Assembly (NCBI RefSeq): GCF_900167395.1
Contig: NZ_FUWK01000021.1
Span: forward strand, 1 to 32,000
Direction: 5' to 3'
DNA from: Nitrosomonas europaea
GTDB lineage: Bacteria > Pseudomonadota > Gammaproteobacteria > Burkholderiales > Nitrosomonadaceae
Length of the DNA: 32,000 bases
Part shown: piece after piece, positions 1-32,000 of the stretch
Layout of the letters: each line of letters starts with the position of its first letter
How positions within the stretch are numbered: the stretch's first letter is position 1
The notes under the pieces: generated by a model
Told to the model about the DNA's origin: nothing
Databases searched by the model: none
The model's input: the letters and a program-made list of their open reading frames with translations, nothing else
Program-made: the position numbers and the translations under genes

Positions 1-1630
1 ATCGGTCAACCCAGACAGATGACAGTGGTTCGTTTCCGAAAGATGCTCCCCAGTCTGGCTCCGGTAAATTCTTGAGTTCATCCAGTGAAAGGCTTGTGCC
101 AGATCGGGAAACAGGGCCGTTACCACGCACAAAGTAATCATAAAGAGTAGAAGAATAGCCAAGCGTCAATTTGTGGTCGACAGCAAAGGTTGAGAAGCGA
201 GTATCCAGGTAAATATATCCTCCATAATTTTCATGCTTTTCCCAGGGTGAGTTTGATATTCTGACGGGAATAAAGGTCCTGTCCACCTGCTGATTTAAAG
301 ATATTTGATTGACTCTCATCCGGGTATCCTGATAGAAAAAAGCACTTCTGAGCGTAAAATACTTACTGGGATCCCAGCGCAGGCTGGTATAGGCTTTATG
401 GCTTTCTATATCATTAGAAGTCCATTTGGGAGAGTAGCGTTTACTGGTATCGATAGAGATTCTTTCCGTCATATAATAAAATGGTTGTATCGCCTCTTTG
501 CTGTAATCGTTATAGGTATATTTGATATCCACATAGAGGGTATCGGTAAGGTGGCCATCCAGCACAATGTTGGCCACTTTCTGGTTGACTGGTTCACCGA
601 TAGCGGTATCTCCGCCCTGATAGAGCAGATTGGCCCGGTAACCGAAGCGGCCTCGTTCATCAAATTTTCCGCTGATATCAGCATGGCCATAAAACTGGGT
701 GCCGCCGTAATTACCGAATGTCAGCCTTCTGAGTGGAACATTGGTCGGGCTTTTGGTGACATAATTTATCGCCCCCCCTACTCTTCCACCGCCATAGAGA
801 AAACCTGAAGTTCCGCTGAGAATTTCAACCCGATCGATTTCGATTACTGACACAGCAGAACCATTTACGCCAGCCATAGGTATACCATCATAAATAGGAT
901 TAAGTGTTGGAAAACCCCGTATGGTGACATGAGGTGTACCAGTAAAATTTTGGATCATTGGTTCCTGAGTCAGGGGATTCATTTTGAAGATCTGCCCCAT
1001 ATTCTGAGCGTTGACATTCTCGATCAGGTCTGAAGGAACGATACTCATCGAATAGGGCGTATCACGCAAACTACGTTCTCCCCAAAGACCAATACCGCTG
1101 ATATTACTAACCCGATAACCTTCTTCTGCTGTGCCTTGTTTCAGTGAAGCTGTGCTGACTGTCAATGGTGGCAACGTTACCGGTCCACCCGCGGCTGCTA
1201 TCCGGTGCAATGAATAACCACCATTACCTGCCTCCACCAGTTCATAACCACTGCCGGCCAGCAAGCGTGAAAATCCTGCACGGACGGTGTAGCGGCCTTG
1301 CAATCCTTTTCTGCTCAGTCCCGACAGCATTTGTGGATCGAAGGATAGCGGCACACCAGATGCAGCGGCGAATTGCGCCAGTGCATCGCCGAGCTGGCTG
1401 GCAGGAATGGCATAGTCCCGTTGAGCTGTGTTATCGAGGGCTTCAGCAGCCATGACAGAATTCGGTATGACTACTGCACCAGTGAGACTGGCCAGGATGC
1501 AAGTGATCATAAATGCAAGTGCATTGGTTTTGAGAATCGATAGGATGGTGCGGCAGAAATGAATGAGGGAAGAGAATGCAAACCCTGCAGTGCAGGCTGA
1601 TTGCCCGAGGTGGAAACGCCTGAAGACCAT
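1..1630 (-). CDS. TonB-dependent siderophore receptor/transducer with N-terminal STN signalling domain (paralog 1). The C-terminal end runs off the window start.
   Basis: Absent from the ORF track because no stop codon lies in the window. Hand translation of the minus strand from ATG 1630..1628 stays open to base 1 in one frame. It gives MVFRRFHLGQ...LTGAVVIPNSVMA/AEA (signal-like), then the STN-like DYAIPASQLGDALAQFAAASGVPLSFDP...GGYSLHR. The plug and barrel are then colinear with the 820-aa receptor at 6193..8655 (GIGLWGERSLRDTPYSMSIVPSDLIEN, WEKHENYGGYIYLDTRFSTFAVDHKLTLGYSS). Confidence 0.85.
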   Translation of the reverse strand, partial: MVFRRFHLGQSACTAGFAFSSLIHFCRTILSILKTNALAFMITCILASLTGAVVIPNSVMAAEALDNTAQRDYAIPASQLGDALAQFAAASGVPLSFDPQMLSGLSRKGLQGRYTVRAGFSRLLAGSGYELVEAGNGGYSLHRIAAAGGPVTLPPLTVSTASLKQGTAEEGYRVSNISGIGLWGERSLRDTPYSMSIVPSDLIENVNAQNMGQIFKMNPLTQEPMIQNFTGTPHVTIRGFPTLNPIYDGIPMAGVNGSAVSVIEIDRVEILSGTSGFLYGGGRVGGAINYVTKSPTNVPLRRLTFGNYGGTQFYGHADISGKFDERGRFGYRANLLYQGGDTAIGEPVNQKVANIVLDGHLTDTLYVDIKYTYNDYSKEAIQPFYYMTERISIDTSKRYSPKWTSNDIESHKAYTSLRWDPSKYFTLRSAFFYQDTRMRVNQISLNQQVDRTFIPVRISNSPWEKHENYGGYIYLDTRFSTFAVDHKLTLGYSSTLYDYFVRGNGPVSRSGTSLSLDELKNLPEPDWGASFGNEPLSSVWVDR

Positions 1631-1775
1631 AATTCGTGACCCTTTCGTTAGTGTTGATCAAGTAGTTGAAGCGCGTTCAAAACACGCTTTCACCTGATAC
1701 ACCGGATGAACACGAAAAAGGTATCAGCCGAATCGCAGATTTTTTGCGGTTGAAGTATATGCGGCCTGTATCCCC

Positions 1776-2207
1776 TTATTTGAGGTATGAGGTACTCCAG
1801 GGATTAACCAGATCGATCCCGCAATCGACAAAATCCTTGAGGTTACGTGTAGCCAGGCTGGCACCCTTGGATTTAGCCATAGCAGCAATCATGGCATCGA
1901 ACTGACTGATCGGCTTACCGACGGCCTTACGGGATGCTGCAATTTTGGCGTAGGTATCGGCAGCCGTGCTATCGAAATTCAGAACATGTCCGGCCAGATC
2001 TTGATCGAAAATGCTCTGAATGGCATCCAGCAGAGCTGTCTGACGTTGGCCATCAGGTAGTAGACGCACACCGTAGAACAGTTCAGCTCGTGTAACCGTA
2101 GTAGTGAATAGCACTGACCGTGGCTGGGCCGCCAGCCATACCAGTACCTGTGTATCTGGTACAGGGCGCAAAATCTCGGAAAGTACATTGGTATCCAGAA
2201 CGATCAT
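1776..2207 (-). CDS. vapC: PIN-domain toxin, VapC/FitB family
   Basis: 143-aa ORF starting MIVLDTNVLSE (PIN acidic residue), with internal FDAMIAAMA and TRNLKDF motifs typical of VapC. It overlaps the upstream antitoxin gene by 4 nt (ATGA). Confidence 0.9.
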   Translation of the reverse strand: MIVLDTNVLSEILRPVPDTQVLVWLAAQPRSVLFTTTVTRAELFYGVRLLPDGQRQTALLDAIQSIFDQDLAGHVLNFDSTAADTYAKIAASRKAVGKPISQFDAMIAAMAKSKGASLATRNLKDFVDCGIDLVNPWSTSYLK

Positions 2208-2452
2208 GCTCCCGGCTCCAAAGGATCACGAATAGCTTCCCGTTCAGGCAGATTCAGCTCGATCCCGCCCAATGGCTCTATACGTGAACGAATTACTTCC
2301 ACCAGCGAGACAGTCTGCACTGGTTCAGCAGATAACGCTGTACGCAAAATATCCTGTACTTCATCTTCCATGGAACGTCCATGCATAGCAGCACGCACAC
2401 GCAGCCGGGCCTTGAGTTGCTCATCGATGTTGCGAATAGTCATAGTCGCCAT
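2204..2452 (-). CDS. vapB: Ribbon-helix-helix (Arc/FitA-type) VapB antitoxin
   Basis: 82-aa ORF MATMTIRNIDEQLKARLRVRAAMHGRSMEDEVQDILRTAL, typical of FitA/Arc-type antitoxins. AGGAG lies upstream of the ATG (plus-strand ctcct at 2459..2463). It is translationally coupled to vapC. Confidence 0.8.
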   Translation of the reverse strand: MATMTIRNIDEQLKARLRVRAAMHGRSMEDEVQDILRTALSAEPVQTVSLVEVIRSRIEPLGGIELNLPEREAIRDPLEPGA

Positions 2453-2513
2453 ATCAATCTCCTGTTAATCAATGGCTTGACGGTCATTAGCTGGTGTTAA
2501 AACAACCAACCAT

Positions 2514-2530
2514 TGTACATGCATCGTACA
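2514..2530. promoter_or_regulatory. Candidate operator palindrome in the vapBC promoter region
   Basis: TGTAC-ATGCATC-GTACA dyad about 60 nt upstream of the vapB start, in the divergent spacer between the two antitoxin genes. Confidence 0.3.
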
Positions 2531-2558
2531 TCAGAAATCCTTGTCTGCTTTCCGGGAA

Positions 2559-2585
2559 ATCAACGAACCCGCACCGTAATTCACC
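2559..2585 (-). pseudogene. Short remnant of a fecR 3' terminus (last about 8 codons plus stop)
   Basis: atcaacgaacccgcaccgtaattcacc matches atcaacgagcctgcaccgtaatccacc at the end of the intact fecR (4409..4435) at 24/27 positions by hand, in the same orientation. The stop codon lies at 2560..2562. Confidence 0.45.
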
Positions 2586-2656
2586 TGAAGATAATGCGAT
2601 TACCGCACGCCACCAGTCAGGAGATCCGGAGCGAATGAATTCATCATCGGCACATT

Positions 2657-2674
2657 TGTAGTAACATAACTACA
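2657..2674. promoter_or_regulatory. Candidate operator for the Phd-type antitoxin
   Basis: Perfect inverted repeat TGTAGT-AACATA-ACTACA, 24 nt upstream of the ATG at 2698. Confidence 0.4.
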
Positions 2675-2697
2675 TTAACTGTTTGTGGAGGTATGCC

Positions 2698-2955
2698 ATG
2701 GCTATTACAACGCTTTCCAGCCGGGAACTCAATCAGGATATCGGACGGGCCAAGCGCGCTGCCCGCAACGGCCCGGTCATCATCACCGACCGGGGTAAGC
2801 CCGTGCATGTGCTGCTGTCTTACGACGAGTACCAGCGCATCATCGGCCAGCAGGAAAACATCGTCGATCAGCTCGGCCTGCCATCGGGCATCGAAGATGT
2901 GGAAGTGGAGTTCCCCCGCTCGCGCGAACTGGCACGGCCTGCGGACTTCACCTGA
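2698..2955 (+). CDS. Phd/YefM-type antitoxin, partner of a PIN toxin
   Basis: MAITTLSSRELNQDIGRAKRAARNGPVIITDRGKPVHVLLSYDEYQRI is a typical Phd/YefM N-terminal domain. GGAGG at 2687..2691 lies 6 nt before ATG 2698; the track start at 2683 is a TTG and less likely. The stop overlaps the ATG of the downstream vapC (TGATG). Confidence 0.85.
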   Translation: MAITTLSSRELNQDIGRAKRAARNGPVIITDRGKPVHVLLSYDEYQRIIGQQENIVDQLGLPSGIEDVEVEFPRSRELARPADFT

Positions 2956-3404
2956 TGCTCCTGCTCGATACCAACGTCATTTCTGAGCTGCTCAAAGTCC
3001 GTGCTGGAAAGGCCGATCCGCACGTGACAACATGGGGCCGGACAGTGCCCGGTGCGAGTCTCTACGTTTCGGTCATCACCGTGCAGGAATTGGAGATCGG
3101 TACCTTGTAGGTCGAACGCCGTGACCCGGCCCAAGGCATTTTGCTTCGCACCTGGCTGGAGGAACATGTACTGTCGAGCTTCGCTGATCGAATCTTGCCG
3201 GTCGATACAGTCGTAGCACGCCGCAGCGCCGCGCTCCACGTACCCAACCCGCGCCCATACCGGGACAGCCTGATCGCCGCCACCGCGCTGGTATATGGCA
3301 TGACTCTGATTACTCGCAACGTAGCTGATTTCGAACCGATGGGTGTCACATTGCTCAACCCATGGACGCCATGCTGGCCGCGAATCAGCGGGCTTGTACC
3401 GTAA
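2955..3404 (+). pseudogene. vapC: vapC PIN-domain toxin gene interrupted by an in-frame TAG
   Basis: From ATG 2955 the frame reads MLLLDTNVISELLKVRAGKADPHVTTWGRTVPGASLYVSVITVQELEIGTL, then TAG at 3108..3110. It continues in the same frame as VERRDPAQGILLRTWLEEHVLSSFADRILPVDTVVARRSAALHVPNPRPYRDSLIAATALVYGMTLITRNVADFEPMGVTLLNPW. Only the distal part appears in the track (3141..3404). Confidence 0.8.
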
Positions 3405-3622
3405 TCCACCGGGAAATGGTACGACTGATGTGTATCGGCAAGGTCGTTTCCAGCAAACTCAGGCTGGCGGGTATGTCAGTCACCGGGAAAGCACCGGAGA
3501 CGGCCAGACTGGCAACAGAAGGATCGCAACGCAGAACACCACGGTAATAGCGGTTCAGTTCGGCGATCAGCTCACCGAGATGCATATCACGAGCCAGCAG
3601 CATGCCATGCTCCCACAGCGTA
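3378..3622 (-). pseudogene. Duplicated 3' fragment of fecR (C-terminal about 72 codons plus stop)
   Basis: Track ORF 3385..3603 (MLLARDMHLGELIAELNRYYRGVLRCDPSVASLAVSGAFPVTDIPASLSLLETTLPIHISRTISRWITVQAR) is colinear with the C-terminus of the intact FecR at 4410..5378. Nucleotide homology runs from about 3378 to 3622 against about 4404 to 4648. There is no N-terminal part. Confidence 0.85.
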
Positions 3623-3633
3623 GTGTCTTAGAT

Positions 3634-3963
3634 TTAGTACGCTAATTGTTCCAGGGTGATACCCATCGCCGCCGCGGCTTTCTCAAGCGTTGCCTTGCGC
3701 GGACGCTTGGCAGCCTCAATCTGTGCATAGCCTGCTTGCGTGATCTCCATGCGTTTAGCCATTTCTTCCTGGGTCAGCATCAGGTATTCACGCCAGGCTT
3801 GCAGCATACTCATTCCATTGATAGCTTTACTGACGACAGCGTGTGGCGCACCATCTTTAGGCACGTATACTTGGGAATGCACAAAATCAGCGTAGGGAAT
3901 AACGACAAAGGCAGGCCGTCCATCTACATCATTGATAGTTTGATAGTTAGTAAGTGGTCTCAT
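3634..3963 (-). CDS. HTH (XRE-type) antitoxin, in a HigA-like position downstream of its toxin
   Basis: MRPLTNYQTINDVDGRPAFVVIPYADF..., followed by a helix-turn-helix segment LTQEEMAKRMEITQAGYAQIEAAKRPRKATLEKAAAAMGITLEQL. The ATG at 3963 overlaps the 3' end of the toxin gene; the longer track ORF start (4017) lies inside the toxin gene. Confidence 0.75.
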   Translation of the reverse strand: MRPLTNYQTINDVDGRPAFVVIPYADFVHSQVYVPKDGAPHAVVSKAINGMSMLQAWREYLMLTQEEMAKRMEITQAGYAQIEAAKRPRKATLEKAAAAMGITLEQLAY

Positions 3964-4204
3964 CGCGCTTTTTAACTTCCTGAATATTAATGATATGGAT
4001 TTCTCCATCGAAATCAAAGAAAACTCTATAGTCCCCCGCTCGCAAACGGTAGGGATACCGGTGATTTGTCAGTTTCTTGATACTGTTACAATCAGGAAAT
4101 ACTGACAATTTTTCTTCAACAGTATCCCGGATAACTTGCGCCGTTTGCCTTGGCAATTTCAGCACCTGCTTAATCGCTTTTGTTTTCCAGATGATTCTGT
4201 TCAT
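3947..4204 (-). CDS. RelE/ParE-superfamily toxin, with toxin-first (HigB-like) gene order
   Basis: 85-aa ORF with YRLRAGDYRVFFDFDGEIHIINIQEVKKRDETTY, the characteristic RelE/ParE C-terminal core. It sits immediately upstream of an HTH antitoxin. Confidence 0.8.
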   Translation of the reverse strand: MNRIIWKTKAIKQVLKLPRQTAQVIRDTVEEKLSVFPDCNSIKKLTNHRYPYRLRAGDYRVFFDFDGEIHIINIQEVKKRDETTY

Positions 4205-4210
4205 CTGCTT

Positions 4211-4238
4211 ATTATAAGAATAATATAAGCAATATCAA
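4211..4238 (-). promoter_or_regulatory. Sigma70-like promoter of the relE/HTH module, nearly leaderless
   Basis: On the minus strand: TTGATA (4238..4233), a 16-nt spacer, TATAAT (4216..4211), then only 6 nt to ATG 4204. The surrounding TATAAG repeats may be operator half-sites. Confidence 0.45.
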
Positions 4239-4320
4239 TATAGATATAAGAATTGACCCGTTCCGAAAACTATGCCTTGGCGGTCTGCATTTGCCAGCTT
4301 TGCATGGCTAACCTCCAAAC

Positions 4321-4347
4321 TATAAAAGTCAGACTAGATAAGTCTGA
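4321..4347 (-). terminator. Rho-independent terminator candidate downstream of fecR (pair 1)
   Basis: Minus strand TCAGACT-TATCT-AGTCTGA (7-bp perfect stem, 4347..4329) followed by CTTTTATAGTTT. Confidence 0.5.
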
Positions 4348-4409
4348 GTTCTATCCAAGAGCGATGTCCATGTCCATACGGGCATGAATGCCGACCCCCA
4401 ACCAGCGGA

Positions 4410-5378
4410 TCAACGAGCCTGCACCGTAATCCACCAGGAAGTGGTGCTGCTGATGCGTATCGGCAGAGTCGTTTCCAGCAGCGCCAGACTGGCGGGTATG
4501 TCAGTCACCGGGAAAGCACCGGAGATGGCCAGACTGGCAACAGAGGGATCGCAACGCAGAACACCACGGTGATAGCGGTTCAGTTCGGCGATCAGCTCAC
4601 CGAGATGCATGTCACGAGCCAGCAGCATGCCATGCTCCCACAGCGTGGTACTGGCTTCCACGGGTCGTACGGGCTGCATGTCGAGTCCGGTAAAGGTCAT
4701 CTGCTCACCTGCACGCAGAACAGTTGTTTGAATGGATACAGCCGGATGAACTTCGACAGCCCCCTCAAGCACAGCGACCTGAGTGCGGTCATCGAAATGG
4801 CGCACGGTGAAGCGCGTACCCAGTGCGCGCAAGCTGCCATGAGCGGTCTGCACGATGAAGGGGCGCGATACAGGAGACGGATCACGCCCGGTAGTCACAA
4901 GGATCTCTCCAGCCAGTAATATAAGACGCCGTTCAGCAGTGGTAAAAGCGACATTCGCTGCACTGGTAGTATTGAGCACCAGATGCGTGCCATCATTCAG
5001 ATCGATGAGTTTCTGTTCACCGGTGGCGGTACGCAGATCAGCCACCCATTCCTGCCAGGGGCTGTGTCGCCAGGTGATCCAGGCAGCAGGCATGGCAAGT
5101 GCAAGTAAGCCCAGGCGCAACATCTGCCGACGGCCAGGATTGCCCAGATGCGAAAAGGTATCATGACCCAGTTTTGGTGGTACCTGATCAAAAGTGCTCA
5201 GCATATTTTCAGCACGTCGCCAGGCGGCTTCATGAGCAGGGTTGCGTTCACGCCAATGTGCCAGAGCCATCCGATCGCGCTCCGTCGCTTCGCCGGACTG
5301 GAGCAGTACCAGCCAATCGGCTGCTTCCAGCAGGATAGCTGGATCGATATCGGGCTCGGGGGAATGGAGCACTGTCAT
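4410..5378 (-). CDS. fecR: FecR-type anti-sigma factor / transmembrane sensor (pair 1)
   Basis: 322-aa ORF. The N-terminus has the anti-sigma motif AADWLVLLQSGEATERDRMALAHWRERNPAHEAAW, followed by one TM-like segment and a FecR/DUF4880-DUF4974-like periplasmic part. It starts 7 nt after the fecI stop. Confidence 0.9.
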   Translation of the reverse strand: MTVLHSPEPDIDPAILLEAADWLVLLQSGEATERDRMALAHWRERNPAHEAAWRRAENMLSTFDQVPPKLGHDTFSHLGNPGRRQMLRLGLLALAMPAAWITWRHSPWQEWVADLRTATGEQKLIDLNDGTHLVLNTTSAANVAFTTAERRLILLAGEILVTTGRDPSPVSRPFIVQTAHGSLRALGTRFTVRHFDDRTQVAVLEGAVEVHPAVSIQTTVLRAGEQMTFTGLDMQPVRPVEASTTLWEHGMLLARDMHLGELIAELNRYHRGVLRCDPSVASLAISGAFPVTDIPASLALLETTLPIRISSTTSWWITVQAR

Positions 5379-5385
5379 GAATGAA

Positions 5386-5916
5386 TCAATCCAGCATCAG
5401 GCAAGCGACAAAGGCTGTGCGCATGTGTCGCTTGATCGTAATGAGTGAAAAACCGGTTTGATCAGCGATCTGCCGGTAAGTCAGCCCGTCGAGCTGGGCC
5501 AGCAGGAAAATATCCCGTGTACGTACCGGCAAACCGCGCAACATGGTTTCGATGCGGCACAGCGCTTCCAGGATCAGCAGTCGTGTTTCAGGCGAAGGGA
5601 TTTCTGTCTCTGGCAGGTGGGCAAGTGCTTCCAGGTAAGCACGCTCTACATCCTGTCGCCGCCAGTGGTCGATGACCAGACCCTTGGCAATGTGCGTCAG
5701 CAACGCACGCGGTTCCTCACCCAAATGTACCGGCATCCTTTGTGAAGCCATGACACGCAGAAAAGTATCGTGCGCCAGATCGGCTGCATCACAGGCATTG
5801 CCGAGTTTGCAGCGCAGCCAGCCATACAACCAGCCGTGATGGTCGGTATACAGAACATGGATTCGGTGTGCTGCAAGGTCAGTGGCCGGCACAGCGCCCT
5901 CTTCGTCATCGGTCAT
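5386..5916 (-). CDS. fecI: FecI-type ECF sigma factor (pair 1)
   Basis: The ORF contains LYTDHHGWLYGWLRCKLGNACDAADLAHDTFLRV (region 2) and LDGLTYRQIADQTGFSLITIKRHM (region 4 HTH). The track start 5934 is a TTG. I prefer ATG 5916 (MTDDEE...) because it parallels MTIP/MTIQ in the two paralogs and lies 25 nt from the Fur-like dyad. ATG 5922 is also possible. Confidence 0.85.
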   Translation of the reverse strand: MTDDEEGAVPATDLAAHRIHVLYTDHHGWLYGWLRCKLGNACDAADLAHDTFLRVMASQRMPVHLGEEPRALLTHIAKGLVIDHWRRQDVERAYLEALAHLPETEIPSPETRLLILEALCRIETMLRGLPVRTRDIFLLAQLDGLTYRQIADQTGFSLITIKRHMRTAFVACLMLD

Positions 5917-5940
5917 GCACATGTGCGAACACAAAAATAA

Positions 5941-5959
5941 AATGAGAACGATTCTTATT
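5941..5959. promoter_or_regulatory. Fur-box-like dyad upstream of fecI (pair 1)
   Basis: AATGAGAA-CGA-TTCTTATT is an AT-rich dyad resembling the GATAATGA(T/G)AATCATTATC Fur consensus. A similar dyad stands before fecI pair 2. Confidence 0.45.
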
Positions 5960-6152
5960 TTATAAGGTAAGGTGCCCGACTTGCAAGACTGGTTTTATAT
6001 ATGACCAGACACCCAGTCAGGGCAGCAGACTCGCAAACTTTGCTGATCTGAGGGAACGAATACTGATAGCACAGACAATCGAGGAAATGTTTGATGCGTG
6101 AGTAGTTCGGGAAATGACAGGAGTTTCTGCCGGATTTTGCAGGAAGAAGTCC

Positions 6153-6176
6153 TCCGGGCTCTATTCTGAGCCCGGA
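6153..6176 (-). terminator. Conserved stem-loop just 3' of receptor paralog 2 (terminator candidate without a U-tract)
   Basis: TCCGGGCTC-tattct-GAGCCCGGA, a 9-bp perfect stem 17 nt after the stop. The same hairpin follows paralog 3 (30598..30621). Confidence 0.35.
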
Positions 6177-6192
6177 ATATCAAGCTAAAACG

Positions 6193-8655
6193 TTAAAACA
6201 TCGTACTGACAGAAAACGCAACAGTCCTCGGTACGCCTAAATAATTAGCATCTTGCCAGTAGTTTTTACCAGTCAGATTGATGACATTCAGACGTACTAT
6301 TAGTGACTTATCCAGTACACGAGTTGCATATCGTGCTCCGATATCATACAAGGTATAGCTGGGTATCTTGTCGGTATTGGCCGCATTGCCATATCTCTCG
6401 CTGGTATAGTAGATACCACCGGTCAAGCTCAATCCCGTAATCCAAGGCAGAGCATATTCCGCATAAATTTTGCCCATTCTGGAAGCAGCATTGACTGGTT
6501 TCTTTCCTTCCAGAGCAGGATCATTGGCTTTCTCTACGCTGATATCCATCAGGGTGCCGCCTCCCATGATAGTCAGATTGTCGGTTACTTTTCCGGTCAG
6601 GATCAATTCCACCCCGTTATGTACTTGCAAACCATCCTGAACGTAAGTGGGGATAGGCATAGCTTGATTTGAAAACTGATTGGCTTTCTCGATTCGGAAC
6701 AGCGCAGTACTCAATAATAAATTAGGATTGACATCGTATTTCAGACCCACTTCATATTGTTTACTGACGAGTGGTGGGAATACTTCCCCAAAATTAGTAT
6801 AGGTATTACCTACTCTCGTTCCTCTTTCAAGTGCTTCCATATAAGAGACATAGGTGGTGACATCTTTAATCGGTTTATACAGCACCGAGACGGAGGGGGT
6901 CAGCGCAGATTTTTCATATTTAATACCATCGCCATAAAAACCGGATGCTTTATTCATCGTAGTAGCATAGTTGAATCCGATCATCGCAGACCATTGATCA
7001 TTGAAAGTAATATCATCTCCAATCAAAACATTATTATATTGATCAATCCAGGGAGATGATACGGTTCCCTTTCCGAAAGATTCTCCCCAATCCGGCTCAG
7101 ATAAGTTTTTAACTTCATTTAACGAGAGGCTTGTACCAGACCGAAGAACAAAACCATTACCACGCAAAAAGTATTCATAATAAGTAGAGGAATAACCTAA
7201 GGTTAGTTTATGGTCGACAGCAAACGTTGAAAATCGCGTATCCAGGTAGATATAACCCCCATAATTTTCATGCTTTTCCCACGGGGCGTTTAACATTCTA
7301 GGAATAAAGGTCCTGTTCGCTTGCTCATTTAAATATATTTGGTTGGTTCTCATATTAGTATGTTGATAGAAGAAAGCACTTCTAAGGGTGAAATACTTAC
7401 TGGGATCCCAGCGCAGGCTGGTGTAAGCTTTGTGACTTTCCAAGTCATTAGATGCCCATTTGGGAGAATAGCGTTTACTGGTATCGACCCCAGTTCTTTC
7501 TATCACACTATTAAATGTTGGTTGTGTTGCTTCTTTGCTGTAGTCGTTATAGGTATATTTGACATCCGCGTAGAGGGTATCGGTAAGATGACCATCCAGC
7601 ACGATGTTGGCGACTTTCTGTTTTACGGGCTCACCTATAGCGGTATCTCCTCCTTGGTAGAGCAGATTGGCTCGATAACCGAAGCGGCCCCGATCATCGA
7701 ATTTTCCACTGATATCAGCATGGCCATAAAACTGAGTACCACCGTAGTTACCAAACGTCAGCCTTCTGAGCGGGACACTGGTTGGGCTTTTGGTCACGTA
7801 ATTTATTGCCCCGCCTACTCTGCCGCCACCATAGAGAAAGCCTGAGGTTCCACCGAGAATTTCGACTCGATCGATCTCGATGACGGATACGGCAGAGCCG
7901 TTCCCAAGAGCAAGAGGTATGCCATCATAGACCGGATTTGTTGATTGAAATCCGCGCATGACGACCATAGGTATACCGGTAAAATTCTGAATAGGTGGTT
8001 CCTGAGTCAAGGGATTCATTTTGAAGATCTGCCCCATATTCTGGGCATTGATGTTTTCAATCAAATCAGAAGGGACAATACTCATTGAATAGGGCGTATC
8101 TCGCAAGCTGCGTTCATCCCATAAGCCAATTCCGCTGACATTACTGACCAAATACCCCTCTTCTGCTGCGCCTTGTTTCAGGGAATCTGCTTTTACGGTC
8201 AGCGTGGGCAACACTGCTTTTCCATCAGTAGTCAGATTCCCGGTAGCCGGTACTTTATGCAAGGTATACCCTCCGCCCGGTTGCCTGATGACCTCTATAC
8301 TGTTACCGGCCAGCAGCAACATGAGTCCTGCTGAAATATCATGGCGGCCATTCAACCCTCTGGTCACTTTGTTGCTGATCAGTGCAGGATCATAGGTCAG
8401 ATTGACGCCTGCAGTACGGGCGAAGCGATCCAGTGCGCTATCCAGCGGGCCAGCAGGAATATCAAACATTCTGGTATTGGTTTCAACTGGCCCGGCTGCG
8501 TTGTTCTGTGCCTGTGCAGGCTGTATAAAACAGATCCCACTCAACACAAGAAAACCCGGTATCACGCTGCAGAGTACTGCAGTACGCAACAACCGGATCA
8601 AACTGGAGATGGAGATAAAACAATGAGTGACGATACAAGGATGAAAGATAGTCAT
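6193..8655 (-). CDS. TonB-dependent siderophore receptor/transducer with STN signalling domain (paralog 2)
   Basis: 820-aa ORF. It has a signal-like N-terminus ending QPAQA/QNN and the STN-like MFDIPAGPLDSALDRFARTAGVNLTYDP...GGYTLHK. A plug follows (RVEILGGTSGFLYGGGRVGGAINYVTK), then a long beta-barrel ending in the aromatic terminal F (VAFSVSTMF). Confidence 0.95.
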   Translation of the reverse strand: MTIFHPCIVTHCFISISSLIRLLRTAVLCSVIPGFLVLSGICFIQPAQAQNNAAGPVETNTRMFDIPAGPLDSALDRFARTAGVNLTYDPALISNKVTRGLNGRHDISAGLMLLLAGNSIEVIRQPGGGYTLHKVPATGNLTTDGKAVLPTLTVKADSLKQGAAEEGYLVSNVSGIGLWDERSLRDTPYSMSIVPSDLIENINAQNMGQIFKMNPLTQEPPIQNFTGIPMVVMRGFQSTNPVYDGIPLALGNGSAVSVIEIDRVEILGGTSGFLYGGGRVGGAINYVTKSPTSVPLRRLTFGNYGGTQFYGHADISGKFDDRGRFGYRANLLYQGGDTAIGEPVKQKVANIVLDGHLTDTLYADVKYTYNDYSKEATQPTFNSVIERTGVDTSKRYSPKWASNDLESHKAYTSLRWDPSKYFTLRSAFFYQHTNMRTNQIYLNEQANRTFIPRMLNAPWEKHENYGGYIYLDTRFSTFAVDHKLTLGYSSTYYEYFLRGNGFVLRSGTSLSLNEVKNLSEPDWGESFGKGTVSSPWIDQYNNVLIGDDITFNDQWSAMIGFNYATTMNKASGFYGDGIKYEKSALTPSVSVLYKPIKDVTTYVSYMEALERGTRVGNTYTNFGEVFPPLVSKQYEVGLKYDVNPNLLLSTALFRIEKANQFSNQAMPIPTYVQDGLQVHNGVELILTGKVTDNLTIMGGGTLMDISVEKANDPALEGKKPVNAASRMGKIYAEYALPWITGLSLTGGIYYTSERYGNAANTDKIPSYTLYDIGARYATRVLDKSLIVRLNVINLTGKNYWQDANYLGVPRTVAFSVSTMF

Positions 8656-8714
8656 ATTATTTTCGGTCAGATAGGTTAATGATCAACAAACAAGGCTCCC
8701 ACCTGATAGGTCGA

Positions 8715-8737
8715 TCGAGAATCGAAATCCCCTCACC
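8715..8737 (-). promoter_or_regulatory. Candidate ECF (FecI-type) promoter, GGTGA-N14-TCGA
   Basis: On the minus strand: GGTGA (8737..8733), a 14-nt T-rich spacer, TCGA (8718..8715), 60 nt before ATG 8655. The same GTGA-N14-TCGA arrangement lies 52-53 nt before two other STN-type receptor genes. Confidence 0.3.
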
Positions 8738-8802
8738 TTTTCCGAAAAATTTTTCTGACGCTTCTCCTGTTTTTATTCAACGAATAAATTTACGAACCAT
8801 TT

Positions 8803-8944
8803 AGGAACCTCTGCAAAACTATCTGCATTGCCATTTCTGCGTTAAAAGTCGGCTCAGAATACTCATTTATTACGTATAAACTCCGCTTCTTCGCCGACTT
8901 TTGCCTTGAACTGACTGCCTCGCTAACGTTTTTCAGAGGTTCCC
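8803..8944. mobile_element. About 140-bp MITE-like non-coding element, copy A
   Basis: Terminal inverted repeats: left end (T)TAGGAACCTCTGCAAAAC, right end GTTTTTCAGAGGTTCCCTTA. There is no ORF. It is about 85-90% identical by eye to 10356..10497, in the same orientation. Confidence 0.6.
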
Positions 8945-8951
8945 TTACTTA

Positions 8952-8999
8952 TCGCCAGGACAGCGATGCAGTTCGTACCTCACCGTATCCTGTTGCACT
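8952..8999. repeat. 48-bp hairpin-containing repeat, copy A
   Basis: tcgccaggacagcgatgcagttcgtacctcaccgtatcctgttgcact is near-identical to 10872..10919 (direct repeat, 1920 bp apart). The core also recurs inverted at 30393..30419. Confidence 0.65.
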
Positions 9000-9021
9000 A
9001 TAAAACGGAAAAAATCGTATG

Positions 9022-9293
9022 CTAAGGCTGCACTGAGGCAGGAATCCAGCGATAAAGCGTAGGAATGGACACGCCAAAGTTCTTGGCCACGTCCCTGGGC
9101 GGAACGCCGTTGGCCAGCAGCTTCATTGTCGACTCGATCTTACTGTCGGTCATCTTGGGTTTGCGGCCTCCCCTGCGACGTGCCACTCACCTTGTCCTCG
9201 AAGATCTTTTTACATCCGGCCCTGGTCAAGGCTTCGCGTTGCAGCTCCAGGTTCTGATCTTGCGTCGAGATTCACGTATAAGCCAATCAACAT
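9022..9293 (-). pseudogene. Decayed serine recombinase (resolvase/invertase): N-terminal stub fused to the C-terminal HTH
   Basis: The minus strand reads ATG TTG ATT GGC T-TAT ACG TGA ATC TCG ACG CAA GAT CAG, that is MLIG(Y)T*ISTQDQNLELQREALTRAGCKKIFEDKVSGTSQG. This carries the resolvase catalytic-Ser motif, with a 1-nt insertion and a TGA. The frame then switches to GGRKPKMTDSKIESTMKLLANGVPPRDVAKNFGVSIPTLYRWIPASVQP*, a Hin/resolvase-type HTH. The central catalytic domain is missing. Confidence 0.75.
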
Positions 9294-9664
9294 GGCTTGT
9301 CTCTTGCTTCATTGTCGGCGTCCTGGCGCACGGCGGGCAATTGCTTGAGCAACTCCGGCAGTGCTGCCTGCACGGTGTCCCACACCACATCGAGGTTGAT
9401 GTCGAAGTAGCCGTGGGCGATGCGGTTGCGCATGCCGCGCATATTGCGCCACGGCACTTGAGCATGTGCCTGGGCAAACTCGGCATAGCCATCCATCACC
9501 TTCGTGACGGCTTCGCCGATGATGATGAGGCTCATGATGACGGCCTGCTGAGTTTGCTTGTTCTCAAGGAAATCCTCTTTGGCCAGGCCCTCTACGAAGC
9601 TGCACGCGTCGGTTGCGGCCTGCTGTATGTGGTCGAGGTAATCGAGCAGGCGGCTTTCGCTCAT
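9287..9664 (-). CDS. hepT: HEPN-domain (DUF86) toxin HepT
   Basis: 125-aa ORF with the R-x4-H HEPN motif (MRNRIAHGYF). It overlaps the upstream nucleotidyltransferase gene by 4 nt. Confidence 0.9.
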   Translation of the reverse strand: MSESRLLDYLDHIQQAATDACSFVEGLAKEDFLENKQTQQAVIMSLIIIGEAVTKVMDGYAEFAQAHAQVPWRNMRGMRNRIAHGYFDINLDVVWDTVQAALPELLKQLPAVRQDADNEARDKPC

Positions 9665-9957
9665 ATCGGTCGCGCCTCCGCGAGTACCTTGGCCCGGAAC
9701 TTTGGCGGCAGGTCGCCGGGCGTCAGCAAATCAACGTGGAGGCCGAGCAGTGATTCCAGCTCGACTTGCAGACCACCCAGATCGAACAGTGTCGCACCAG
9801 GCAGCGCATCGACCAGCAGATCGAGGTCGCTGCCATCGTGGTCGGTGCCATGCAGCACCGAACCAAAGACACGCGGGTTCGTGGTGCGGAAGCGGCCTAC
9901 CGCTTCACGCACTGCGCTTCGTTTCATGTCAAGCACAACAGACGGTCTCATGGGCAT
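9661..9957 (-). CDS. mntA: Minimal nucleotidyltransferase antitoxin MntA
   Basis: 98-aa ORF with FGSVLHGTDHDGSDLDLLVD (the GS-x-D-x-D NTase motif). It pairs with the DUF86 gene. The region is visibly GC-rich compared with its surroundings. Confidence 0.9.
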   Translation of the reverse strand: MPMRPSVVLDMKRSAVREAVGRFRTTNPRVFGSVLHGTDHDGSDLDLLVDALPGATLFDLGGLQVELESLLGLHVDLLTPGDLPPKFRAKVLAEARPI

Positions 9958-10036
9958 CCTTTTTTATCAAAACTCGTTGAGATGGTATGCAATCAAGAAT
10001 AGAGCTTCAAGAACTATTTTCGAGAATCACAATACC

Positions 10037-10354
10037 TTAATATCCGTGAAATAAAAAATCGAGTGCACTGGTAATCTCGGGTTGCATATCTCGTAACGAC
10101 AGCACGGGCATTGTAAGTAGTCGCCGGGGGATAGCCCCCATTTTTGGAGTTTCCAGCAGAAAATCCTGGCCTTTGATCGTTACAACCGGAGTCAGCCTGC
10201 CGGGTAATTTAACTTTGGGGAAGTGCTCAAGGCTGCGCAATGGAATGACCATGCAGCTATCCAGCACATCAAGCAGATCGCTCTGGACATCCAGCAGATA
10301 AGGTGTCGTAGCGGCGTGACTACCCGGGTTAACATAAACATCGAAACGTGCCAC
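10037..10354 (-). CDS. ccdB: CcdB-family gyrase-poison toxin
   Basis: 105-aa ORF (M)ARFDVYVNPGSHAATTPYLLDVQSDLLDVLDSCMVIPL...ALDFLFHGY, colinear with CcdB. It has a GTG start at 10354, with GGAGG (plus-strand cctcc 10362..10366) 7 nt upstream. That GGAGG lies inside the MITE-like element. Confidence 0.85.
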   Translation of the reverse strand: MARFDVYVNPGSHAATTPYLLDVQSDLLDVLDSCMVIPLRSLEHFPKVKLPGRLTPVVTIKGQDFLLETPKMGAIPRRLLTMPVLSLRDMQPEITSALDFLFHGY

Positions 10355-10355
10355 A

Positions 10356-10497
10356 AGGGAGCCTCCAGAAAACTACCTGCGTTGTCATTTCTGCGTCAAA
10401 AATCGGCTCAAAATGCTCATTTATTACGTATAAACTCCGCTTTCTTGCCGATTTTTGCCTTGAACTGATTGCCTCGCTAATATTTTTTAGAGGTTCC
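10356..10497. mobile_element. About 140-bp MITE-like element, copy B, inserted between ccdA and ccdB
   Basis: Homologous along its full length to 8803..8944. It fills exactly the gap between the ccdA stop (10498..10500) and the ccdB start (10354). Confidence 0.65.
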
Positions 10498-10761
10498 TTA
10501 GAAACTTCTCCACTCGTCCAGTGGCAGATTCTCAGCTTCGATAGTGGCATTGTAGGCAGTAATAAAATCCGCATGTTCCTCACGCCAGCGGCGCTCTTGC
10601 TCATGACGCACCACTTCACGCAGGTAAGTATCGCAGACCTGAGAAATATTGATATCCAGTTGCCTGGCAGCGTCCAGTACATCAGCACTCAAGCTCAGAT
10701 TGATTGCACGTTTGCCAGGTCGGCCAGATTGGGTACGACGGACAGACTGTATCGTTGGCAT
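10498..10761 (-). CDS. ccdA: CcdA-family antitoxin
   Basis: MPTIQSVRRTQSGRPGKRAINLSLSADVLDAARQLDINISQVCDTYLREVVRHEQERRWREEHADFITAYNATIEAENLPLDEWRSF resembles CcdA (NIS...RRxxxxxW...). GGAGA lies 5 nt before ATG 10761. The longer track start (10779) lies within the operator-like palindrome. Confidence 0.8.
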   Translation of the reverse strand: MPTIQSVRRTQSGRPGKRAINLSLSADVLDAARQLDINISQVCDTYLREVVRHEQERRWREEHADFITAYNATIEAENLPLDEWRSF

Positions 10762-10771
10762 TGATGTCTCC

Positions 10772-10793
10772 ATGCGCATAATAATATGTGCAT
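10772..10793. promoter_or_regulatory. Candidate CcdA operator palindrome
   Basis: ATGCGCATAATAATATGTGCAT is a near-perfect 22-bp palindrome (2 mismatched pairs) directly upstream of the ccdA RBS. Confidence 0.4.
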
Positions 10794-10871
10794 AGCCTAA
10801 CCCGTATTATTCATTGTGTCCATGGTTTGCAACAAAACGATCAAGCCACTGGATTGCTTCAGCGTACCATT

Positions 10872-10919
10872 TCGCAAGGACAGCGATGCAGTTCGTACCT
10901 CACCGTATCCTAACGCACT
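10872..10919. repeat. 48-bp hairpin-containing repeat, copy B
   Basis: tcgcaaggacagcgatgcagttcgtacctcaccgtatcctaacgcact is a direct repeat of 8952..8999. It lies 11 nt downstream of the fecR (pair 2) stop. Confidence 0.65.
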
Positions 10920-10929
10920 CCTATCTCTG

Positions 10930-11973
10930 TTAACGATATAAGCTCTTCGGGCCCACTATCACCCAGAAACGTGTGCGATACATCACGCTGACCGGCTGCG
11001 TCTGTGCAAGAAATTGCAGTGCCTTATCCGTATCTTTCACATGAAAAATACCCGATATCGGCAGATCGGCCACACGTTCGTCACAAACGATGTAACCCGG
11101 ACGATAGCGTGACAGCTCAGCTACCAGATCGGCCAGCCGGATATTTTTACCGGCAATGACACCACTGACCCAGCCATCTTCCTCGAAATACCGGTCTGCT
11201 TCAGGCAGGATGCTGCTTCCGGTCAGTCGGCGGCTCTCACCCGCCTGCACGATGGCTGACGAACCACCGGCAGATGGATGCAACTCCACCGCGCCTTCCT
11301 GCACACTGACGCGGGCATGCTGTTCGTCCAGCCGTACGACAAAACGGGTACCGAGTGCCTGCAGTTCACCGAATGGCGTACGTACCCGGAACGGACGCTT
11401 CCTGCCGATTCGGGCCGATACTTCGCTATCGGGGCCGGTAGTGATATGCATCTCACCTCGCTGCAAGACGATGAGCCGCTGTGCTTCCGTCAGATCAAAG
11501 CTGACCGCACTGTCGGTATTGAGCACGACAACCGTACCATCGGTCAGATGGAGTACACGCTGTTCACCCGTGACGGTACTGGCATCCGCCAGCAGACGCT
11601 GCCAGGGAGTATGCTCACGCACAGTCCAGCCGGTTGCGATGGTAATACCCGCCAGAGACAGCAGTTTCATCGCATTTCTGCGGCTCAGTTTGCGTGACTG
11701 GCGTCTGCTGTCCACTTCCTGCAGTGTATCGAATGCCAGTCTGGAAGGAAGACTCCTGCAGTCATTCCTGAGATTATTCAGAGAATCTACCCGTTGCCAG
11801 GCAAGCCTATGCAACGGATCGGCGTGCAGCCACTGGTCGAAGGATTGACGGGTTTCAGGTGTGGGATCGTTATAATCGAGTCTGATCGACCAGGTGATGG
11901 CAGCCTCGATGATGTTTTCAGGAAGAGAGGCAGTTTGTGGCAGATTTTCCTGATCGACGGACGGGTGTGTCAT
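10930..11973 (-). CDS. fecR: FecR-type anti-sigma factor (pair 2)
   Basis: The N-terminus carries AITWSIRLDYNDPTPETRQSFDQWLHADPLHRLAWQR (anti-sigma domain), followed by one TM-like segment and a FecR periplasmic domain. I prefer ATG 11973 (MTHPSV...), 4 nt after the fecI stop, over the track start 12024, which overlaps fecI by 47 nt. Confidence 0.88.
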   Translation of the reverse strand: MTHPSVDQENLPQTASLPENIIEAAITWSIRLDYNDPTPETRQSFDQWLHADPLHRLAWQRVDSLNNLRNDCRSLPSRLAFDTLQEVDSRRQSRKLSRRNAMKLLSLAGITIATGWTVREHTPWQRLLADASTVTGEQRVLHLTDGTVVVLNTDSAVSFDLTEAQRLIVLQRGEMHITTGPDSEVSARIGRKRPFRVRTPFGELQALGTRFVVRLDEQHARVSVQEGAVELHPSAGGSSAIVQAGESRRLTGSSILPEADRYFEEDGWVSGVIAGKNIRLADLVAELSRYRPGYIVCDERVADLPISGIFHVKDTDKALQFLAQTQPVSVMYRTRFWVIVGPKSLYR

Positions 11974-11977
11974 CCGG

Positions 11978-12496
11978 TCATGCTTCGAAATGCAATGCGT
12001 AACACTGGCGCAGTGCCTTGGCAATATAGCGCTCGACAGTCGCCACGGATACGTCCAGATGTTTTGCGATCTGCGAACAGGTCAGCCCATCGATCTGTGC
12101 CAGTAGAAAGGCGGTGCGTACTGCCGGTTTGAGTGAATCGAGCACCCGGTCTATCTCGACCAGCGTTTCCAGAAAGATCAGGCGGCTTTCAGGGGCAGGC
12201 GTTTCGGGCTCAGGCAGAACTGCCAGTATCTCCAGCCAGACCTGCTCCAGCTCGCGCCGACGCCAGTGATCGACGACCAGGCCACGGGCGATGGAAGACA
12301 GATATGCCCGTGGTTCGTGTATCTGGGAGGGTTGCCGGCGAGTAAGTACCCGCATGAATACATCCTGGGCAATATCTGCTGCATCGAAAGTATTACCCAG
12401 CCTGCGATACAGCCATTTCTGCAACCAGCCATGATGATTATTGTACAGATCATGCGCTTGCTGCCACGTTACCAGCTTGACAACCGGGATGGTCAT
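11978..12496 (-). CDS. fecI: FecI-type ECF sigma factor (pair 2)
   Basis: 172 aa starting MTIPVVKL, with LYNNHHGWLQKWLYRRLGNTFDAADIAQDVFMRV (region 2) and IDGLTCSQIAKHLDVSVATVERYI (region 4). Confidence 0.92.
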   Translation of the reverse strand: MTIPVVKLVTWQQAHDLYNNHHGWLQKWLYRRLGNTFDAADIAQDVFMRVLTRRQPSQIHEPRAYLSSIARGLVVDHWRRRELEQVWLEILAVLPEPETPAPESRLIFLETLVEIDRVLDSLKPAVRTAFLLAQIDGLTCSQIAKHLDVSVATVERYIAKALRQCYALHFEA

Positions 12497-12522
12497 TTTC
12501 CGTCTTCCGATCAGATAATATT

Positions 12523-12541
12523 AATGAGAATAGTTCGCATT
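12523..12541. promoter_or_regulatory. Fur-box-like dyad upstream of fecI (pair 2)
   Basis: AATGAGAA-TAG-TTCGCATT, 27 nt upstream of ATG 12496. It has the same architecture as the dyad before fecI pair 1. Confidence 0.45.
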
Positions 12542-12602
12542 CTATAAGATGTACGATTGGCCTGCAATGCAATCTCGAATAGATGGTCACTACTTTCCAC
12601 GG

Positions 12603-13997
12603 TCACAAAACATTCGGACGAGCATCAGCAACAGTCTTCCACCCGCCTCCCAGCGCCCGGTAGAGCGATACTCTGGCCTGCAGAGTCAGCAGTTTGAATT
12701 GCATAGCATTGTCCAGCGCAGCATAGAGGGTGCGTTGCACGTCGAGCAACGTTATCAGAGTCTCCGCGCCCGCCTTGTAGCGTGATTCAGCCAGATCGAA
12801 CGCCCGCCGGGCCTGGATGAGCTCCTGCGTTTGTGCGGTTGCCTGCAGGTCGTAACCCGTTACCGCATTGAGCGCCACTTCGACATTGCCGAATGCACTG
12901 ATGATGATACTGCGATAACCTGCCAATAATTCCTCATGTTGAGCAACGGCCAGATCACGTCCGGCCGCCAGCCGGCCCGCATTGAAGATCGGCGCCATCA
13001 GACCAGCCGCAACACCGTAGAGAGGGCCATCGAGAGGTGTCACGACTCCCATGCTGGCAGTCAGCTGCAGACTTGGGAACATGGCCGCACGGGCAGCGAT
13101 GATGCTGGCATTTGCTGCTGCCAGTTGTGCTTCAGCACTGGCGATATCCGGCCGGCGCACCAGCAGATCGGATGGCAATCCGGCACTGATGGAAGGTACC
13201 TGCAGCGCATCGAGCCGGCTGCTTTTCACGGTAAACGTGGAAGCCGGCAGACCCAGCAGCACCGCCAGAGCGGTTTGCGTATCGCTTGCCTGCTGGTGCA
13301 GAGCAGCCAGGAAACGCTGTTGTGCAGCCACCAGTCCGCGTTGTCGTGCCACATCCAGCAGCGTAGCGGCACCTGCCCGCCGGCGTGCTTCCACCAGTGT
13401 CAATAAACGGCTGGCATTATCCAGATTACGCTCGGCAATATCGATACGCTGACGCAATGCCGTTGTCTGCAGCCATAGCTGGGCCGTACCGGCAGTGACT
13501 GTCAGTGAAACCGTATCGTGATCAAATTCAGTTGCGCGCAGAATCGCCCGTGCAGCATCACGCCGTGCACGATTCTTGCCCCAGAAGTCGATTTCATAGC
13601 TGGCTGCCAGCCCACCGGAAAAAGTATTGTCGTGAAATGCATTGTCACCATATTGCCCTCTCCTGCTGAAATCGGCATTGGCAGACAACTCCGGCAGTAA
13701 TGGTGCGCCGGCAATACGGGCGGCAGCTTCGGCCTGGTGCACACGCGCCACCGCGGCTACGACATTGAGACTCTGTTTTTGCGCCTGAACGATCAATAGC
13801 TCCAGCTCTGTGCTACCGAAACTGCGCCACCAGTCGCGCGTGACATCCGGCGCAGCAAGATCAGACGTTGCGCGCCACTGTGCCGGTACATTGATGGCTT
13901 CCGATGGCATATTCGATTCCGGCGCAGTCAGGCTGGTACAAGCAGCCGGCAACCATACCAAAAGAAATAATACGACTCTGTTCATCTGGCGATTCAC
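12603..13997 (-). CDS. Outer-membrane efflux lipoprotein, NodT/OprM family (OpmQ-like)
   Basis: 464-aa ORF. It has a lipoprotein signal (VVLFLLVWLPAAC) and the two-repeat OMF architecture. It overlaps the macB-like stop. The track start 13997 is a GTG; ATG 13985 (MNRVVLF...) is an alternative. Confidence 0.9.
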   Translation of the reverse strand: MNRQMNRVVLFLLVWLPAACTSLTAPESNMPSEAINVPAQWRATSDLAAPDVTRDWWRSFGSTELELLIVQAQKQSLNVVAAVARVHQAEAAARIAGAPLLPELSANADFSRRGQYGDNAFHDNTFSGGLAASYEIDFWGKNRARRDAARAILRATEFDHDTVSLTVTAGTAQLWLQTTALRQRIDIAERNLDNASRLLTLVEARRRAGAATLLDVARQRGLVAAQQRFLAALHQQASDTQTALAVLLGLPASTFTVKSSRLDALQVPSISAGLPSDLLVRRPDIASAEAQLAAANASIIAARAAMFPSLQLTASMGVVTPLDGPLYGVAAGLMAPIFNAGRLAAGRDLAVAQHEELLAGYRSIIISAFGNVEVALNAVTGYDLQATAQTQELIQARRAFDLAESRYKAGAETLITLLDVQRTLYAALDNAMQFKLLTLQARVSLYRALGGGWKTVADARPNVL

Positions 13998-15973
13998 TCC
14001 GAAGACAATGCCACGACCGGATCCAGCCGCGCTGCGGTCCGGGCCGGCATATAGCCGAATATCAGCCCGGTGATCACTGCACAGGCAAATGCGCCGATCA
14101 TCACACCAAATGAAAAAACGACCGGTACCTCCCAGAAAACAAGCAATGCGCCTACTGTCAACCCAAGTATCACACCCACCGTCCCTCCTGTGATCGTCAC
14201 CAGCATCGCTTCGATCAGGAACTGGCTGAGAATGTCGTATTCCCGCGCACCGGTCGCCATCCGGATGCCGATCTCGCGCGTGCGTTCCCGGACGGTCATC
14301 AGCATGACATTCATCACACCAATTCCCCCGACCAGGAGTGACACCGCTGCGACCAGACCCAGCATCCTGGTCATGGTATCGCGCGTTTCCAGTTGCGTCT
14401 TCAATCTGGCTGCTGCATTACCAATACGAAAATCCTCGCGTCCATGGCGCTCCAGCAGCAGCGCTCTGATTGCTTCTTCAGCTTCCTGTACCTGATCCAT
14501 CGAAGCTGCTTCCATGACGATGTAGTCAGGCTGTTCCTGCGCCTGATAGACGCGTGCGCGGCCGGCCCGATAAGGAATGAATACCATATCGTCATAATTC
14601 TGGGAGCCGGATTCGGCACCGCGTTCAGCCATGACCCCGATCACTTCGAACGGGGAGGTACCAATCAGCAGATATTGACCCACCGGGTTCGACAGATGCG
14701 GAAAAAAGCTGCGATAGATTTTATGGCCGAGGACAACCACGGGAGCCAGTTCACGATCTTCCGTCTCGGTAAAAAAACGTCCTTGTGCCACACGCCAGTG
14801 ATGAACCATCGGCATGATATAAGGGCTGGAAAATACATAGATCTGTTTATCTACATTCTGATGCCTTACCAGAATCGGATCACCAATCACTGGCATGACC
14901 CGGCTGATTTCTGGCAAACGTGCCACCTCATCCAGATCTTCTTCAGTGATCACCCCTACCGGCCCACCTGTGGACGGAACATCACTGCTCATATACATAA
15001 TGGTCGTCCCCATTGATCCCATCTGATCAATCACCCGCTGTTTGGTCCCTTCACCGATAGCCAGCATGACGATGACAGAGGCCACCCCGATGACGATCCC
15101 CAGCAGTGTAAGACTGGTACGCACACGGTGAATCCACATGACGCGCCAGGCAGCCCGGATCGTTTCATGCAACCCCTGCCAGAATGGTGTGCCGGTATCC
15201 TCATGGGCTTGGGTCATCTCCAGCGATGACAGTCCGGCGTGATGCAGAAGCGGCTGTTCGCTCGGCTGCCGGTCAGTCACGCTATCTGCCACGATCCGGC
15301 CATCGCGGATTTCGACTACCCGCTGGGCCTGTGCGGCTACATCACGGTCATGGGTGATGAGAATGACAGTATGGCCAGCGCCGGCCAGTTCACGGAGCAG
15401 TTCCATCACTTCGGCGCCGCTTCTGGAATCGAGTGCGCCGGTCGGCTCATCGGCCAGAATGATATGCCCGCCGTTCATCAGGGCACGGGCAATCGAAACA
15501 CGCTGTTGCTGACCTCCGGAAAGCTGGTTGGGGCGATTGTTAAGTTTATCGCTCAGGCCGAGCCGTCCGAGCAGATCGGCAGCACGCTGCATCCGTTCAC
15601 CCGGCGGCAAACCAGCATAAATCGCCGGGATTTCCACATTCTCCCGGGCTGATTCAGTCGGGATCAGATGGTAACCCTGAAACACGAAGCCAAACGCCTT
15701 GCGCCGCAGCCAGGCCAACTCATCCGATCCGAAAGTGGAAACATCTTCTCCGGCAAACCGATAACTGCCGCTGCTGGGTCGATCCAGACAGCCCAGCAGA
15801 TGCATGAGTGTGGATTTACCCGATCCTGATGACCCGACGATGGCGATAAACTCACCTGCCCGGATATCCAGATCGATACCGTGCAACACTTCGACTTCCG
15901 GCTTGTCTCCTCCGCCATAACGCTTGCGGATACCTCTCAGCTCGATGAGCGGCGGTAGGTCAGTACTTACCAC
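13994..15973 (-). CDS. macB: MacB-type ABC transporter with fused ATPase and FtsX-like permease (PvdT-like)
   Basis: 659 aa with Walker A GSSGSGKST, signature LSGGQQQR and Walker B ILADEPT. A TM segment, a large periplasmic domain and C-terminal TM helices follow. The GTG start overlaps the macA-like stop. Confidence 0.92.
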   Translation of the reverse strand: MVSTDLPPLIELRGIRKRYGGGDKPEVEVLHGIDLDIRAGEFIAIVGSSGSGKSTLMHLLGCLDRPSSGSYRFAGEDVSTFGSDELAWLRRKAFGFVFQGYHLIPTESARENVEIPAIYAGLPPGERMQRAADLLGRLGLSDKLNNRPNQLSGGQQQRVSIARALMNGGHIILADEPTGALDSRSGAEVMELLRELAGAGHTVILITHDRDVAAQAQRVVEIRDGRIVADSVTDRQPSEQPLLHHAGLSSLEMTQAHEDTGTPFWQGLHETIRAAWRVMWIHRVRTSLTLLGIVIGVASVIVMLAIGEGTKQRVIDQMGSMGTTIMYMSSDVPSTGGPVGVITEEDLDEVARLPEISRVMPVIGDPILVRHQNVDKQIYVFSSPYIMPMVHHWRVAQGRFFTETEDRELAPVVVLGHKIYRSFFPHLSNPVGQYLLIGTSPFEVIGVMAERGAESGSQNYDDMVFIPYRAGRARVYQAQEQPDYIVMEAASMDQVQEAEEAIRALLLERHGREDFRIGNAAARLKTQLETRDTMTRMLGLVAAVSLLVGGIGVMNVMLMTVRERTREIGIRMATGAREYDILSQFLIEAMLVTITGGTVGVILGLTVGALLVFWEVPVVFSFGVMIGAFACAVITGLIFGYMPARTAARLDPVVALSSE

Positions 15974-17163
15974 CGGAATCTCCGAGGCTTGGTCGATTCA
16001 GTCTGTTCACTGACAATGATCTGCTCCCCCTCCTTCAGCCCGGCCACGACTTCACCCTGCAACCGGTTACGTATACCAAGCTGCAACTCGCGTACCTGCA
16101 CCTGACCATCCTGACCCAGGATGCGTGCCTGGTACAGATCATTCTGATCTTTCCGCTCCACCGATGACAAGGCAGGTATCGGAACGGTCAGTACATTACT
16201 GGCACTGGCAATCATAAATATGACCTGTGCCGTCATTTGCGGCATCAGCTCACCATCGCTGTTGTCGACATCGAACAAAACGGTATATTGCACAGCTTTG
16301 GTACCCGCCGCCGGCGTTTTGTTGTTATCACCCCCTCCCTGTGCCGGAACTGCCTGGGGAGGCGCAGGCAATATCTGCCGCACGGTGCTGTGCCAGCGAC
16401 GCCGATCTCCTCCCAGTGTGGTGAAATAAACCGGCATGCCAGCCTTGATCTGCCGGATATCTGCTTCGGAAACATCGGTCCATACGGTCATCCGGGTCAG
16501 ATCAGCTACGCGCAGAACTGTCGGAATCTGATAGGTTGCGTTCAGTGTCTGCCCTTCTTTGGCGTCGACCCCGACCACCACCCCGGCAATAGGTGCATAA
16601 ATGCGGGTAAATCCGAGCAGCGTTTCATTACCCTTGAGCGTGGAGCTGACCTGCTGGATCTGGGCACGCAGTTGGTCGATACGCGCAGCTGCAGATTTGA
16701 GGGCGGCAGCAGCCACCTGTACATCCTCCAACCGTGTGGCGTCATCCTTTTCCATCTGCTGCTGACGTGCATACTGCTGTTTGGCCAGCTCATGCTGTGC
16801 CCTCTGATCAGCCAGCTGGGCTCGCAGACCGGCCAATTGGGCCCGCCCGGCATCGACTGTCGCCTGATGGACACGAGCGTCGATCTCAGCCAGCAGCTGA
16901 CCTTTTTCGACCGTATCGCCAACCTCCACATGTAATCGCATGATCTGTCCTGAAACCTGAGCGCCGATCTCGACCGATTTCAGTGGTTGCAGCGTACCGA
17001 TTGCAGCGACACTGGCTTCGATATCACCACGGGCGACTGGTACCGTCTGATAGGCAGGATCAGCATCACCCTGCCACCACATGCCTGTGCCGGTCAGCAG
17101 AACAATCAGGAGAAGCAAAAACAGCCAGCGATTCTTGCGCCGGCCCGATGTGGAAACAGCCAT
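15967..17163 (-). CDS. macA: HlyD/MacA-type periplasmic membrane-fusion protein (PvdR-like)
   Basis: 398 aa with an N-terminal anchor (RWLFLLLLIVLLTG), a lipoyl-like segment, a long coiled-coil (AGRAQLAGLRAQLADQRAQHELAKQQ...) and a beta-barrel domain. Confidence 0.9.
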   Translation of the reverse strand: MAVSTSGRRKNRWLFLLLLIVLLTGTGMWWQGDADPAYQTVPVARGDIEASVAAIGTLQPLKSVEIGAQVSGQIMRLHVEVGDTVEKGQLLAEIDARVHQATVDAGRAQLAGLRAQLADQRAQHELAKQQYARQQQMEKDDATRLEDVQVAAAALKSAAARIDQLRAQIQQVSSTLKGNETLLGFTRIYAPIAGVVVGVDAKEGQTLNATYQIPTVLRVADLTRMTVWTDVSEADIRQIKAGMPVYFTTLGGDRRRWHSTVRQILPAPPQAVPAQGGGDNNKTPAAGTKAVQYTVLFDVDNSDGELMPQMTAQVIFMIASASNVLTVPIPALSSVERKDQNDLYQARILGQDGQVQVRELQLGIRNRLQGEVVAGLKEGEQIIVSEQTESTKPRRFRW

Positions 17164-17322
17164 TCAGTGAAGCCTCGGTAACGATAAAATAAATCCGGGA
17201 TTATCGATGCCATCGAATGATTTCATCGATATCGTAAAGCGATTTCTGCTGCTGTCTTCGCACACCGCACAAGCAATACGAGCGGACAGCAATCCGATAC
17301 TGCTGCAGCAAGCCAGCAGTTT

Positions 17323-17667
17323 TTATGTGACAAGCAATATCAGCACACCGGCAATCGTTGTCCCCGCGGCGGCCAGAGCAGCCAGACGTGGCAAATAGGG
17401 CAACATCAGAATGATCAGTAACCCGCCCGCTGTCAGAAATCCGAACCATACCACCACACCGACAGCCGTCCCCCATGCCTGTATACAGGGTACAACCGCC
17501 AGTATCAACAACAGCCAGCCCAGGATCCTGAAGAAATGACGCCGGCCGGAGGGCAGTACACGCTGCCCGGCCACCTGTTCATAATGGCGCGGCATGGCCA
17601 GGCTCAGGCCCGTCATTCCGGCATACGCCAGTGTAAACGCTGCAAGCGCAGCCAATGGAACGGACAT
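17323..17667 (-). CDS. Small polytopic membrane protein, DUF3325-like
   Basis: MSVPLAALAAFTLAYAGMTGLSLAMPRHYEQV... has 3-4 hydrophobic helices. The ATG at 17667 lies 1 nt after the stop of the PepSY-TM gene. I recall this pairing as typical of DUF3325, but assigned the family from memory only. Confidence 0.6.
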   Translation of the reverse strand: MSVPLAALAAFTLAYAGMTGLSLAMPRHYEQVAGQRVLPSGRRHFFRILGWLLLILAVVPCIQAWGTAVGVVVWFGFLTAGGLLIILMLPYLPRLAALAAAGTTIAGVLILLVT

Positions 17668-17668
17668 T

Positions 17669-19627
17669 TCACATTCCTCCAAAAGTAGCATTGAACAAAA
17701 TAGTCAGTGCACAACCGATAGCCAGAAAAAATACACCCTGCCATGCCCGTTTCGGTGCTCGCGCAGAAAAAACCCAGATGATCACTCCTGTGTAGGCAGC
17801 AAAACTGAGCAGCGTGGATGCCAATACCGCTTCTGCCCGGGCTATCGGCAACACCATGGGCAACAGGATCGCCAATCCGCTGGCAACTGCATATCCTCCC
17901 AATGTCGCAGCCAGTACGCGCATCAGAATGCTGTTACGGTATGGGACGGACGCAGTGATTGTTTTCTGCTGAGTAGCAACTACCGCAGATCGAGGCGGCA
18001 AAACAGGTGCCATGCTGCGAGCCTTTTGCGCCATCGTTGCCAGCAGCAGACCGAGGCCGATGACGGTCAATTCCACACCCACCCTTTCCCAGTCTCCCTG
18101 CAATCCGTAAGTCAGCACCTGCTGGCCGGTGGTCAGCCAGTTGAGCAGTGGCAATGCCAGACACAGCAGTGCCGCCAGTGATAATTGTTCCACCCAGGCA
18201 CTGGCAACAGGGCGAATCGAGGCATGCAGCAATGCCATCAGCCAGACAGTGAAAAAGGTGGTGATTTCCCAGTGCGACCGATCTTCGATCCCGACCGGAA
18301 TCAATCGGTTACTCCACAGATAAGCAATACAAGCAATGCACAGCCCGGCAATGACGGCGACATTGAGTGTTTCGATGAGACGATAGACTCTGCGCGTATG
18401 CGAACCAAATTCATTCAACGCCTTTTGCCGCCGCTTGACCATGAACAGAATGGAACCGGTCGCCATCATGATTGCGCCAGCCAGCCCACTGATAAAATAG
18501 AGCCATTTGATGGTGTCGCCGCCAAACCTTGCAAAATGTAAAGTCCCCATCACCCGCTGGACGGCCTGTGCCTCCCCTCCGCGATGATCGCCCGACATCT
18601 GTATATCCAGCGTTTCACCGGTGATCCCATCGAATATCACATTGCCACTACCTGGCGGAAGCAGATATTTTTCATTTTCCTCTTCATCGAAAAGGCCGAA
18701 CACCGTAACAGAAGCACTGCTGTCACCTGGATGGTTGACAGAAACGAAGCTGGCTCGTCTGCCCAGCTCCGTTTCAGCAGTCAGCAGCAATTTATCCAGT
18801 GATGCCACCTGTGCATCGATATGGGTCTCTTCCCGGGGAGCCGGTCGGGACAGCAACTGCGAGAAATAAGTATCCTTGTTCGGATAGTGTGCGAATATGC
18901 CCGCCGGCATATAAAGTGAATAAAAAATGGCCAGCCCGGTATAGACAATCATGAACTGGAAAGGCAGTGTCAGTACCGATGCGACATTATGCGCATCCAG
19001 CCATGATCGCTGGCCTTTCTTCGGTCGAAAAGTGAAAAAATCCTTGAAGATACGTTTATGCGTAATGACACCACTGACCAGAGCAACCAGCATGATCATG
19101 GCAAAAAATCCTACCATCCAGATACCGGCTTCCCCGGCATGAAACTCGAAGTGCATATGCACGAAATGGTGACCACCTTCGGTTTCACGATCGACCGCCT
19201 TATCCAGTTCTGTACCAGTCACCGGATCGAGTCGTGTCTGCTGAAACTTGGCATCTTCATTTTCCCGCCAGAACAGACGGATAGCCGGATCGGATTCACC
19301 CGGTAATCCGATACTCCAGAATTCTCCCCGGGGCATCGCCTGCTGCAGGTAGGTCTGAGCCAGGCGGACGGCCTGTGCCCGCTGCTCGGCGCTGCCCGGC
19401 GCCACTTCCGCTACAAGCGGCCGTTCCGGTTTCATCCAGCGGGTAATGGCATCATCGAATACCCCCAGCGTTCCTGTCAGAAAAATGGCAAACAGTACCC
19501 AGCCGGCCCATAATCCTCCCCAGGTATGCAGCCAGGTCATCCGCTGGCGGAATCCCCGTACGGGAGGATCGGATTCAGTAGCAGTGTCTGTCAAACTATC
19601 AGCATTGGATTTCATATTCGTTTTCAC
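17669..19627 (-). CDS. PepSY-associated TM-helix protein (PiuB/FoxB-like putative siderophore reductase) with a C-terminal membrane extension
   Basis: 652-aa ORF. RQRMTWLHTWGGLWAGWVLFAIFLTGTLGVFDDAITRWM is a typical PepSY_TM start, with His-containing helices (HHFVHMHFEFH). The last about 100 aa (RVLAATLGGYAVASGLAILLPMVLPIARAEAVLASTLLSFAAYTGVIIWVFSARAPKRAW) resemble DUF3649-type proteins. The track start is a GTG; ATG 19615 is an alternative. Confidence 0.8.
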   Translation of the reverse strand: MKTNMKSNADSLTDTATESDPPVRGFRQRMTWLHTWGGLWAGWVLFAIFLTGTLGVFDDAITRWMKPERPLVAEVAPGSAEQRAQAVRLAQTYLQQAMPRGEFWSIGLPGESDPAIRLFWRENEDAKFQQTRLDPVTGTELDKAVDRETEGGHHFVHMHFEFHAGEAGIWMVGFFAMIMLVALVSGVITHKRIFKDFFTFRPKKGQRSWLDAHNVASVLTLPFQFMIVYTGLAIFYSLYMPAGIFAHYPNKDTYFSQLLSRPAPREETHIDAQVASLDKLLLTAETELGRRASFVSVNHPGDSSASVTVFGLFDEEENEKYLLPPGSGNVIFDGITGETLDIQMSGDHRGGEAQAVQRVMGTLHFARFGGDTIKWLYFISGLAGAIMMATGSILFMVKRRQKALNEFGSHTRRVYRLIETLNVAVIAGLCIACIAYLWSNRLIPVGIEDRSHWEITTFFTVWLMALLHASIRPVASAWVEQLSLAALLCLALPLLNWLTTGQQVLTYGLQGDWERVGVELTVIGLGLLLATMAQKARSMAPVLPPRSAVVATQQKTITASVPYRNSILMRVLAATLGGYAVASGLAILLPMVLPIARAEAVLASTLLSFAAYTGVIIWVFSARAPKRAWQGVFFLAIGCALTILFNATFGGM

Positions 19628-19714
19628 CCGGAATAATGTTTCTCAATTTTTATGCAGGTAGAACCCCTATCTGCATGCGTCTGCGAAAAATAGAGTCTGT
19701 ATACGCACTGTTGA

Positions 19715-20728
19715 TCATGTATCCTCCTGCCGTGCTCCTACCCGAATCCAGTATCGGGTAAACAGCTGCACATCGATCGGCAGAGTCTTCTGCAATATGG
19801 CCAGTATCTTGCCGATATCTGCCAGTGGATAGGTCCCGGTTACTTTCAGCTGTGCAACAGCCGGGTCACAACTCAACCAGCCGGATCGATGGCGCCCCAG
19901 CTCAGCCAGAAAATCAATGAGCGGCATATCTCTCGCGACGATCATGCCCTGACGCCAGGCAGTATCAGCCTCACATGCCATTCCCACAGCGATCACGCCA
20001 TCACGTGTGAAAGCTGCCTGCTGGCCGACTTCCAACTGTCGCAAACGACCGGTGATCGGTTGAATCTCGACTGCACCTTCGAATACTGCCACGCTACTTT
20101 TGCCTTGTTGTGACACATCGAACTGGCGCACGGTAAAACGTGTCCCGATCGCACGCAATATTCCCTGTGCAGTCTCAATCAGCAGAGGACGTGCAGCCCC
20201 GATTCCATTCGCCAGCCGGGGGTCAGGCGCAGTGGTCACCATGATCTCCCCATTCATCAAACGGATCAGACGCCGTGTATCGTCAAAATTGACCGTAATG
20301 GCGCTACCGGAATTGAGTTCTATACCTGTTCCATCGGAAAGCGTAACAGCCCGGTGCTCACCGATACCGGTACAGTAATCTTCCGGCCACCAGCACCAGA
20401 GCCGCCCTTCTCCGGCCACCCATGTTCCACCACCCAGGAAAATCAATACAGTCAGCGCCTTGATTGCTCTGCGCCGGCTCGAAGAATGAGGAGGAGTCAG
20501 AGCAGCATGTGCCAGTGGAGAAGGAAGTCCCCGCAATTTTCTGGAAAAAACCTCTACCTGCTGCCAGGCGTATTCATGATCAGGATGAGACATGCGCCAT
20601 TTCTGCCACTGATCACGTGTTTCATCCGTCACGATATCAGACTGTAATTCCACCAGCCAGTTGACCGCCTGACGCCGCACATCTGGTGGTACGACCGAAT
20701 CTCTGGCTATTTCTTCGGTATCAGGCAT
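19715..20728 (-). CDS. fecR: FecR-type anti-sigma factor (pair 3)
   Basis: 337 aa with RRQAVNWLVELQSDIVTDETRDQWQKWRMSHPDHEYAWQQ (anti-sigma domain), a TM-like segment (ALTVLIFLGGGTWVAG) and a FecR periplasmic domain. Confidence 0.9.
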   Translation of the reverse strand: MPDTEEIARDSVVPPDVRRQAVNWLVELQSDIVTDETRDQWQKWRMSHPDHEYAWQQVEVFSRKLRGLPSPLAHAALTPPHSSSRRRAIKALTVLIFLGGGTWVAGEGRLWCWWPEDYCTGIGEHRAVTLSDGTGIELNSGSAITVNFDDTRRLIRLMNGEIMVTTAPDPRLANGIGAARPLLIETAQGILRAIGTRFTVRQFDVSQQGKSSVAVFEGAVEIQPITGRLRQLEVGQQAAFTRDGVIAVGMACEADTAWRQGMIVARDMPLIDFLAELGRHRSGWLSCDPAVAQLKVTGTYPLADIGKILAILQKTLPIDVQLFTRYWIRVGARQEDT

Positions 20729-20786
20729 CAGATATCAAACAACAATTTTGCTATAGGGTACTGATCCACCCGTAAACACTTCCTGA

Positions 20787-21299
20787 TCATCCGATAAAGC
20801 AGCATTGTTCCAGCGCTTTTGCTACATAACGCTTGACAGTGGGAACAGAAATACCGCAACGCTGAGCGATCTCGCTCTGACGCAGGCCATCGATCTGTGA
20901 CAACAGAAAAACCTTGCGTACCAGAGGCGGCATACCATCCAGCAGCGCATCGATTTCCACCAGTGTTTCCAGCATGATGGCCTGAGCCTCGGGTGACGGC
21001 GCCAATGACTCCGGTATCTGTGCCAGTGCATCGAGATATGCCTGTTCGATGCGCTGATGACGATGGAAATTGGCTACGATACCCTGTGCGATCGTAGTGA
21101 GCAGCGCACGTGGCTCATGAATGACAGGGAGTGAATCCTTGCTCAGAATCCGCAAAAAAATATCATGCGCCAGATCCGGAGCCTGCAGAGCATTGCTCAG
21201 CCTGCGACGCAACCACCCCACCAGCCATTTGTGATGATGGCAATAGAGCGACTCGATACTGCAGGAAGCAAGGGAATTTTCCGGATTCTGGATCGTCAC
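20787..21299 (-). CDS. fecI: FecI-type ECF sigma factor (pair 3)
   Basis: LYCHHHKWLVGWLRRRLSNALQAPDLAHDIFLRI (region 2) and IDGLRQSEIAQRCGISVPTVKRYV (region 4). The track start 21344 is a TTG that abuts the Fur-like dyad. GTG 21299 gives (M)TIQNPENS..., the same length and N-terminus style as pair 2 (MTIPVV). The start is uncertain. Confidence 0.85.
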   Translation of the reverse strand: MTIQNPENSLASCSIESLYCHHHKWLVGWLRRRLSNALQAPDLAHDIFLRILSKDSLPVIHEPRALLTTIAQGIVANFHRHQRIEQAYLDALAQIPESLAPSPEAQAIMLETLVEIDALLDGMPPLVRKVFLLSQIDGLRQSEIAQRCGISVPTVKRYVAKALEQCCFIG

Positions 21300-21345
21300 G
21301 ATGGGGTTCGAACAATAAAGCTTAAGCCTGATTTGAGATAACAAT

Positions 21346-21364
21346 AATAGGAATAATTATTATT
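21346..21364. promoter_or_regulatory. Weaker Fur-box-like AT-rich dyad upstream of fecI (pair 3)
   Basis: AATAGGAA-TAA-TTATTATT has the same 8-3-8 layout as the other two fecI-proximal dyads but is more degenerate. Confidence 0.3.
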
Positions 21365-21440
21365 TATTTGGAACGGATACCTGTCAAGTCATACCCCTAT
21401 TTGCAACAACATTTCCAGCCATTACACTCACCTTGAGCGC

Positions 21441-21499
21441 CTCTGACCAAGCCCTCCATGAGCCACATTACAGGCAAAATCATGATGATCGCAAGAAGC
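21441..21499. repeat. 59-bp intergenic repeat, copy X1
   Basis: ctctgaccaagccctccatgagccacattacaggcaaaatcatgatgatcgcaagaagc is about 85% identical by hand to 30330..30387, in the same orientation. Both copies lie downstream of a receptor gene. Confidence 0.6.
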
Positions 21500-21547
21500 G
21501 CGATGAAGGTCATAGCTATGTTGGGATTTGATCAGAGATTCCCTGGC

Positions 21548-21572
21548 TGCCGGCCGTTTACAACAGCCGGCA
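21548..21572 (-). terminator. Stem-loop 3' of the receptor 21583..24084 (terminator candidate without a U-tract)
   Basis: TGCCGGC-11 nt-GCCGGCA, a 7-bp perfect GC-rich stem 10 nt after the stop. Confidence 0.35.
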
Positions 21573-21582
21573 AGATGTTGCT

Positions 21583-24084
21583 TCAGAATCTTATATTGAG
21601 TGCAACACGAACATTACGCGGTGCGCCGTAGTAACTCGCCGGTACCGTTTGGTAATACTTCTCATCGAAGAGATTGTAGAGATTGGCGGATAAAGCGACC
21701 ATTTTGGTAATCTCGAGGCGCGCCATCAGATCAACCACCGCATAACCGCCCTGGGAAATCTCGACTCTGGCAGGACCCTGGTCATTACGATAGATGCGAT
21801 TCTGCCAGCGTACGCCACCACCGATCGTCAAACCTTCTGCAACAGTCGGAAAACGGTAAGTGGAAAACAGTTTGAACGTATTCCGGGGAACCTGGGTATT
21901 CAGCTTCACTTTATCCCGGTCTTCCGTTACGTTATGAGCAAACCCGACTGATGCCTGCCAGTTCCGGGTCAGCATACCGGCCAGTTCCATCTCGAAACCA
22001 TCGGTTCTGGCCCCGGATACTGACCGGTAAGCGGTTGAACCATCCGGTGCCAGTACATTATTCGGCAGTGCAACGGCGAGGTTATCCTGCTGAATTCTGT
22101 AGACTGCACCATGCAGATTCAAACGATTATCAAAGAATGCCGCCTTGATACCTGCCTCATAACTGTTGCCCAGCAATGGATCGATAAATGCACCATTTTC
22201 GCTGCGTACCGTCTGTGGCTTGAAAATACTGGTATAGCTGGCATAAACCGTCCAGTTATCGAGAAAATCGTAGGTAATCCCTGCAAATGGAATAATTTCC
22301 GGATCCTGATTGGAATTGATCCGTGTTATGTTGCCAGTCTGATAGTTTTCGGAAAAACGCTTGAACTTCCAGTGCGTTACTCTGGCTCCCCCAATCAGGG
22401 ACAATGAATCGAGTAATCTGAATCGGCCTGTCGCATAGCCGCTGATAACCTGCTCATCCTGACCCCACTCACCGATAGGCGTATCGTTGGTGGGTGGCAT
22501 AGTGGGTGTATTGCCATCCCAGGTGAAAATATTACCGATCGAGTTGCTCCAGTTGTCGAAAAACCATAGCCGGTAAGTAGGTGTGTGATCTTTCGTGAAC
22601 GAGAACAGGGTCCCGGCAATCAGATCATGCTTGCGTCCGAACAGAGAAAATGAACCCATGGTGTAAACATCGAGTGTATTTTGTGTAGGCGCGCCTTTCC
22701 AGCGACCGGCCCAGAGGTTGACTCCCGCACCGGTTGCTTTATCAGGATAACCACCCAGCGCATAACCCAGTACTTCATCGTATTTAGTGACTGTACGATT
22801 CCACGATATTCTCGCCAGCCAGTCCTCGTTGAAGCGGTGATCCAGTGTCACGAATACCATCTCACCATTCCTTTTGGAATAAGCCCAGTTTGCGGCCGCG
22901 GTATCGGATCGTCCCCAGGTAGTGCGTGTCCCGTCAGAGTAGAAAGCCGGTAAAGCGCCTCTTGCATTTGCGGTTTGATCCTGCTCCTGGAACATGAAAC
23001 CGGCCGTTGCCAGTGTGGAAGGTGTCAGATCTGCCTCGACAATCCCATAAAGCAGCGATCTTTTCTGTTCCTCACGATCGATATAGGAATCGCTGGTATT
23101 CAGCACACCCACCAGCCTGCCGCGCACTTTTCCCGATGGAATCAGTGGCATGGAAATATCCCCTTCGGCTCGGCGATATCCCCAGTTTCCTCCTTCGAAT
23201 CTCGTCGCGGCCCGGAATGTATCTGTCGGACGCTTGCGTATCAGATTGATACTGGCACCGGGTGTGCCGACACTATTCATCAAGCCATTAGCGCCCCGCA
23301 CGATCTCGACACGATCGAAGATCGCCATATCATTGGTCTGAAAAATACGGTTGTAGTTATTGTAAATCTGCGGCACGCCATCGATCTGATAGTTATCGAC
23401 AGCAAACCCGCGCGCATAAAAAGTGGCGGAATCGGACTGACTGCTCCCGCCTGACTGGAATACCATCCCGGTGGTCTGATTCACGACATCAGAAAGTTGT
23501 GTCAATCCTTGATCTTCCATACGCTGGCGTGTCATGACACTGACAGACTGGGGTGTTTCGCGCAGAGTCAATGGCAAACGGGTAGAAGTATTGGTCGAAC
23601 CGGTCGTATAAGAGCCAGTGTCCTCAGTCGTCGGATCAACTATCCCGGATGTCATGACAGTCATTGCCGGCAATGTCAACGCCCCCTCTGAAGGTTGAGA
23701 AACAGTGGCAGACGATCCTCTCAGGGTATAGCTGCCGTCAGCCGTTCTTACTGCTTCCAGCCCGCTACCAGCCAGTAAAGCAGATAATCCGTCGTGAGCC
23801 GTATAGTTACCATTCAATCCTGCGCTTTGCAGACTGTTGGTCAGCTCTGTCGAGAATGACAGCAAAATGCCTGCTTCCCGACCGAAATCATTGAGTACAG
23901 TAGTCAGTGAACCGGCTGGAATGTGGTAATGCCTGACAACCCCGGATTGCTGCGCACTGACTGGCGATATCATGGTCAGGTACGATACAGCCAGCATCAC
24001 GATCAGGAACAGGCGCGCGATCGCCCTGCCGTTCCACAAACGTTGAAATGATGGTAATAAAAAATAATGTTTGATGATGATCAT
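21583..24084 (-). CDS. TonB-dependent siderophore receptor/transducer with STN domain
   Basis: 833 aa with a signal-like N-terminus (...ISPVSA/QQ) and the STN-like HYHIPAGSLTTVLNDFGREAGILLSFSTELT...DGSYTLR. The plug motifs are ETPQSVSVMTRQRMEDQ and FDRVEIVRGANGLM. The barrel ends in RF. Confidence 0.95.
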   Translation of the reverse strand: MIIIKHYFLLPSFQRLWNGRAIARLFLIVMLAVSYLTMISPVSAQQSGVVRHYHIPAGSLTTVLNDFGREAGILLSFSTELTNSLQSAGLNGNYTAHDGLSALLAGSGLEAVRTADGSYTLRGSSATVSQPSEGALTLPAMTVMTSGIVDPTTEDTGSYTTGSTNTSTRLPLTLRETPQSVSVMTRQRMEDQGLTQLSDVVNQTTGMVFQSGGSSQSDSATFYARGFAVDNYQIDGVPQIYNNYNRIFQTNDMAIFDRVEIVRGANGLMNSVGTPGASINLIRKRPTDTFRAATRFEGGNWGYRRAEGDISMPLIPSGKVRGRLVGVLNTSDSYIDREEQKRSLLYGIVEADLTPSTLATAGFMFQEQDQTANARGALPAFYSDGTRTTWGRSDTAAANWAYSKRNGEMVFVTLDHRFNEDWLARISWNRTVTKYDEVLGYALGGYPDKATGAGVNLWAGRWKGAPTQNTLDVYTMGSFSLFGRKHDLIAGTLFSFTKDHTPTYRLWFFDNWSNSIGNIFTWDGNTPTMPPTNDTPIGEWGQDEQVISGYATGRFRLLDSLSLIGGARVTHWKFKRFSENYQTGNITRINSNQDPEIIPFAGITYDFLDNWTVYASYTSIFKPQTVRSENGAFIDPLLGNSYEAGIKAAFFDNRLNLHGAVYRIQQDNLAVALPNNVLAPDGSTAYRSVSGARTDGFEMELAGMLTRNWQASVGFAHNVTEDRDKVKLNTQVPRNTFKLFSTYRFPTVAEGLTIGGGVRWQNRIYRNDQGPARVEISQGGYAVVDLMARLEITKMVALSANLYNLFDEKYYQTVPASYYGAPRNVRVALNIRF

Positions 24085-24135
24085 ATTGTTTTCTCGATAT
24101 TGGAATGTAAATAGCCCTCCTATCTACATTGCCCC

Positions 24136-24158
24136 TCGAAAAACAAAATGGGATCACC
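24136..24158 (-). promoter_or_regulatory. Candidate ECF promoter, GGTGA-N14-TCGA
   Basis: On the minus strand: GGTGA (24158..24154), 14 nt (tcccattttgtttt), TCGA (24139..24136), 52 nt before ATG 24084. Confidence 0.3.
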
Positions 24159-24286
24159 TCTCACCAAAAAATCCAGAGCATGCTGTAAAGTTTGGCAAGT
24201 GAAAAGAAGATGCTGATTGATCAGATTTCCGGCATCAGGTTCTGCCTGTAATACCACCAGCATGGCCGGTGGCTTGTTTCCATAGG

Positions 24287-26740
24287 TTAAAACCTGAATT
24301 TCAAAGTACCCAGGACTGTTCGCTCCAGACCGGGGTAGGCTCGCCAGCCGGGATCATTGTAGGACAGGTATTTATTATTGAAGAGGTTGCTCGCATTGAT
24401 GGTAAACATCCAGGGCCCGTTATCGTAGCGAAGCATGGCGTCAAACAAAGTATAAGAAGGTGTCGTACTGGTATTCTCCAGGTCATTGAAAATTCTTCCC
24501 ACATAGCGTACGCCTCCGCCGATTCCAAAACCTCGCAGCCAATTTACCCCCAGATTTCCCAGGGAATAATCCAGCCAGGCAGAAGTCATGAGATGAGGCA
24601 CCTGAATTGGCATTTTATCTTTGTCGATATCCGTACTTTTGGTTACGGTTACGTCATGATAGGTAAATGATCCAATAAAATTCAGCCCGCGTAACAATTC
24701 TGCTCTTGCTTCCACTTCGACTCCACGTGACCCGATTTCACCAGTCTGCCTGTTACGAAAAAAAGGATCATCGGGATCAGGCGTAGGCACGTTGGTTTTG
24801 GTCAGATCAAAGAATGCCACTGTATACAGGCTTCTTCCTCCTGCAGGTTGATATTTGACACCGACTTCATATTGCGTGCCACGAGTCGGCTCGAAAGGGC
24901 GATTGCTGGAATCGAGTCCTGGTAACGGAAGAAATGATTGTGAATAGCTCACATAAGGTGCAACCCCGCTGGAAAAAAGGTAAGTCAGCCCTGCTCGTCC
25001 GGTATAGGCATTGTCCCTGTTGCGAGTATTGGTAGTGCTTAAAAAATCAGCATCTTTAGTATCAACTCTGTCATAGCGGCCGCTCAATGTCAGAATCCAG
25101 TTCTCTCCGTACCTGATTTGATCCTGAAGATAGATACCGAGCTGATCGATCTCTTGCTTTGCATCGATATCCAGACTATCGGGTACAGGAACCGATATGC
25201 CATAGATCGGATTAAACACATCGATACCGGGAGCCTCTCCTGAAAAGAATCTCAGGGAAGCATTCGTCCTGTTCCAGTCAACACCCAGTAACGCCGTATG
25301 ATTCAACGGGCCTGTATCGAGCCCGGCTTGAAGATGAGTATCGAGCACTGTTTGAGTCAGGCGCTCTTTCGTTGTCATGGCACTTCTTTGCATCAGCGTG
25401 GGAATATCGGCATCAAAACCAGCACGAAACATATCGTTGAAATTGCCATCTTGCTGCATATAACGAAAATTCTGCCGTGCAGTGAATGTCTCATTAAAGT
25501 TATGTTCGATCTGATAGCTGAATGAGGATTGATTCGTCGCGTATTTAACGAACTTTGAATCTGTCTGTACAACATCGGTATGTCTGCCATCAGGTGTCGT
25601 AAGAAAGAAGGGGGAGGCTTCCGCCCGGTTATTGAGAACCTCTCCCATGAGCGTGACAGTCGTATCAGCTGTCGGGTGCCAGGTCACCGAAGGAGCAACA
25701 TAAAAACGCCTGAGCCCCGCACGATCTCCTCCTGTATTGGGATATCTGACCTGTGTGTCTGAATCGAGTCCAAGCGTTACCAGGCGAAACATCAAGCTAC
25801 GATCATTATTTGCGAAGCCTAAATCGGCGGCAATCCGCTTACGATCGAAATTACCATATTGCAATTCGATCTCCCGAATGGGATCGGCACTCGGTCGTTT
25901 AGTAATCCGGTTGACGATACCTCCGGCATCCCCTCGCCCGAAAGTCACTGAAGTAGGTCCGCGCAGCACATCGACACGTTCCAGGCCGTAAGTATCGGTA
26001 ATGAAAGAACCGAAATACAGCCCTTGAGCAGCCATGCTCAAACCATCGCGAAAAAGAGAAGTCGTGAGCCCCTGAAACCCGCGCAAAAGCAGATATTCAT
26101 AGCCTCGCCCTTCAAATCCCCATTGATCGACCACCACACCGGGGGTGTAACGTAAAGCTTCGCTCATATCCTGTACGCTGCGCATATCGAGCTCACGGCG
26201 CGTAACCACAGAAATCGATTGCGGCACCTCGATCAACGGTGTATCTGTTTTCGTTCCCGAACTGCTGCGCTTTGCGACATAGCCAGTATCATCAGCATTT
26301 TCCGTACTGGTCGAGACAGTCACGACCGGTAATGCCGTTACACCTGCCTGAGCTGCTTTGATGGGTGCCCGGCGCAGTGTATAGCTGCTGTCAGCATTAC
26401 GTATCAGTTCCAGATCACTGTTTGCCAGTAACCGGTTGAATCCTTCACTTACTGAAAAATTTCCTGTCAGCGCGGGGCTGGTAAGCCCCTCTGTGAGTGC
26501 CGGATCAAACGAGAGTGCGATACCGGCAATTGTTGCAAAATGTGAAAGTGTCCGTCCCAGTGGGCCTGCCGGAATGTCATAGTGCTTTCGGGCAGCTGCA
26601 TCGGGTGTATCCAGTGTGTTTTCAGCCGCCTGGGCGGGAAATGTTGTGGCGGCGACAATCAGTAGCAGTAGCGACAATACGGCATACCTCACCCGGCCTG
26701 ATAGGAGGCGGATGGAGTGAACAAGAGGGGCAAACAGCAT
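24287..26740 (-). CDS. TonB-dependent siderophore receptor/transducer with STN domain
   Basis: 817 aa with signal ...TFPAQA/AEN and the STN-like HYDIPAGPLGRTLSHFATIAGIALSFDPALT...DSSYTLRR. The plug motifs are EVPQSISVVTRRELDMR and ERVDVLRGPTSVTFG. The barrel ends in KFRF. Confidence 0.95.
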   Translation of the reverse strand: MLFAPLVHSIRLLSGRVRYAVLSLLLLIVAATTFPAQAAENTLDTPDAAARKHYDIPAGPLGRTLSHFATIAGIALSFDPALTEGLTSPALTGNFSVSEGFNRLLANSDLELIRNADSSYTLRRAPIKAAQAGVTALPVVTVSTSTENADDTGYVAKRSSSGTKTDTPLIEVPQSISVVTRRELDMRSVQDMSEALRYTPGVVVDQWGFEGRGYEYLLLRGFQGLTTSLFRDGLSMAAQGLYFGSFITDTYGLERVDVLRGPTSVTFGRGDAGGIVNRITKRPSADPIREIELQYGNFDRKRIAADLGFANNDRSLMFRLVTLGLDSDTQVRYPNTGGDRAGLRRFYVAPSVTWHPTADTTVTLMGEVLNNRAEASPFFLTTPDGRHTDVVQTDSKFVKYATNQSSFSYQIEHNFNETFTARQNFRYMQQDGNFNDMFRAGFDADIPTLMQRSAMTTKERLTQTVLDTHLQAGLDTGPLNHTALLGVDWNRTNASLRFFSGEAPGIDVFNPIYGISVPVPDSLDIDAKQEIDQLGIYLQDQIRYGENWILTLSGRYDRVDTKDADFLSTTNTRNRDNAYTGRAGLTYLFSSGVAPYVSYSQSFLPLPGLDSSNRPFEPTRGTQYEVGVKYQPAGGRSLYTVAFFDLTKTNVPTPDPDDPFFRNRQTGEIGSRGVEVEARAELLRGLNFIGSFTYHDVTVTKSTDIDKDKMPIQVPHLMTSAWLDYSLGNLGVNWLRGFGIGGGVRYVGRIFNDLENTSTTPSYTLFDAMLRYDNGPWMFTINASNLFNNKYLSYNDPGWRAYPGLERTVLGTLKFRF

Positions 26741-26792
26741 GGACTTTTTCCTTCAATTTCCGGTTATAGAGAGTTTTCATCTCTATTGCCAG

Positions 26793-26814
26793 TCGAAGCA
26801 GGAAAAAGTCTCAC
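26793..26814 (-). promoter_or_regulatory. Candidate ECF promoter, GTGA-N14-TCGA
   Basis: On the minus strand: GTGA (26814..26811), 14 nt (gactttttcctgct), TCGA (26796..26793), 53 nt before ATG 26740. Confidence 0.3.
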
Positions 26815-26863
26815 ACCCTGGTGAAAATAGTCGGCAGTTTACCGGCCATTAGAAAGCGATGTA

Positions 26864-29059
26864 TCAATAATCGATGCTGGCACTGACTACGAAAGTACGC
26901 GGCATACCGGCTACCAGATAACCCTGTCCAGGGTAGCCGCCTACAGAAGCCCAATGTTTGCGATTGGTGACGTTATCGACGCGGCCTCGCAATGTGACCA
27001 GATGCCCCCTGAATTCGGTGAGATAACGCAAACCCAGATCCAGCCGTGTCCATCCTGCCACCTTCACCGTATTGACATCATTGGCGTAACTTGAACCGGT
27101 ATGAACGACACGACTGTCAAAAGTCACGCCCTGTAAACCGGGAATATCCCAATCCGCTCCCATACTGGCCTGGAAACTCGGTACCCCGATCACACGCTGG
27201 CCATCAGTAGTGACGTCACCGGTAGATCGTTGTTTGGCATCCAGCCAAGTGGCACCGCCCAGCAGGCGAAGACCGCGTATTACTTCCCCATAGATACCGA
27301 GCTCTACCCCTCTGTGTCGATCTCGTCCGGATGAAGTGAATACATTGTCTGCATCGATGATTGAACGTGGCTTCGTTGTCGTGAAAAGTGCAATCGTAGC
27401 GCCAATGTGGCCACCATCGTACTTGGCCCCGATTTCCTTTTGCTTGGAAACATAGGGAGCGAGCACTTGACCGCTATTGATTGCTGTACCCGGGGCAGTG
27501 TCACCCTGGGTCAATCCCTCGATATAGTTGCCATAGATCGAGAATTGCTTATTGATCTTATAAACAGCACTTACGCTCGGGCTGATCCGATTACGATCGT
27601 ATGCAGGTGACTTGGCTTCTGTGTCATAAGCATAACTTTCCGTTCGCAGATTCTGATGCCGGAATCCGGCTGTCAGGAGAATCCTGTCTTCCAGGATAGA
27701 TACAGTATCTCCTATGGCAAAGCTCAGTAAGCGGGTACGTCCGGTCAAACCCGGGGAAGACAGATTATTACCCCGGAAAGCACTGCTGCTGAAATCGGGT
27801 TTTTCCCACGATACCGGGGAAAATATGTTGGTATTCAGTTGGTTGAAGAAATCCCAGGCGTAAGCATTTTTCCTTTCGTTTTCGAAGTATGAGCCTGCTA
27901 TTACCACGCGATGATCTATTGGCCCGGTACTGAATTTACCTCTGATACCAATTTCTCCGGTATCGACATTATCCTTGCGAGTATTGTCAAACCGGGTAGC
28001 ATAACCATCCCCTGTATCTCTGTCGGCCAGTGTGAAATTGGCCAAGGAATTTTTTTCGTCAGTACGACGCAGACCATAGGCTGCCCATGCAGTCAGATAG
28101 GCATTGATGTCATATTCGCCGCGCAATGTTCCAAAAATATCGCTCTCGTTCGAATATGACCAGGGCTGTGCAAAGTTGGTGGTTGGATCAGGCAACCTGG
28201 GTGAACCAGTAATCCCCGATCCGAGGGTAACGTTGGTACGGGTACGTTTCAAACGGTTATCCTGCCAGCCGATGTCCGCTGACAGACGAAGCTTGTCACC
28301 ACGCCAGTCCAGCCCAACTGCAGCAAGTCCCGTTTGTACTCCTTCTTTATCAACTGCCGTACCGCCACCTCGATATGCGCCATTGAAACGGATACCTATT
28401 TTCTGATCTGGTCCAAATCGGCGGGCAACATCCACCCCCACATTATGATGCCAGCCGCTGCCGACATGCGTGGTCAAACGTGTCAGCGGTTCATTGGGTG
28501 CGCGTTTGGGCAGCAGATTGATCGCCCCGCCGATTCCACCCCCACCGGGATTGGCACCCGTCAGAAAGGCAGAGGCACCACGCATTACCTCGACCCGTTC
28601 AAACAATTCGGTAGCGATATATTGACGTGGCAGCAAACTGAAAAGACCATTGAACGCAACGTCGTCTGAACCCAGAATAAACCCGCGAATGAAATAGGAT
28701 TCCTGGAAATTACCAAAACCACGGGCTACCCGAACACTGGGATCATTCTGCAGAACATCACCTACACTGCGTGCCTGCCGATCTTGAATCAGCTCATTGG
28801 TATAACTGGTAATCGAGAACGGTGTATCCATATTGTCGTTCGTACCAAGAATACCAGCTCTTCCCCCACGCGCCACCTGACCACCGGCATAAGGAGGTGA
28901 TAATCCTTCAGCTGAAGCATCGGCACTGGTACTGACGGTAATTCCGGGCAGAAACGTTTTACCGCTGGCAGTATCATTATCCTCATTCGATGGTGATTGA
29001 GCATAGATAGTAGTAATACTGGAAACCAGTATTACCAGGACTCCCCCAAATTTATACAT
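26864..29059 (-). CDS. TonB-dependent receptor without an STN signalling domain
   Basis: 731 aa. The short signal MYKFGGVLVILVSSITTIYA/QS leads directly into the plug (DTPFSITSYTNELIQDRQARSVGDVL, ERVEVMRGASAFL). There is no FecA-type N-terminal extension. The barrel ends in ASIDY. Confidence 0.93.
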   Translation of the reverse strand: MYKFGGVLVILVSSITTIYAQSPSNEDNDTASGKTFLPGITVSTSADASAEGLSPPYAGGQVARGGRAGILGTNDNMDTPFSITSYTNELIQDRQARSVGDVLQNDPSVRVARGFGNFQESYFIRGFILGSDDVAFNGLFSLLPRQYIATELFERVEVMRGASAFLTGANPGGGGIGGAINLLPKRAPNEPLTRLTTHVGSGWHHNVGVDVARRFGPDQKIGIRFNGAYRGGGTAVDKEGVQTGLAAVGLDWRGDKLRLSADIGWQDNRLKRTRTNVTLGSGITGSPRLPDPTTNFAQPWSYSNESDIFGTLRGEYDINAYLTAWAAYGLRRTDEKNSLANFTLADRDTGDGYATRFDNTRKDNVDTGEIGIRGKFSTGPIDHRVVIAGSYFENERKNAYAWDFFNQLNTNIFSPVSWEKPDFSSSAFRGNNLSSPGLTGRTRLLSFAIGDTVSILEDRILLTAGFRHQNLRTESYAYDTEAKSPAYDRNRISPSVSAVYKINKQFSIYGNYIEGLTQGDTAPGTAINSGQVLAPYVSKQKEIGAKYDGGHIGATIALFTTTKPRSIIDADNVFTSSGRDRHRGVELGIYGEVIRGLRLLGGATWLDAKQRSTGDVTTDGQRVIGVPSFQASMGADWDIPGLQGVTFDSRVVHTGSSYANDVNTVKVAGWTRLDLGLRYLTEFRGHLVTLRGRVDNVTNRKHWASVGGYPGQGYLVAGMPRTFVVSASIDY

Positions 29060-29098
29060 GATTTATTTTGTCTGAAAAAAAACCACATAATACAAAAT

Positions 29099-29117
29099 AA
29101 TAATGATAATGGTTATT
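29099..29117. promoter_or_regulatory. Fur box upstream of the STN-less receptor
   Basis: AATAATGATAATGGTTATT matches GATAATGATAATCATTATC at 15/19 positions. It lies 40 nt upstream of ATG 29059, in an AT-rich promoter region. Confidence 0.65.
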
Positions 29118-29422
29118 ATTTGTGAATAATGGCTCAGAAGACTTTTTAAATCCGTGATCGTAGTGATCTGAATTGCCTGCGCTCGATTGGCGCTGGTAAT
29201 CGCCTGCCGCCGCAGATGCTCGATCAACACTTCGACCAGCACAAATCCCCTGTCTGCATCGTCGGCTCGGTCAGCAGCTGGAATACAGGATCGATCAAAG
29301 GCGTTAATCAGGCTTTTTATGACTGTTCATCCCAGGCTCCAGGAAAAGTTGAAAGGATTTGAAAACCCGCATCTTCTCTTATGTAGATGAACAACCTGTT
29401 GAGAAATGACAAAAAAATTAAG

Positions 29423-29731
29423 TCACGATGATTGTTGCGCCGCGTGTTTCACTCGTAAAATCTCCACGGTGCAGGCTTCGTCCAGCACACGATAGAACAC
29501 TATGTAATTCCGATGGGCAACCAGCTCGCGCACAAAAGCAGACGAGCCCGGCCGGCCAGTGCGACCCATCTTCGGATTCTGTGTAAGCGGCAGGATCTTG
29601 TCGCGCAGTTCCTGGCCGAACTCCTCGGTCCTGGTTGGATTGTCCTGAGCAATGTAGTCAATGATGTTATCCAAATCGGCCTCGGCCATCGGACGTCAGA
29701 CGATGCGGTAAGGGGTTTTCACCTTCACCAT
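29423..29731 (-). pseudogene. parE: ParE/RelE-family toxin gene with an in-frame TGA at codon 12
   Basis: From ATG 29731 the frame reads MVKVKTPYRIV, then TGA (29698..29696), then RP MAEADLDNIIDYIAQDNPTRTEEFGQELRDKILPLTQNPKMGRTGRPGSSAFVRELVAHRNYIVFYRVLDEACTVEILRVKHAAQ (ParE fold motifs). The track reports only the part from M15 (29423..29689). Confidence 0.75.
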
Positions 29732-29756
29732 TGGCCAGCCACCGGCGGCTCAAAGT

Positions 29757-30212
29757 TCATGCACGCTTGGCTCCCGCTGCCTTGTGGCGAACAATGCGGG
29801 CATCCATTCGGGCCATGACTTCATCGTGCGGGATGCCTGGCCGGGGGTCGTCGATGGCTTCCTGAATCTCAGCAGCAAGCCACTCGTTATAGGCGGCCGC
29901 TTCATGAGCCTTGTGTAGTGCTTTGGCACGATTATCACTGGAACGTGCTACTGGCTCACGTTCGTCCGGGTTCCATTCGCTGGCATCAAACTGACCGATA
30001 GTAATACCCACCTCACGCAGCACATTTAAGGCAGCAGCCGGGTTGCCGAAGCGACGCGGTTCACTGTTGCGAGCCTTCGTCAGAATAGCTGCGACACCGC
30101 TGCGCGTGTTGATCTGAACAAGGAATGCACCGCCTTGCCCTTTCAGAGTTACACTCGAAACGCCACCGGTTTCACTGGCCGTCCGAAGCTGTTCAAGAGT
30201 CATGCTTCGCAT
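29757..30212 (-). CDS. Putative antitoxin in the ParD position, two-domain (unknown N-terminal domain plus a ParD/stability-determinant-like C-terminus)
   Basis: It lies directly upstream (25 nt) of parE. AAGGAGA sits 4 nt before ATG 30212 (MRSMTLEQL...). The C-terminal AAYNEWLAAEIQEAIDDPRPGIPHDEVMARMDARI resembles short antitoxin modules. I do not recognise the N-terminal about 90 aa. Confidence 0.55.
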   Translation of the reverse strand: MRSMTLEQLRTASETGGVSSVTLKGQGGAFLVQINTRSGVAAILTKARNSEPRRFGNPAAALNVLREVGITIGQFDASEWNPDEREPVARSSDNRAKALHKAHEAAAYNEWLAAEIQEAIDDPRPGIPHDEVMARMDARIVRHKAAGAKRA

Positions 30213-30329
30213 ATTTCTCTCCTTACCGTAGCGCAATACCTACGTAAATTGGTGCATTACTTATTAAAAATGTGCAAACCCTGATGGGGAACGATGAGTG
30301 GAATTCGAGATTTAGAGTTGCTGAGGAAC

Positions 30330-30387
30330 TTCTGTCAAACCCTTCATGAGCCGCATTACAGGCAGAATTGTGATGATCGCAAGAAGC
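30330..30387. repeat. 59-bp intergenic repeat, copy X2
   Basis: ttctgtcaaacccttcatgagccgcattacaggcagaattgtgatgatcgcaagaagc is homologous to 21441..21499. Confidence 0.6.
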
Positions 30388-30392
30388 ATAGC

Positions 30393-30419
30393 AGGATGCG
30401 GTGAGGTACGAACCGCATC
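30393..30419. repeat. Hairpin repeat core, copy C (inverted relative to copies A and B)
   Basis: aGGATGCGGT-gaggtacga-ACCGCATC has a perfect 8-bp stem. Its reverse complement matches the core gatgcagttcgtacctcaccgtatcct of 8952..8999 and 10872..10919. Confidence 0.6.
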
Positions 30420-30496
30420 TACATGCTAAGTAACGTTGATTGATGGTTCCTGCGCTCCGGCAGCCAGTATGCCCCGCTAGAGCTAGGCAGGTTGCA

Positions 30497-30583
30497 TTCC
30501 CATGCAGAGCATGGGAACGATCAACCATATCTTACAGATGAACAAAAGTGTGTCATTGCGAACCCCGAAGGCCTCGCGATGAC
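30497..30583. repeat. Two strong stem-loops (REP-like) in the spacer 3' of receptor paralog 3
   Basis: TTCCCATG-cagag-CATGGGAA (30497..30517, 8 bp perfect) and GTCATTGCGA-12 nt-TCGCGATGAC (30552..30583, 10 bp with one G-U). Both are absent from the equivalent spacer after paralog 2. Confidence 0.45.
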
Positions 30584-30597
30584 AGCGGTTAGGGTTC

Positions 30598-30621
30598 TCC
30601 GGGCTCTATTTTGAGCCCGGA
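30598..30621 (-). terminator. Conserved stem-loop 3' of receptor paralog 3
   Basis: TCCGGGCTC-tatttt-GAGCCCGGA is the same hairpin as 6153..6176. The paralog homology therefore extends about 40 nt past the stop codon. Confidence 0.35.
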
Positions 30622-30637
30622 ATATCAAGCTAGAACG

Positions 30638-32000
30638 CTAAAACATCGTACTGACGGAAAATGCAACAGTTCTTGGTACGCCTAAATAAGTAGCCTCTTG
30701 CCAATAGTTCTTGCCGGTCAGATTGATGACGTTCAGACGTACGGTCAATGCTTTATCGAGTACACGGGTGGTATATCGCGTGCCTATATCGTACAAGGTA
30801 TAGCTTGGGATCTTGTCAGTATTGGCCGCATCGGCATATTTTTCACCGGTATAGTAAATACCGCCGGTCAAACTCAACCCTGGAGCCCATGGCAGCGCGT
30901 ATTCTGCATAAATCTTGCCCATCCGAGAAGCAGCATTGGTTGGTTTGTTGCCTTCAATAGCAGGATTATTGGATTTCTCCACACCGATATCCATCAAGGT
31001 ACCGCCCCCGATGATAGTCAAATTATCTGTTACCTTCCCGGTCAGGATCAGTTCCACGCCGTTATGAACATGCAAACCATCCTGGACATAAGTCGGGATT
31101 GGCGCTGCATTATTTGAATATTGATTGGCTTTTTCGATTCGGAACAGTGCAGTACTCAACAATAAATTAGGATTGATATCGTATTTTAAACCTGCTTCAT
31201 ACTGCTTGCTGACCAGTGGCGGGAGTGCTTCTCCATAATTAGCATAAGTACTACCTACTATCGTACCTTGTTCAAGCGCTTCCATATAGGAGACATAGGT
31301 GGTTACTGTTTCAATTGGTTTATACATTAATGAAACGGTGGGGGTCAGTGCAGATTTTTCATAGTCAATATCACCAAAACTACGGAATGCTTTAGTTACT
31401 GTAGTACCATAGTTAAATCCGATCATTGCAGACCACTGGTCGTTGAAGGTAATATTATCCCCAATCAGAATATTGTTATACCGGTAAGTCCAAACAGGCA
31501 ACTTTGGTTCGTTTCCAATAGCTCCTCCCCAGTTAGGTTCAGGTATGTTTTTCAGTTCATTCAATGAAAGGCTGCTCGTCCCGTTTTGACGAATGCAACA
31601 GTCATCACTCATAAGATAATCCCAAACAGTAGAAGAATAGCCCACGGTCAGCTTATGGTCGATCGTAAAAGTTGAAAATCGAGTGTCCAGGTAGATATAT
31701 CCTCCGTAATTTTCATGCTTTTCATTTGCTGTATCCGTGAGTACTTGGGTAAAAGTCTTCTCCACCTGTTCATTTAATTGTATCCGACTGGCTCTCATAT
31801 GGGTATTCTGATAGAAAAAAGCACTTCTGAGAGTGAAATATTTACTGGGATCCCAGCGCAGGCTGGTGTAGGTTTTGTGGCTTTCTACGTCGTTGGAGGC
31901 CCATTTTGGGGAGTAACGTTTACTGGTATCGATCCCAGTTCTATTCCTTACATTATTAAATGTAGGTTGTGTTGCTTCTTTTCTATAGTCGTTATAGGTA
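30638..32000 (-). CDS. TonB-dependent siderophore receptor (paralog 3). The N-terminal part lies beyond the window end.
   Basis: The track ORF 30638..31798 starts at an internal Met. By hand translation the frame stays open upstream to base 32000 (...TYNDYRKEATQPTFNNVRNRTGIDTSKRYSPKWASNDVESHKTYTSLRWDPSKYFTLRSAFFYQNTH-MRASRIQ...), colinear with paralog 2. The C-terminus VAFSVSTMF is identical to paralog 2. Confidence 0.9.
   Translation of the reverse strand, partial: TYNDYRKEATQPTFNNVRNRTGIDTSKRYSPKWASNDVESHKTYTSLRWDPSKYFTLRSAFFYQNTHMRASRIQLNEQVEKTFTQVLTDTANEKHENYGGYIYLDTRFSTFTIDHKLTVGYSSTVWDYLMSDDCCIRQNGTSSLSLNELKNIPEPNWGGAIGNEPKLPVWTYRYNNILIGDNITFNDQWSAMIGFNYGTTVTKAFRSFGDIDYEKSALTPTVSLMYKPIETVTTYVSYMEALEQGTIVGSTYANYGEALPPLVSKQYEAGLKYDINPNLLLSTALFRIEKANQYSNNAAPIPTYVQDGLHVHNGVELILTGKVTDNLTIIGGGTLMDIGVEKSNNPAIEGNKPTNAASRMGKIYAEYALPWAPGLSLTGGIYYTGEKYADAANTDKIPSYTLYDIGTRYTTRVLDKALTVRLNVINLTGKNYWQEATYLGVPRTVAFSVSTMF

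What the first reader, a model, noticed from the sequence alone, without database searches (positions are those of the whole stretch)
1..8655. Mosaic receptor paralogs: plug and barrel nearly identical, STN signalling domain divergent
Receptors 1..1630 and 6193..8655 are about 90% identical at the protein level over a roughly 200-residue plug and barrel stretch (20 differences by hand). The third paralog, 30638..>32000, joins them where visible. Nucleotide homology starts abruptly at about 1145 and about 8185 (..ccttgtttcag..). Upstream of that point the STN signalling domains are only about 40% identical (30/72 by hand: DYAIPASQLGDALAQFAAASGVPLSF... versus MFDIPAGPLDSALDRFARTAGVNLTY...). The adjacent FecI proteins are also clearly different. 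This looks like domain-level shuffling or gene conversion limited to the transport module. The same, or a very similar, ferric-siderophore channel would then be wired through different signalling domains to different FecR/FecI pairs. The paralog homology also continues about 40 nt beyond the stop, including a conserved hairpin.
Basis: partly seen in the sequence, partly recalled or inferred. Interest (0 to 1): 0.65.

Follow-up and report, generated by a model that had tools for sequence, protein, structure and literature searches.

The report
Swappable barrels on private iron-signalling lines
In this Nitrosomonas iron-uptake island, siderophore receptor genes share one recombining pore module (plug plus barrel) fused at a fixed joint to unrelated signalling domains, each with its own sigma/anti-sigma pair, so receptor evolution here is modular and the module swaps appear to be continuing.

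Summary
R1 (1..1630) and R2 (6193..8655) are 85% identical in plug and barrel (180/200 in the best stretch) but 36-42% identical upstream. The step lies at window 1152 / 8189 (chi-square 174; best of 300 permutations 16), just after the putative TonB box, in the predicted disordered linker.

The window is Nitrosomonas. The pattern holds for the whole family. I found at least 14 signalling-domain (STN) types on one barrel family. STN and barrel distances are uncorrelated (Mantel r = -0.04).

FecI, FecR and STN travel together as a cassette. A Thauera-like locus has FecI 79%, FecR 65% and STN 64% identical to the R1 unit, but a barrel only 26-28% identical.

Orthologous units have young STNs and old barrels (dS 0.31 against 1.28). 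Two N. europaea-type sequences of one locus differ by a clean replacement of 1,867 nt of plug and barrel between identical flanks.

Within barrels, recombination is significant and variation is concentrated in the plug apex and extracellular loops.

"Same channel" needs qualifying, because R1 and R2 differ at a third of loop residues. fecI/fecR at 4410..5934 serve R1, not R2. I rate it a new variant of known kinds, of moderate to high interest.

The parts
1..1151 (-). R1 plug and N-terminal part of the barrel (family module). The gene runs off the window start, which is at or near the contig end.
   Evidence: Pfam Plug hit. 80.5% nt identity to R2. Breakpoint at 1152.
1..460 (-). Tract in R1 that is nearly identical to a receptor carrying a different (type 6) STN, from another sample (L024). 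It includes an exact 334-nt run at window 1..328.
   Evidence: Mismatches per 100 nt fall from 11-25 to 4, 1, 0, 0, 0. Caveat: this is at the contig end.
1157..1174 (-). R1 putative TonB box (LPPLTV) in the STN-plug linker. This is the left edge of family homology.
   Evidence: Family alignments. Breakpoint test.
1202..1423 (-). R1 signalling domain (STN type 1).
   Evidence: Pfam STN hit. 42% identical to the R2 STN. 89% identical to the PE_soil1 orthologue and 64% to the Thauera-like receptor.
1776..4204 (.). Toxin-antitoxin genes and a fecR 3' remnant lying between fecR1 and R1. They are FitA/PIN 2452..1776, Phd 2683..2955 with a frameshifted PIN to 3404 (+ strand), the fecR remnant 3380..3624, and ParE/HTH 4204..3634.
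   Evidence: Pfam hits. Gene calls. The remnant is 90.6% identical to 4405..4649. PE_soil1 lacks most of this insert.
4410..5378 (-). fecR1, the anti-sigma/sigma regulator of the R1 unit.
   Evidence: Pfam FecR and DUF4880 hits. 90% identical to the PE_soil1 orthologue found upstream of the R1 orthologue. 65% identical to the Thauera-like FecR.
5386..5934 (-). fecI1, the ECF sigma factor of the R1 unit.
   Evidence: Pfam and NCBIfam hits. 79% identical to the Thauera-like FecI but only 48% to FecI2.
6152..6177 (-). Conserved hairpin 3' of R2 (10-bp stem, 6-nt loop, no U-run).
6196..8188 (-). R2 plug and 22-strand barrel (family module). The hypervariable patches are at aa 222-254, 376-401, 433-461, 492-540, 566-579, 610-629 and 801-806.
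   Evidence: Pfam hits. AF2 model, pLDDT 81. Foldseek matches FemA and BauA with TM 0.84-0.90. Entropy map.
6905..7302 (-). Tract in R2 that is 97-99% identical to a type-5-STN receptor of Nitrosomonas PRO5 (L019). It spans loops L4-L6.
   Evidence: 1-3 mismatches per 100 nt here, against 10-18 elsewhere. Background orthologous identity between the lineages is 92-95%.
8194..8211 (-). R2 putative TonB box (LPTLTV) in the predicted disordered linker (aa 137-167).
8254..8475 (-). R2 signalling domain (STN type 0).
   Evidence: AF2 fold, pLDDT 82-91. Match to the PupB N-terminal signalling domain 6ovk, E = 1.5e-12. No Pfam STN match at the default E-value threshold of 0.001.
9287..10773 (-). CcdA/CcdB and MNT/HepT toxin-antitoxin modules inserted between fecR2 and R2.
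   Evidence: Gene calls with Pfam domains. Flanking repeats 8804-8943 ~ 10358-10497 and 8952-8999 ~ 10872-10919.
10930..12024 (-). fecR2, the regulator of the R2 unit.
   Evidence: Pfam hit. 70% identical to the PRO54 orthologue found upstream of a type-0 receptor.
11978..12496 (-). fecI2, the ECF sigma factor of the R2 unit.
   Evidence: Pfam hit. 82% identical to the PRO54 orthologue.
30597..30622 (-). Conserved hairpin 3' of R3.
30638..32000 (-). R3 barrel, C-terminal 453 aa. The full gene in a near-identical strain carries a type-3 STN and has its own fecI/fecR.

Best explanation
R1, R2 and R3 belong to a family of FemA/BauA-like TonB-dependent transducers that in these searches was found only in Nitrosomonas. 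Each gene is a two-part mosaic.

The 5' part is the signal peptide and STN signalling domain. It is inherited together with the upstream fecI and fecR as one orthologous signalling cassette. There are at least 14 such cassettes. They are as different from one another as they are from the cassettes of unrelated receptors.

The 3' part is the plug, the barrel and about 45 nt of 3' flank including a hairpin. It is a shared module that homologous recombination moves and reshuffles among family members. This may happen between paralogous loci in one genome, between strains, or both.

The left edge of the shared module is fixed at the putative TonB box in the disordered STN-plug linker. Family homology simply begins there.

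Inside the module a nearly invariant scaffold (dN/dS 0.03-0.07) alternates with hypervariable plug-apex and extracellular-loop patches. The conserved scaffold segments probably serve as crossover sites (inferred), so loop alleles assort semi-independently.

Inferred function: each unit is a self-contained loop in which ligand at the barrel signals through STN to FecR and FecI, which switch on that unit's own receptor gene. Any barrel placed on any cassette would then still give a working inducible unit. This is what the laboratory PupBA chimera showed. Swaps are therefore tolerated, and they let a bacterium that makes no siderophore of its own diversify a repertoire of separately wired receptors for foreign siderophores.

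Shown here: the mosaic structure, the cassette co-inheritance, the discordant histories, the discrete replacement event and the loop-focused variation. Inferred: ligand differences, autoregulation and the selective rationale.
For: - Step at window 1152 / 8189 with chi-square 174, against a maximum of 16 in permutations.
- The family alignment of 75 homologues shows the same joint in every member and at least 14 STN types. Barrel identity is 0.81 between types and 0.81 within types.
- Mantel r between STN and barrel distances is -0.04. Between the two barrel halves it is 0.535.
- dS values: R1/R2 STN about 2.0 against barrel 0.94. Orthologues R1/PE_L005b have STN 0.31 (fecR1 0.28) against plug 1.28. 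Type-5 orthologues have 0.38 against 0.82. Non-orthologous pairs have barrel dS of only 0.42.
- A complete N. europaea chromosome holds one family member (P0036). A second member, P0048, compared from a metagenome contig but recorded on N. europaea genome-length contigs, shows the same contrast with it.
- FecI, FecR and STN co-vary across units. They are no closer within the family than to cassettes of other receptors.
- A full HMMER scan with STN1 finds 13 full-length receptors with STN 54-65% identical and barrels only 21-29% identical to the family barrel.
- The Thauera-like locus has FecI 79%, FecR 65% and STN 64% identical to the R1 unit, with a barrel 26-28% identical.
- The same N. europaea locus in two assemblies has 0 differences in the first 327 nt, then 373/1867 differences, then an identical final 71 nt and 3' flank.
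- Near-identity tracts occur between receptors with different STN types.
- PHI test on barrels: observed 0.550 against 0.596 +/- 0.004 in permutations, 0/1000 reaching it.
- Correlation between loop patches decays with distance.
- Variation maps to the plug apex and loops L3-L7 and L11.
- The PupBA chimera retains transport and signals through the foreign STN (Braun et al. 2022, PMC9249621).
- STN contacts the C-terminal STN-like domain of the anti-sigma factor (PMC11637429).
- N. europaea gives 4% of its genes to iron acquisition and makes no siderophore (PMC3050691).
Against: - Most comparison loci are MAG or metagenome contigs. Paralogues with shared conserved segments can be assembled as chimeras. 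The R1 exact tract lies at a contig end.
- Barrels within one genome are not more alike than barrels from different genomes (0.74-0.83 against 0.75-0.90 nt). This is therefore not classical homogenising concerted evolution. Intragenomic conversion and inter-strain transfer cannot be told apart with the data I have.
- R1 and R2 themselves show no recent exchange.
- The protein database is clustered at 90% identity, which removes close orthologues and could understate the orthology signal in barrels.
- No ligand, induction or expression data exist for any family member.
- Loop dN/dS is 0.27-0.40, so positive selection is not demonstrated.
Confidence: 0.8

Rival explanations
1. No recombination. 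Whole fecI-fecR-receptor units duplicated, then the barrel stayed similar under strong purifying selection while STN, FecR and FecI diverged quickly to insulate the signalling lines.
For: The scaffold dN/dS is very low (0.03-0.07) and barrel dS between most pairs is about 0.9-1.1. Much of the 85-90% protein identity therefore reflects constraint on an old divergence.
Against: Synonymous sites also differ: the STN is saturated while the barrel dS is 0.94. Orthologues have younger STNs than barrels, and non-orthologues have barrel dS 0.42. Mantel r is -0.04. The FecI1/FecR1/STN1 cassette is 64-79% identical to a Thauera-like cassette on a barrel only 26% identical. A clean strain-level barrel replacement exists.
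Confidence: 0.04
2. Classical concerted evolution. Frequent intragenomic gene conversion homogenises the barrels of paralogues within each genome, and the STN is excluded because it lacks homology.
For: Near-identical tracts occur between receptors with different STN types. The PHI test is significant. Nitrosomonas is known for near-identical multicopy amo and hao genes (PMC6053082).
Against: Barrels within one genome are not more similar than barrels from different genomes. Window pairs are 0.74-0.81 nt, PE_soil1 pairs 0.77-0.83, and cross-genome pairs reach 0.90. Diversity is maintained and reshuffled, not erased. The Thauera result shows that at least one true module swap happened.
Confidence: 0.12
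3. Assembly artefact. Short-read assemblers joined paralogous receptor genes at their conserved segments, producing apparent mosaics.
For: The window and most loci come from MAGs or metagenomes. The window contig ends inside R1 within a repeat tract.
Against: The STN/barrel discordance is also seen with N. europaea: one member (P0036) lies on a complete chromosome, and a second (P0048) is recorded on N. europaea genome-length contigs. It also recurs in many independent assemblies with the joint at the same codon positions. The P0039 contig was recovered in separate samples, and no barrel more than 88% identical to it appears among the family members retrieved. The Thauera-like comparison does not depend on any Nitrosomonas paralogue.
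Confidence: 0.04

Closest known systems
FecA / PupB / FoxA / FpvA-type TonB-dependent transducers with FecI-FecR cell-surface signalling
   Same: The domain order is STN, putative TonB box, plug, then a 22-strand barrel. An ECF sigma factor and a FecR-type regulator are encoded upstream. The fold matches FemA, BauA and FoxA.
   Different: At least 14 different signalling cassettes share one barrel family that is 72-97% identical. TA modules often separate fecR from the receptor gene. No ligand is known.
Laboratory PupBA / PupAB chimeras (Koster et al. 1994, as reviewed in PMC9249621)
   Same: A heterologous barrel joined to a foreign STN at the N-terminal extension keeps the barrel's substrate specificity. 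In PupBA it also signals through the STN's own pathway. That is the architecture seen here.
   Different: Those chimeras were engineered. Here the chimeras are natural and recurrent, they share a fixed joint, and they are found across a genus.
Gene conversion and mosaicism among bacterial outer-membrane protein paralogues, such as Helicobacter pylori babA/babB/sabA, Neisseria opa and pilE/pilS, and Treponema tpr (from my own knowledge; outer-membrane genes as typical short-term concerted-evolution cases are noted in PMC6053082)
   Same: Ectopic homologous recombination between dispersed paralogues. Conserved segments flank variable surface-exposed segments. Mosaic alleles result.
   Different: The organism is a free-living chemolithoautotroph, not a host-associated pathogen. 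The recombining module stops exactly at a domain linker, so a regulatory (signalling) identity is kept while the transport module changes.
Diversifying selection and recombination at the Pseudomonas aeruginosa pyoverdine receptor locus, fpvA types I-III (from my own knowledge, not checked here)
   Same: Siderophore receptor alleles that diverge in ligand-contacting regions and are exchanged by recombination.
   Different: That case concerns alleles of one locus tied to a cognate siderophore synthesis cluster. Here many paralogous loci per genome are involved, there is no siderophore synthesis, and the signalling cassettes differ.

Membership tests
TonB-dependent transducer (cell-surface signalling receptor) | Plug domain inside a 22-strand beta-barrel | tested here: met
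   Pfam Plug and TonB_dep_Rec_b-barrel hits. TIGR01783 scores above its cut-off for R2. The AF2 model has 22 strands. Foldseek gives TM 0.84-0.90 to BauA and FemA.
TonB-dependent transducer (cell-surface signalling receptor) | N-terminal signalling (STN) domain ahead of the plug | tested here: met
   R1 has a Pfam STN hit of 29.2 bits against a cut-off of 28.4. R2 has no Pfam match at the default threshold but matches the PupB signalling domain 6ovk at E = 1.5e-12. It is modelled as an STN fold with pLDDT 82-91.
TonB-dependent transducer (cell-surface signalling receptor) | TonB box between STN and plug | tested here: inconclusive
   An LPxxTV motif is conserved across the family in the disordered linker. 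TonB binding was not tested.
TonB-dependent transducer (cell-surface signalling receptor) | Cognate ECF sigma factor (FecI) and FecR-type regulator encoded next to the receptor | tested here: met
   fecI1/fecR1 and fecI2/fecR2 lie upstream of R1 and R2 on the same strand. The linkage is conserved in PE_soil1 and PRO54. TA inserts of 1.9-2.8 kb separate fecR from the receptor gene.
TonB-dependent transducer (cell-surface signalling receptor) | Ligand-dependent induction through STN, FecR and FecI | not testable with these tools
   Needs reporter or expression experiments.
Domain shuffling (module swap) between signalling cassette and transport module | The cassette has closer relatives attached to unrelated transport modules than to its own module family | tested here: met
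   STN1 is 54-65% identical to the STNs of receptors whose barrels are 21-29% identical to the family barrel. The Thauera-like unit has FecI 79%, FecR 65%, STN 64% and barrel 26-28% identity. Other family STNs are only 31-48% identical.
Domain shuffling (module swap) between signalling cassette and transport module | The joint lies in an interdomain linker and is shared by all members | tested here: met
Classical concerted evolution of paralogues | Paralogues within a genome are more alike than orthologues between genomes | tested here: not met
   Within-genome barrel identity is 0.74-0.83 nt, against 0.75-0.90 between genomes. Orthology is erased but barrels are not homogenised.
Ectopic recombination / gene conversion among paralogues | Statistical evidence of recombination and sharply bounded near-identity tracts | tested here: met
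   PHI test 0/1000. Tracts. A discrete 1,867-nt replacement. Decay of correlation between loop patches.

The most novel reading that the evidence does not exclude
The family may act as a recombination-driven diversification system for receptor surfaces. In this reading the nearly invariant scaffold segments between hypervariable plug-apex and loop patches are kept partly because they serve as crossover sites, much as framework regions do in pilE/pilS-type systems. New combinations of ligand-contacting loops would be generated continually and tested on at least 14 insulated, self-inducing signalling lines. A bacterium that makes no siderophore could then track the changing siderophores of its neighbours, or escape phages and bacteriocins that use these receptors.
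Probability: 0.25. Interest if true: 0.8.

Novelty: new variant of a known kind. Interest (0 to 1): 0.62.

Why it matters
Cell-surface signalling receptors are usually treated as fixed triads of receptor, anti-sigma factor and sigma factor. Here the triad splits naturally into two evolutionary units. One is a signalling cassette (FecI, FecR, STN). The other is an exchangeable transport module (plug, barrel, 3' hairpin). The two meet at a precise joint.

This matters in three ways.
- It is natural, genus-wide evidence for the modularity that until now rested on engineered chimeras.
- It explains how Nitrosomonas, a key nitrifier in wastewater and soil that depends on other organisms' siderophores, can hold and renew a large receptor repertoire.
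- It offers a ready-made set of orthogonal STN/FecR/FecI lines on a common scaffold. That set could be used to study signalling specificity or to build sensors.

It is also a practical warning. Orthology calls and substrate predictions for these receptors, based on whole-protein similarity, will be wrong in both directions.

Tried and rejected
- The genome-contig scan with R2 relies on exact peptide patterns. It returned only 7 Nitrosomonas loci and missed the N. europaea reference genome, so I could not make a full per-genome census.
- The word-index search with the 96-aa STN1 gave only 4 fragments. I replaced it with the full HMMER scan.
- The N. europaea genome paper (Chain et al. 2003) is not held in the library. 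I therefore cannot say whether it already remarked on the near-identical receptor C-terminal parts.
- Six literature searches found no description of STN/barrel mosaicism or barrel exchange in TonB-dependent transducers.
- The terminator scan found no canonical intrinsic terminator at the conserved 3' hairpin.
- I considered and rejected three readings. Uniform divergence with fast STN evolution fails on dS and on the Thauera cassette. Pure homogenising conversion fails because within-genome barrels are not more alike. Assembly chimeras fail as a general explanation because the pattern recurs in many independent assemblies and involves a locus on a complete N. europaea chromosome.
- GC3 of the family barrels (0.43-0.45) is lower than that of neighbouring genes (about 0.58), which hints at a foreign origin. 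Other receptor genes in the window are also lowish (0.47-0.54), so I did not lean on this.

Full report
**What the window is.** All relevant genes lie on the minus strand of a Nitrosomonas iron-uptake island. The R2 protein occurs on contig DNPV01000048.1 of the NCBI MAG GCA_003501205.1.

Reading right to left, the order is:
- R3 (>32000..30638)
- a PaaA2/ParE-like TA pair
- three unrelated TonB-dependent receptors (29059..21583)
- fecI3-fecR3
- PepSY_TM/DUF3325
- a MacA-MacB-OEP exporter
- fecI2 (12496..11978) and fecR2 (12024..10930)
- CcdAB and MNT/HepT TA modules
- R2 (8655..6193)
- fecI1 (5934..5386) and fecR1 (5378..4410)
- three TA modules and a fecR 3' remnant
- R1 (1630..<1)

The fecI/fecR pair beside R2 therefore serves R1, and R2's own pair lies further upstream. 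Synteny confirms this. In Nitrosomonas PE_soil1, orthologues of fecI1 (86%) and fecR1 (90%) precede the R1 orthologue. In Nitrosomonas PRO54, orthologues of fecI2 (82%) and fecR2 (70%) precede a receptor with the R2-type STN.

**Checking the observation.** Self-blastn gives three matches:
- 6..1175 ~ 7043..8212 at 80.5%
- 6149..7555 ~ 30594..32000 at 79.4%
- 3..518 ~ 31482..32000 at 74%

A maximum chi-square scan of the codon alignment places the R1/R2 breakpoint at window 1152 / 8189. Its chi-square is 173.9, against a maximum of 16.0 in 300 permutations. Nucleotide identity is 0.475 to the left and 0.812 to the right. Protein identity is 36% to the left and 85% (322/381) to the right.

The STN domains are 42% identical (34/81). 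That is no closer than either is to the STNs of the unrelated receptors in the window (38-44%). FecR1/FecR2 (36%) and FecI1/FecI2 (48%) are likewise no closer than either is to fecI3/fecR3.

R2/R3 homology continues 44 nt beyond the stop codon. It includes a 10-bp hairpin, UCCGGGCUC-N6-GAGCCCGGA, which recurs after many family genes. The hairpin has no U-run and is not scored as an intrinsic terminator.

**It is a family-wide architecture.** R2 has about 75 homologues at 61-84% identity in Nitrosomonas-labelled or unlabelled records. The next relatives, in Aliarcobacter and Acinetobacter, are only 42-51% identical.

In the family alignment every member switches from unalignable to near-identical sequence at the same place. 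That place is a conserved LPxxTV motif (the putative TonB box) followed by LKQGTAEEGYRVSN.

Single-linkage clustering at 60% gives at least 14 STN types. R2 is type 0, R1 is type 1 and R3 is type 3. Mean STN identity between types is 0.33. Plug and barrel identity is the same between types (0.81, range 0.72-0.97) as within types (0.81, range 0.73-0.94). The nearest barrel neighbour shares the STN type in only 8 of 48 cases.

The Mantel correlation between STN and barrel distances is -0.04. The two barrel halves correlate at 0.535.

Several pairs have 99-100% identical STNs but barrels only 81-88% identical. Other pairs have barrels 93-97% identical but STNs only 19-37% identical.

**History, not just selection.** Nei-Gojobori estimates are:

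| Pair | STN | Plug/barrel |
|---|---|---|
| R1/R2 | dS about 2.0 (saturated), dN 0.64 | dS 0.94, dN 0.095 |
| R1 vs its PE_soil1 orthologue | dS 0.31 | plug dS 1.28 |
| Type-5 orthologues (PRO5 vs PE_soil1) | dS 0.38 | dS 0.82 |
| R2 vs PRO5 type 5 (non-orthologous) | saturated | dS 0.42 |
| R1 vs type 6 (L024) and type 10 (L021) | saturated | dS 0.42 and 0.47 |

The STN dS of 0.31 for R1 and its orthologue agrees with fecR1 (0.28) and fecI1 (0.54).

P0036 lies on a complete N. europaea chromosome (CM135170.1, 2.81 Mb). P0048 was compared from a 122.5-kb JGI metagenome contig, and records it on 2.81-Mb N. europaea contigs as well. The two loci have different flanking genes and each has its own fecI/fecR. 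The same contrast appears there: fecI, fecR and STN are saturated while barrel dS is 1.1 and dN is 0.14. The mosaic is therefore not peculiar to MAG assemblies.

**The signalling cassette is a unit with its own ancestry.** Across nine family units, FecI, FecR and STN identities rise and fall together. Orthologues score 0.82-0.86, 0.70-0.90 and 0.67-0.89 respectively. Non-orthologues score 0.23-0.59, 0.25-0.41 and 0.31-0.48. Family cassettes are no closer to each other than to cassettes serving other receptor families.

A full HMMER scan of 1.84 billion representative proteins with R1's STN found 13 full-length receptors whose STN is 54-65% identical to R1's. Their barrels are only 21-29% identical to the family barrel. 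The best full-length hit clusters with Thauera butanivorans proteins.

At that locus FecI is 79%, FecR 65% and STN 64% identical to the R1 unit. The plug and barrel are 26-28% identical. FecI1-FecR1-STN1 is therefore a cassette that elsewhere drives an unrelated transporter. At least one true swap at the STN/plug joint lies in R1's ancestry.

Many different cassettes in Nitrosomonas carry the one barrel family. The simplest reading is that this barrel module spread onto pre-existing cassettes. This direction is an inference.

**Exchange looks recent and perhaps ongoing.** The cleanest event concerns one N. europaea locus, compared between the complete genome (L025, P0036) and independent metagenome contigs (L031/L032, P0039). 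Along that locus:
- The flanks are about 98.5-100% identical.
- The first 327 nt of the gene have no differences. This covers the STN, the putative TonB box and LKQGTAEEGYRVSN.
- The next 1,867 nt differ at 373 positions (20%; 109/646 aa).
- The last 71 nt and at least 560 nt of 3' flank are again identical.

In the window, R2 (type 0) shares a tract at about 6905..7302 that is 97-99% identical to a type-5 receptor of Nitrosomonas PRO5. Identity is about 87% elsewhere in the barrel. Background orthologous identity between these lineages is 92-95%.

R1 is identical over its last 334 nt (window 328..1), and nearly identical from about 460, to a type-6 receptor from another sample. That tract lies at the contig end and should be treated with caution.

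A PHI test on nine full-length barrels is highly significant: 0.550 observed against 0.596 +/- 0.004 in permutations, 0/1000 reaching it.

Barrels within one genome are not more alike than barrels from different genomes. The process therefore reshuffles diversity and does not erase it. Whether donors are paralogues in the same cell or other strains is unresolved.

**Where the barrels differ.** An AlphaFold2 model of R2 has mean pLDDT 81.4. It shows an STN fold at residues 61-134, a disordered linker at 137-167 that contains the mosaic joint, then a plug and a 22-strand barrel. The model matches FemA (TM 0.89-0.90) and BauA (TM 0.84).

Family variation is concentrated in residues 222-254 (plug) and in 376-401, 433-461, 492-540, 566-579, 610-629 and 801-806. 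By strand order these are extracellular loops L3, L4, L5, L6, L7 and L11. This topology is inferred from the order of strands, not measured from coordinates.

R1 and R2 differ at 45/135 positions in these patches (dN/dS 0.29) but at only 13/236 scaffold positions (dN/dS 0.03). Loops L4-L6 average 43-51% identity across the family, nearly as variable as the STN at 37%. Distances between patches correlate only for neighbouring patches: L4-L5 0.50, L5-L6 0.34, distant pairs 0.03-0.2.

The ligand-facing surface differs between R1 and R2. In contrast, the R2/PRO5 and R1/type-6 tracts are cases where the same loop alleles sit on different signalling cassettes.

**Mechanism and function.** The following is inferred. 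The STN binds the C-terminal STN-like domain of its FecR-type partner (PMC11637429). Engineered PupBA receptors keep the barrel's substrate and signal through the grafted STN (PMC9249621).

Each unit here is probably a self-inducing loop. A barrel swap would leave a working unit whose inducer is simply the new barrel's ligand. That would make swaps nearly neutral or useful. It would also explain why orthology survives in fecI, fecR and STN but not in the barrel.

N. europaea makes no siderophore and gives about 4% of its genes to iron acquisition (PMC3050691). This fits a repertoire of receptors for foreign siderophores.

**Comparison with what is known.** The proteins meet the tested criteria for TonB-dependent transducers. 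The recombination resembles paralogue mosaicism in surface proteins of pathogens. It does not meet the classical definition of concerted evolution.

I found no description of this architecture in the searchable literature. The N. europaea genome paper could not be read, so prior mention of highly similar receptor genes cannot be excluded.

I rate it a new variant of known kinds, with interest 0.62.

Noticed in passing
window 1776..4204 and 9287..10773; L019 8129..9609; L029 3734..4395: Toxin-antitoxin modules sit between fecR and its receptor gene in several units. The window has FitA/PIN, Phd/PIN, ParE/HTH, CcdAB and MNT/HepT. PRO5 has MazE/PemK and Phd/PIN. The Thauera-like locus has Phd/PIN. 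PE_soil1 lacks most of the window's insert, so the modules accumulate at this spot.
   Followed up: partly
window 3380..3624 vs 4405..4649: A 245-bp copy (90.6% identical) of the fecR1 3' end brackets the ParE/HTH module. This region encodes the C-terminal STN-like domain of FecR. The copy still reads as a 72-aa ORF (3385..3603).
   Followed up: partly
window 8804..8948, 10356..10497; L019 5927..6071: An intergenic repeat of about 145 nt (83-92% identical) lies upstream of R2. It occurs again inside the TA insert, and again between divergent fecI genes in Nitrosomonas PRO5. It may be a promoter or operator element. It was not analysed.
   Followed up: no
window 21448..21499 vs 30336..30387: A 52-nt repeat (88% identical) occurs upstream of fecI3 and within or near the TA pair downstream of R3.
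   Followed up: no
window 12603..19627: A MacA-MacB-OEP exporter and a PepSY_TM/DUF3325 pair sit among the receptor units. These are the usual partners of siderophore export, recycling and reduction, yet the organism is reported to make no siderophore.
   Followed up: no
window 6193..8655 and 30638..32000 vs neighbours: The family barrels have GC3 of 0.43-0.45, against about 0.58 in fecI/fecR and the exporter genes. The nearest relatives outside Nitrosomonas are in low-GC Aliarcobacter and Acinetobacter (42-51% aa). This hints that the barrel module was acquired horizontally.
   Followed up: partly
window 6193..12496 vs L021 and L005: At the syntenic position after the OEP gene and before fecI1, the window has a type-0 unit (fecI2/fecR2/R2). 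PE_soil1 has a type-10 receptor immediately upstream of its fecI1 orthologue. The organism behind L021 has a type-10 unit after its OEP gene (its contig ends before any fecI1). Whole signalling units are thus also replaced at a fixed chromosomal site.
   Followed up: partly
window 2955..3404 (+); L006 about 1624-1628; L007 about 1983-2288: Frameshifted genes are present. In the window the PIN toxin next to Phd is split into two ORFs. In PE_soil1, tblastn matches to two family receptor genes are split across reading frames, so they are probably pseudogenes or sequencing errors.
   Followed up: no
window 1..221: The held copy of the NCBI contig (45,695 bp) ends at about window 222. A 46,224-bp version carries the longer R1 fragment. 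The assembly breaks inside the repeated barrel.
   Followed up: partly

Follow-up and report, generated by a model that had tools for sequence, protein, structure and literature searches.

Toxin-antitoxin modules stacked between repeated fecR 3′ ends at a fecIR-receptor locus of Nitrosomonas europaea

In Nitrosomonas europaea ATCC 19718, the spacer between an intact fecR gene and the adjoining TonB-dependent receptor gene consists of stacked units, each starting with a fecR 3′ end, as the original prediction had proposed and as the alignments and Pfam layout support. The spacer is probably a high-turnover toxin-antitoxin (TA) islet, with exchange between lineages by fecR-anchored recombination and additive layers formed through illegitimate joins. 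Lineages would exchange cassette content by homologous recombination, with one anchor in fecR and the second in older cassettes or the receptor gene, and the usual outcome would be a clean cassette swap. At least twice, incoming DNA from a related lineage with its own fecR 3′ end and a cassette would have had its far end joined illegitimately inside the resident fecR, once ~245 nt and on an earlier occasion ~30 nt before the stop codon, and the resident fecR 3′ end with everything behind it would have been retained and shifted toward the receptor gene as a scar. One illegitimate join per layer is needed because homologous recombination alone leaves no duplicates. This would be the known process of sequential displacement, for which homology-facilitated illegitimate recombination (HFIR) has been proposed as the route, and we infer an HFIR-type join here.

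We used the window, the 32,000-nt stretch of DNA analyzed here, as the reference allele and assigned gene content by Pfam (Table 1). An extracytoplasmic function (ECF) sigma factor gene is followed by a FecR-type anti-sigma gene, the arrangement of FecI/FecR/transducer cell-surface signaling, and a predicted STN-extended receptor gene adjoins the fecIR pair; the three genes are contiguous in the orthologues L015 and L016. Full-length receptor B, as found in L001, has Pfam STN/Plug/TonB_dep_Rec domains. By their Pfam domains, all three cassettes have type II TA organization, namely, ParE_toxin with HTH_3, PhdYeFM with PIN, and FitA-like RHH with PIN (for cassette 3, PF01850 at 3e-16 and PF22513 at 1e-19). 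Cassette 3 has 95-96% identity in L011 and L018, compared with ~84% for the genes around it. The relE/HTH module is preceded by a predicted near-consensus sigma-70 promoter (4238..4211, 11/12 in the promoter scan), and its HTH_3 antitoxin is called at 109 aa in public records. Cassette 1, of which the window keeps a leftover, is complete in L011 (Phd of 83 aa plus PIN), whose homology to the window reaches 4253; farther on, L011 4659-5023 matches window 2607-2242 at 95%. The cassette 2 vapC is a pseudogene in the window, with a CAG-to-TAG nonsense change at 3108 and the stop TGA changed to TGG at 3377, and encodes an intact 140-aa VapC in L028, L045, and L048. The algH remnant provides the final VapC codons and stop in other strains. 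An 18-nt exact match connects it in L017/L018 to L022, where the sequence continues into algH(1-61)-gshB, and the AlgH alignment extends through the residues of the remnant; this gshB-algH piece is locus content in another Nitrosomonas lineage. No Rfam family was detected in positions 1-12500 and no tRNA in the whole window.

Table 1. Features of the fecR-receptor locus in the reference allele (window coordinates)
Feature	Coordinates	Strand	Content or basis
Receptor B, TonB-dependent transducer (STN, Plug, barrel)	1..1619 (start approximate)	-	Translation; 5′ part only, rest beyond window edge
Conserved receptor-B upstream (promoter) block, CAAAAAAT..GCTGATACCTTTTTCGTGTTCATCCGGTGTATCAGGTGAAAGCG..	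1620..1735	-	Alignment; common to insert-free orthologues
Cassette 3	1776..2558	-	PIN/VapC toxin 1776..2207; FitA-like RHH antitoxin 2204..2452; own upstream region 2453-2558
fragC, remnant of last ~30 nt of fecR including stop	2559..2589	-	25/30; 27-mer 24/27
Short non-fecR flank	2590..2607	-	With fragC, segment common to window and L011; homology begins at 2607
Cassette 2, inverted relative to fecR	2683..3377	+	Phd antitoxin 2683..2955; PIN/VapC 2955..3377; Pfam
algH/yqgE remnant, ~20 nt (codons ~55-61)	3363..3384	+	Between vapC NPW codons and fragB stop
fragB, displaced fecR 3′ end	3385..3624	-	80 codons with stop, open frame; Pfam FecR_C; dN/dS
relE/HTH module, higBA-like order	3625..4252	-	RelE/ParE toxin 3947..4204; HTH_3 antitoxin 3634..4017; Pfam
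phd′ upstream region and truncated phd′ start (ATG 4305, MQSWQMQTAKA*)	4253..4409	-	Leftover of cassette 1 (phd′-vapC′)
Intact fecR	4410..5378	-	DUF4880 + FecR (Pfam)
fecI-type ECF sigma factor	5386..5934	-	Pfam Sigma70_r2/r4_2

The downstream repetition of the fecR end described originally was confirmed 2 nt from the stated position, as a direct repeat of 245 nt (3380-3624 versus 4405-4649) with 90.6% identity, 23 mismatches, and no gaps (BLAST E ~1e-94). Its intact copy consists of the last 240 nt of fecR (4410-4649) and 5 nt past the stop (4405-4409). The third, shorter copy was also recovered: positions 2559-2585 match 4409-4435 at 24 of 27 nt, and none of 100 dinucleotide-preserving shuffles of the 32-kb window gave a second 27-mer match at ≤3 mismatches. 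Counted back from the stop, fragC is identical at 25 of 30 nt, and in the alignment similarity is at background level past ~30 nt; no decayed fecR homology was found upstream of it (p ~0.35). All three copies lie on the minus strand and terminate in the fecR stop codon, which agrees with the orientation and gene layout described originally. An intact gene is thus accompanied by same-orientation 3′ fragments of itself. An alignment for a fourth remnant beside the receptor promoter scored no higher than shuffles (p ~0.15), and neither of the other two fecR genes in the window is accompanied by a displaced end. The fragC remnant occupies the equivalent position in the relatives L011, L017, and L018; it also occurs in L008, and the corresponding L037 and L048 alignments contain it too. 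The window, L017, and L022 share an identical fragB 5′ junction, so we attribute fragB to one event. We considered whether fragB is a maintained gene or a silent cassette for FecR C-terminal variation and dropped this reading, as fragB of L008 has indels relative to the intact copy and the protein sequence of the FecR C terminus is nearly invariant among alleles.

Comparison with other Nitrosomonas lineages established a series of alleles at this locus. L048 (closed chromosome CP054389.1), L018, and L037 have the order fecR, cassette 2, fragC, cassette 3, receptor B, with a single full fecR end and no relE/HTH; content that lies behind fragB in the window is therefore found directly behind intact fecR elsewhere. 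L011 has fecR, phd′-vapC′, fragC, and cassette 3; L014 has fecR, a new vapBC, a phd′ remnant, and an inverted phd; and L019 has fecR, an HTH-Fic gene, and the receptor gene. The uninterrupted spacer that had been asked about exists in the more distant orthologues L015 and L016 (67-70% identity), where 94-150 nt separate fecR from the receptor gene without an insert. Unit 1 (3625-4404) is a presence/absence polymorphism with limits exactly at the 245-nt repeat: it is missing from L018, L037, and L048, and relE/HTH is likewise missing from L011 and L014. L037 has flanks 99.4-100% identical to the window, and what it lacks between them is precisely 3625-4404 and a single repeat copy; both L018 and L037 come from metagenome contigs, and because the L037 scaffold contains an N run, the repeat may have collapsed in that assembly. 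Two points count against our model: the alleles examined did not include the arrangement fecR, cassette 3, receptor that it predicts as the source of fragC, and the relatives examined did not include a donor carrying the far end of the relE/HTH piece. Exact-protein look-ups of RelE, Phd, and FitA for the original cassette sources returned this locus only, neither plasmids nor E. coli genomes gave useful megablast hits to 1500-6000, and a scan of genome contigs with FecR yielded only three loci, one of them useful.

The exact coincidence of the unit 1 limits with the repeat, in L037 and likewise in L018 and L048, also suits Campbell-type integration, in which a circle with ~245 nt of fecR 3′ sequence plus relE/HTH entered by a single crossover in fecR, leaving the homology segment duplicated on both sides and able to loop out again. 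Exchange between the two repeat copies is indeed evident: over the 5′ 130 nt they reach 96% identity in the window, which is not the case in L017. We nonetheless regard this origin as unlikely. A circle of such exact content presupposes an earlier illegitimate event, fragC at only ~30 nt is too short for an efficient RecA crossover, and neither a circular form nor a replicon gene was seen. Moreover, an origin of the single-copy alleles by loop-out suits sequential displacement just as well. These alleles fit a preinsertion state and later loop-out between the repeats equally well, which makes the direction of each step a tentative inference.

The differences between the two 245-nt copies are mostly synonymous, which identifies the copies as diverged functional alleles rather than an in situ duplicate. 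Intact fecR and fragB of the window differ by 13.7 synonymous to 8.3 nonsynonymous changes (dN/dS 0.19), and the same pair in L017 by 11 to 2 (dN/dS 0.06, dS 0.20). Across the fecR-end copies dS was 0.20-0.26; orthologue pairs gave dN/dS values of 0.06-0.13 for comparison. These data weigh against the other origin put forward in the original prediction, a hot spot 3′ of fecR hit repeatedly with long target duplication, and equally against tandem duplication of a fecR end plus cassette followed by replacement of one cassette. Same-orientation direct repeats do flank the insert, and insertions in several lineages begin 0-4 nt past the stop, but the copies differ by 9.4% with dN/dS of 0.06-0.19, as do orthologues under purifying selection in different lineages. 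Between fecR and the receptor gene we found neither a transposase nor inverted repeats nor any short, identical target duplications, and we know of no transposition mechanism that makes 245-nt target duplications. We therefore consider duplication in place very improbable.

The fecR-end single-nucleotide polymorphisms (SNPs) are linked to the downstream cassette, and this linkage supports the fecR end as a homology arm. The variant CAAGCCCGCTGA accompanies cassette 2 or Fic, and CAGGCTCG(T/C)TGA followed by TCCG accompanies phd′; L019 and L011 are 97% identical over fecIR, yet the variant type changes in the last 14 nt. Patches left by recombination were also found. L017 and the window are ~0.5% diverged over fecI-relE/HTH and over cassettes 2-3, ~10% diverged in 3600-3200, and 10-25% diverged in receptor B. 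The sources of the fecR ends are alleles of the same locus in other Nitrosomonas lineages. Of the predicted import from other fecR loci by way of a fecR-end arm, the arm thus stands and the paralogous source does not: N. europaea has many fecIR-receptor sets, and the neighboring set in the window carries TA genes (ccdAB, MNT/HepT) at the same junction, a point that had been raised as a question, but ectopic recombination with paralogues of the same genome is scarcely credible given that the remaining two fecR genes of the window resemble this one only in short stretches, at 70-75% identity, and lack displaced ends, and that fragB groups with same-locus alleles from other lineages.

Approximately five independent junctions in several lineages lie within 0-4 nt of the fecR stop. 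In the two insert-free orthologues, the receptor promoter block begins 0-56 nt past this stop: in L016 the stop TGA is the TGA of GCTGATACC and the block abuts it, and in L015 the stop lies 56 nt upstream. Junctions would cluster at the stop because the conserved block starts right behind it and little else is permissive, which makes selection a plausible reason for the tight cluster. New content always starts beside a fecR stop, and the cassettes are compact (~630-930 nt), mostly with their own upstream region, and stacked in an array, features that could also point to site-specific capture, in which a recombinase supplied in trans would use the fecR terminus like an integron attI/attC, Xer/dif, or phage att site. 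This seems highly improbable to us. No integrase or recombinase gene was found among the Pfam hits at the locus, the sole trace being an HTH_7 fragment in the neighboring locus; no inverted repeats or attC-like structure surround the cassettes; fragment lengths of 245 and 30 nt are at odds with a fixed site; and the promoter block beside the stop accounts for the insert position. We accordingly dropped the idea that the fecR terminus holds an attC- or dif-like site, as the core is variable (CGTTGA, CGCTGA) and the next bases are TCCG, TTCG, TTTC, or GAGG.

Several known systems resemble the arrangement that sequential displacement would produce. Integrative elements such as e14 and phage 21 in icd and islands in tRNA genes bring a replacement 3′ end of the target gene, so that the target stays intact through the incoming diverged end while a fragment of the old end remains beyond the insert; they have an integrase and a defined att core, whereas the fecR locus has no recombinase or core and inserts of only ~0.8-1 kb. 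In integron arrays, too, small units are added on the promoter side, so that older cassettes move back, and TA modules are frequent cargo, but the fecR locus has no adjacent intI or attC and its boundaries are gene fragments of variable length. Stacking of orphaned 3′ ends is known from T6SS effector-immunity, Rhs, and CDI loci (Kirchberger et al. 2017, PMC5361080, citing Jackson 2009 and Poole 2011), for which this same process has been proposed. There, too, an intact gene is followed by same-orientation orphan 3′ ends, each with cargo that formerly followed the intact gene; the copies derive from other strains and not from duplication, the conserved upstream part serves as homology anchor while the far end is joined illegitimately, and whole arrays then spread by ordinary homologous recombination. 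In those loci the displaced end is a toxin domain and the cargo its cognate immunity gene, with an obvious benefit of retention. At the fecR locus, in contrast, an anti-sigma gene with no relation to the cargo serves as anchor, and the cargo consists of complete, self-contained TA modules and, in some alleles, also of a Fic gene or housekeeping fragments. Because FecR_C is unrelated to the TA genes by Pfam, displaced end and cargo do not form a functional pair, and the locus works like a displacement array without being a polymorphic-toxin locus.

Small, high-turnover chromosomal spots are reported to hold TA islets that spread through recombination at core genes on either side (Belot et al. 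2026, PMC13617665), and N. europaea to carry TA islands (Makarova et al. 2009, PMC2701414). As in those islets, several unrelated type II pairs lie alone between two conserved genes without mobile-element genes, content varies between close relatives, toxins turn into pseudogenes, and recombination occurs at the flanking genes; nested partial copies of a flanking gene marking successive additions are not described in the excerpted text of either. Since islet spread (PMC13617665) and stacking with orphaned 3′ ends (PMC5361080) have both been described, the suggestion that this route of TA spread is new does not hold, and the fecR-receptor stack is a clear example of a process known from elsewhere rather than a novel type of system. 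A full-text literature search found no paper on TA genes at fecR-receptor junctions in Nitrosomonas.

The locus indicates that the displacement and stacking of polymorphic toxin loci (T6SS, Rhs, CDI) also shape ordinary TA islets, here with a regulatory gene unrelated to the cargo as anchor. The scars give a layer order, from the fitAB-type module nearest the receptor gene through phd-vapC to the phd′ slot, now relE/HTH, nearest fecR. A bolder and quite unlikely extension is that fecR-receptor junctions in Nitrosomonas are a recombinase-free platform for TA capture. New cassettes could only be added, because TA pairs are addictive and cells replacing them would be lost; the simplest route of addition, through a fecR homology arm, would leave a fecR-end scar, and the array would be a dated record of acquisition. 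On such a platform, TA expression might also come to lie downstream of the iron starvation-induced fecIR transcript and, if so, might link iron limitation to growth arrest. TA addiction may in this way favor addition over replacement, and strains that differ by exactly one unit offer a handle on whether it biases recombination toward addition. We note that the N. europaea genome is among the most TA-rich known. For annotation, the 72-aa open reading frame at 3385-3603 in public N. europaea records is the fecR fragment fragB, and the VapC tail of cassette 2 is borrowed from algH.

Read along the minus strand, the region from fecR to receptor B carries three fecR 3′ ends, each followed by a different toxin-antitoxin (TA) module, and Pfam assignments agreed with the gene content originally predicted for it. 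The FecR protein of 4410..5378 has an exact match in Nitrosomonas europaea ATCC 19718 (AL954747.1), a record with 99.99% identity to the window over 14 kb. In this strain the cassette-2 PIN toxin is a pseudogene, with a nonsense change at 3108 (CAG to TAG) and loss of the stop at 3377; other strains have the intact 140-aa form. The last VapC codons of cassette 2 are now supplied by a remnant of algH. Receptors A and B are ∼80% identical at the DNA level. The 32 kb contain three paralogous TonB-dependent receptor genes with 74-80% DNA identity (6149-7555 versus 30594-32000; 6-1175 versus 7043-8212) and three fecI-fecR pairs; scans for RNA genes gave no Rfam family within 1-12500 and no tRNA anywhere in the window.

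Features of the fecR-receptor B region, in the order of a minus-strand reading
Feature	Position	Strand	Remarks
Receptor A	8655..6193	-	TonB-dependent receptor
fecI-type gene	5934..5386	-	ECF sigma gene
fecR	5378..4410	-	
Spacer, fecR to receptor B			2.8 kb
Unit 1	3625-4404		RelE/ParE toxin and HTH_3 antitoxin (Pfam), higBA-like order, with upstream region
phd′ start codons	4305-4270		MQSWQMQTAKA*
Predicted promoter	4238..4211		near-consensus, upstream of relE/HTH (promoter scan)
fragB	3385..3624	-	displaced fecR 3′ end
algH/yqgE remnant	3363-3384		∼20 nt, between vapC and fragB
Cassette 2	2683..3377	+	inverted Phd-PIN pair (Pfam)
fragC	2559..2589	-	fecR-end remnant
Cassette 3	1776..2558	-	FitA-like RHH and PIN toxin (Pfam)
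Receptor B	start ∼1619	-	second STN-type transducer

The repeated fecR ends of the original prediction were confirmed by alignment. Positions 3380-3624 and 4405-4649 form a direct repeat of 245 nt with 90.6% identity and no gaps (E ∼1e-94), and 2559-2585 matches the last 27 nt of fecR at 24/27 positions (27-mer GGTGRATTACRGTRCRRGYYCGYTGA; 25/30 for fragC when counted from the stop). No second match of equal quality to the 27-mer appeared in 100 shuffles of the window, and alignment detected no homology of the fragC region to fecR beyond ∼30 nt upstream. All three copies have the same orientation and end with a stop codon. The 80-codon frame of fragB is still open and still scores as FecR_C in Pfam; public records list this displaced C-terminus as a 72-aa protein-coding gene at 3385-3603.

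We gathered alleles of the locus from other Nitrosomonas lineages by protein look-ups and scans (L-numbers denote these records); several are metagenome contigs, and L037 contains an N run. Uninterrupted fecR-receptor spacers, whose existence the original prediction had raised as a question, do occur: in L015 and L016, whose FecR orthologues are 67-70% identical, the receptor follows fecR directly after 94-150 nt. In the closed chromosome L048 (CP054389.1), the divergent metagenome contig L018, and L037, a contig 99-100% identical to the window, fecR is followed by cassette 2, fragC, cassette 3, and receptor B, with a single fecR end and without relE/HTH. ATCC 19718 (the window) and its relatives L017 and L022 carry in addition unit 1 and a second fecR end, and the 5′ junction of fragB is identical in all three. 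L011, a PE_soil1 MAG (FecR 90%), has a complete phd′-vapC′ (cassette 1) after fecR, then fragC and cassette 3. In L014 (FecR 88%), a different vapBC starts 4 nt past the stop and precedes a truncated phd′, an inverted phd, and receptor B, and L019, 97% identical to L011 in fecIR, has a 457-aa HTH-Fic gene followed by receptor B. The preserved phd′ start codons in the window indicate that an older phd′-vapC′ cassette was mostly replaced by relE/HTH.

In the metagenome contig L022 (1247-2284), the junction that bears the algH remnant in the window runs on from fragB into a truncated algH (codons 1-61) and gshB in place of cassette 2. An 18-nt exact match links the algH remnant of L017 and L018 to L022, and the AlgH alignment spans the encoded residues. 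As judged from these sequences, either a segment of housekeeping genes formerly lay in the spacer, or the L022 strain was rearranged. Further variants were also observed. In L034, L043, and L055 (ERZ795018 NODE_970), what is left of the upstream-locus sigma gene (77 aa) is fused to this fecR, of which the final 115 codons remain, with deletion of fecR-2, ccdAB, MNT/HepT, receptor A, and fecI. L048 has IS630-family insertions at 180-1592 and 4235-5180, one splitting fecI and one between cassette 3 and receptor B, and in ATCC 19718 receptor B is interrupted by an rve-type IS (L003).

Sequence variation in the last 15-80 nt of fecR tracks the downstream content: the end variant CAAGCCCGCTGA accompanies cassette 2 or Fic, and CAGGCTCG(T/C)TGA followed by TCCG accompanies phd′. 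L019, at 97% identity to L011 through fecIR, switches type within the last 14 nt of fecR. Together, the switch and the linkage of end variants to content show that crossovers occur inside fecR and that the terminus moves with its cassette. The mismatch profile of L017 against the window shows ∼99.5% identity from fecI to relE/HTH and again over cassettes 2 and 3, and ∼10% divergence at 3600-3200 (fragB and the 3′ half of vapC); L018 shows the same diverged patch. Lineages with ∼84% identity in the flanking genes share cassette 3 at 95-96% identity. Receptor B (window 1-1600) differs from the window by 10-25% in L017 and L018, where the TA islet is 98-99.5% identical, and by ∼5% in L048, with the break in divergence near the receptor B start. 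The receptor B gene itself seems to be subject either to exchange or to diversifying pressure.

Clean swaps, such as phd′-vapC′ (L011) for cassette 2 (L048), each between fecR and fragC, can be explained by homologous recombination within the conserved flanks alone, a swap route described for TA islets (PMC13617665). Stacking with a retained fecR end requires an illegitimate join for each layer, with the left crossover located within fecR and the incoming DNA joined at its right end to the resident fecR 5′ of its stop. Homology-facilitated illegitimate recombination of this kind is the model put forward to explain immunity arrays at T6SS loci as well as orphaned ends at Rhs and CDI loci (PMC5361080). 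Displacement predicts an allele with intact fecR placed directly before the content now behind fragB, as seen in L048 and L018, and an incoming cassette type directly behind fecR, as seen in L011. The direction of each displacement step is our inference, and TA addiction may favor addition over replacement. Campbell-type insertion of a circle with later loop-out would give the same product, but we consider it less likely; fragC, at ∼30 nt, is too short for this route.

The displacement model also predicts that the copies are diverged functional alleles, and this is what we found. Across the 79 shared codons, fragB in L017 differs from its intact counterpart by 11 synonymous and 2 non-synonymous changes (dN/dS 0.06, dS 0.20); the window pair has 13.7 to 8.3 (dN/dS 0.19), and functional fecR orthologue pairs range from 0.06 to 0.13. 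Because these ratios resemble those of orthologue pairs, most of the divergence accrued while each copy was part of a working fecR. With divergence of this kind, neither a target duplication nor slippage with subsequent decay can account for the copies, and the long target duplication at a fecR hot spot, one of the two explanations first put forward, is not supported. The window mismatches are polarized (96% identity over the first 130 nt, ∼84.5% over the last 110), whereas those of the L017 pair are not, which points to a later exchange between the repeat copies in the window. Import from paralogous fecR loci, the other route originally suggested, was not borne out, as the similarity of the window's other fecR genes to this one is confined to short stretches of 70-75% identity and they lack displaced ends. 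Transposition or site-specific capture was rejected, since the locus showed neither a transposase or integrase gene nor inverted repeats or a conserved core.

At five different junctions, new content starts 0-4 nt past the fecR stop (TGA|TCCG, TGA|TTCG, TGA|TTTC, TGA|GAGG, and TGA TCCG|AG). Alignment of upstream regions revealed a conserved block (1620-1735), ..GCTGATACCTTTTTCGTGTTCATCCGGTGTATCAGGTGAAAGCG.., upstream of receptor B and common to the insert-free orthologues; in L016 the TGA of this block doubles as the fecR stop, which in L015 lies 56 nt upstream. With the block at or near the stop, the permissive zone, in which insertion would spare both fecR and the putative receptor promoter, is probably very short.

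TA islands are known in N. europaea, with 48 significantly clustered pairs (PMC2701414), and both high-turnover TA islets (PMC13617665) and displacement arrays (PMC5361080) have been described. The apparent novelty is that the two occur together at an anti-sigma gene, where scars record the order of layers. In the full texts searched, TA genes at fecR-receptor junctions in Nitrosomonas were not described.

At the neighboring locus, the spacer between fecR (12024..10930) and receptor A contains ccdA and ccdB together with an MNT/HepT pair and a resolvase fragment (HTH_7). Just upstream of receptor A, copies of two segments stand side by side: 8952-8999 matches the 48 nt just past the neighboring fecR stop (10872-10919, 92%), and 8804-8943 matches the unusual 140-nt ccdA-ccdB spacer (10358-10497, 86%). 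Together they resemble what erosion would leave of a second ccd cassette. Intergenic regions near fecIR and receptor genes contain short repeats of 27-52 nt with 88-93% identity (8965-8992, 10885-10911, and 30392-30419, inverted; 21448-21499 versus 30336-30387), possibly small repeat elements or regulatory boxes. A further TA-like gene by an iron receptor, which encodes a PaaA2-type antitoxin domain (ORF 29757-30236), adjoins another receptor gene (30638-31798).

Follow-up and report, generated by a model that had tools for sequence, protein, structure and literature searches.

For type II toxin-antitoxin operons, the balance between antitoxin and toxin is believed to need close regulation. 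In the ccd operon of the F plasmid, deep mutational scanning revealed that synonymous changes or small gains in the strength of the ccdB ribosome-binding site (RBS) are harmful (PMC9555053). Here, we analyze a ccdAB pair of Nitrosomonas europaea, located in a stretch of 32,000 nucleotides (the window), in which a copy of a palindromic element lies between antitoxin gene and toxin gene. The question posed by this locus is whether a transposon hairpin can stand in for a stop/start overlap.

Results

Gene pair and spacer

The genes and the codon that ends ccdA are the following:

10498..10761, reverse strand: ccdA, antitoxin gene, 87 aa (Pfam CcdA and identity to the deposited protein)
10500..10498, reverse strand: stop codon TAA of ccdA (sequence reading)
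10037..10354, reverse strand: ccdB, toxin gene, 105 aa, GTG start (Pfam CcdB, full length)

By its domains and gene order, the pair is classified as a CcdA/CcdB type II toxin-antitoxin module, a class in which CcdB poisons gyrase and CcdA neutralises it. The product of ccdA, which lies directly upstream of ccdB on the same strand, has a CcdA domain (PF07362, E = 1.6e-26), and a CcdB domain (PF01845, E = 7.5e-34) spans residues 3-104 of the 105 residues of the toxin. The 87-aa CcdA is identical to N. europaea CAD84988.1 and CcdB is identical to CAD84987.1; the nearest solved structure to the latter is that of Vibrio fischeri CcdB (PDB 2kmt, E = 3.3e-18, full length). An earlier, sequence-only reading of the locus had extended it to position 10779. 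Indeed, the longest ccdA ORF reaches ATG 10779, but the true start is most likely ATG 10761, which yields the 87 aa of the deposited protein. The ccdA stop at 10500..10498, the ccdB GTG at 10354 and the gap of 143 nt held when the sequence was read again, and with this gap (10355-10497) the two genes neither overlap nor abut. Stop/start abutment or overlap is typical for the ccdAB family, without being strictly defining.

Insertion of a MITE into the stop/start overlap

Two copies of the element and the duplicated target of one of them were located in the window:

10358..10497, no strand assigned: MITE copy B, 140 nt, in the ccdA-ccdB spacer (repeat pair with copy A; missing from orthologous loci)
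8804..8943, no strand assigned: MITE copy A, 140 nt, in the orientation of copy B (repeat search and blastn)
10498..10501, no strand assigned: target-site duplication on the ccdA side, TTAG on the forward strand and CTAA on the gene strand; supplies the ccdA stop
10354..10357, no strand assigned: target-site duplication on the ccdB side, CAAG on the forward strand and CTTG on the gene strand (empty/filled comparison)

Repeat search and blastn aligned the two copies without gaps at 86% identity over 140 nt (E = 2e-44) and detected no third copy in the 32-kb window, which settles the concern that the copies might fail to align on computation. The sequence-only reading had put copy A at 8803..8944 and had taken the entire gap as the other copy. 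The former is confirmed with boundaries refined to 8804-8943; as to the latter, copy B accounts for 140 nt and is flanked by 4-nt target duplications. The ccdA stop does not sit at the element's own boundary, as had been proposed, since the stop codon belongs to one of these duplications. Copy A has terminal inverted repeats of 16 nt (94% complementary), is located between a resolvase remnant and the gene of a TonB-dependent receptor and is flanked by TTTA and CTTA. The copies differ from the subfamily consensus at 8 (copy A) and 14 (copy B) of 140 positions. No ORF with a family match is found inside the 140 nt; the element is short and non-coding.

The window holds only two copies, which point the same way at a distance of 1.55 kb. 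This arrangement would also fit a spacer that is ancestral to the ccdAB lineage and a local duplication of it at 8804-8943. To compare orthologous and paralogous ccdAB loci, we used the sites L012/L013, L014-L017 and L018-L020. In L012-L020, which do not have the element, stop and start codons overlap by one base, as TTCTAGTGG or TTCTGATGG, and there is no spacer, in agreement with the assumption that genes of this type normally abut or overlap. L012/L013 encode a CcdB that is 92% identical to that of the window and have the collinear gene order fecI-fecR-ccdA-ccdB, with 86-91% DNA identity over this locus for L012. The ancestral target is CTAG, which arises where the stop of ccdA and the start of ccdB overlap (TTC-TAG-TGG). 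Filled and empty sites differ by 144 nt, i.e., the 140 nt of the element and the 4-bp duplication, and removal of 10358-10501 from the filled site would give TTCTAGTG. The two flanks at the ccdAB site are each one substitution away from CTAG; in allele L143, the copy on the ccdA side still reads TAG (282A>G), and that duplication is intact. On the ccdB side, the duplication ends on the initial G of the ccdB GTG. Since the target includes the ccdA stop and borders directly on the ccdB start, the duplication remade the ccdA stop and kept the ccdB GTG, and hence both reading frames were left untouched.

This comparison of filled and empty sites shows, at the level of sequence, the insertion of a 140-bp non-coding palindromic MITE into CTAG between ccdA and ccdB. 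The ancestral spacer of about 140 nt without repeats elsewhere, which had been named as a possible refutation of an insertion, is itself refuted by ccdAB relatives that have no spacer and an intact CTAG target; it is also contradicted by the presence of the element at dozens of unrelated loci with their own 4-bp target duplications. The insertion is young, and its age has only loose bounds, with MITE-bearing alleles differing by ≤1.2%. Dating by divergence from the family consensus was rejected, since other copies have most of the 14 differences too, and these probably predate the insertion; no weight is placed on a Poisson test that assumed a post-insertion divergence of 3.5-10% and proved unreliable.

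A MITE family with YTAR targets

As judged from terminal inverted repeats, 4-bp direct target duplications, many dispersed copies and empty sites, the element is a MITE. The Nitrosomonas subfamily was found in 41 metagenome stretches, corresponding to about 25-36 distinct loci. Identical 4-nt direct flanks are present in 13 of 25 distinct copies, with CTAA and TTAG seen five times each. Under a direct model, 18-21 of 25 flanks match per position, compared to 7 of 25 at the outer positions under an inverted model, and on these statistics a TA-only duplication (IS630/Tc1-like) was dropped in favor of a 4-bp duplication.

Insertion sequences of the IS5 group produce a 4-bp YTAR target duplication. 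The element resembles them in its targets CTAG, CTAA and TTAG and in the direct duplication of 4 bp, and its termini begin with GGAA. Unlike them, it does not encode a transposase, and the DNA examined contained no full-length IS with GGAACCTCTG termini. The IS5-like signature of the target duplications is therefore taken as a lead, the parentage not being demonstrated. All GGAACCTCTG/CAGAGGTTCC terminus pairs 180-2500 bp apart within the DNA examined turned out to be neighboring MITEs or a 271-nt non-coding element, and no transposase is encoded between any GGAACCTCTG...CAGAGGTTCC pair. The 271-nt element has the same termini; strain H1_AOB3 carries it at the stop codon of ccdB (TTAA). An IS630-family element near the locus in this strain (L140) was considered as the parent and discarded because its ends are unrelated.

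At least 119 stretches of reference genomes contain the core of the element. A wider family with this conserved core is spread over Pseudomonas, Halomonas, Gallionella and other genera, and in it the 70-nt core is better conserved than the termini; the plasmid collection gave a single match, in Halomonas, which was useful as a first hint of the wide spread. The sequences reveal a large MITE superfamily common to Beta- and Gammaproteobacteria that is apparently undescribed. Rfam 15 (cmscan, E ≤ 1, positions 8000-12000) has no family for the element and gave two chance matches to unrelated families. In a literature search by sequence strings and keywords, with the N. europaea genome paper outside its scope, we found neither a description of the element nor a MITE of N. 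europaea, and the same kind of search gave no report of a MITE within a toxin-antitoxin operon.

Replacement of the ccdB Shine-Dalgarno sequence and predicted RNA structure

Three short motifs on the gene strand are relevant for initiation at ccdB:

10362..10366, reverse strand: Shine-Dalgarno (SD) sequence GGAGG of ccdB in the 3' terminus of the element, 7 nt before the GTG (sequence reading)
10508..10511, reverse strand: ancestral ccdB SD sequence GGAG in Trp-Arg codons of ccdA (empty-site comparison)
10489..10493, reverse strand: CCUCU in the 5' arm of the hairpin, predicted partner of the ccdB SD sequence (MFE and centroid structures)

At the empty sites L012/L013, GGAG lies 9 nt ahead of the overlapping GTG. 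In the window, this motif, part of the final ccdA codons, has been shifted 144 nt further off and is now >150 nt away from the ccdB GTG, and the only SD sequence near the ccdB start is the element-borne GGAGG. The earlier observations that the only good RBS of ccdB is inside the element terminus and that the terminus of copy A has GAGG are thus both borne out, copy A reading AGAGG at the equivalent place. The subfamily consensus at this position is also AGAGG. The A-to-G change to GGAGG is found at this locus alone among 31 copies and is invariant in 9 of 9 MITE-bearing alleles compared. Among 36 loci there was no convincing repeat case of SD donation, and the few ORFs that start past the element look spurious.

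The RNA of copy B is predicted to fold into a hairpin of -43.9 kcal/mol (z = -5.0), that of copy A into one of -54.2 kcal/mol (z = -7.1). In naked mRNA, the ccdB SD sequence has a predicted probability of being unpaired of 0.00; its partner CCUCU is positioned 5-9 nt downstream of the ccdA stop. The modelled cost of opening the RBS decreases from 17.4 to 11.7 kcal/mol when a ribosome holds the first 13 or more nt past the stop. About 11.7 kcal/mol of local RBS structure is left with a ribosome on the stop codon because an alternative small hairpin forms. The ancestral junction in naked mRNA is modelled as equally closed (17.5 kcal/mol). The sequence-only reading had described the coupling of the two genes as broken. 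This applies to the physical overlap, which is lost, but as the new SD sequence is predicted to pair just past the ccdA stop, translation of ccdA could still gate ccdB, and a hairpin-mediated coupling of the two genes is plausible from the modelled structures.

One pair of the stem has changed on both sides from G-C to A-U (element positions 10 and 131), and an allele-specific A>G restores another pair; two further substitutions in the basal stem give weaker pairing on the mRNA strand. An alignment of 87 copies revealed no wobble asymmetry that would indicate selection on RNA of one strand (G·U versus A·C, 53 versus 44). The palindrome is a property at the DNA level, with no evidence of selection at the RNA level in this alignment.

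Retention of both genes

In all nine distinct full-length MITE-bearing alleles compared, the ccdA and ccdB ORFs are intact, with no stop or frameshift. The element has 7 variable sites among its 143, compared to 4 among 318 for ccdB (Fisher p = 0.04) and 6 among 264 for ccdA, which corresponds to a per-site variation of the element 3-4 times that of ccdB. Compared to the MITE-less orthologue L012, dN/dS is 0.11 for ccdB and 0.15 for ccdA, values that include pre-insertion time. On the window branch, the polarised changes in ccdB are one nonsynonymous and four synonymous; among the polymorphisms, which include the nonsynonymous changes H13Y and P18S in ccdB and two amino-acid changes in ccdA, nonsynonymous and synonymous ones stand at about 1:1, and p values lie close to 0.05. 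Post-insertion purifying selection is weakly evidenced because the alleles are so similar. The MITE-less loci L014-L017 have a ccdA nonsense mutation and a ccdB frameshift, i.e., chromosomal ccdAB does decay in this clade. A locus on its way to decay had been suggested as one outcome of the insertion. This is not supported, since both genes are intact in every element-bearing allele; furthermore, the element varies more than the genes, and the decayed relative L014 is MITE-less.

Discussion

In our model, ccdB would stay co-transcribed with ccdA across the element, and the element-borne SD sequence would drive its translation. In the mRNA, the element would form a long hairpin whose basal helix pairs the SD sequence with CCUCU. 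A ribosome that ends translation of ccdA would cover and melt the CCUCU strand, and the SD sequence would be freed. Toxin synthesis would then be conditional on antitoxin translation, probably at a toxin:antitoxin ratio lower than that of the ancestral overlap, and the pair would still function as a poison-antidote module instead of decaying. To the whole of this account, from the MITE in CTAG and the replaced SD sequence to the hairpin-conditional toxin and the module that still works, we assign a probability of roughly 0.55; co-transcription, use of GGAGG and unmasking by the ribosome are all modelled. It may be imagined that the inverted repeats of the MITE were even co-opted as a one-step safety catch of the toxin, with the SD sequence locked and CcdB produced only after CcdA is completed, and that GGAGG and the adjacent compensatory change from G-C to A-U are adaptive tuning after the insertion; we put this forward tentatively and consider it doubtful.

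What the element does to toxin output may also be read differently. It might mainly cut toxin output and be tolerated for the resulting shift of the ratio toward the antitoxin, with the core (A5-stem ... stem-U5) acting as a partial intrinsic terminator, or with the imperfect duplex of about 60 bp being cut by RNase III or RNase E, which would separate the ccdA and ccdB messages. The core hairpin is indeed located between an A-run and a U-run (GGCAAAAAUCGGC...GCCGAUUUUUGACG), RNase III cuts Correia elements and ERIC exposes RNase E sites in co-transcribed genes (PMC10969869), and Pseudomonas stem-loop repeats are depleted between tail-to-head genes, which was read as terminator-like behavior (PMC2718517). 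Furthermore, the ccd operon of the F plasmid is highly sensitive to raised ccdB translation (PMC9555053), and for this reason only an insertion that lowers the toxin should survive. However, a consensus scan for intrinsic terminators found none in 10355-10497 on either strand. The core is a stem followed by U5, but the hairpin is long and interrupted, the G+C-rich part of the stem that adjoins the U-run has just 5 bp, and A-run and U-run pair with each other. Another copy of this element, in the spacer of an ABC-transporter operon (L154), argues against strong termination, and the upgrade of the SD sequence to GGAGG suggests pressure for ccdB translation rather than silencing. Attenuation as the main effect is therefore unlikely; it is compatible with the model preferred here, and both may act together.

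If the insertion had simply uncoupled ccdB, the locus would be an antitoxin-only remnant whose toxin is silent and whose toxin ORF is not yet degraded. A young insertion makes intact ORFs weak evidence, the SD sequence is wholly sequestered in the predicted structure, and the amino-acid changes in both proteins as well as the decay at L014-L017 would fit. Against this stand the nine alleles free of stops and frameshifts, the low per-site variation of ccdB relative to the element, the excess of synonymous changes on the window branch and the fixation of an SD-strengthening change unique to copy B; the decaying relative is without the element, so that decay is not tied to it. We regard a silent toxin as quite improbable. 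Transcription of ccdB alone, from an outward promoter in the element, would be another way to uncouple it, and TTGACG (10399-10394) and TAGTTT (10375-10370) on the gene strand, spaced by 18 nt, match the sigma-70 consensus at 8 of 12 positions. This candidate is under the threshold of the sigma-70 scan and went unreported by it, the G of TTGACG is a recent polymorphism (the other MITE-bearing alleles and the family consensus have TTAACG), and a start about 7 nt past the -10 box would fall in GGAGG and give an mRNA without SD sequence. Since an antitoxin-independent toxin transcript should also be strongly counter-selected, there is hardly any likelihood left for such a promoter.

A MITE within an operon is a known phenomenon, and the locus is a natural variant of it. 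[quoted passage not shown] 2008 (Genetics 179:2291), likewise has terminal inverted repeats and target duplications, forms a stable hairpin and lies inside an operon whose structure it leaves undestroyed. As far as that summary goes, Chunjie has no sequence relationship to our element, its host belongs to another phylum and its operon serves phosphate uptake, whereas copy B struck the one-base stop/start overlap of a toxin-antitoxin pair, remade both codons and replaced the downstream SD sequence. The hairpins of ERIC/IRU (Yersinia; RNase E) and of Correia elements (CREE/NEMIS in Neisseria; RNase III) alter the expression of flanking genes (PMC10969869). Like these elements of about 100-170 bp, which are found between co-transcribed genes, ours is a palindromic MITE, and its flanking genes are putatively co-transcribed; unlike them, it has no Rfam or sequence match, and the proposed effect is on downstream translation initiation. 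Correia elements duplicate TA, whereas the family described here duplicates 4 bp, YTAR.

The order of antitoxin and toxin and the full length of CcdB are as in canonical ccdAB of the F plasmid and the V. fischeri chromosome. In the F-plasmid operon, the RBS of ccdB is located within ccdA (PMC9555053). The MITE-less relatives are similar in having the SD sequence inside ccdA, and they also have the stop/start overlap; the window genes deviate from the canonical arrangement in their distance of 143 nt and in an SD sequence taken from a mobile element. In the coat-replicase pair of RNA phage MS2, long-range pairing shuts the downstream RBS, and ribosomes on the upstream gene open the pairing segment. 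At the ccdAB locus, too, the downstream RBS is predicted to be closed by an upstream segment; in contrast to MS2, the putative partner is just past the upstream stop and would have been made in one step by the inverted repeats of a transposon.

YTAR targeting draws the elements to TAG and TAA stops, which they remake, and this gives them entry to operon junctions with unbroken frames. At ccdAB, the toxin gene was moved 144 nt off and its RBS was swapped, yet both genes are intact across the N. europaea lineage, which makes the locus a natural experiment on the degree of rewiring that a poison-antidote pair can bear. The MITE-less orthologues represent the exact state before the insertion and therefore provide a ready-made pair of constructs for testing how much coupling such a pair needs. 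If the safety-catch reading is true, the locus would document how a MITE set a structure-based coupling in place of an overlap-based coupling in a toxin-antitoxin operon.

The toxin-antitoxin junction and its empty site

On re-reading the sequence, the coordinates of an earlier sequence-only reading proved correct: ccdA and ccdB lie on the minus strand, separated by a gap of 143 nt that is filled by a 140-nt element with a second copy downstream.

10498-10761, minus strand: ccdA, 87 aa, full-length match to Pfam CcdA (1.6e-26), stop codon TAA at 10500..10498; the longest open reading frame begins at 10779
10358-10497: copy B of the 140-nt element
10037-10354, minus strand: ccdB, 105 aa, GTG start, full-length match to Pfam CcdB (7.5e-34)
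8804-8943: copy A of the element

The deposited CcdA (CAD84988.1) and CcdB (CAD84987.1) of Nitrosomonas europaea ATCC 19718 have exactly the same sequences as the two proteins here; proteins encoded nearby are N. europaea as well, which places the window in the chromosome of that species. The nearest solved structure to CcdB is 2kmt, the chromosomal CcdB from Vibrio fischeri (3.3e-18 over the full length). Copy B is 86% identical to copy A, ungapped and in the same orientation, and no third copy of the 140-nt element was found elsewhere in the window. The terminal inverted repeats of copy A are 16 nt long (GGAACCTCTGCAAAAC / GTTTTTCAGAGGTTCC), and both copies are predicted to form long hairpins, with stabilities well beyond those of shuffled sequences (−43.9 kcal/mol, z −5.0, for copy B; −54.2 kcal/mol, z −7.1, for copy A).

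The sequence-only reading had taken copy B for an insertion between the two genes and proposed a comparison with element-less orthologues. We compared the junction with contigs encoding close CcdB homologues, and this view is borne out. In L012 and L013, whose CcdB is 92% identical and in which fecI, fecR, ccdA, and ccdB are collinear with the window at 86-91% DNA identity, the junction reads ...AAATTTCTAGTGGCC..., where TAG, ending ccdA, and GTG, opening ccdB, have one base in common. The junction is the same in L014-L017 (TTCTAGTGG; 86%) and reads TTCTGATGG in L018-L020 (79%); none of these contigs has a spacer between stop and start, and the window exceeds them by exactly 144 bases. On the plus strand, the empty site CCA-CTAG-AA corresponds to CCA-CAAG-(140 nt)-TTAG-AA in the window. 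Both CTAG copies beside the element now differ by one substitution each; in another allele (L143), the ccdA stop is still TAG and the ccdA-side copy is intact. [quoted passage not shown] Both reading frames survived because of the 4-bp duplication: one copy provides the ccdA stop, and the other ends with the G that begins the ccdB GTG.

Target duplication and mobility of the element ends

A metagenome scan with a subfamily-specific motif gave 41 stretches, corresponding to about 25-36 distinct loci, with the Nitrosomonas subfamily consensus GGAACCTCTGAAAAAC...GTTTTTCAGAGGTTCC. Copies deviate from this consensus at 1-24 positions (8 in copy A, 14 in copy B). Identical direct 4-nt flanks are present in 13 of the 25 copies with recognisable ends (CTAA and TTAG five times each), and at all four positions the direct flanks match in 18-21 of the 25. 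The rival model, duplication of TA combined with a longer inverted repeat, accounts for the outer positions of just 7 of the 25 copies and was rejected; the comparison of these counts argues that the element duplicates a 4-bp YTAR target, which we take to be the signature of IS5-group insertion sequences.

No transposase-bearing parent with the ends of the element was found in the DNA examined. An IS630-family element adjoining the locus in Nitrosomonas sp. H1_AOB3 (L140, 11010-11890; HTH_Tnp_IS630 and DDE_3 gene calls, TA flanks) was considered as parent and rejected, its ends being unrelated; it breaks an ECF sigma-factor gene whose counterpart in the window (5386-5934) is intact. The same genome (CP054389.1) carries a 271-nt noncoding element at 6319-6589 of L140 with the termini of the MITE (GGAACCTCTGCA...TGCAGAGGTTCC) and an unrelated interior. 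Its insertion point is the ccdB stop codon (TTAA); it is missing from the window and indicates that these ends have been mobilised more than once in the ccdAB neighbourhood. This second stop-codon hit in the same operon implies recent activity of a transposase recognising them. In a metagenome contig (L154), a complete copy of 140 nt (6895-7034; CTAA/CTAA duplication) fills a spacer of an ABC-transporter operon, the next one after a permease gene whose final three codons (Arg-Asn-Leu) and TGA stop come from a 30-nt derivative made of the two termini only (5995-6024).

Scanning one genome per species with a central 27-nt motif yielded at least 119 stretches (L021-L139). Among the matches listed, this superfamily spans many Gamma- and Betaproteobacteria (among others, Pseudomonas, Stutzerimonas, Halomonas/Vreelandella, Marinomonas, Cellvibrionaceae, Gallionella, Vogesella, Chitinimonas, and Nitrosomonas), and all members are palindromic and about 140-150 nt long. 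Conservation is high over about 70 central nucleotides, including the asymmetry of the centre itself, and the outer 10-25 nt vary by subfamily. By sequence comparison, the core (GCGTTAAAAAC..GCTCATTTAC.AC...GTAAACTCCGCTT..) is much more conserved than the termini, the opposite of what would be expected of a MITE. Several copies lie at contig ends of a Nitrosomonadales metagenome-assembled genome, as expected for a high-copy repeat. Rfam holds no family matching the element, and no description of it was found in the searchable literature. Across an alignment of 87 copies, wobble pairs did not favour either strand (53 versus 44); the palindrome is a property of the transposon DNA and does not count as evidence for a conserved RNA.

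Origin of the toxin Shine-Dalgarno sequence

At the empty sites, the ccdB Shine-Dalgarno sequence is a GGAG 9 nt upstream of the GTG, within ccdA's Trp-Arg codons; in the F plasmid, the ccdB ribosome-binding site likewise lies within ccdA (PMC9555053). In the window, over 150 nt separate this ancestral GGAG (10508-10511) from the ccdB start, and a GGAGG in the element terminus (10362-10366) precedes the GTG by 7 nt, the equivalent position in copy A reading AGAGG. The proposal that the element supplies the Shine-Dalgarno sequence of the toxin therefore holds at the sequence level. Since the termini are inverted repeats that finish ...CAGAGGTTCC in both orientations, any start codon just past the 4-bp duplication receives AGAGG at a near-ideal distance. 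Copy B differs from the consensus by three adjacent changes on the gene strand, TCAGAGG to CTGGAGG, which create GGAGG. This version is unique to copy B among 31 subfamily copies and invariant across nine distinct full-length MITE-bearing alleles. For one of the three changes, the facing arm carries a partner change (G-C to A-U); in the mRNA, the change creating the Shine-Dalgarno sequence replaces a U-A pair by U-G.

Proposed translation of ccdB from the predicted mRNA

In the predicted mRNA, the ccdB Shine-Dalgarno sequence is fully paired (probability unpaired 0.00) with CCUCU at 10489-10493, 5-9 nt past the ccdA stop. The modelled ensemble cost of opening the ribosome-binding site is 17.4 kcal/mol in naked RNA and 11.7 kcal/mol if 13-19 nt, counted from where the stop codon begins, are held single-stranded, as by a terminating ribosome. 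For the ancestral overlapping junction (L012), the cost in naked RNA is 17.5 kcal/mol, and on this model it too needs ccdA-translating ribosomes for opening. On our preferred reading, the insertion may have swapped overlap-based for structure-based coupling, probably with a lower toxin output. Such hairpin-mediated coupling is plausible in the model, and we regard it as tentative, somewhat short of an even chance.

Other effects of the element could replace or accompany it. The core hairpin and its U-run may act as a partial terminator, or the element RNA may be processed by RNase III or RNase E, by analogy with Correia and ERIC elements, for which such processing is demonstrated (PMC10969869). 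A separate ccdB transcript from the weak promoter-like TTGACG-N18-TAGTTT of the window allele is unlikely to matter: the motif scores under the promoter-scan threshold, the G of TTGACG is a recent polymorphism, and the predicted transcript start would fall within the Shine-Dalgarno sequence.

Probable retention of the gene pair

The alternative that the locus is heading for decay was not borne out. The element is at the same position in every examined contig that encodes the window CcdB or another protein of its 90% cluster (N. europaea-type, H1_AOB3, and several metagenome-assembled genomes), and the nine alleles (≤1.2% divergent) contain no stops or frameshifts in ccdA or ccdB. Variable sites number 7/143 in the element, 6/264 in ccdA, and 4/318 in ccdB (2 nonsynonymous, 2 synonymous; element versus ccdB, Fisher p = 0.04). 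Outgroup-polarised changes on the window branch of ccdB are 1 nonsynonymous and 4 synonymous, and in comparison with L012, ccdB has a dN/dS of 0.11 and ccdA one of 0.15, over a span that covers pre-insertion time as well. These statistics are weak because the insertion is young. Decay is seen in the MITE-less L014-L017 (ccdAB at 2133-2714 in L014), where CAA to TAA in ccdA truncates CcdA at 54 aa, a 1-nt insertion frameshifts the first ccdB codons, and ccdAB adjoins a secretin gene, a context different from the window. Hence, the clade does contain decaying loci, but decay does not go with the element, and the data make it fairly likely that the MITE-bearing lineage keeps a functional pair.

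Neighbourhood of the locus

The pair belongs to a 1.9-kb island (ccdAB, mntA/hepT, and a resolvase remnant) between fecR and a TonB-dependent receptor gene.

10930-12024: fecR
8952-8999 and 10872-10919: 48-nt direct repeat, 92% identical, flanking the island
9661-9957, minus strand: MntA-like nucleotidyltransferase, directly downstream of ccdB
9287-9664, minus strand: HepT, second member of this toxin-antitoxin pair
9022-9186, minus strand: 54-aa resolvase HTH_7 remnant, after mntA/hepT
6193-8655: TonB-dependent receptor
30392-30419, minus strand: partial third copy (28-nt core) of the 48-nt repeat, near another receptor cluster

The 48-nt repeat could be an ECF-sigma promoter or the recombination site of the island. 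At the position of the resolvase remnant, L006 has a gene call with a Resolvase-domain match. Sigma/anti-sigma pairs of the fecI/fecR type (4410-5934, 10930-12496, and 19715-21344) form a dense array with TonB-dependent receptors (6193-8655, 21583-24084, 24287-26740, 26864-29059, and 30638-31798); the last has the C-terminal receptor barrel only and may be a receptor fragment. Toxin-antitoxin genes are wedged into this array, such as a PaaA2-domain ORF (29757-30236), and in contig L001, the stretch from a fecR to the receptor that follows it holds ParE/HTH, PIN/Phd, and FitA/PIN pairs.

A MITE within a toxin-antitoxin operon

Stem-loop repeats are generally depleted between tail-to-head genes (PMC2718517). 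Like copy B in ccdAB, the MITEs Chunjie (Geobacter), ERIC (Yersinia), and Correia (Neisseria) are documented within operons (PMC10969869); our literature search found no report of a MITE inside a type II toxin-antitoxin operon. What is new here is that the insertion hit a toxin-antitoxin pair exactly at its stop/start overlap, with both codons regenerated by the duplication and a transposon terminus replacing the Shine-Dalgarno sequence of the toxin. The locus is easy to test, since its "before" state exists in nature.
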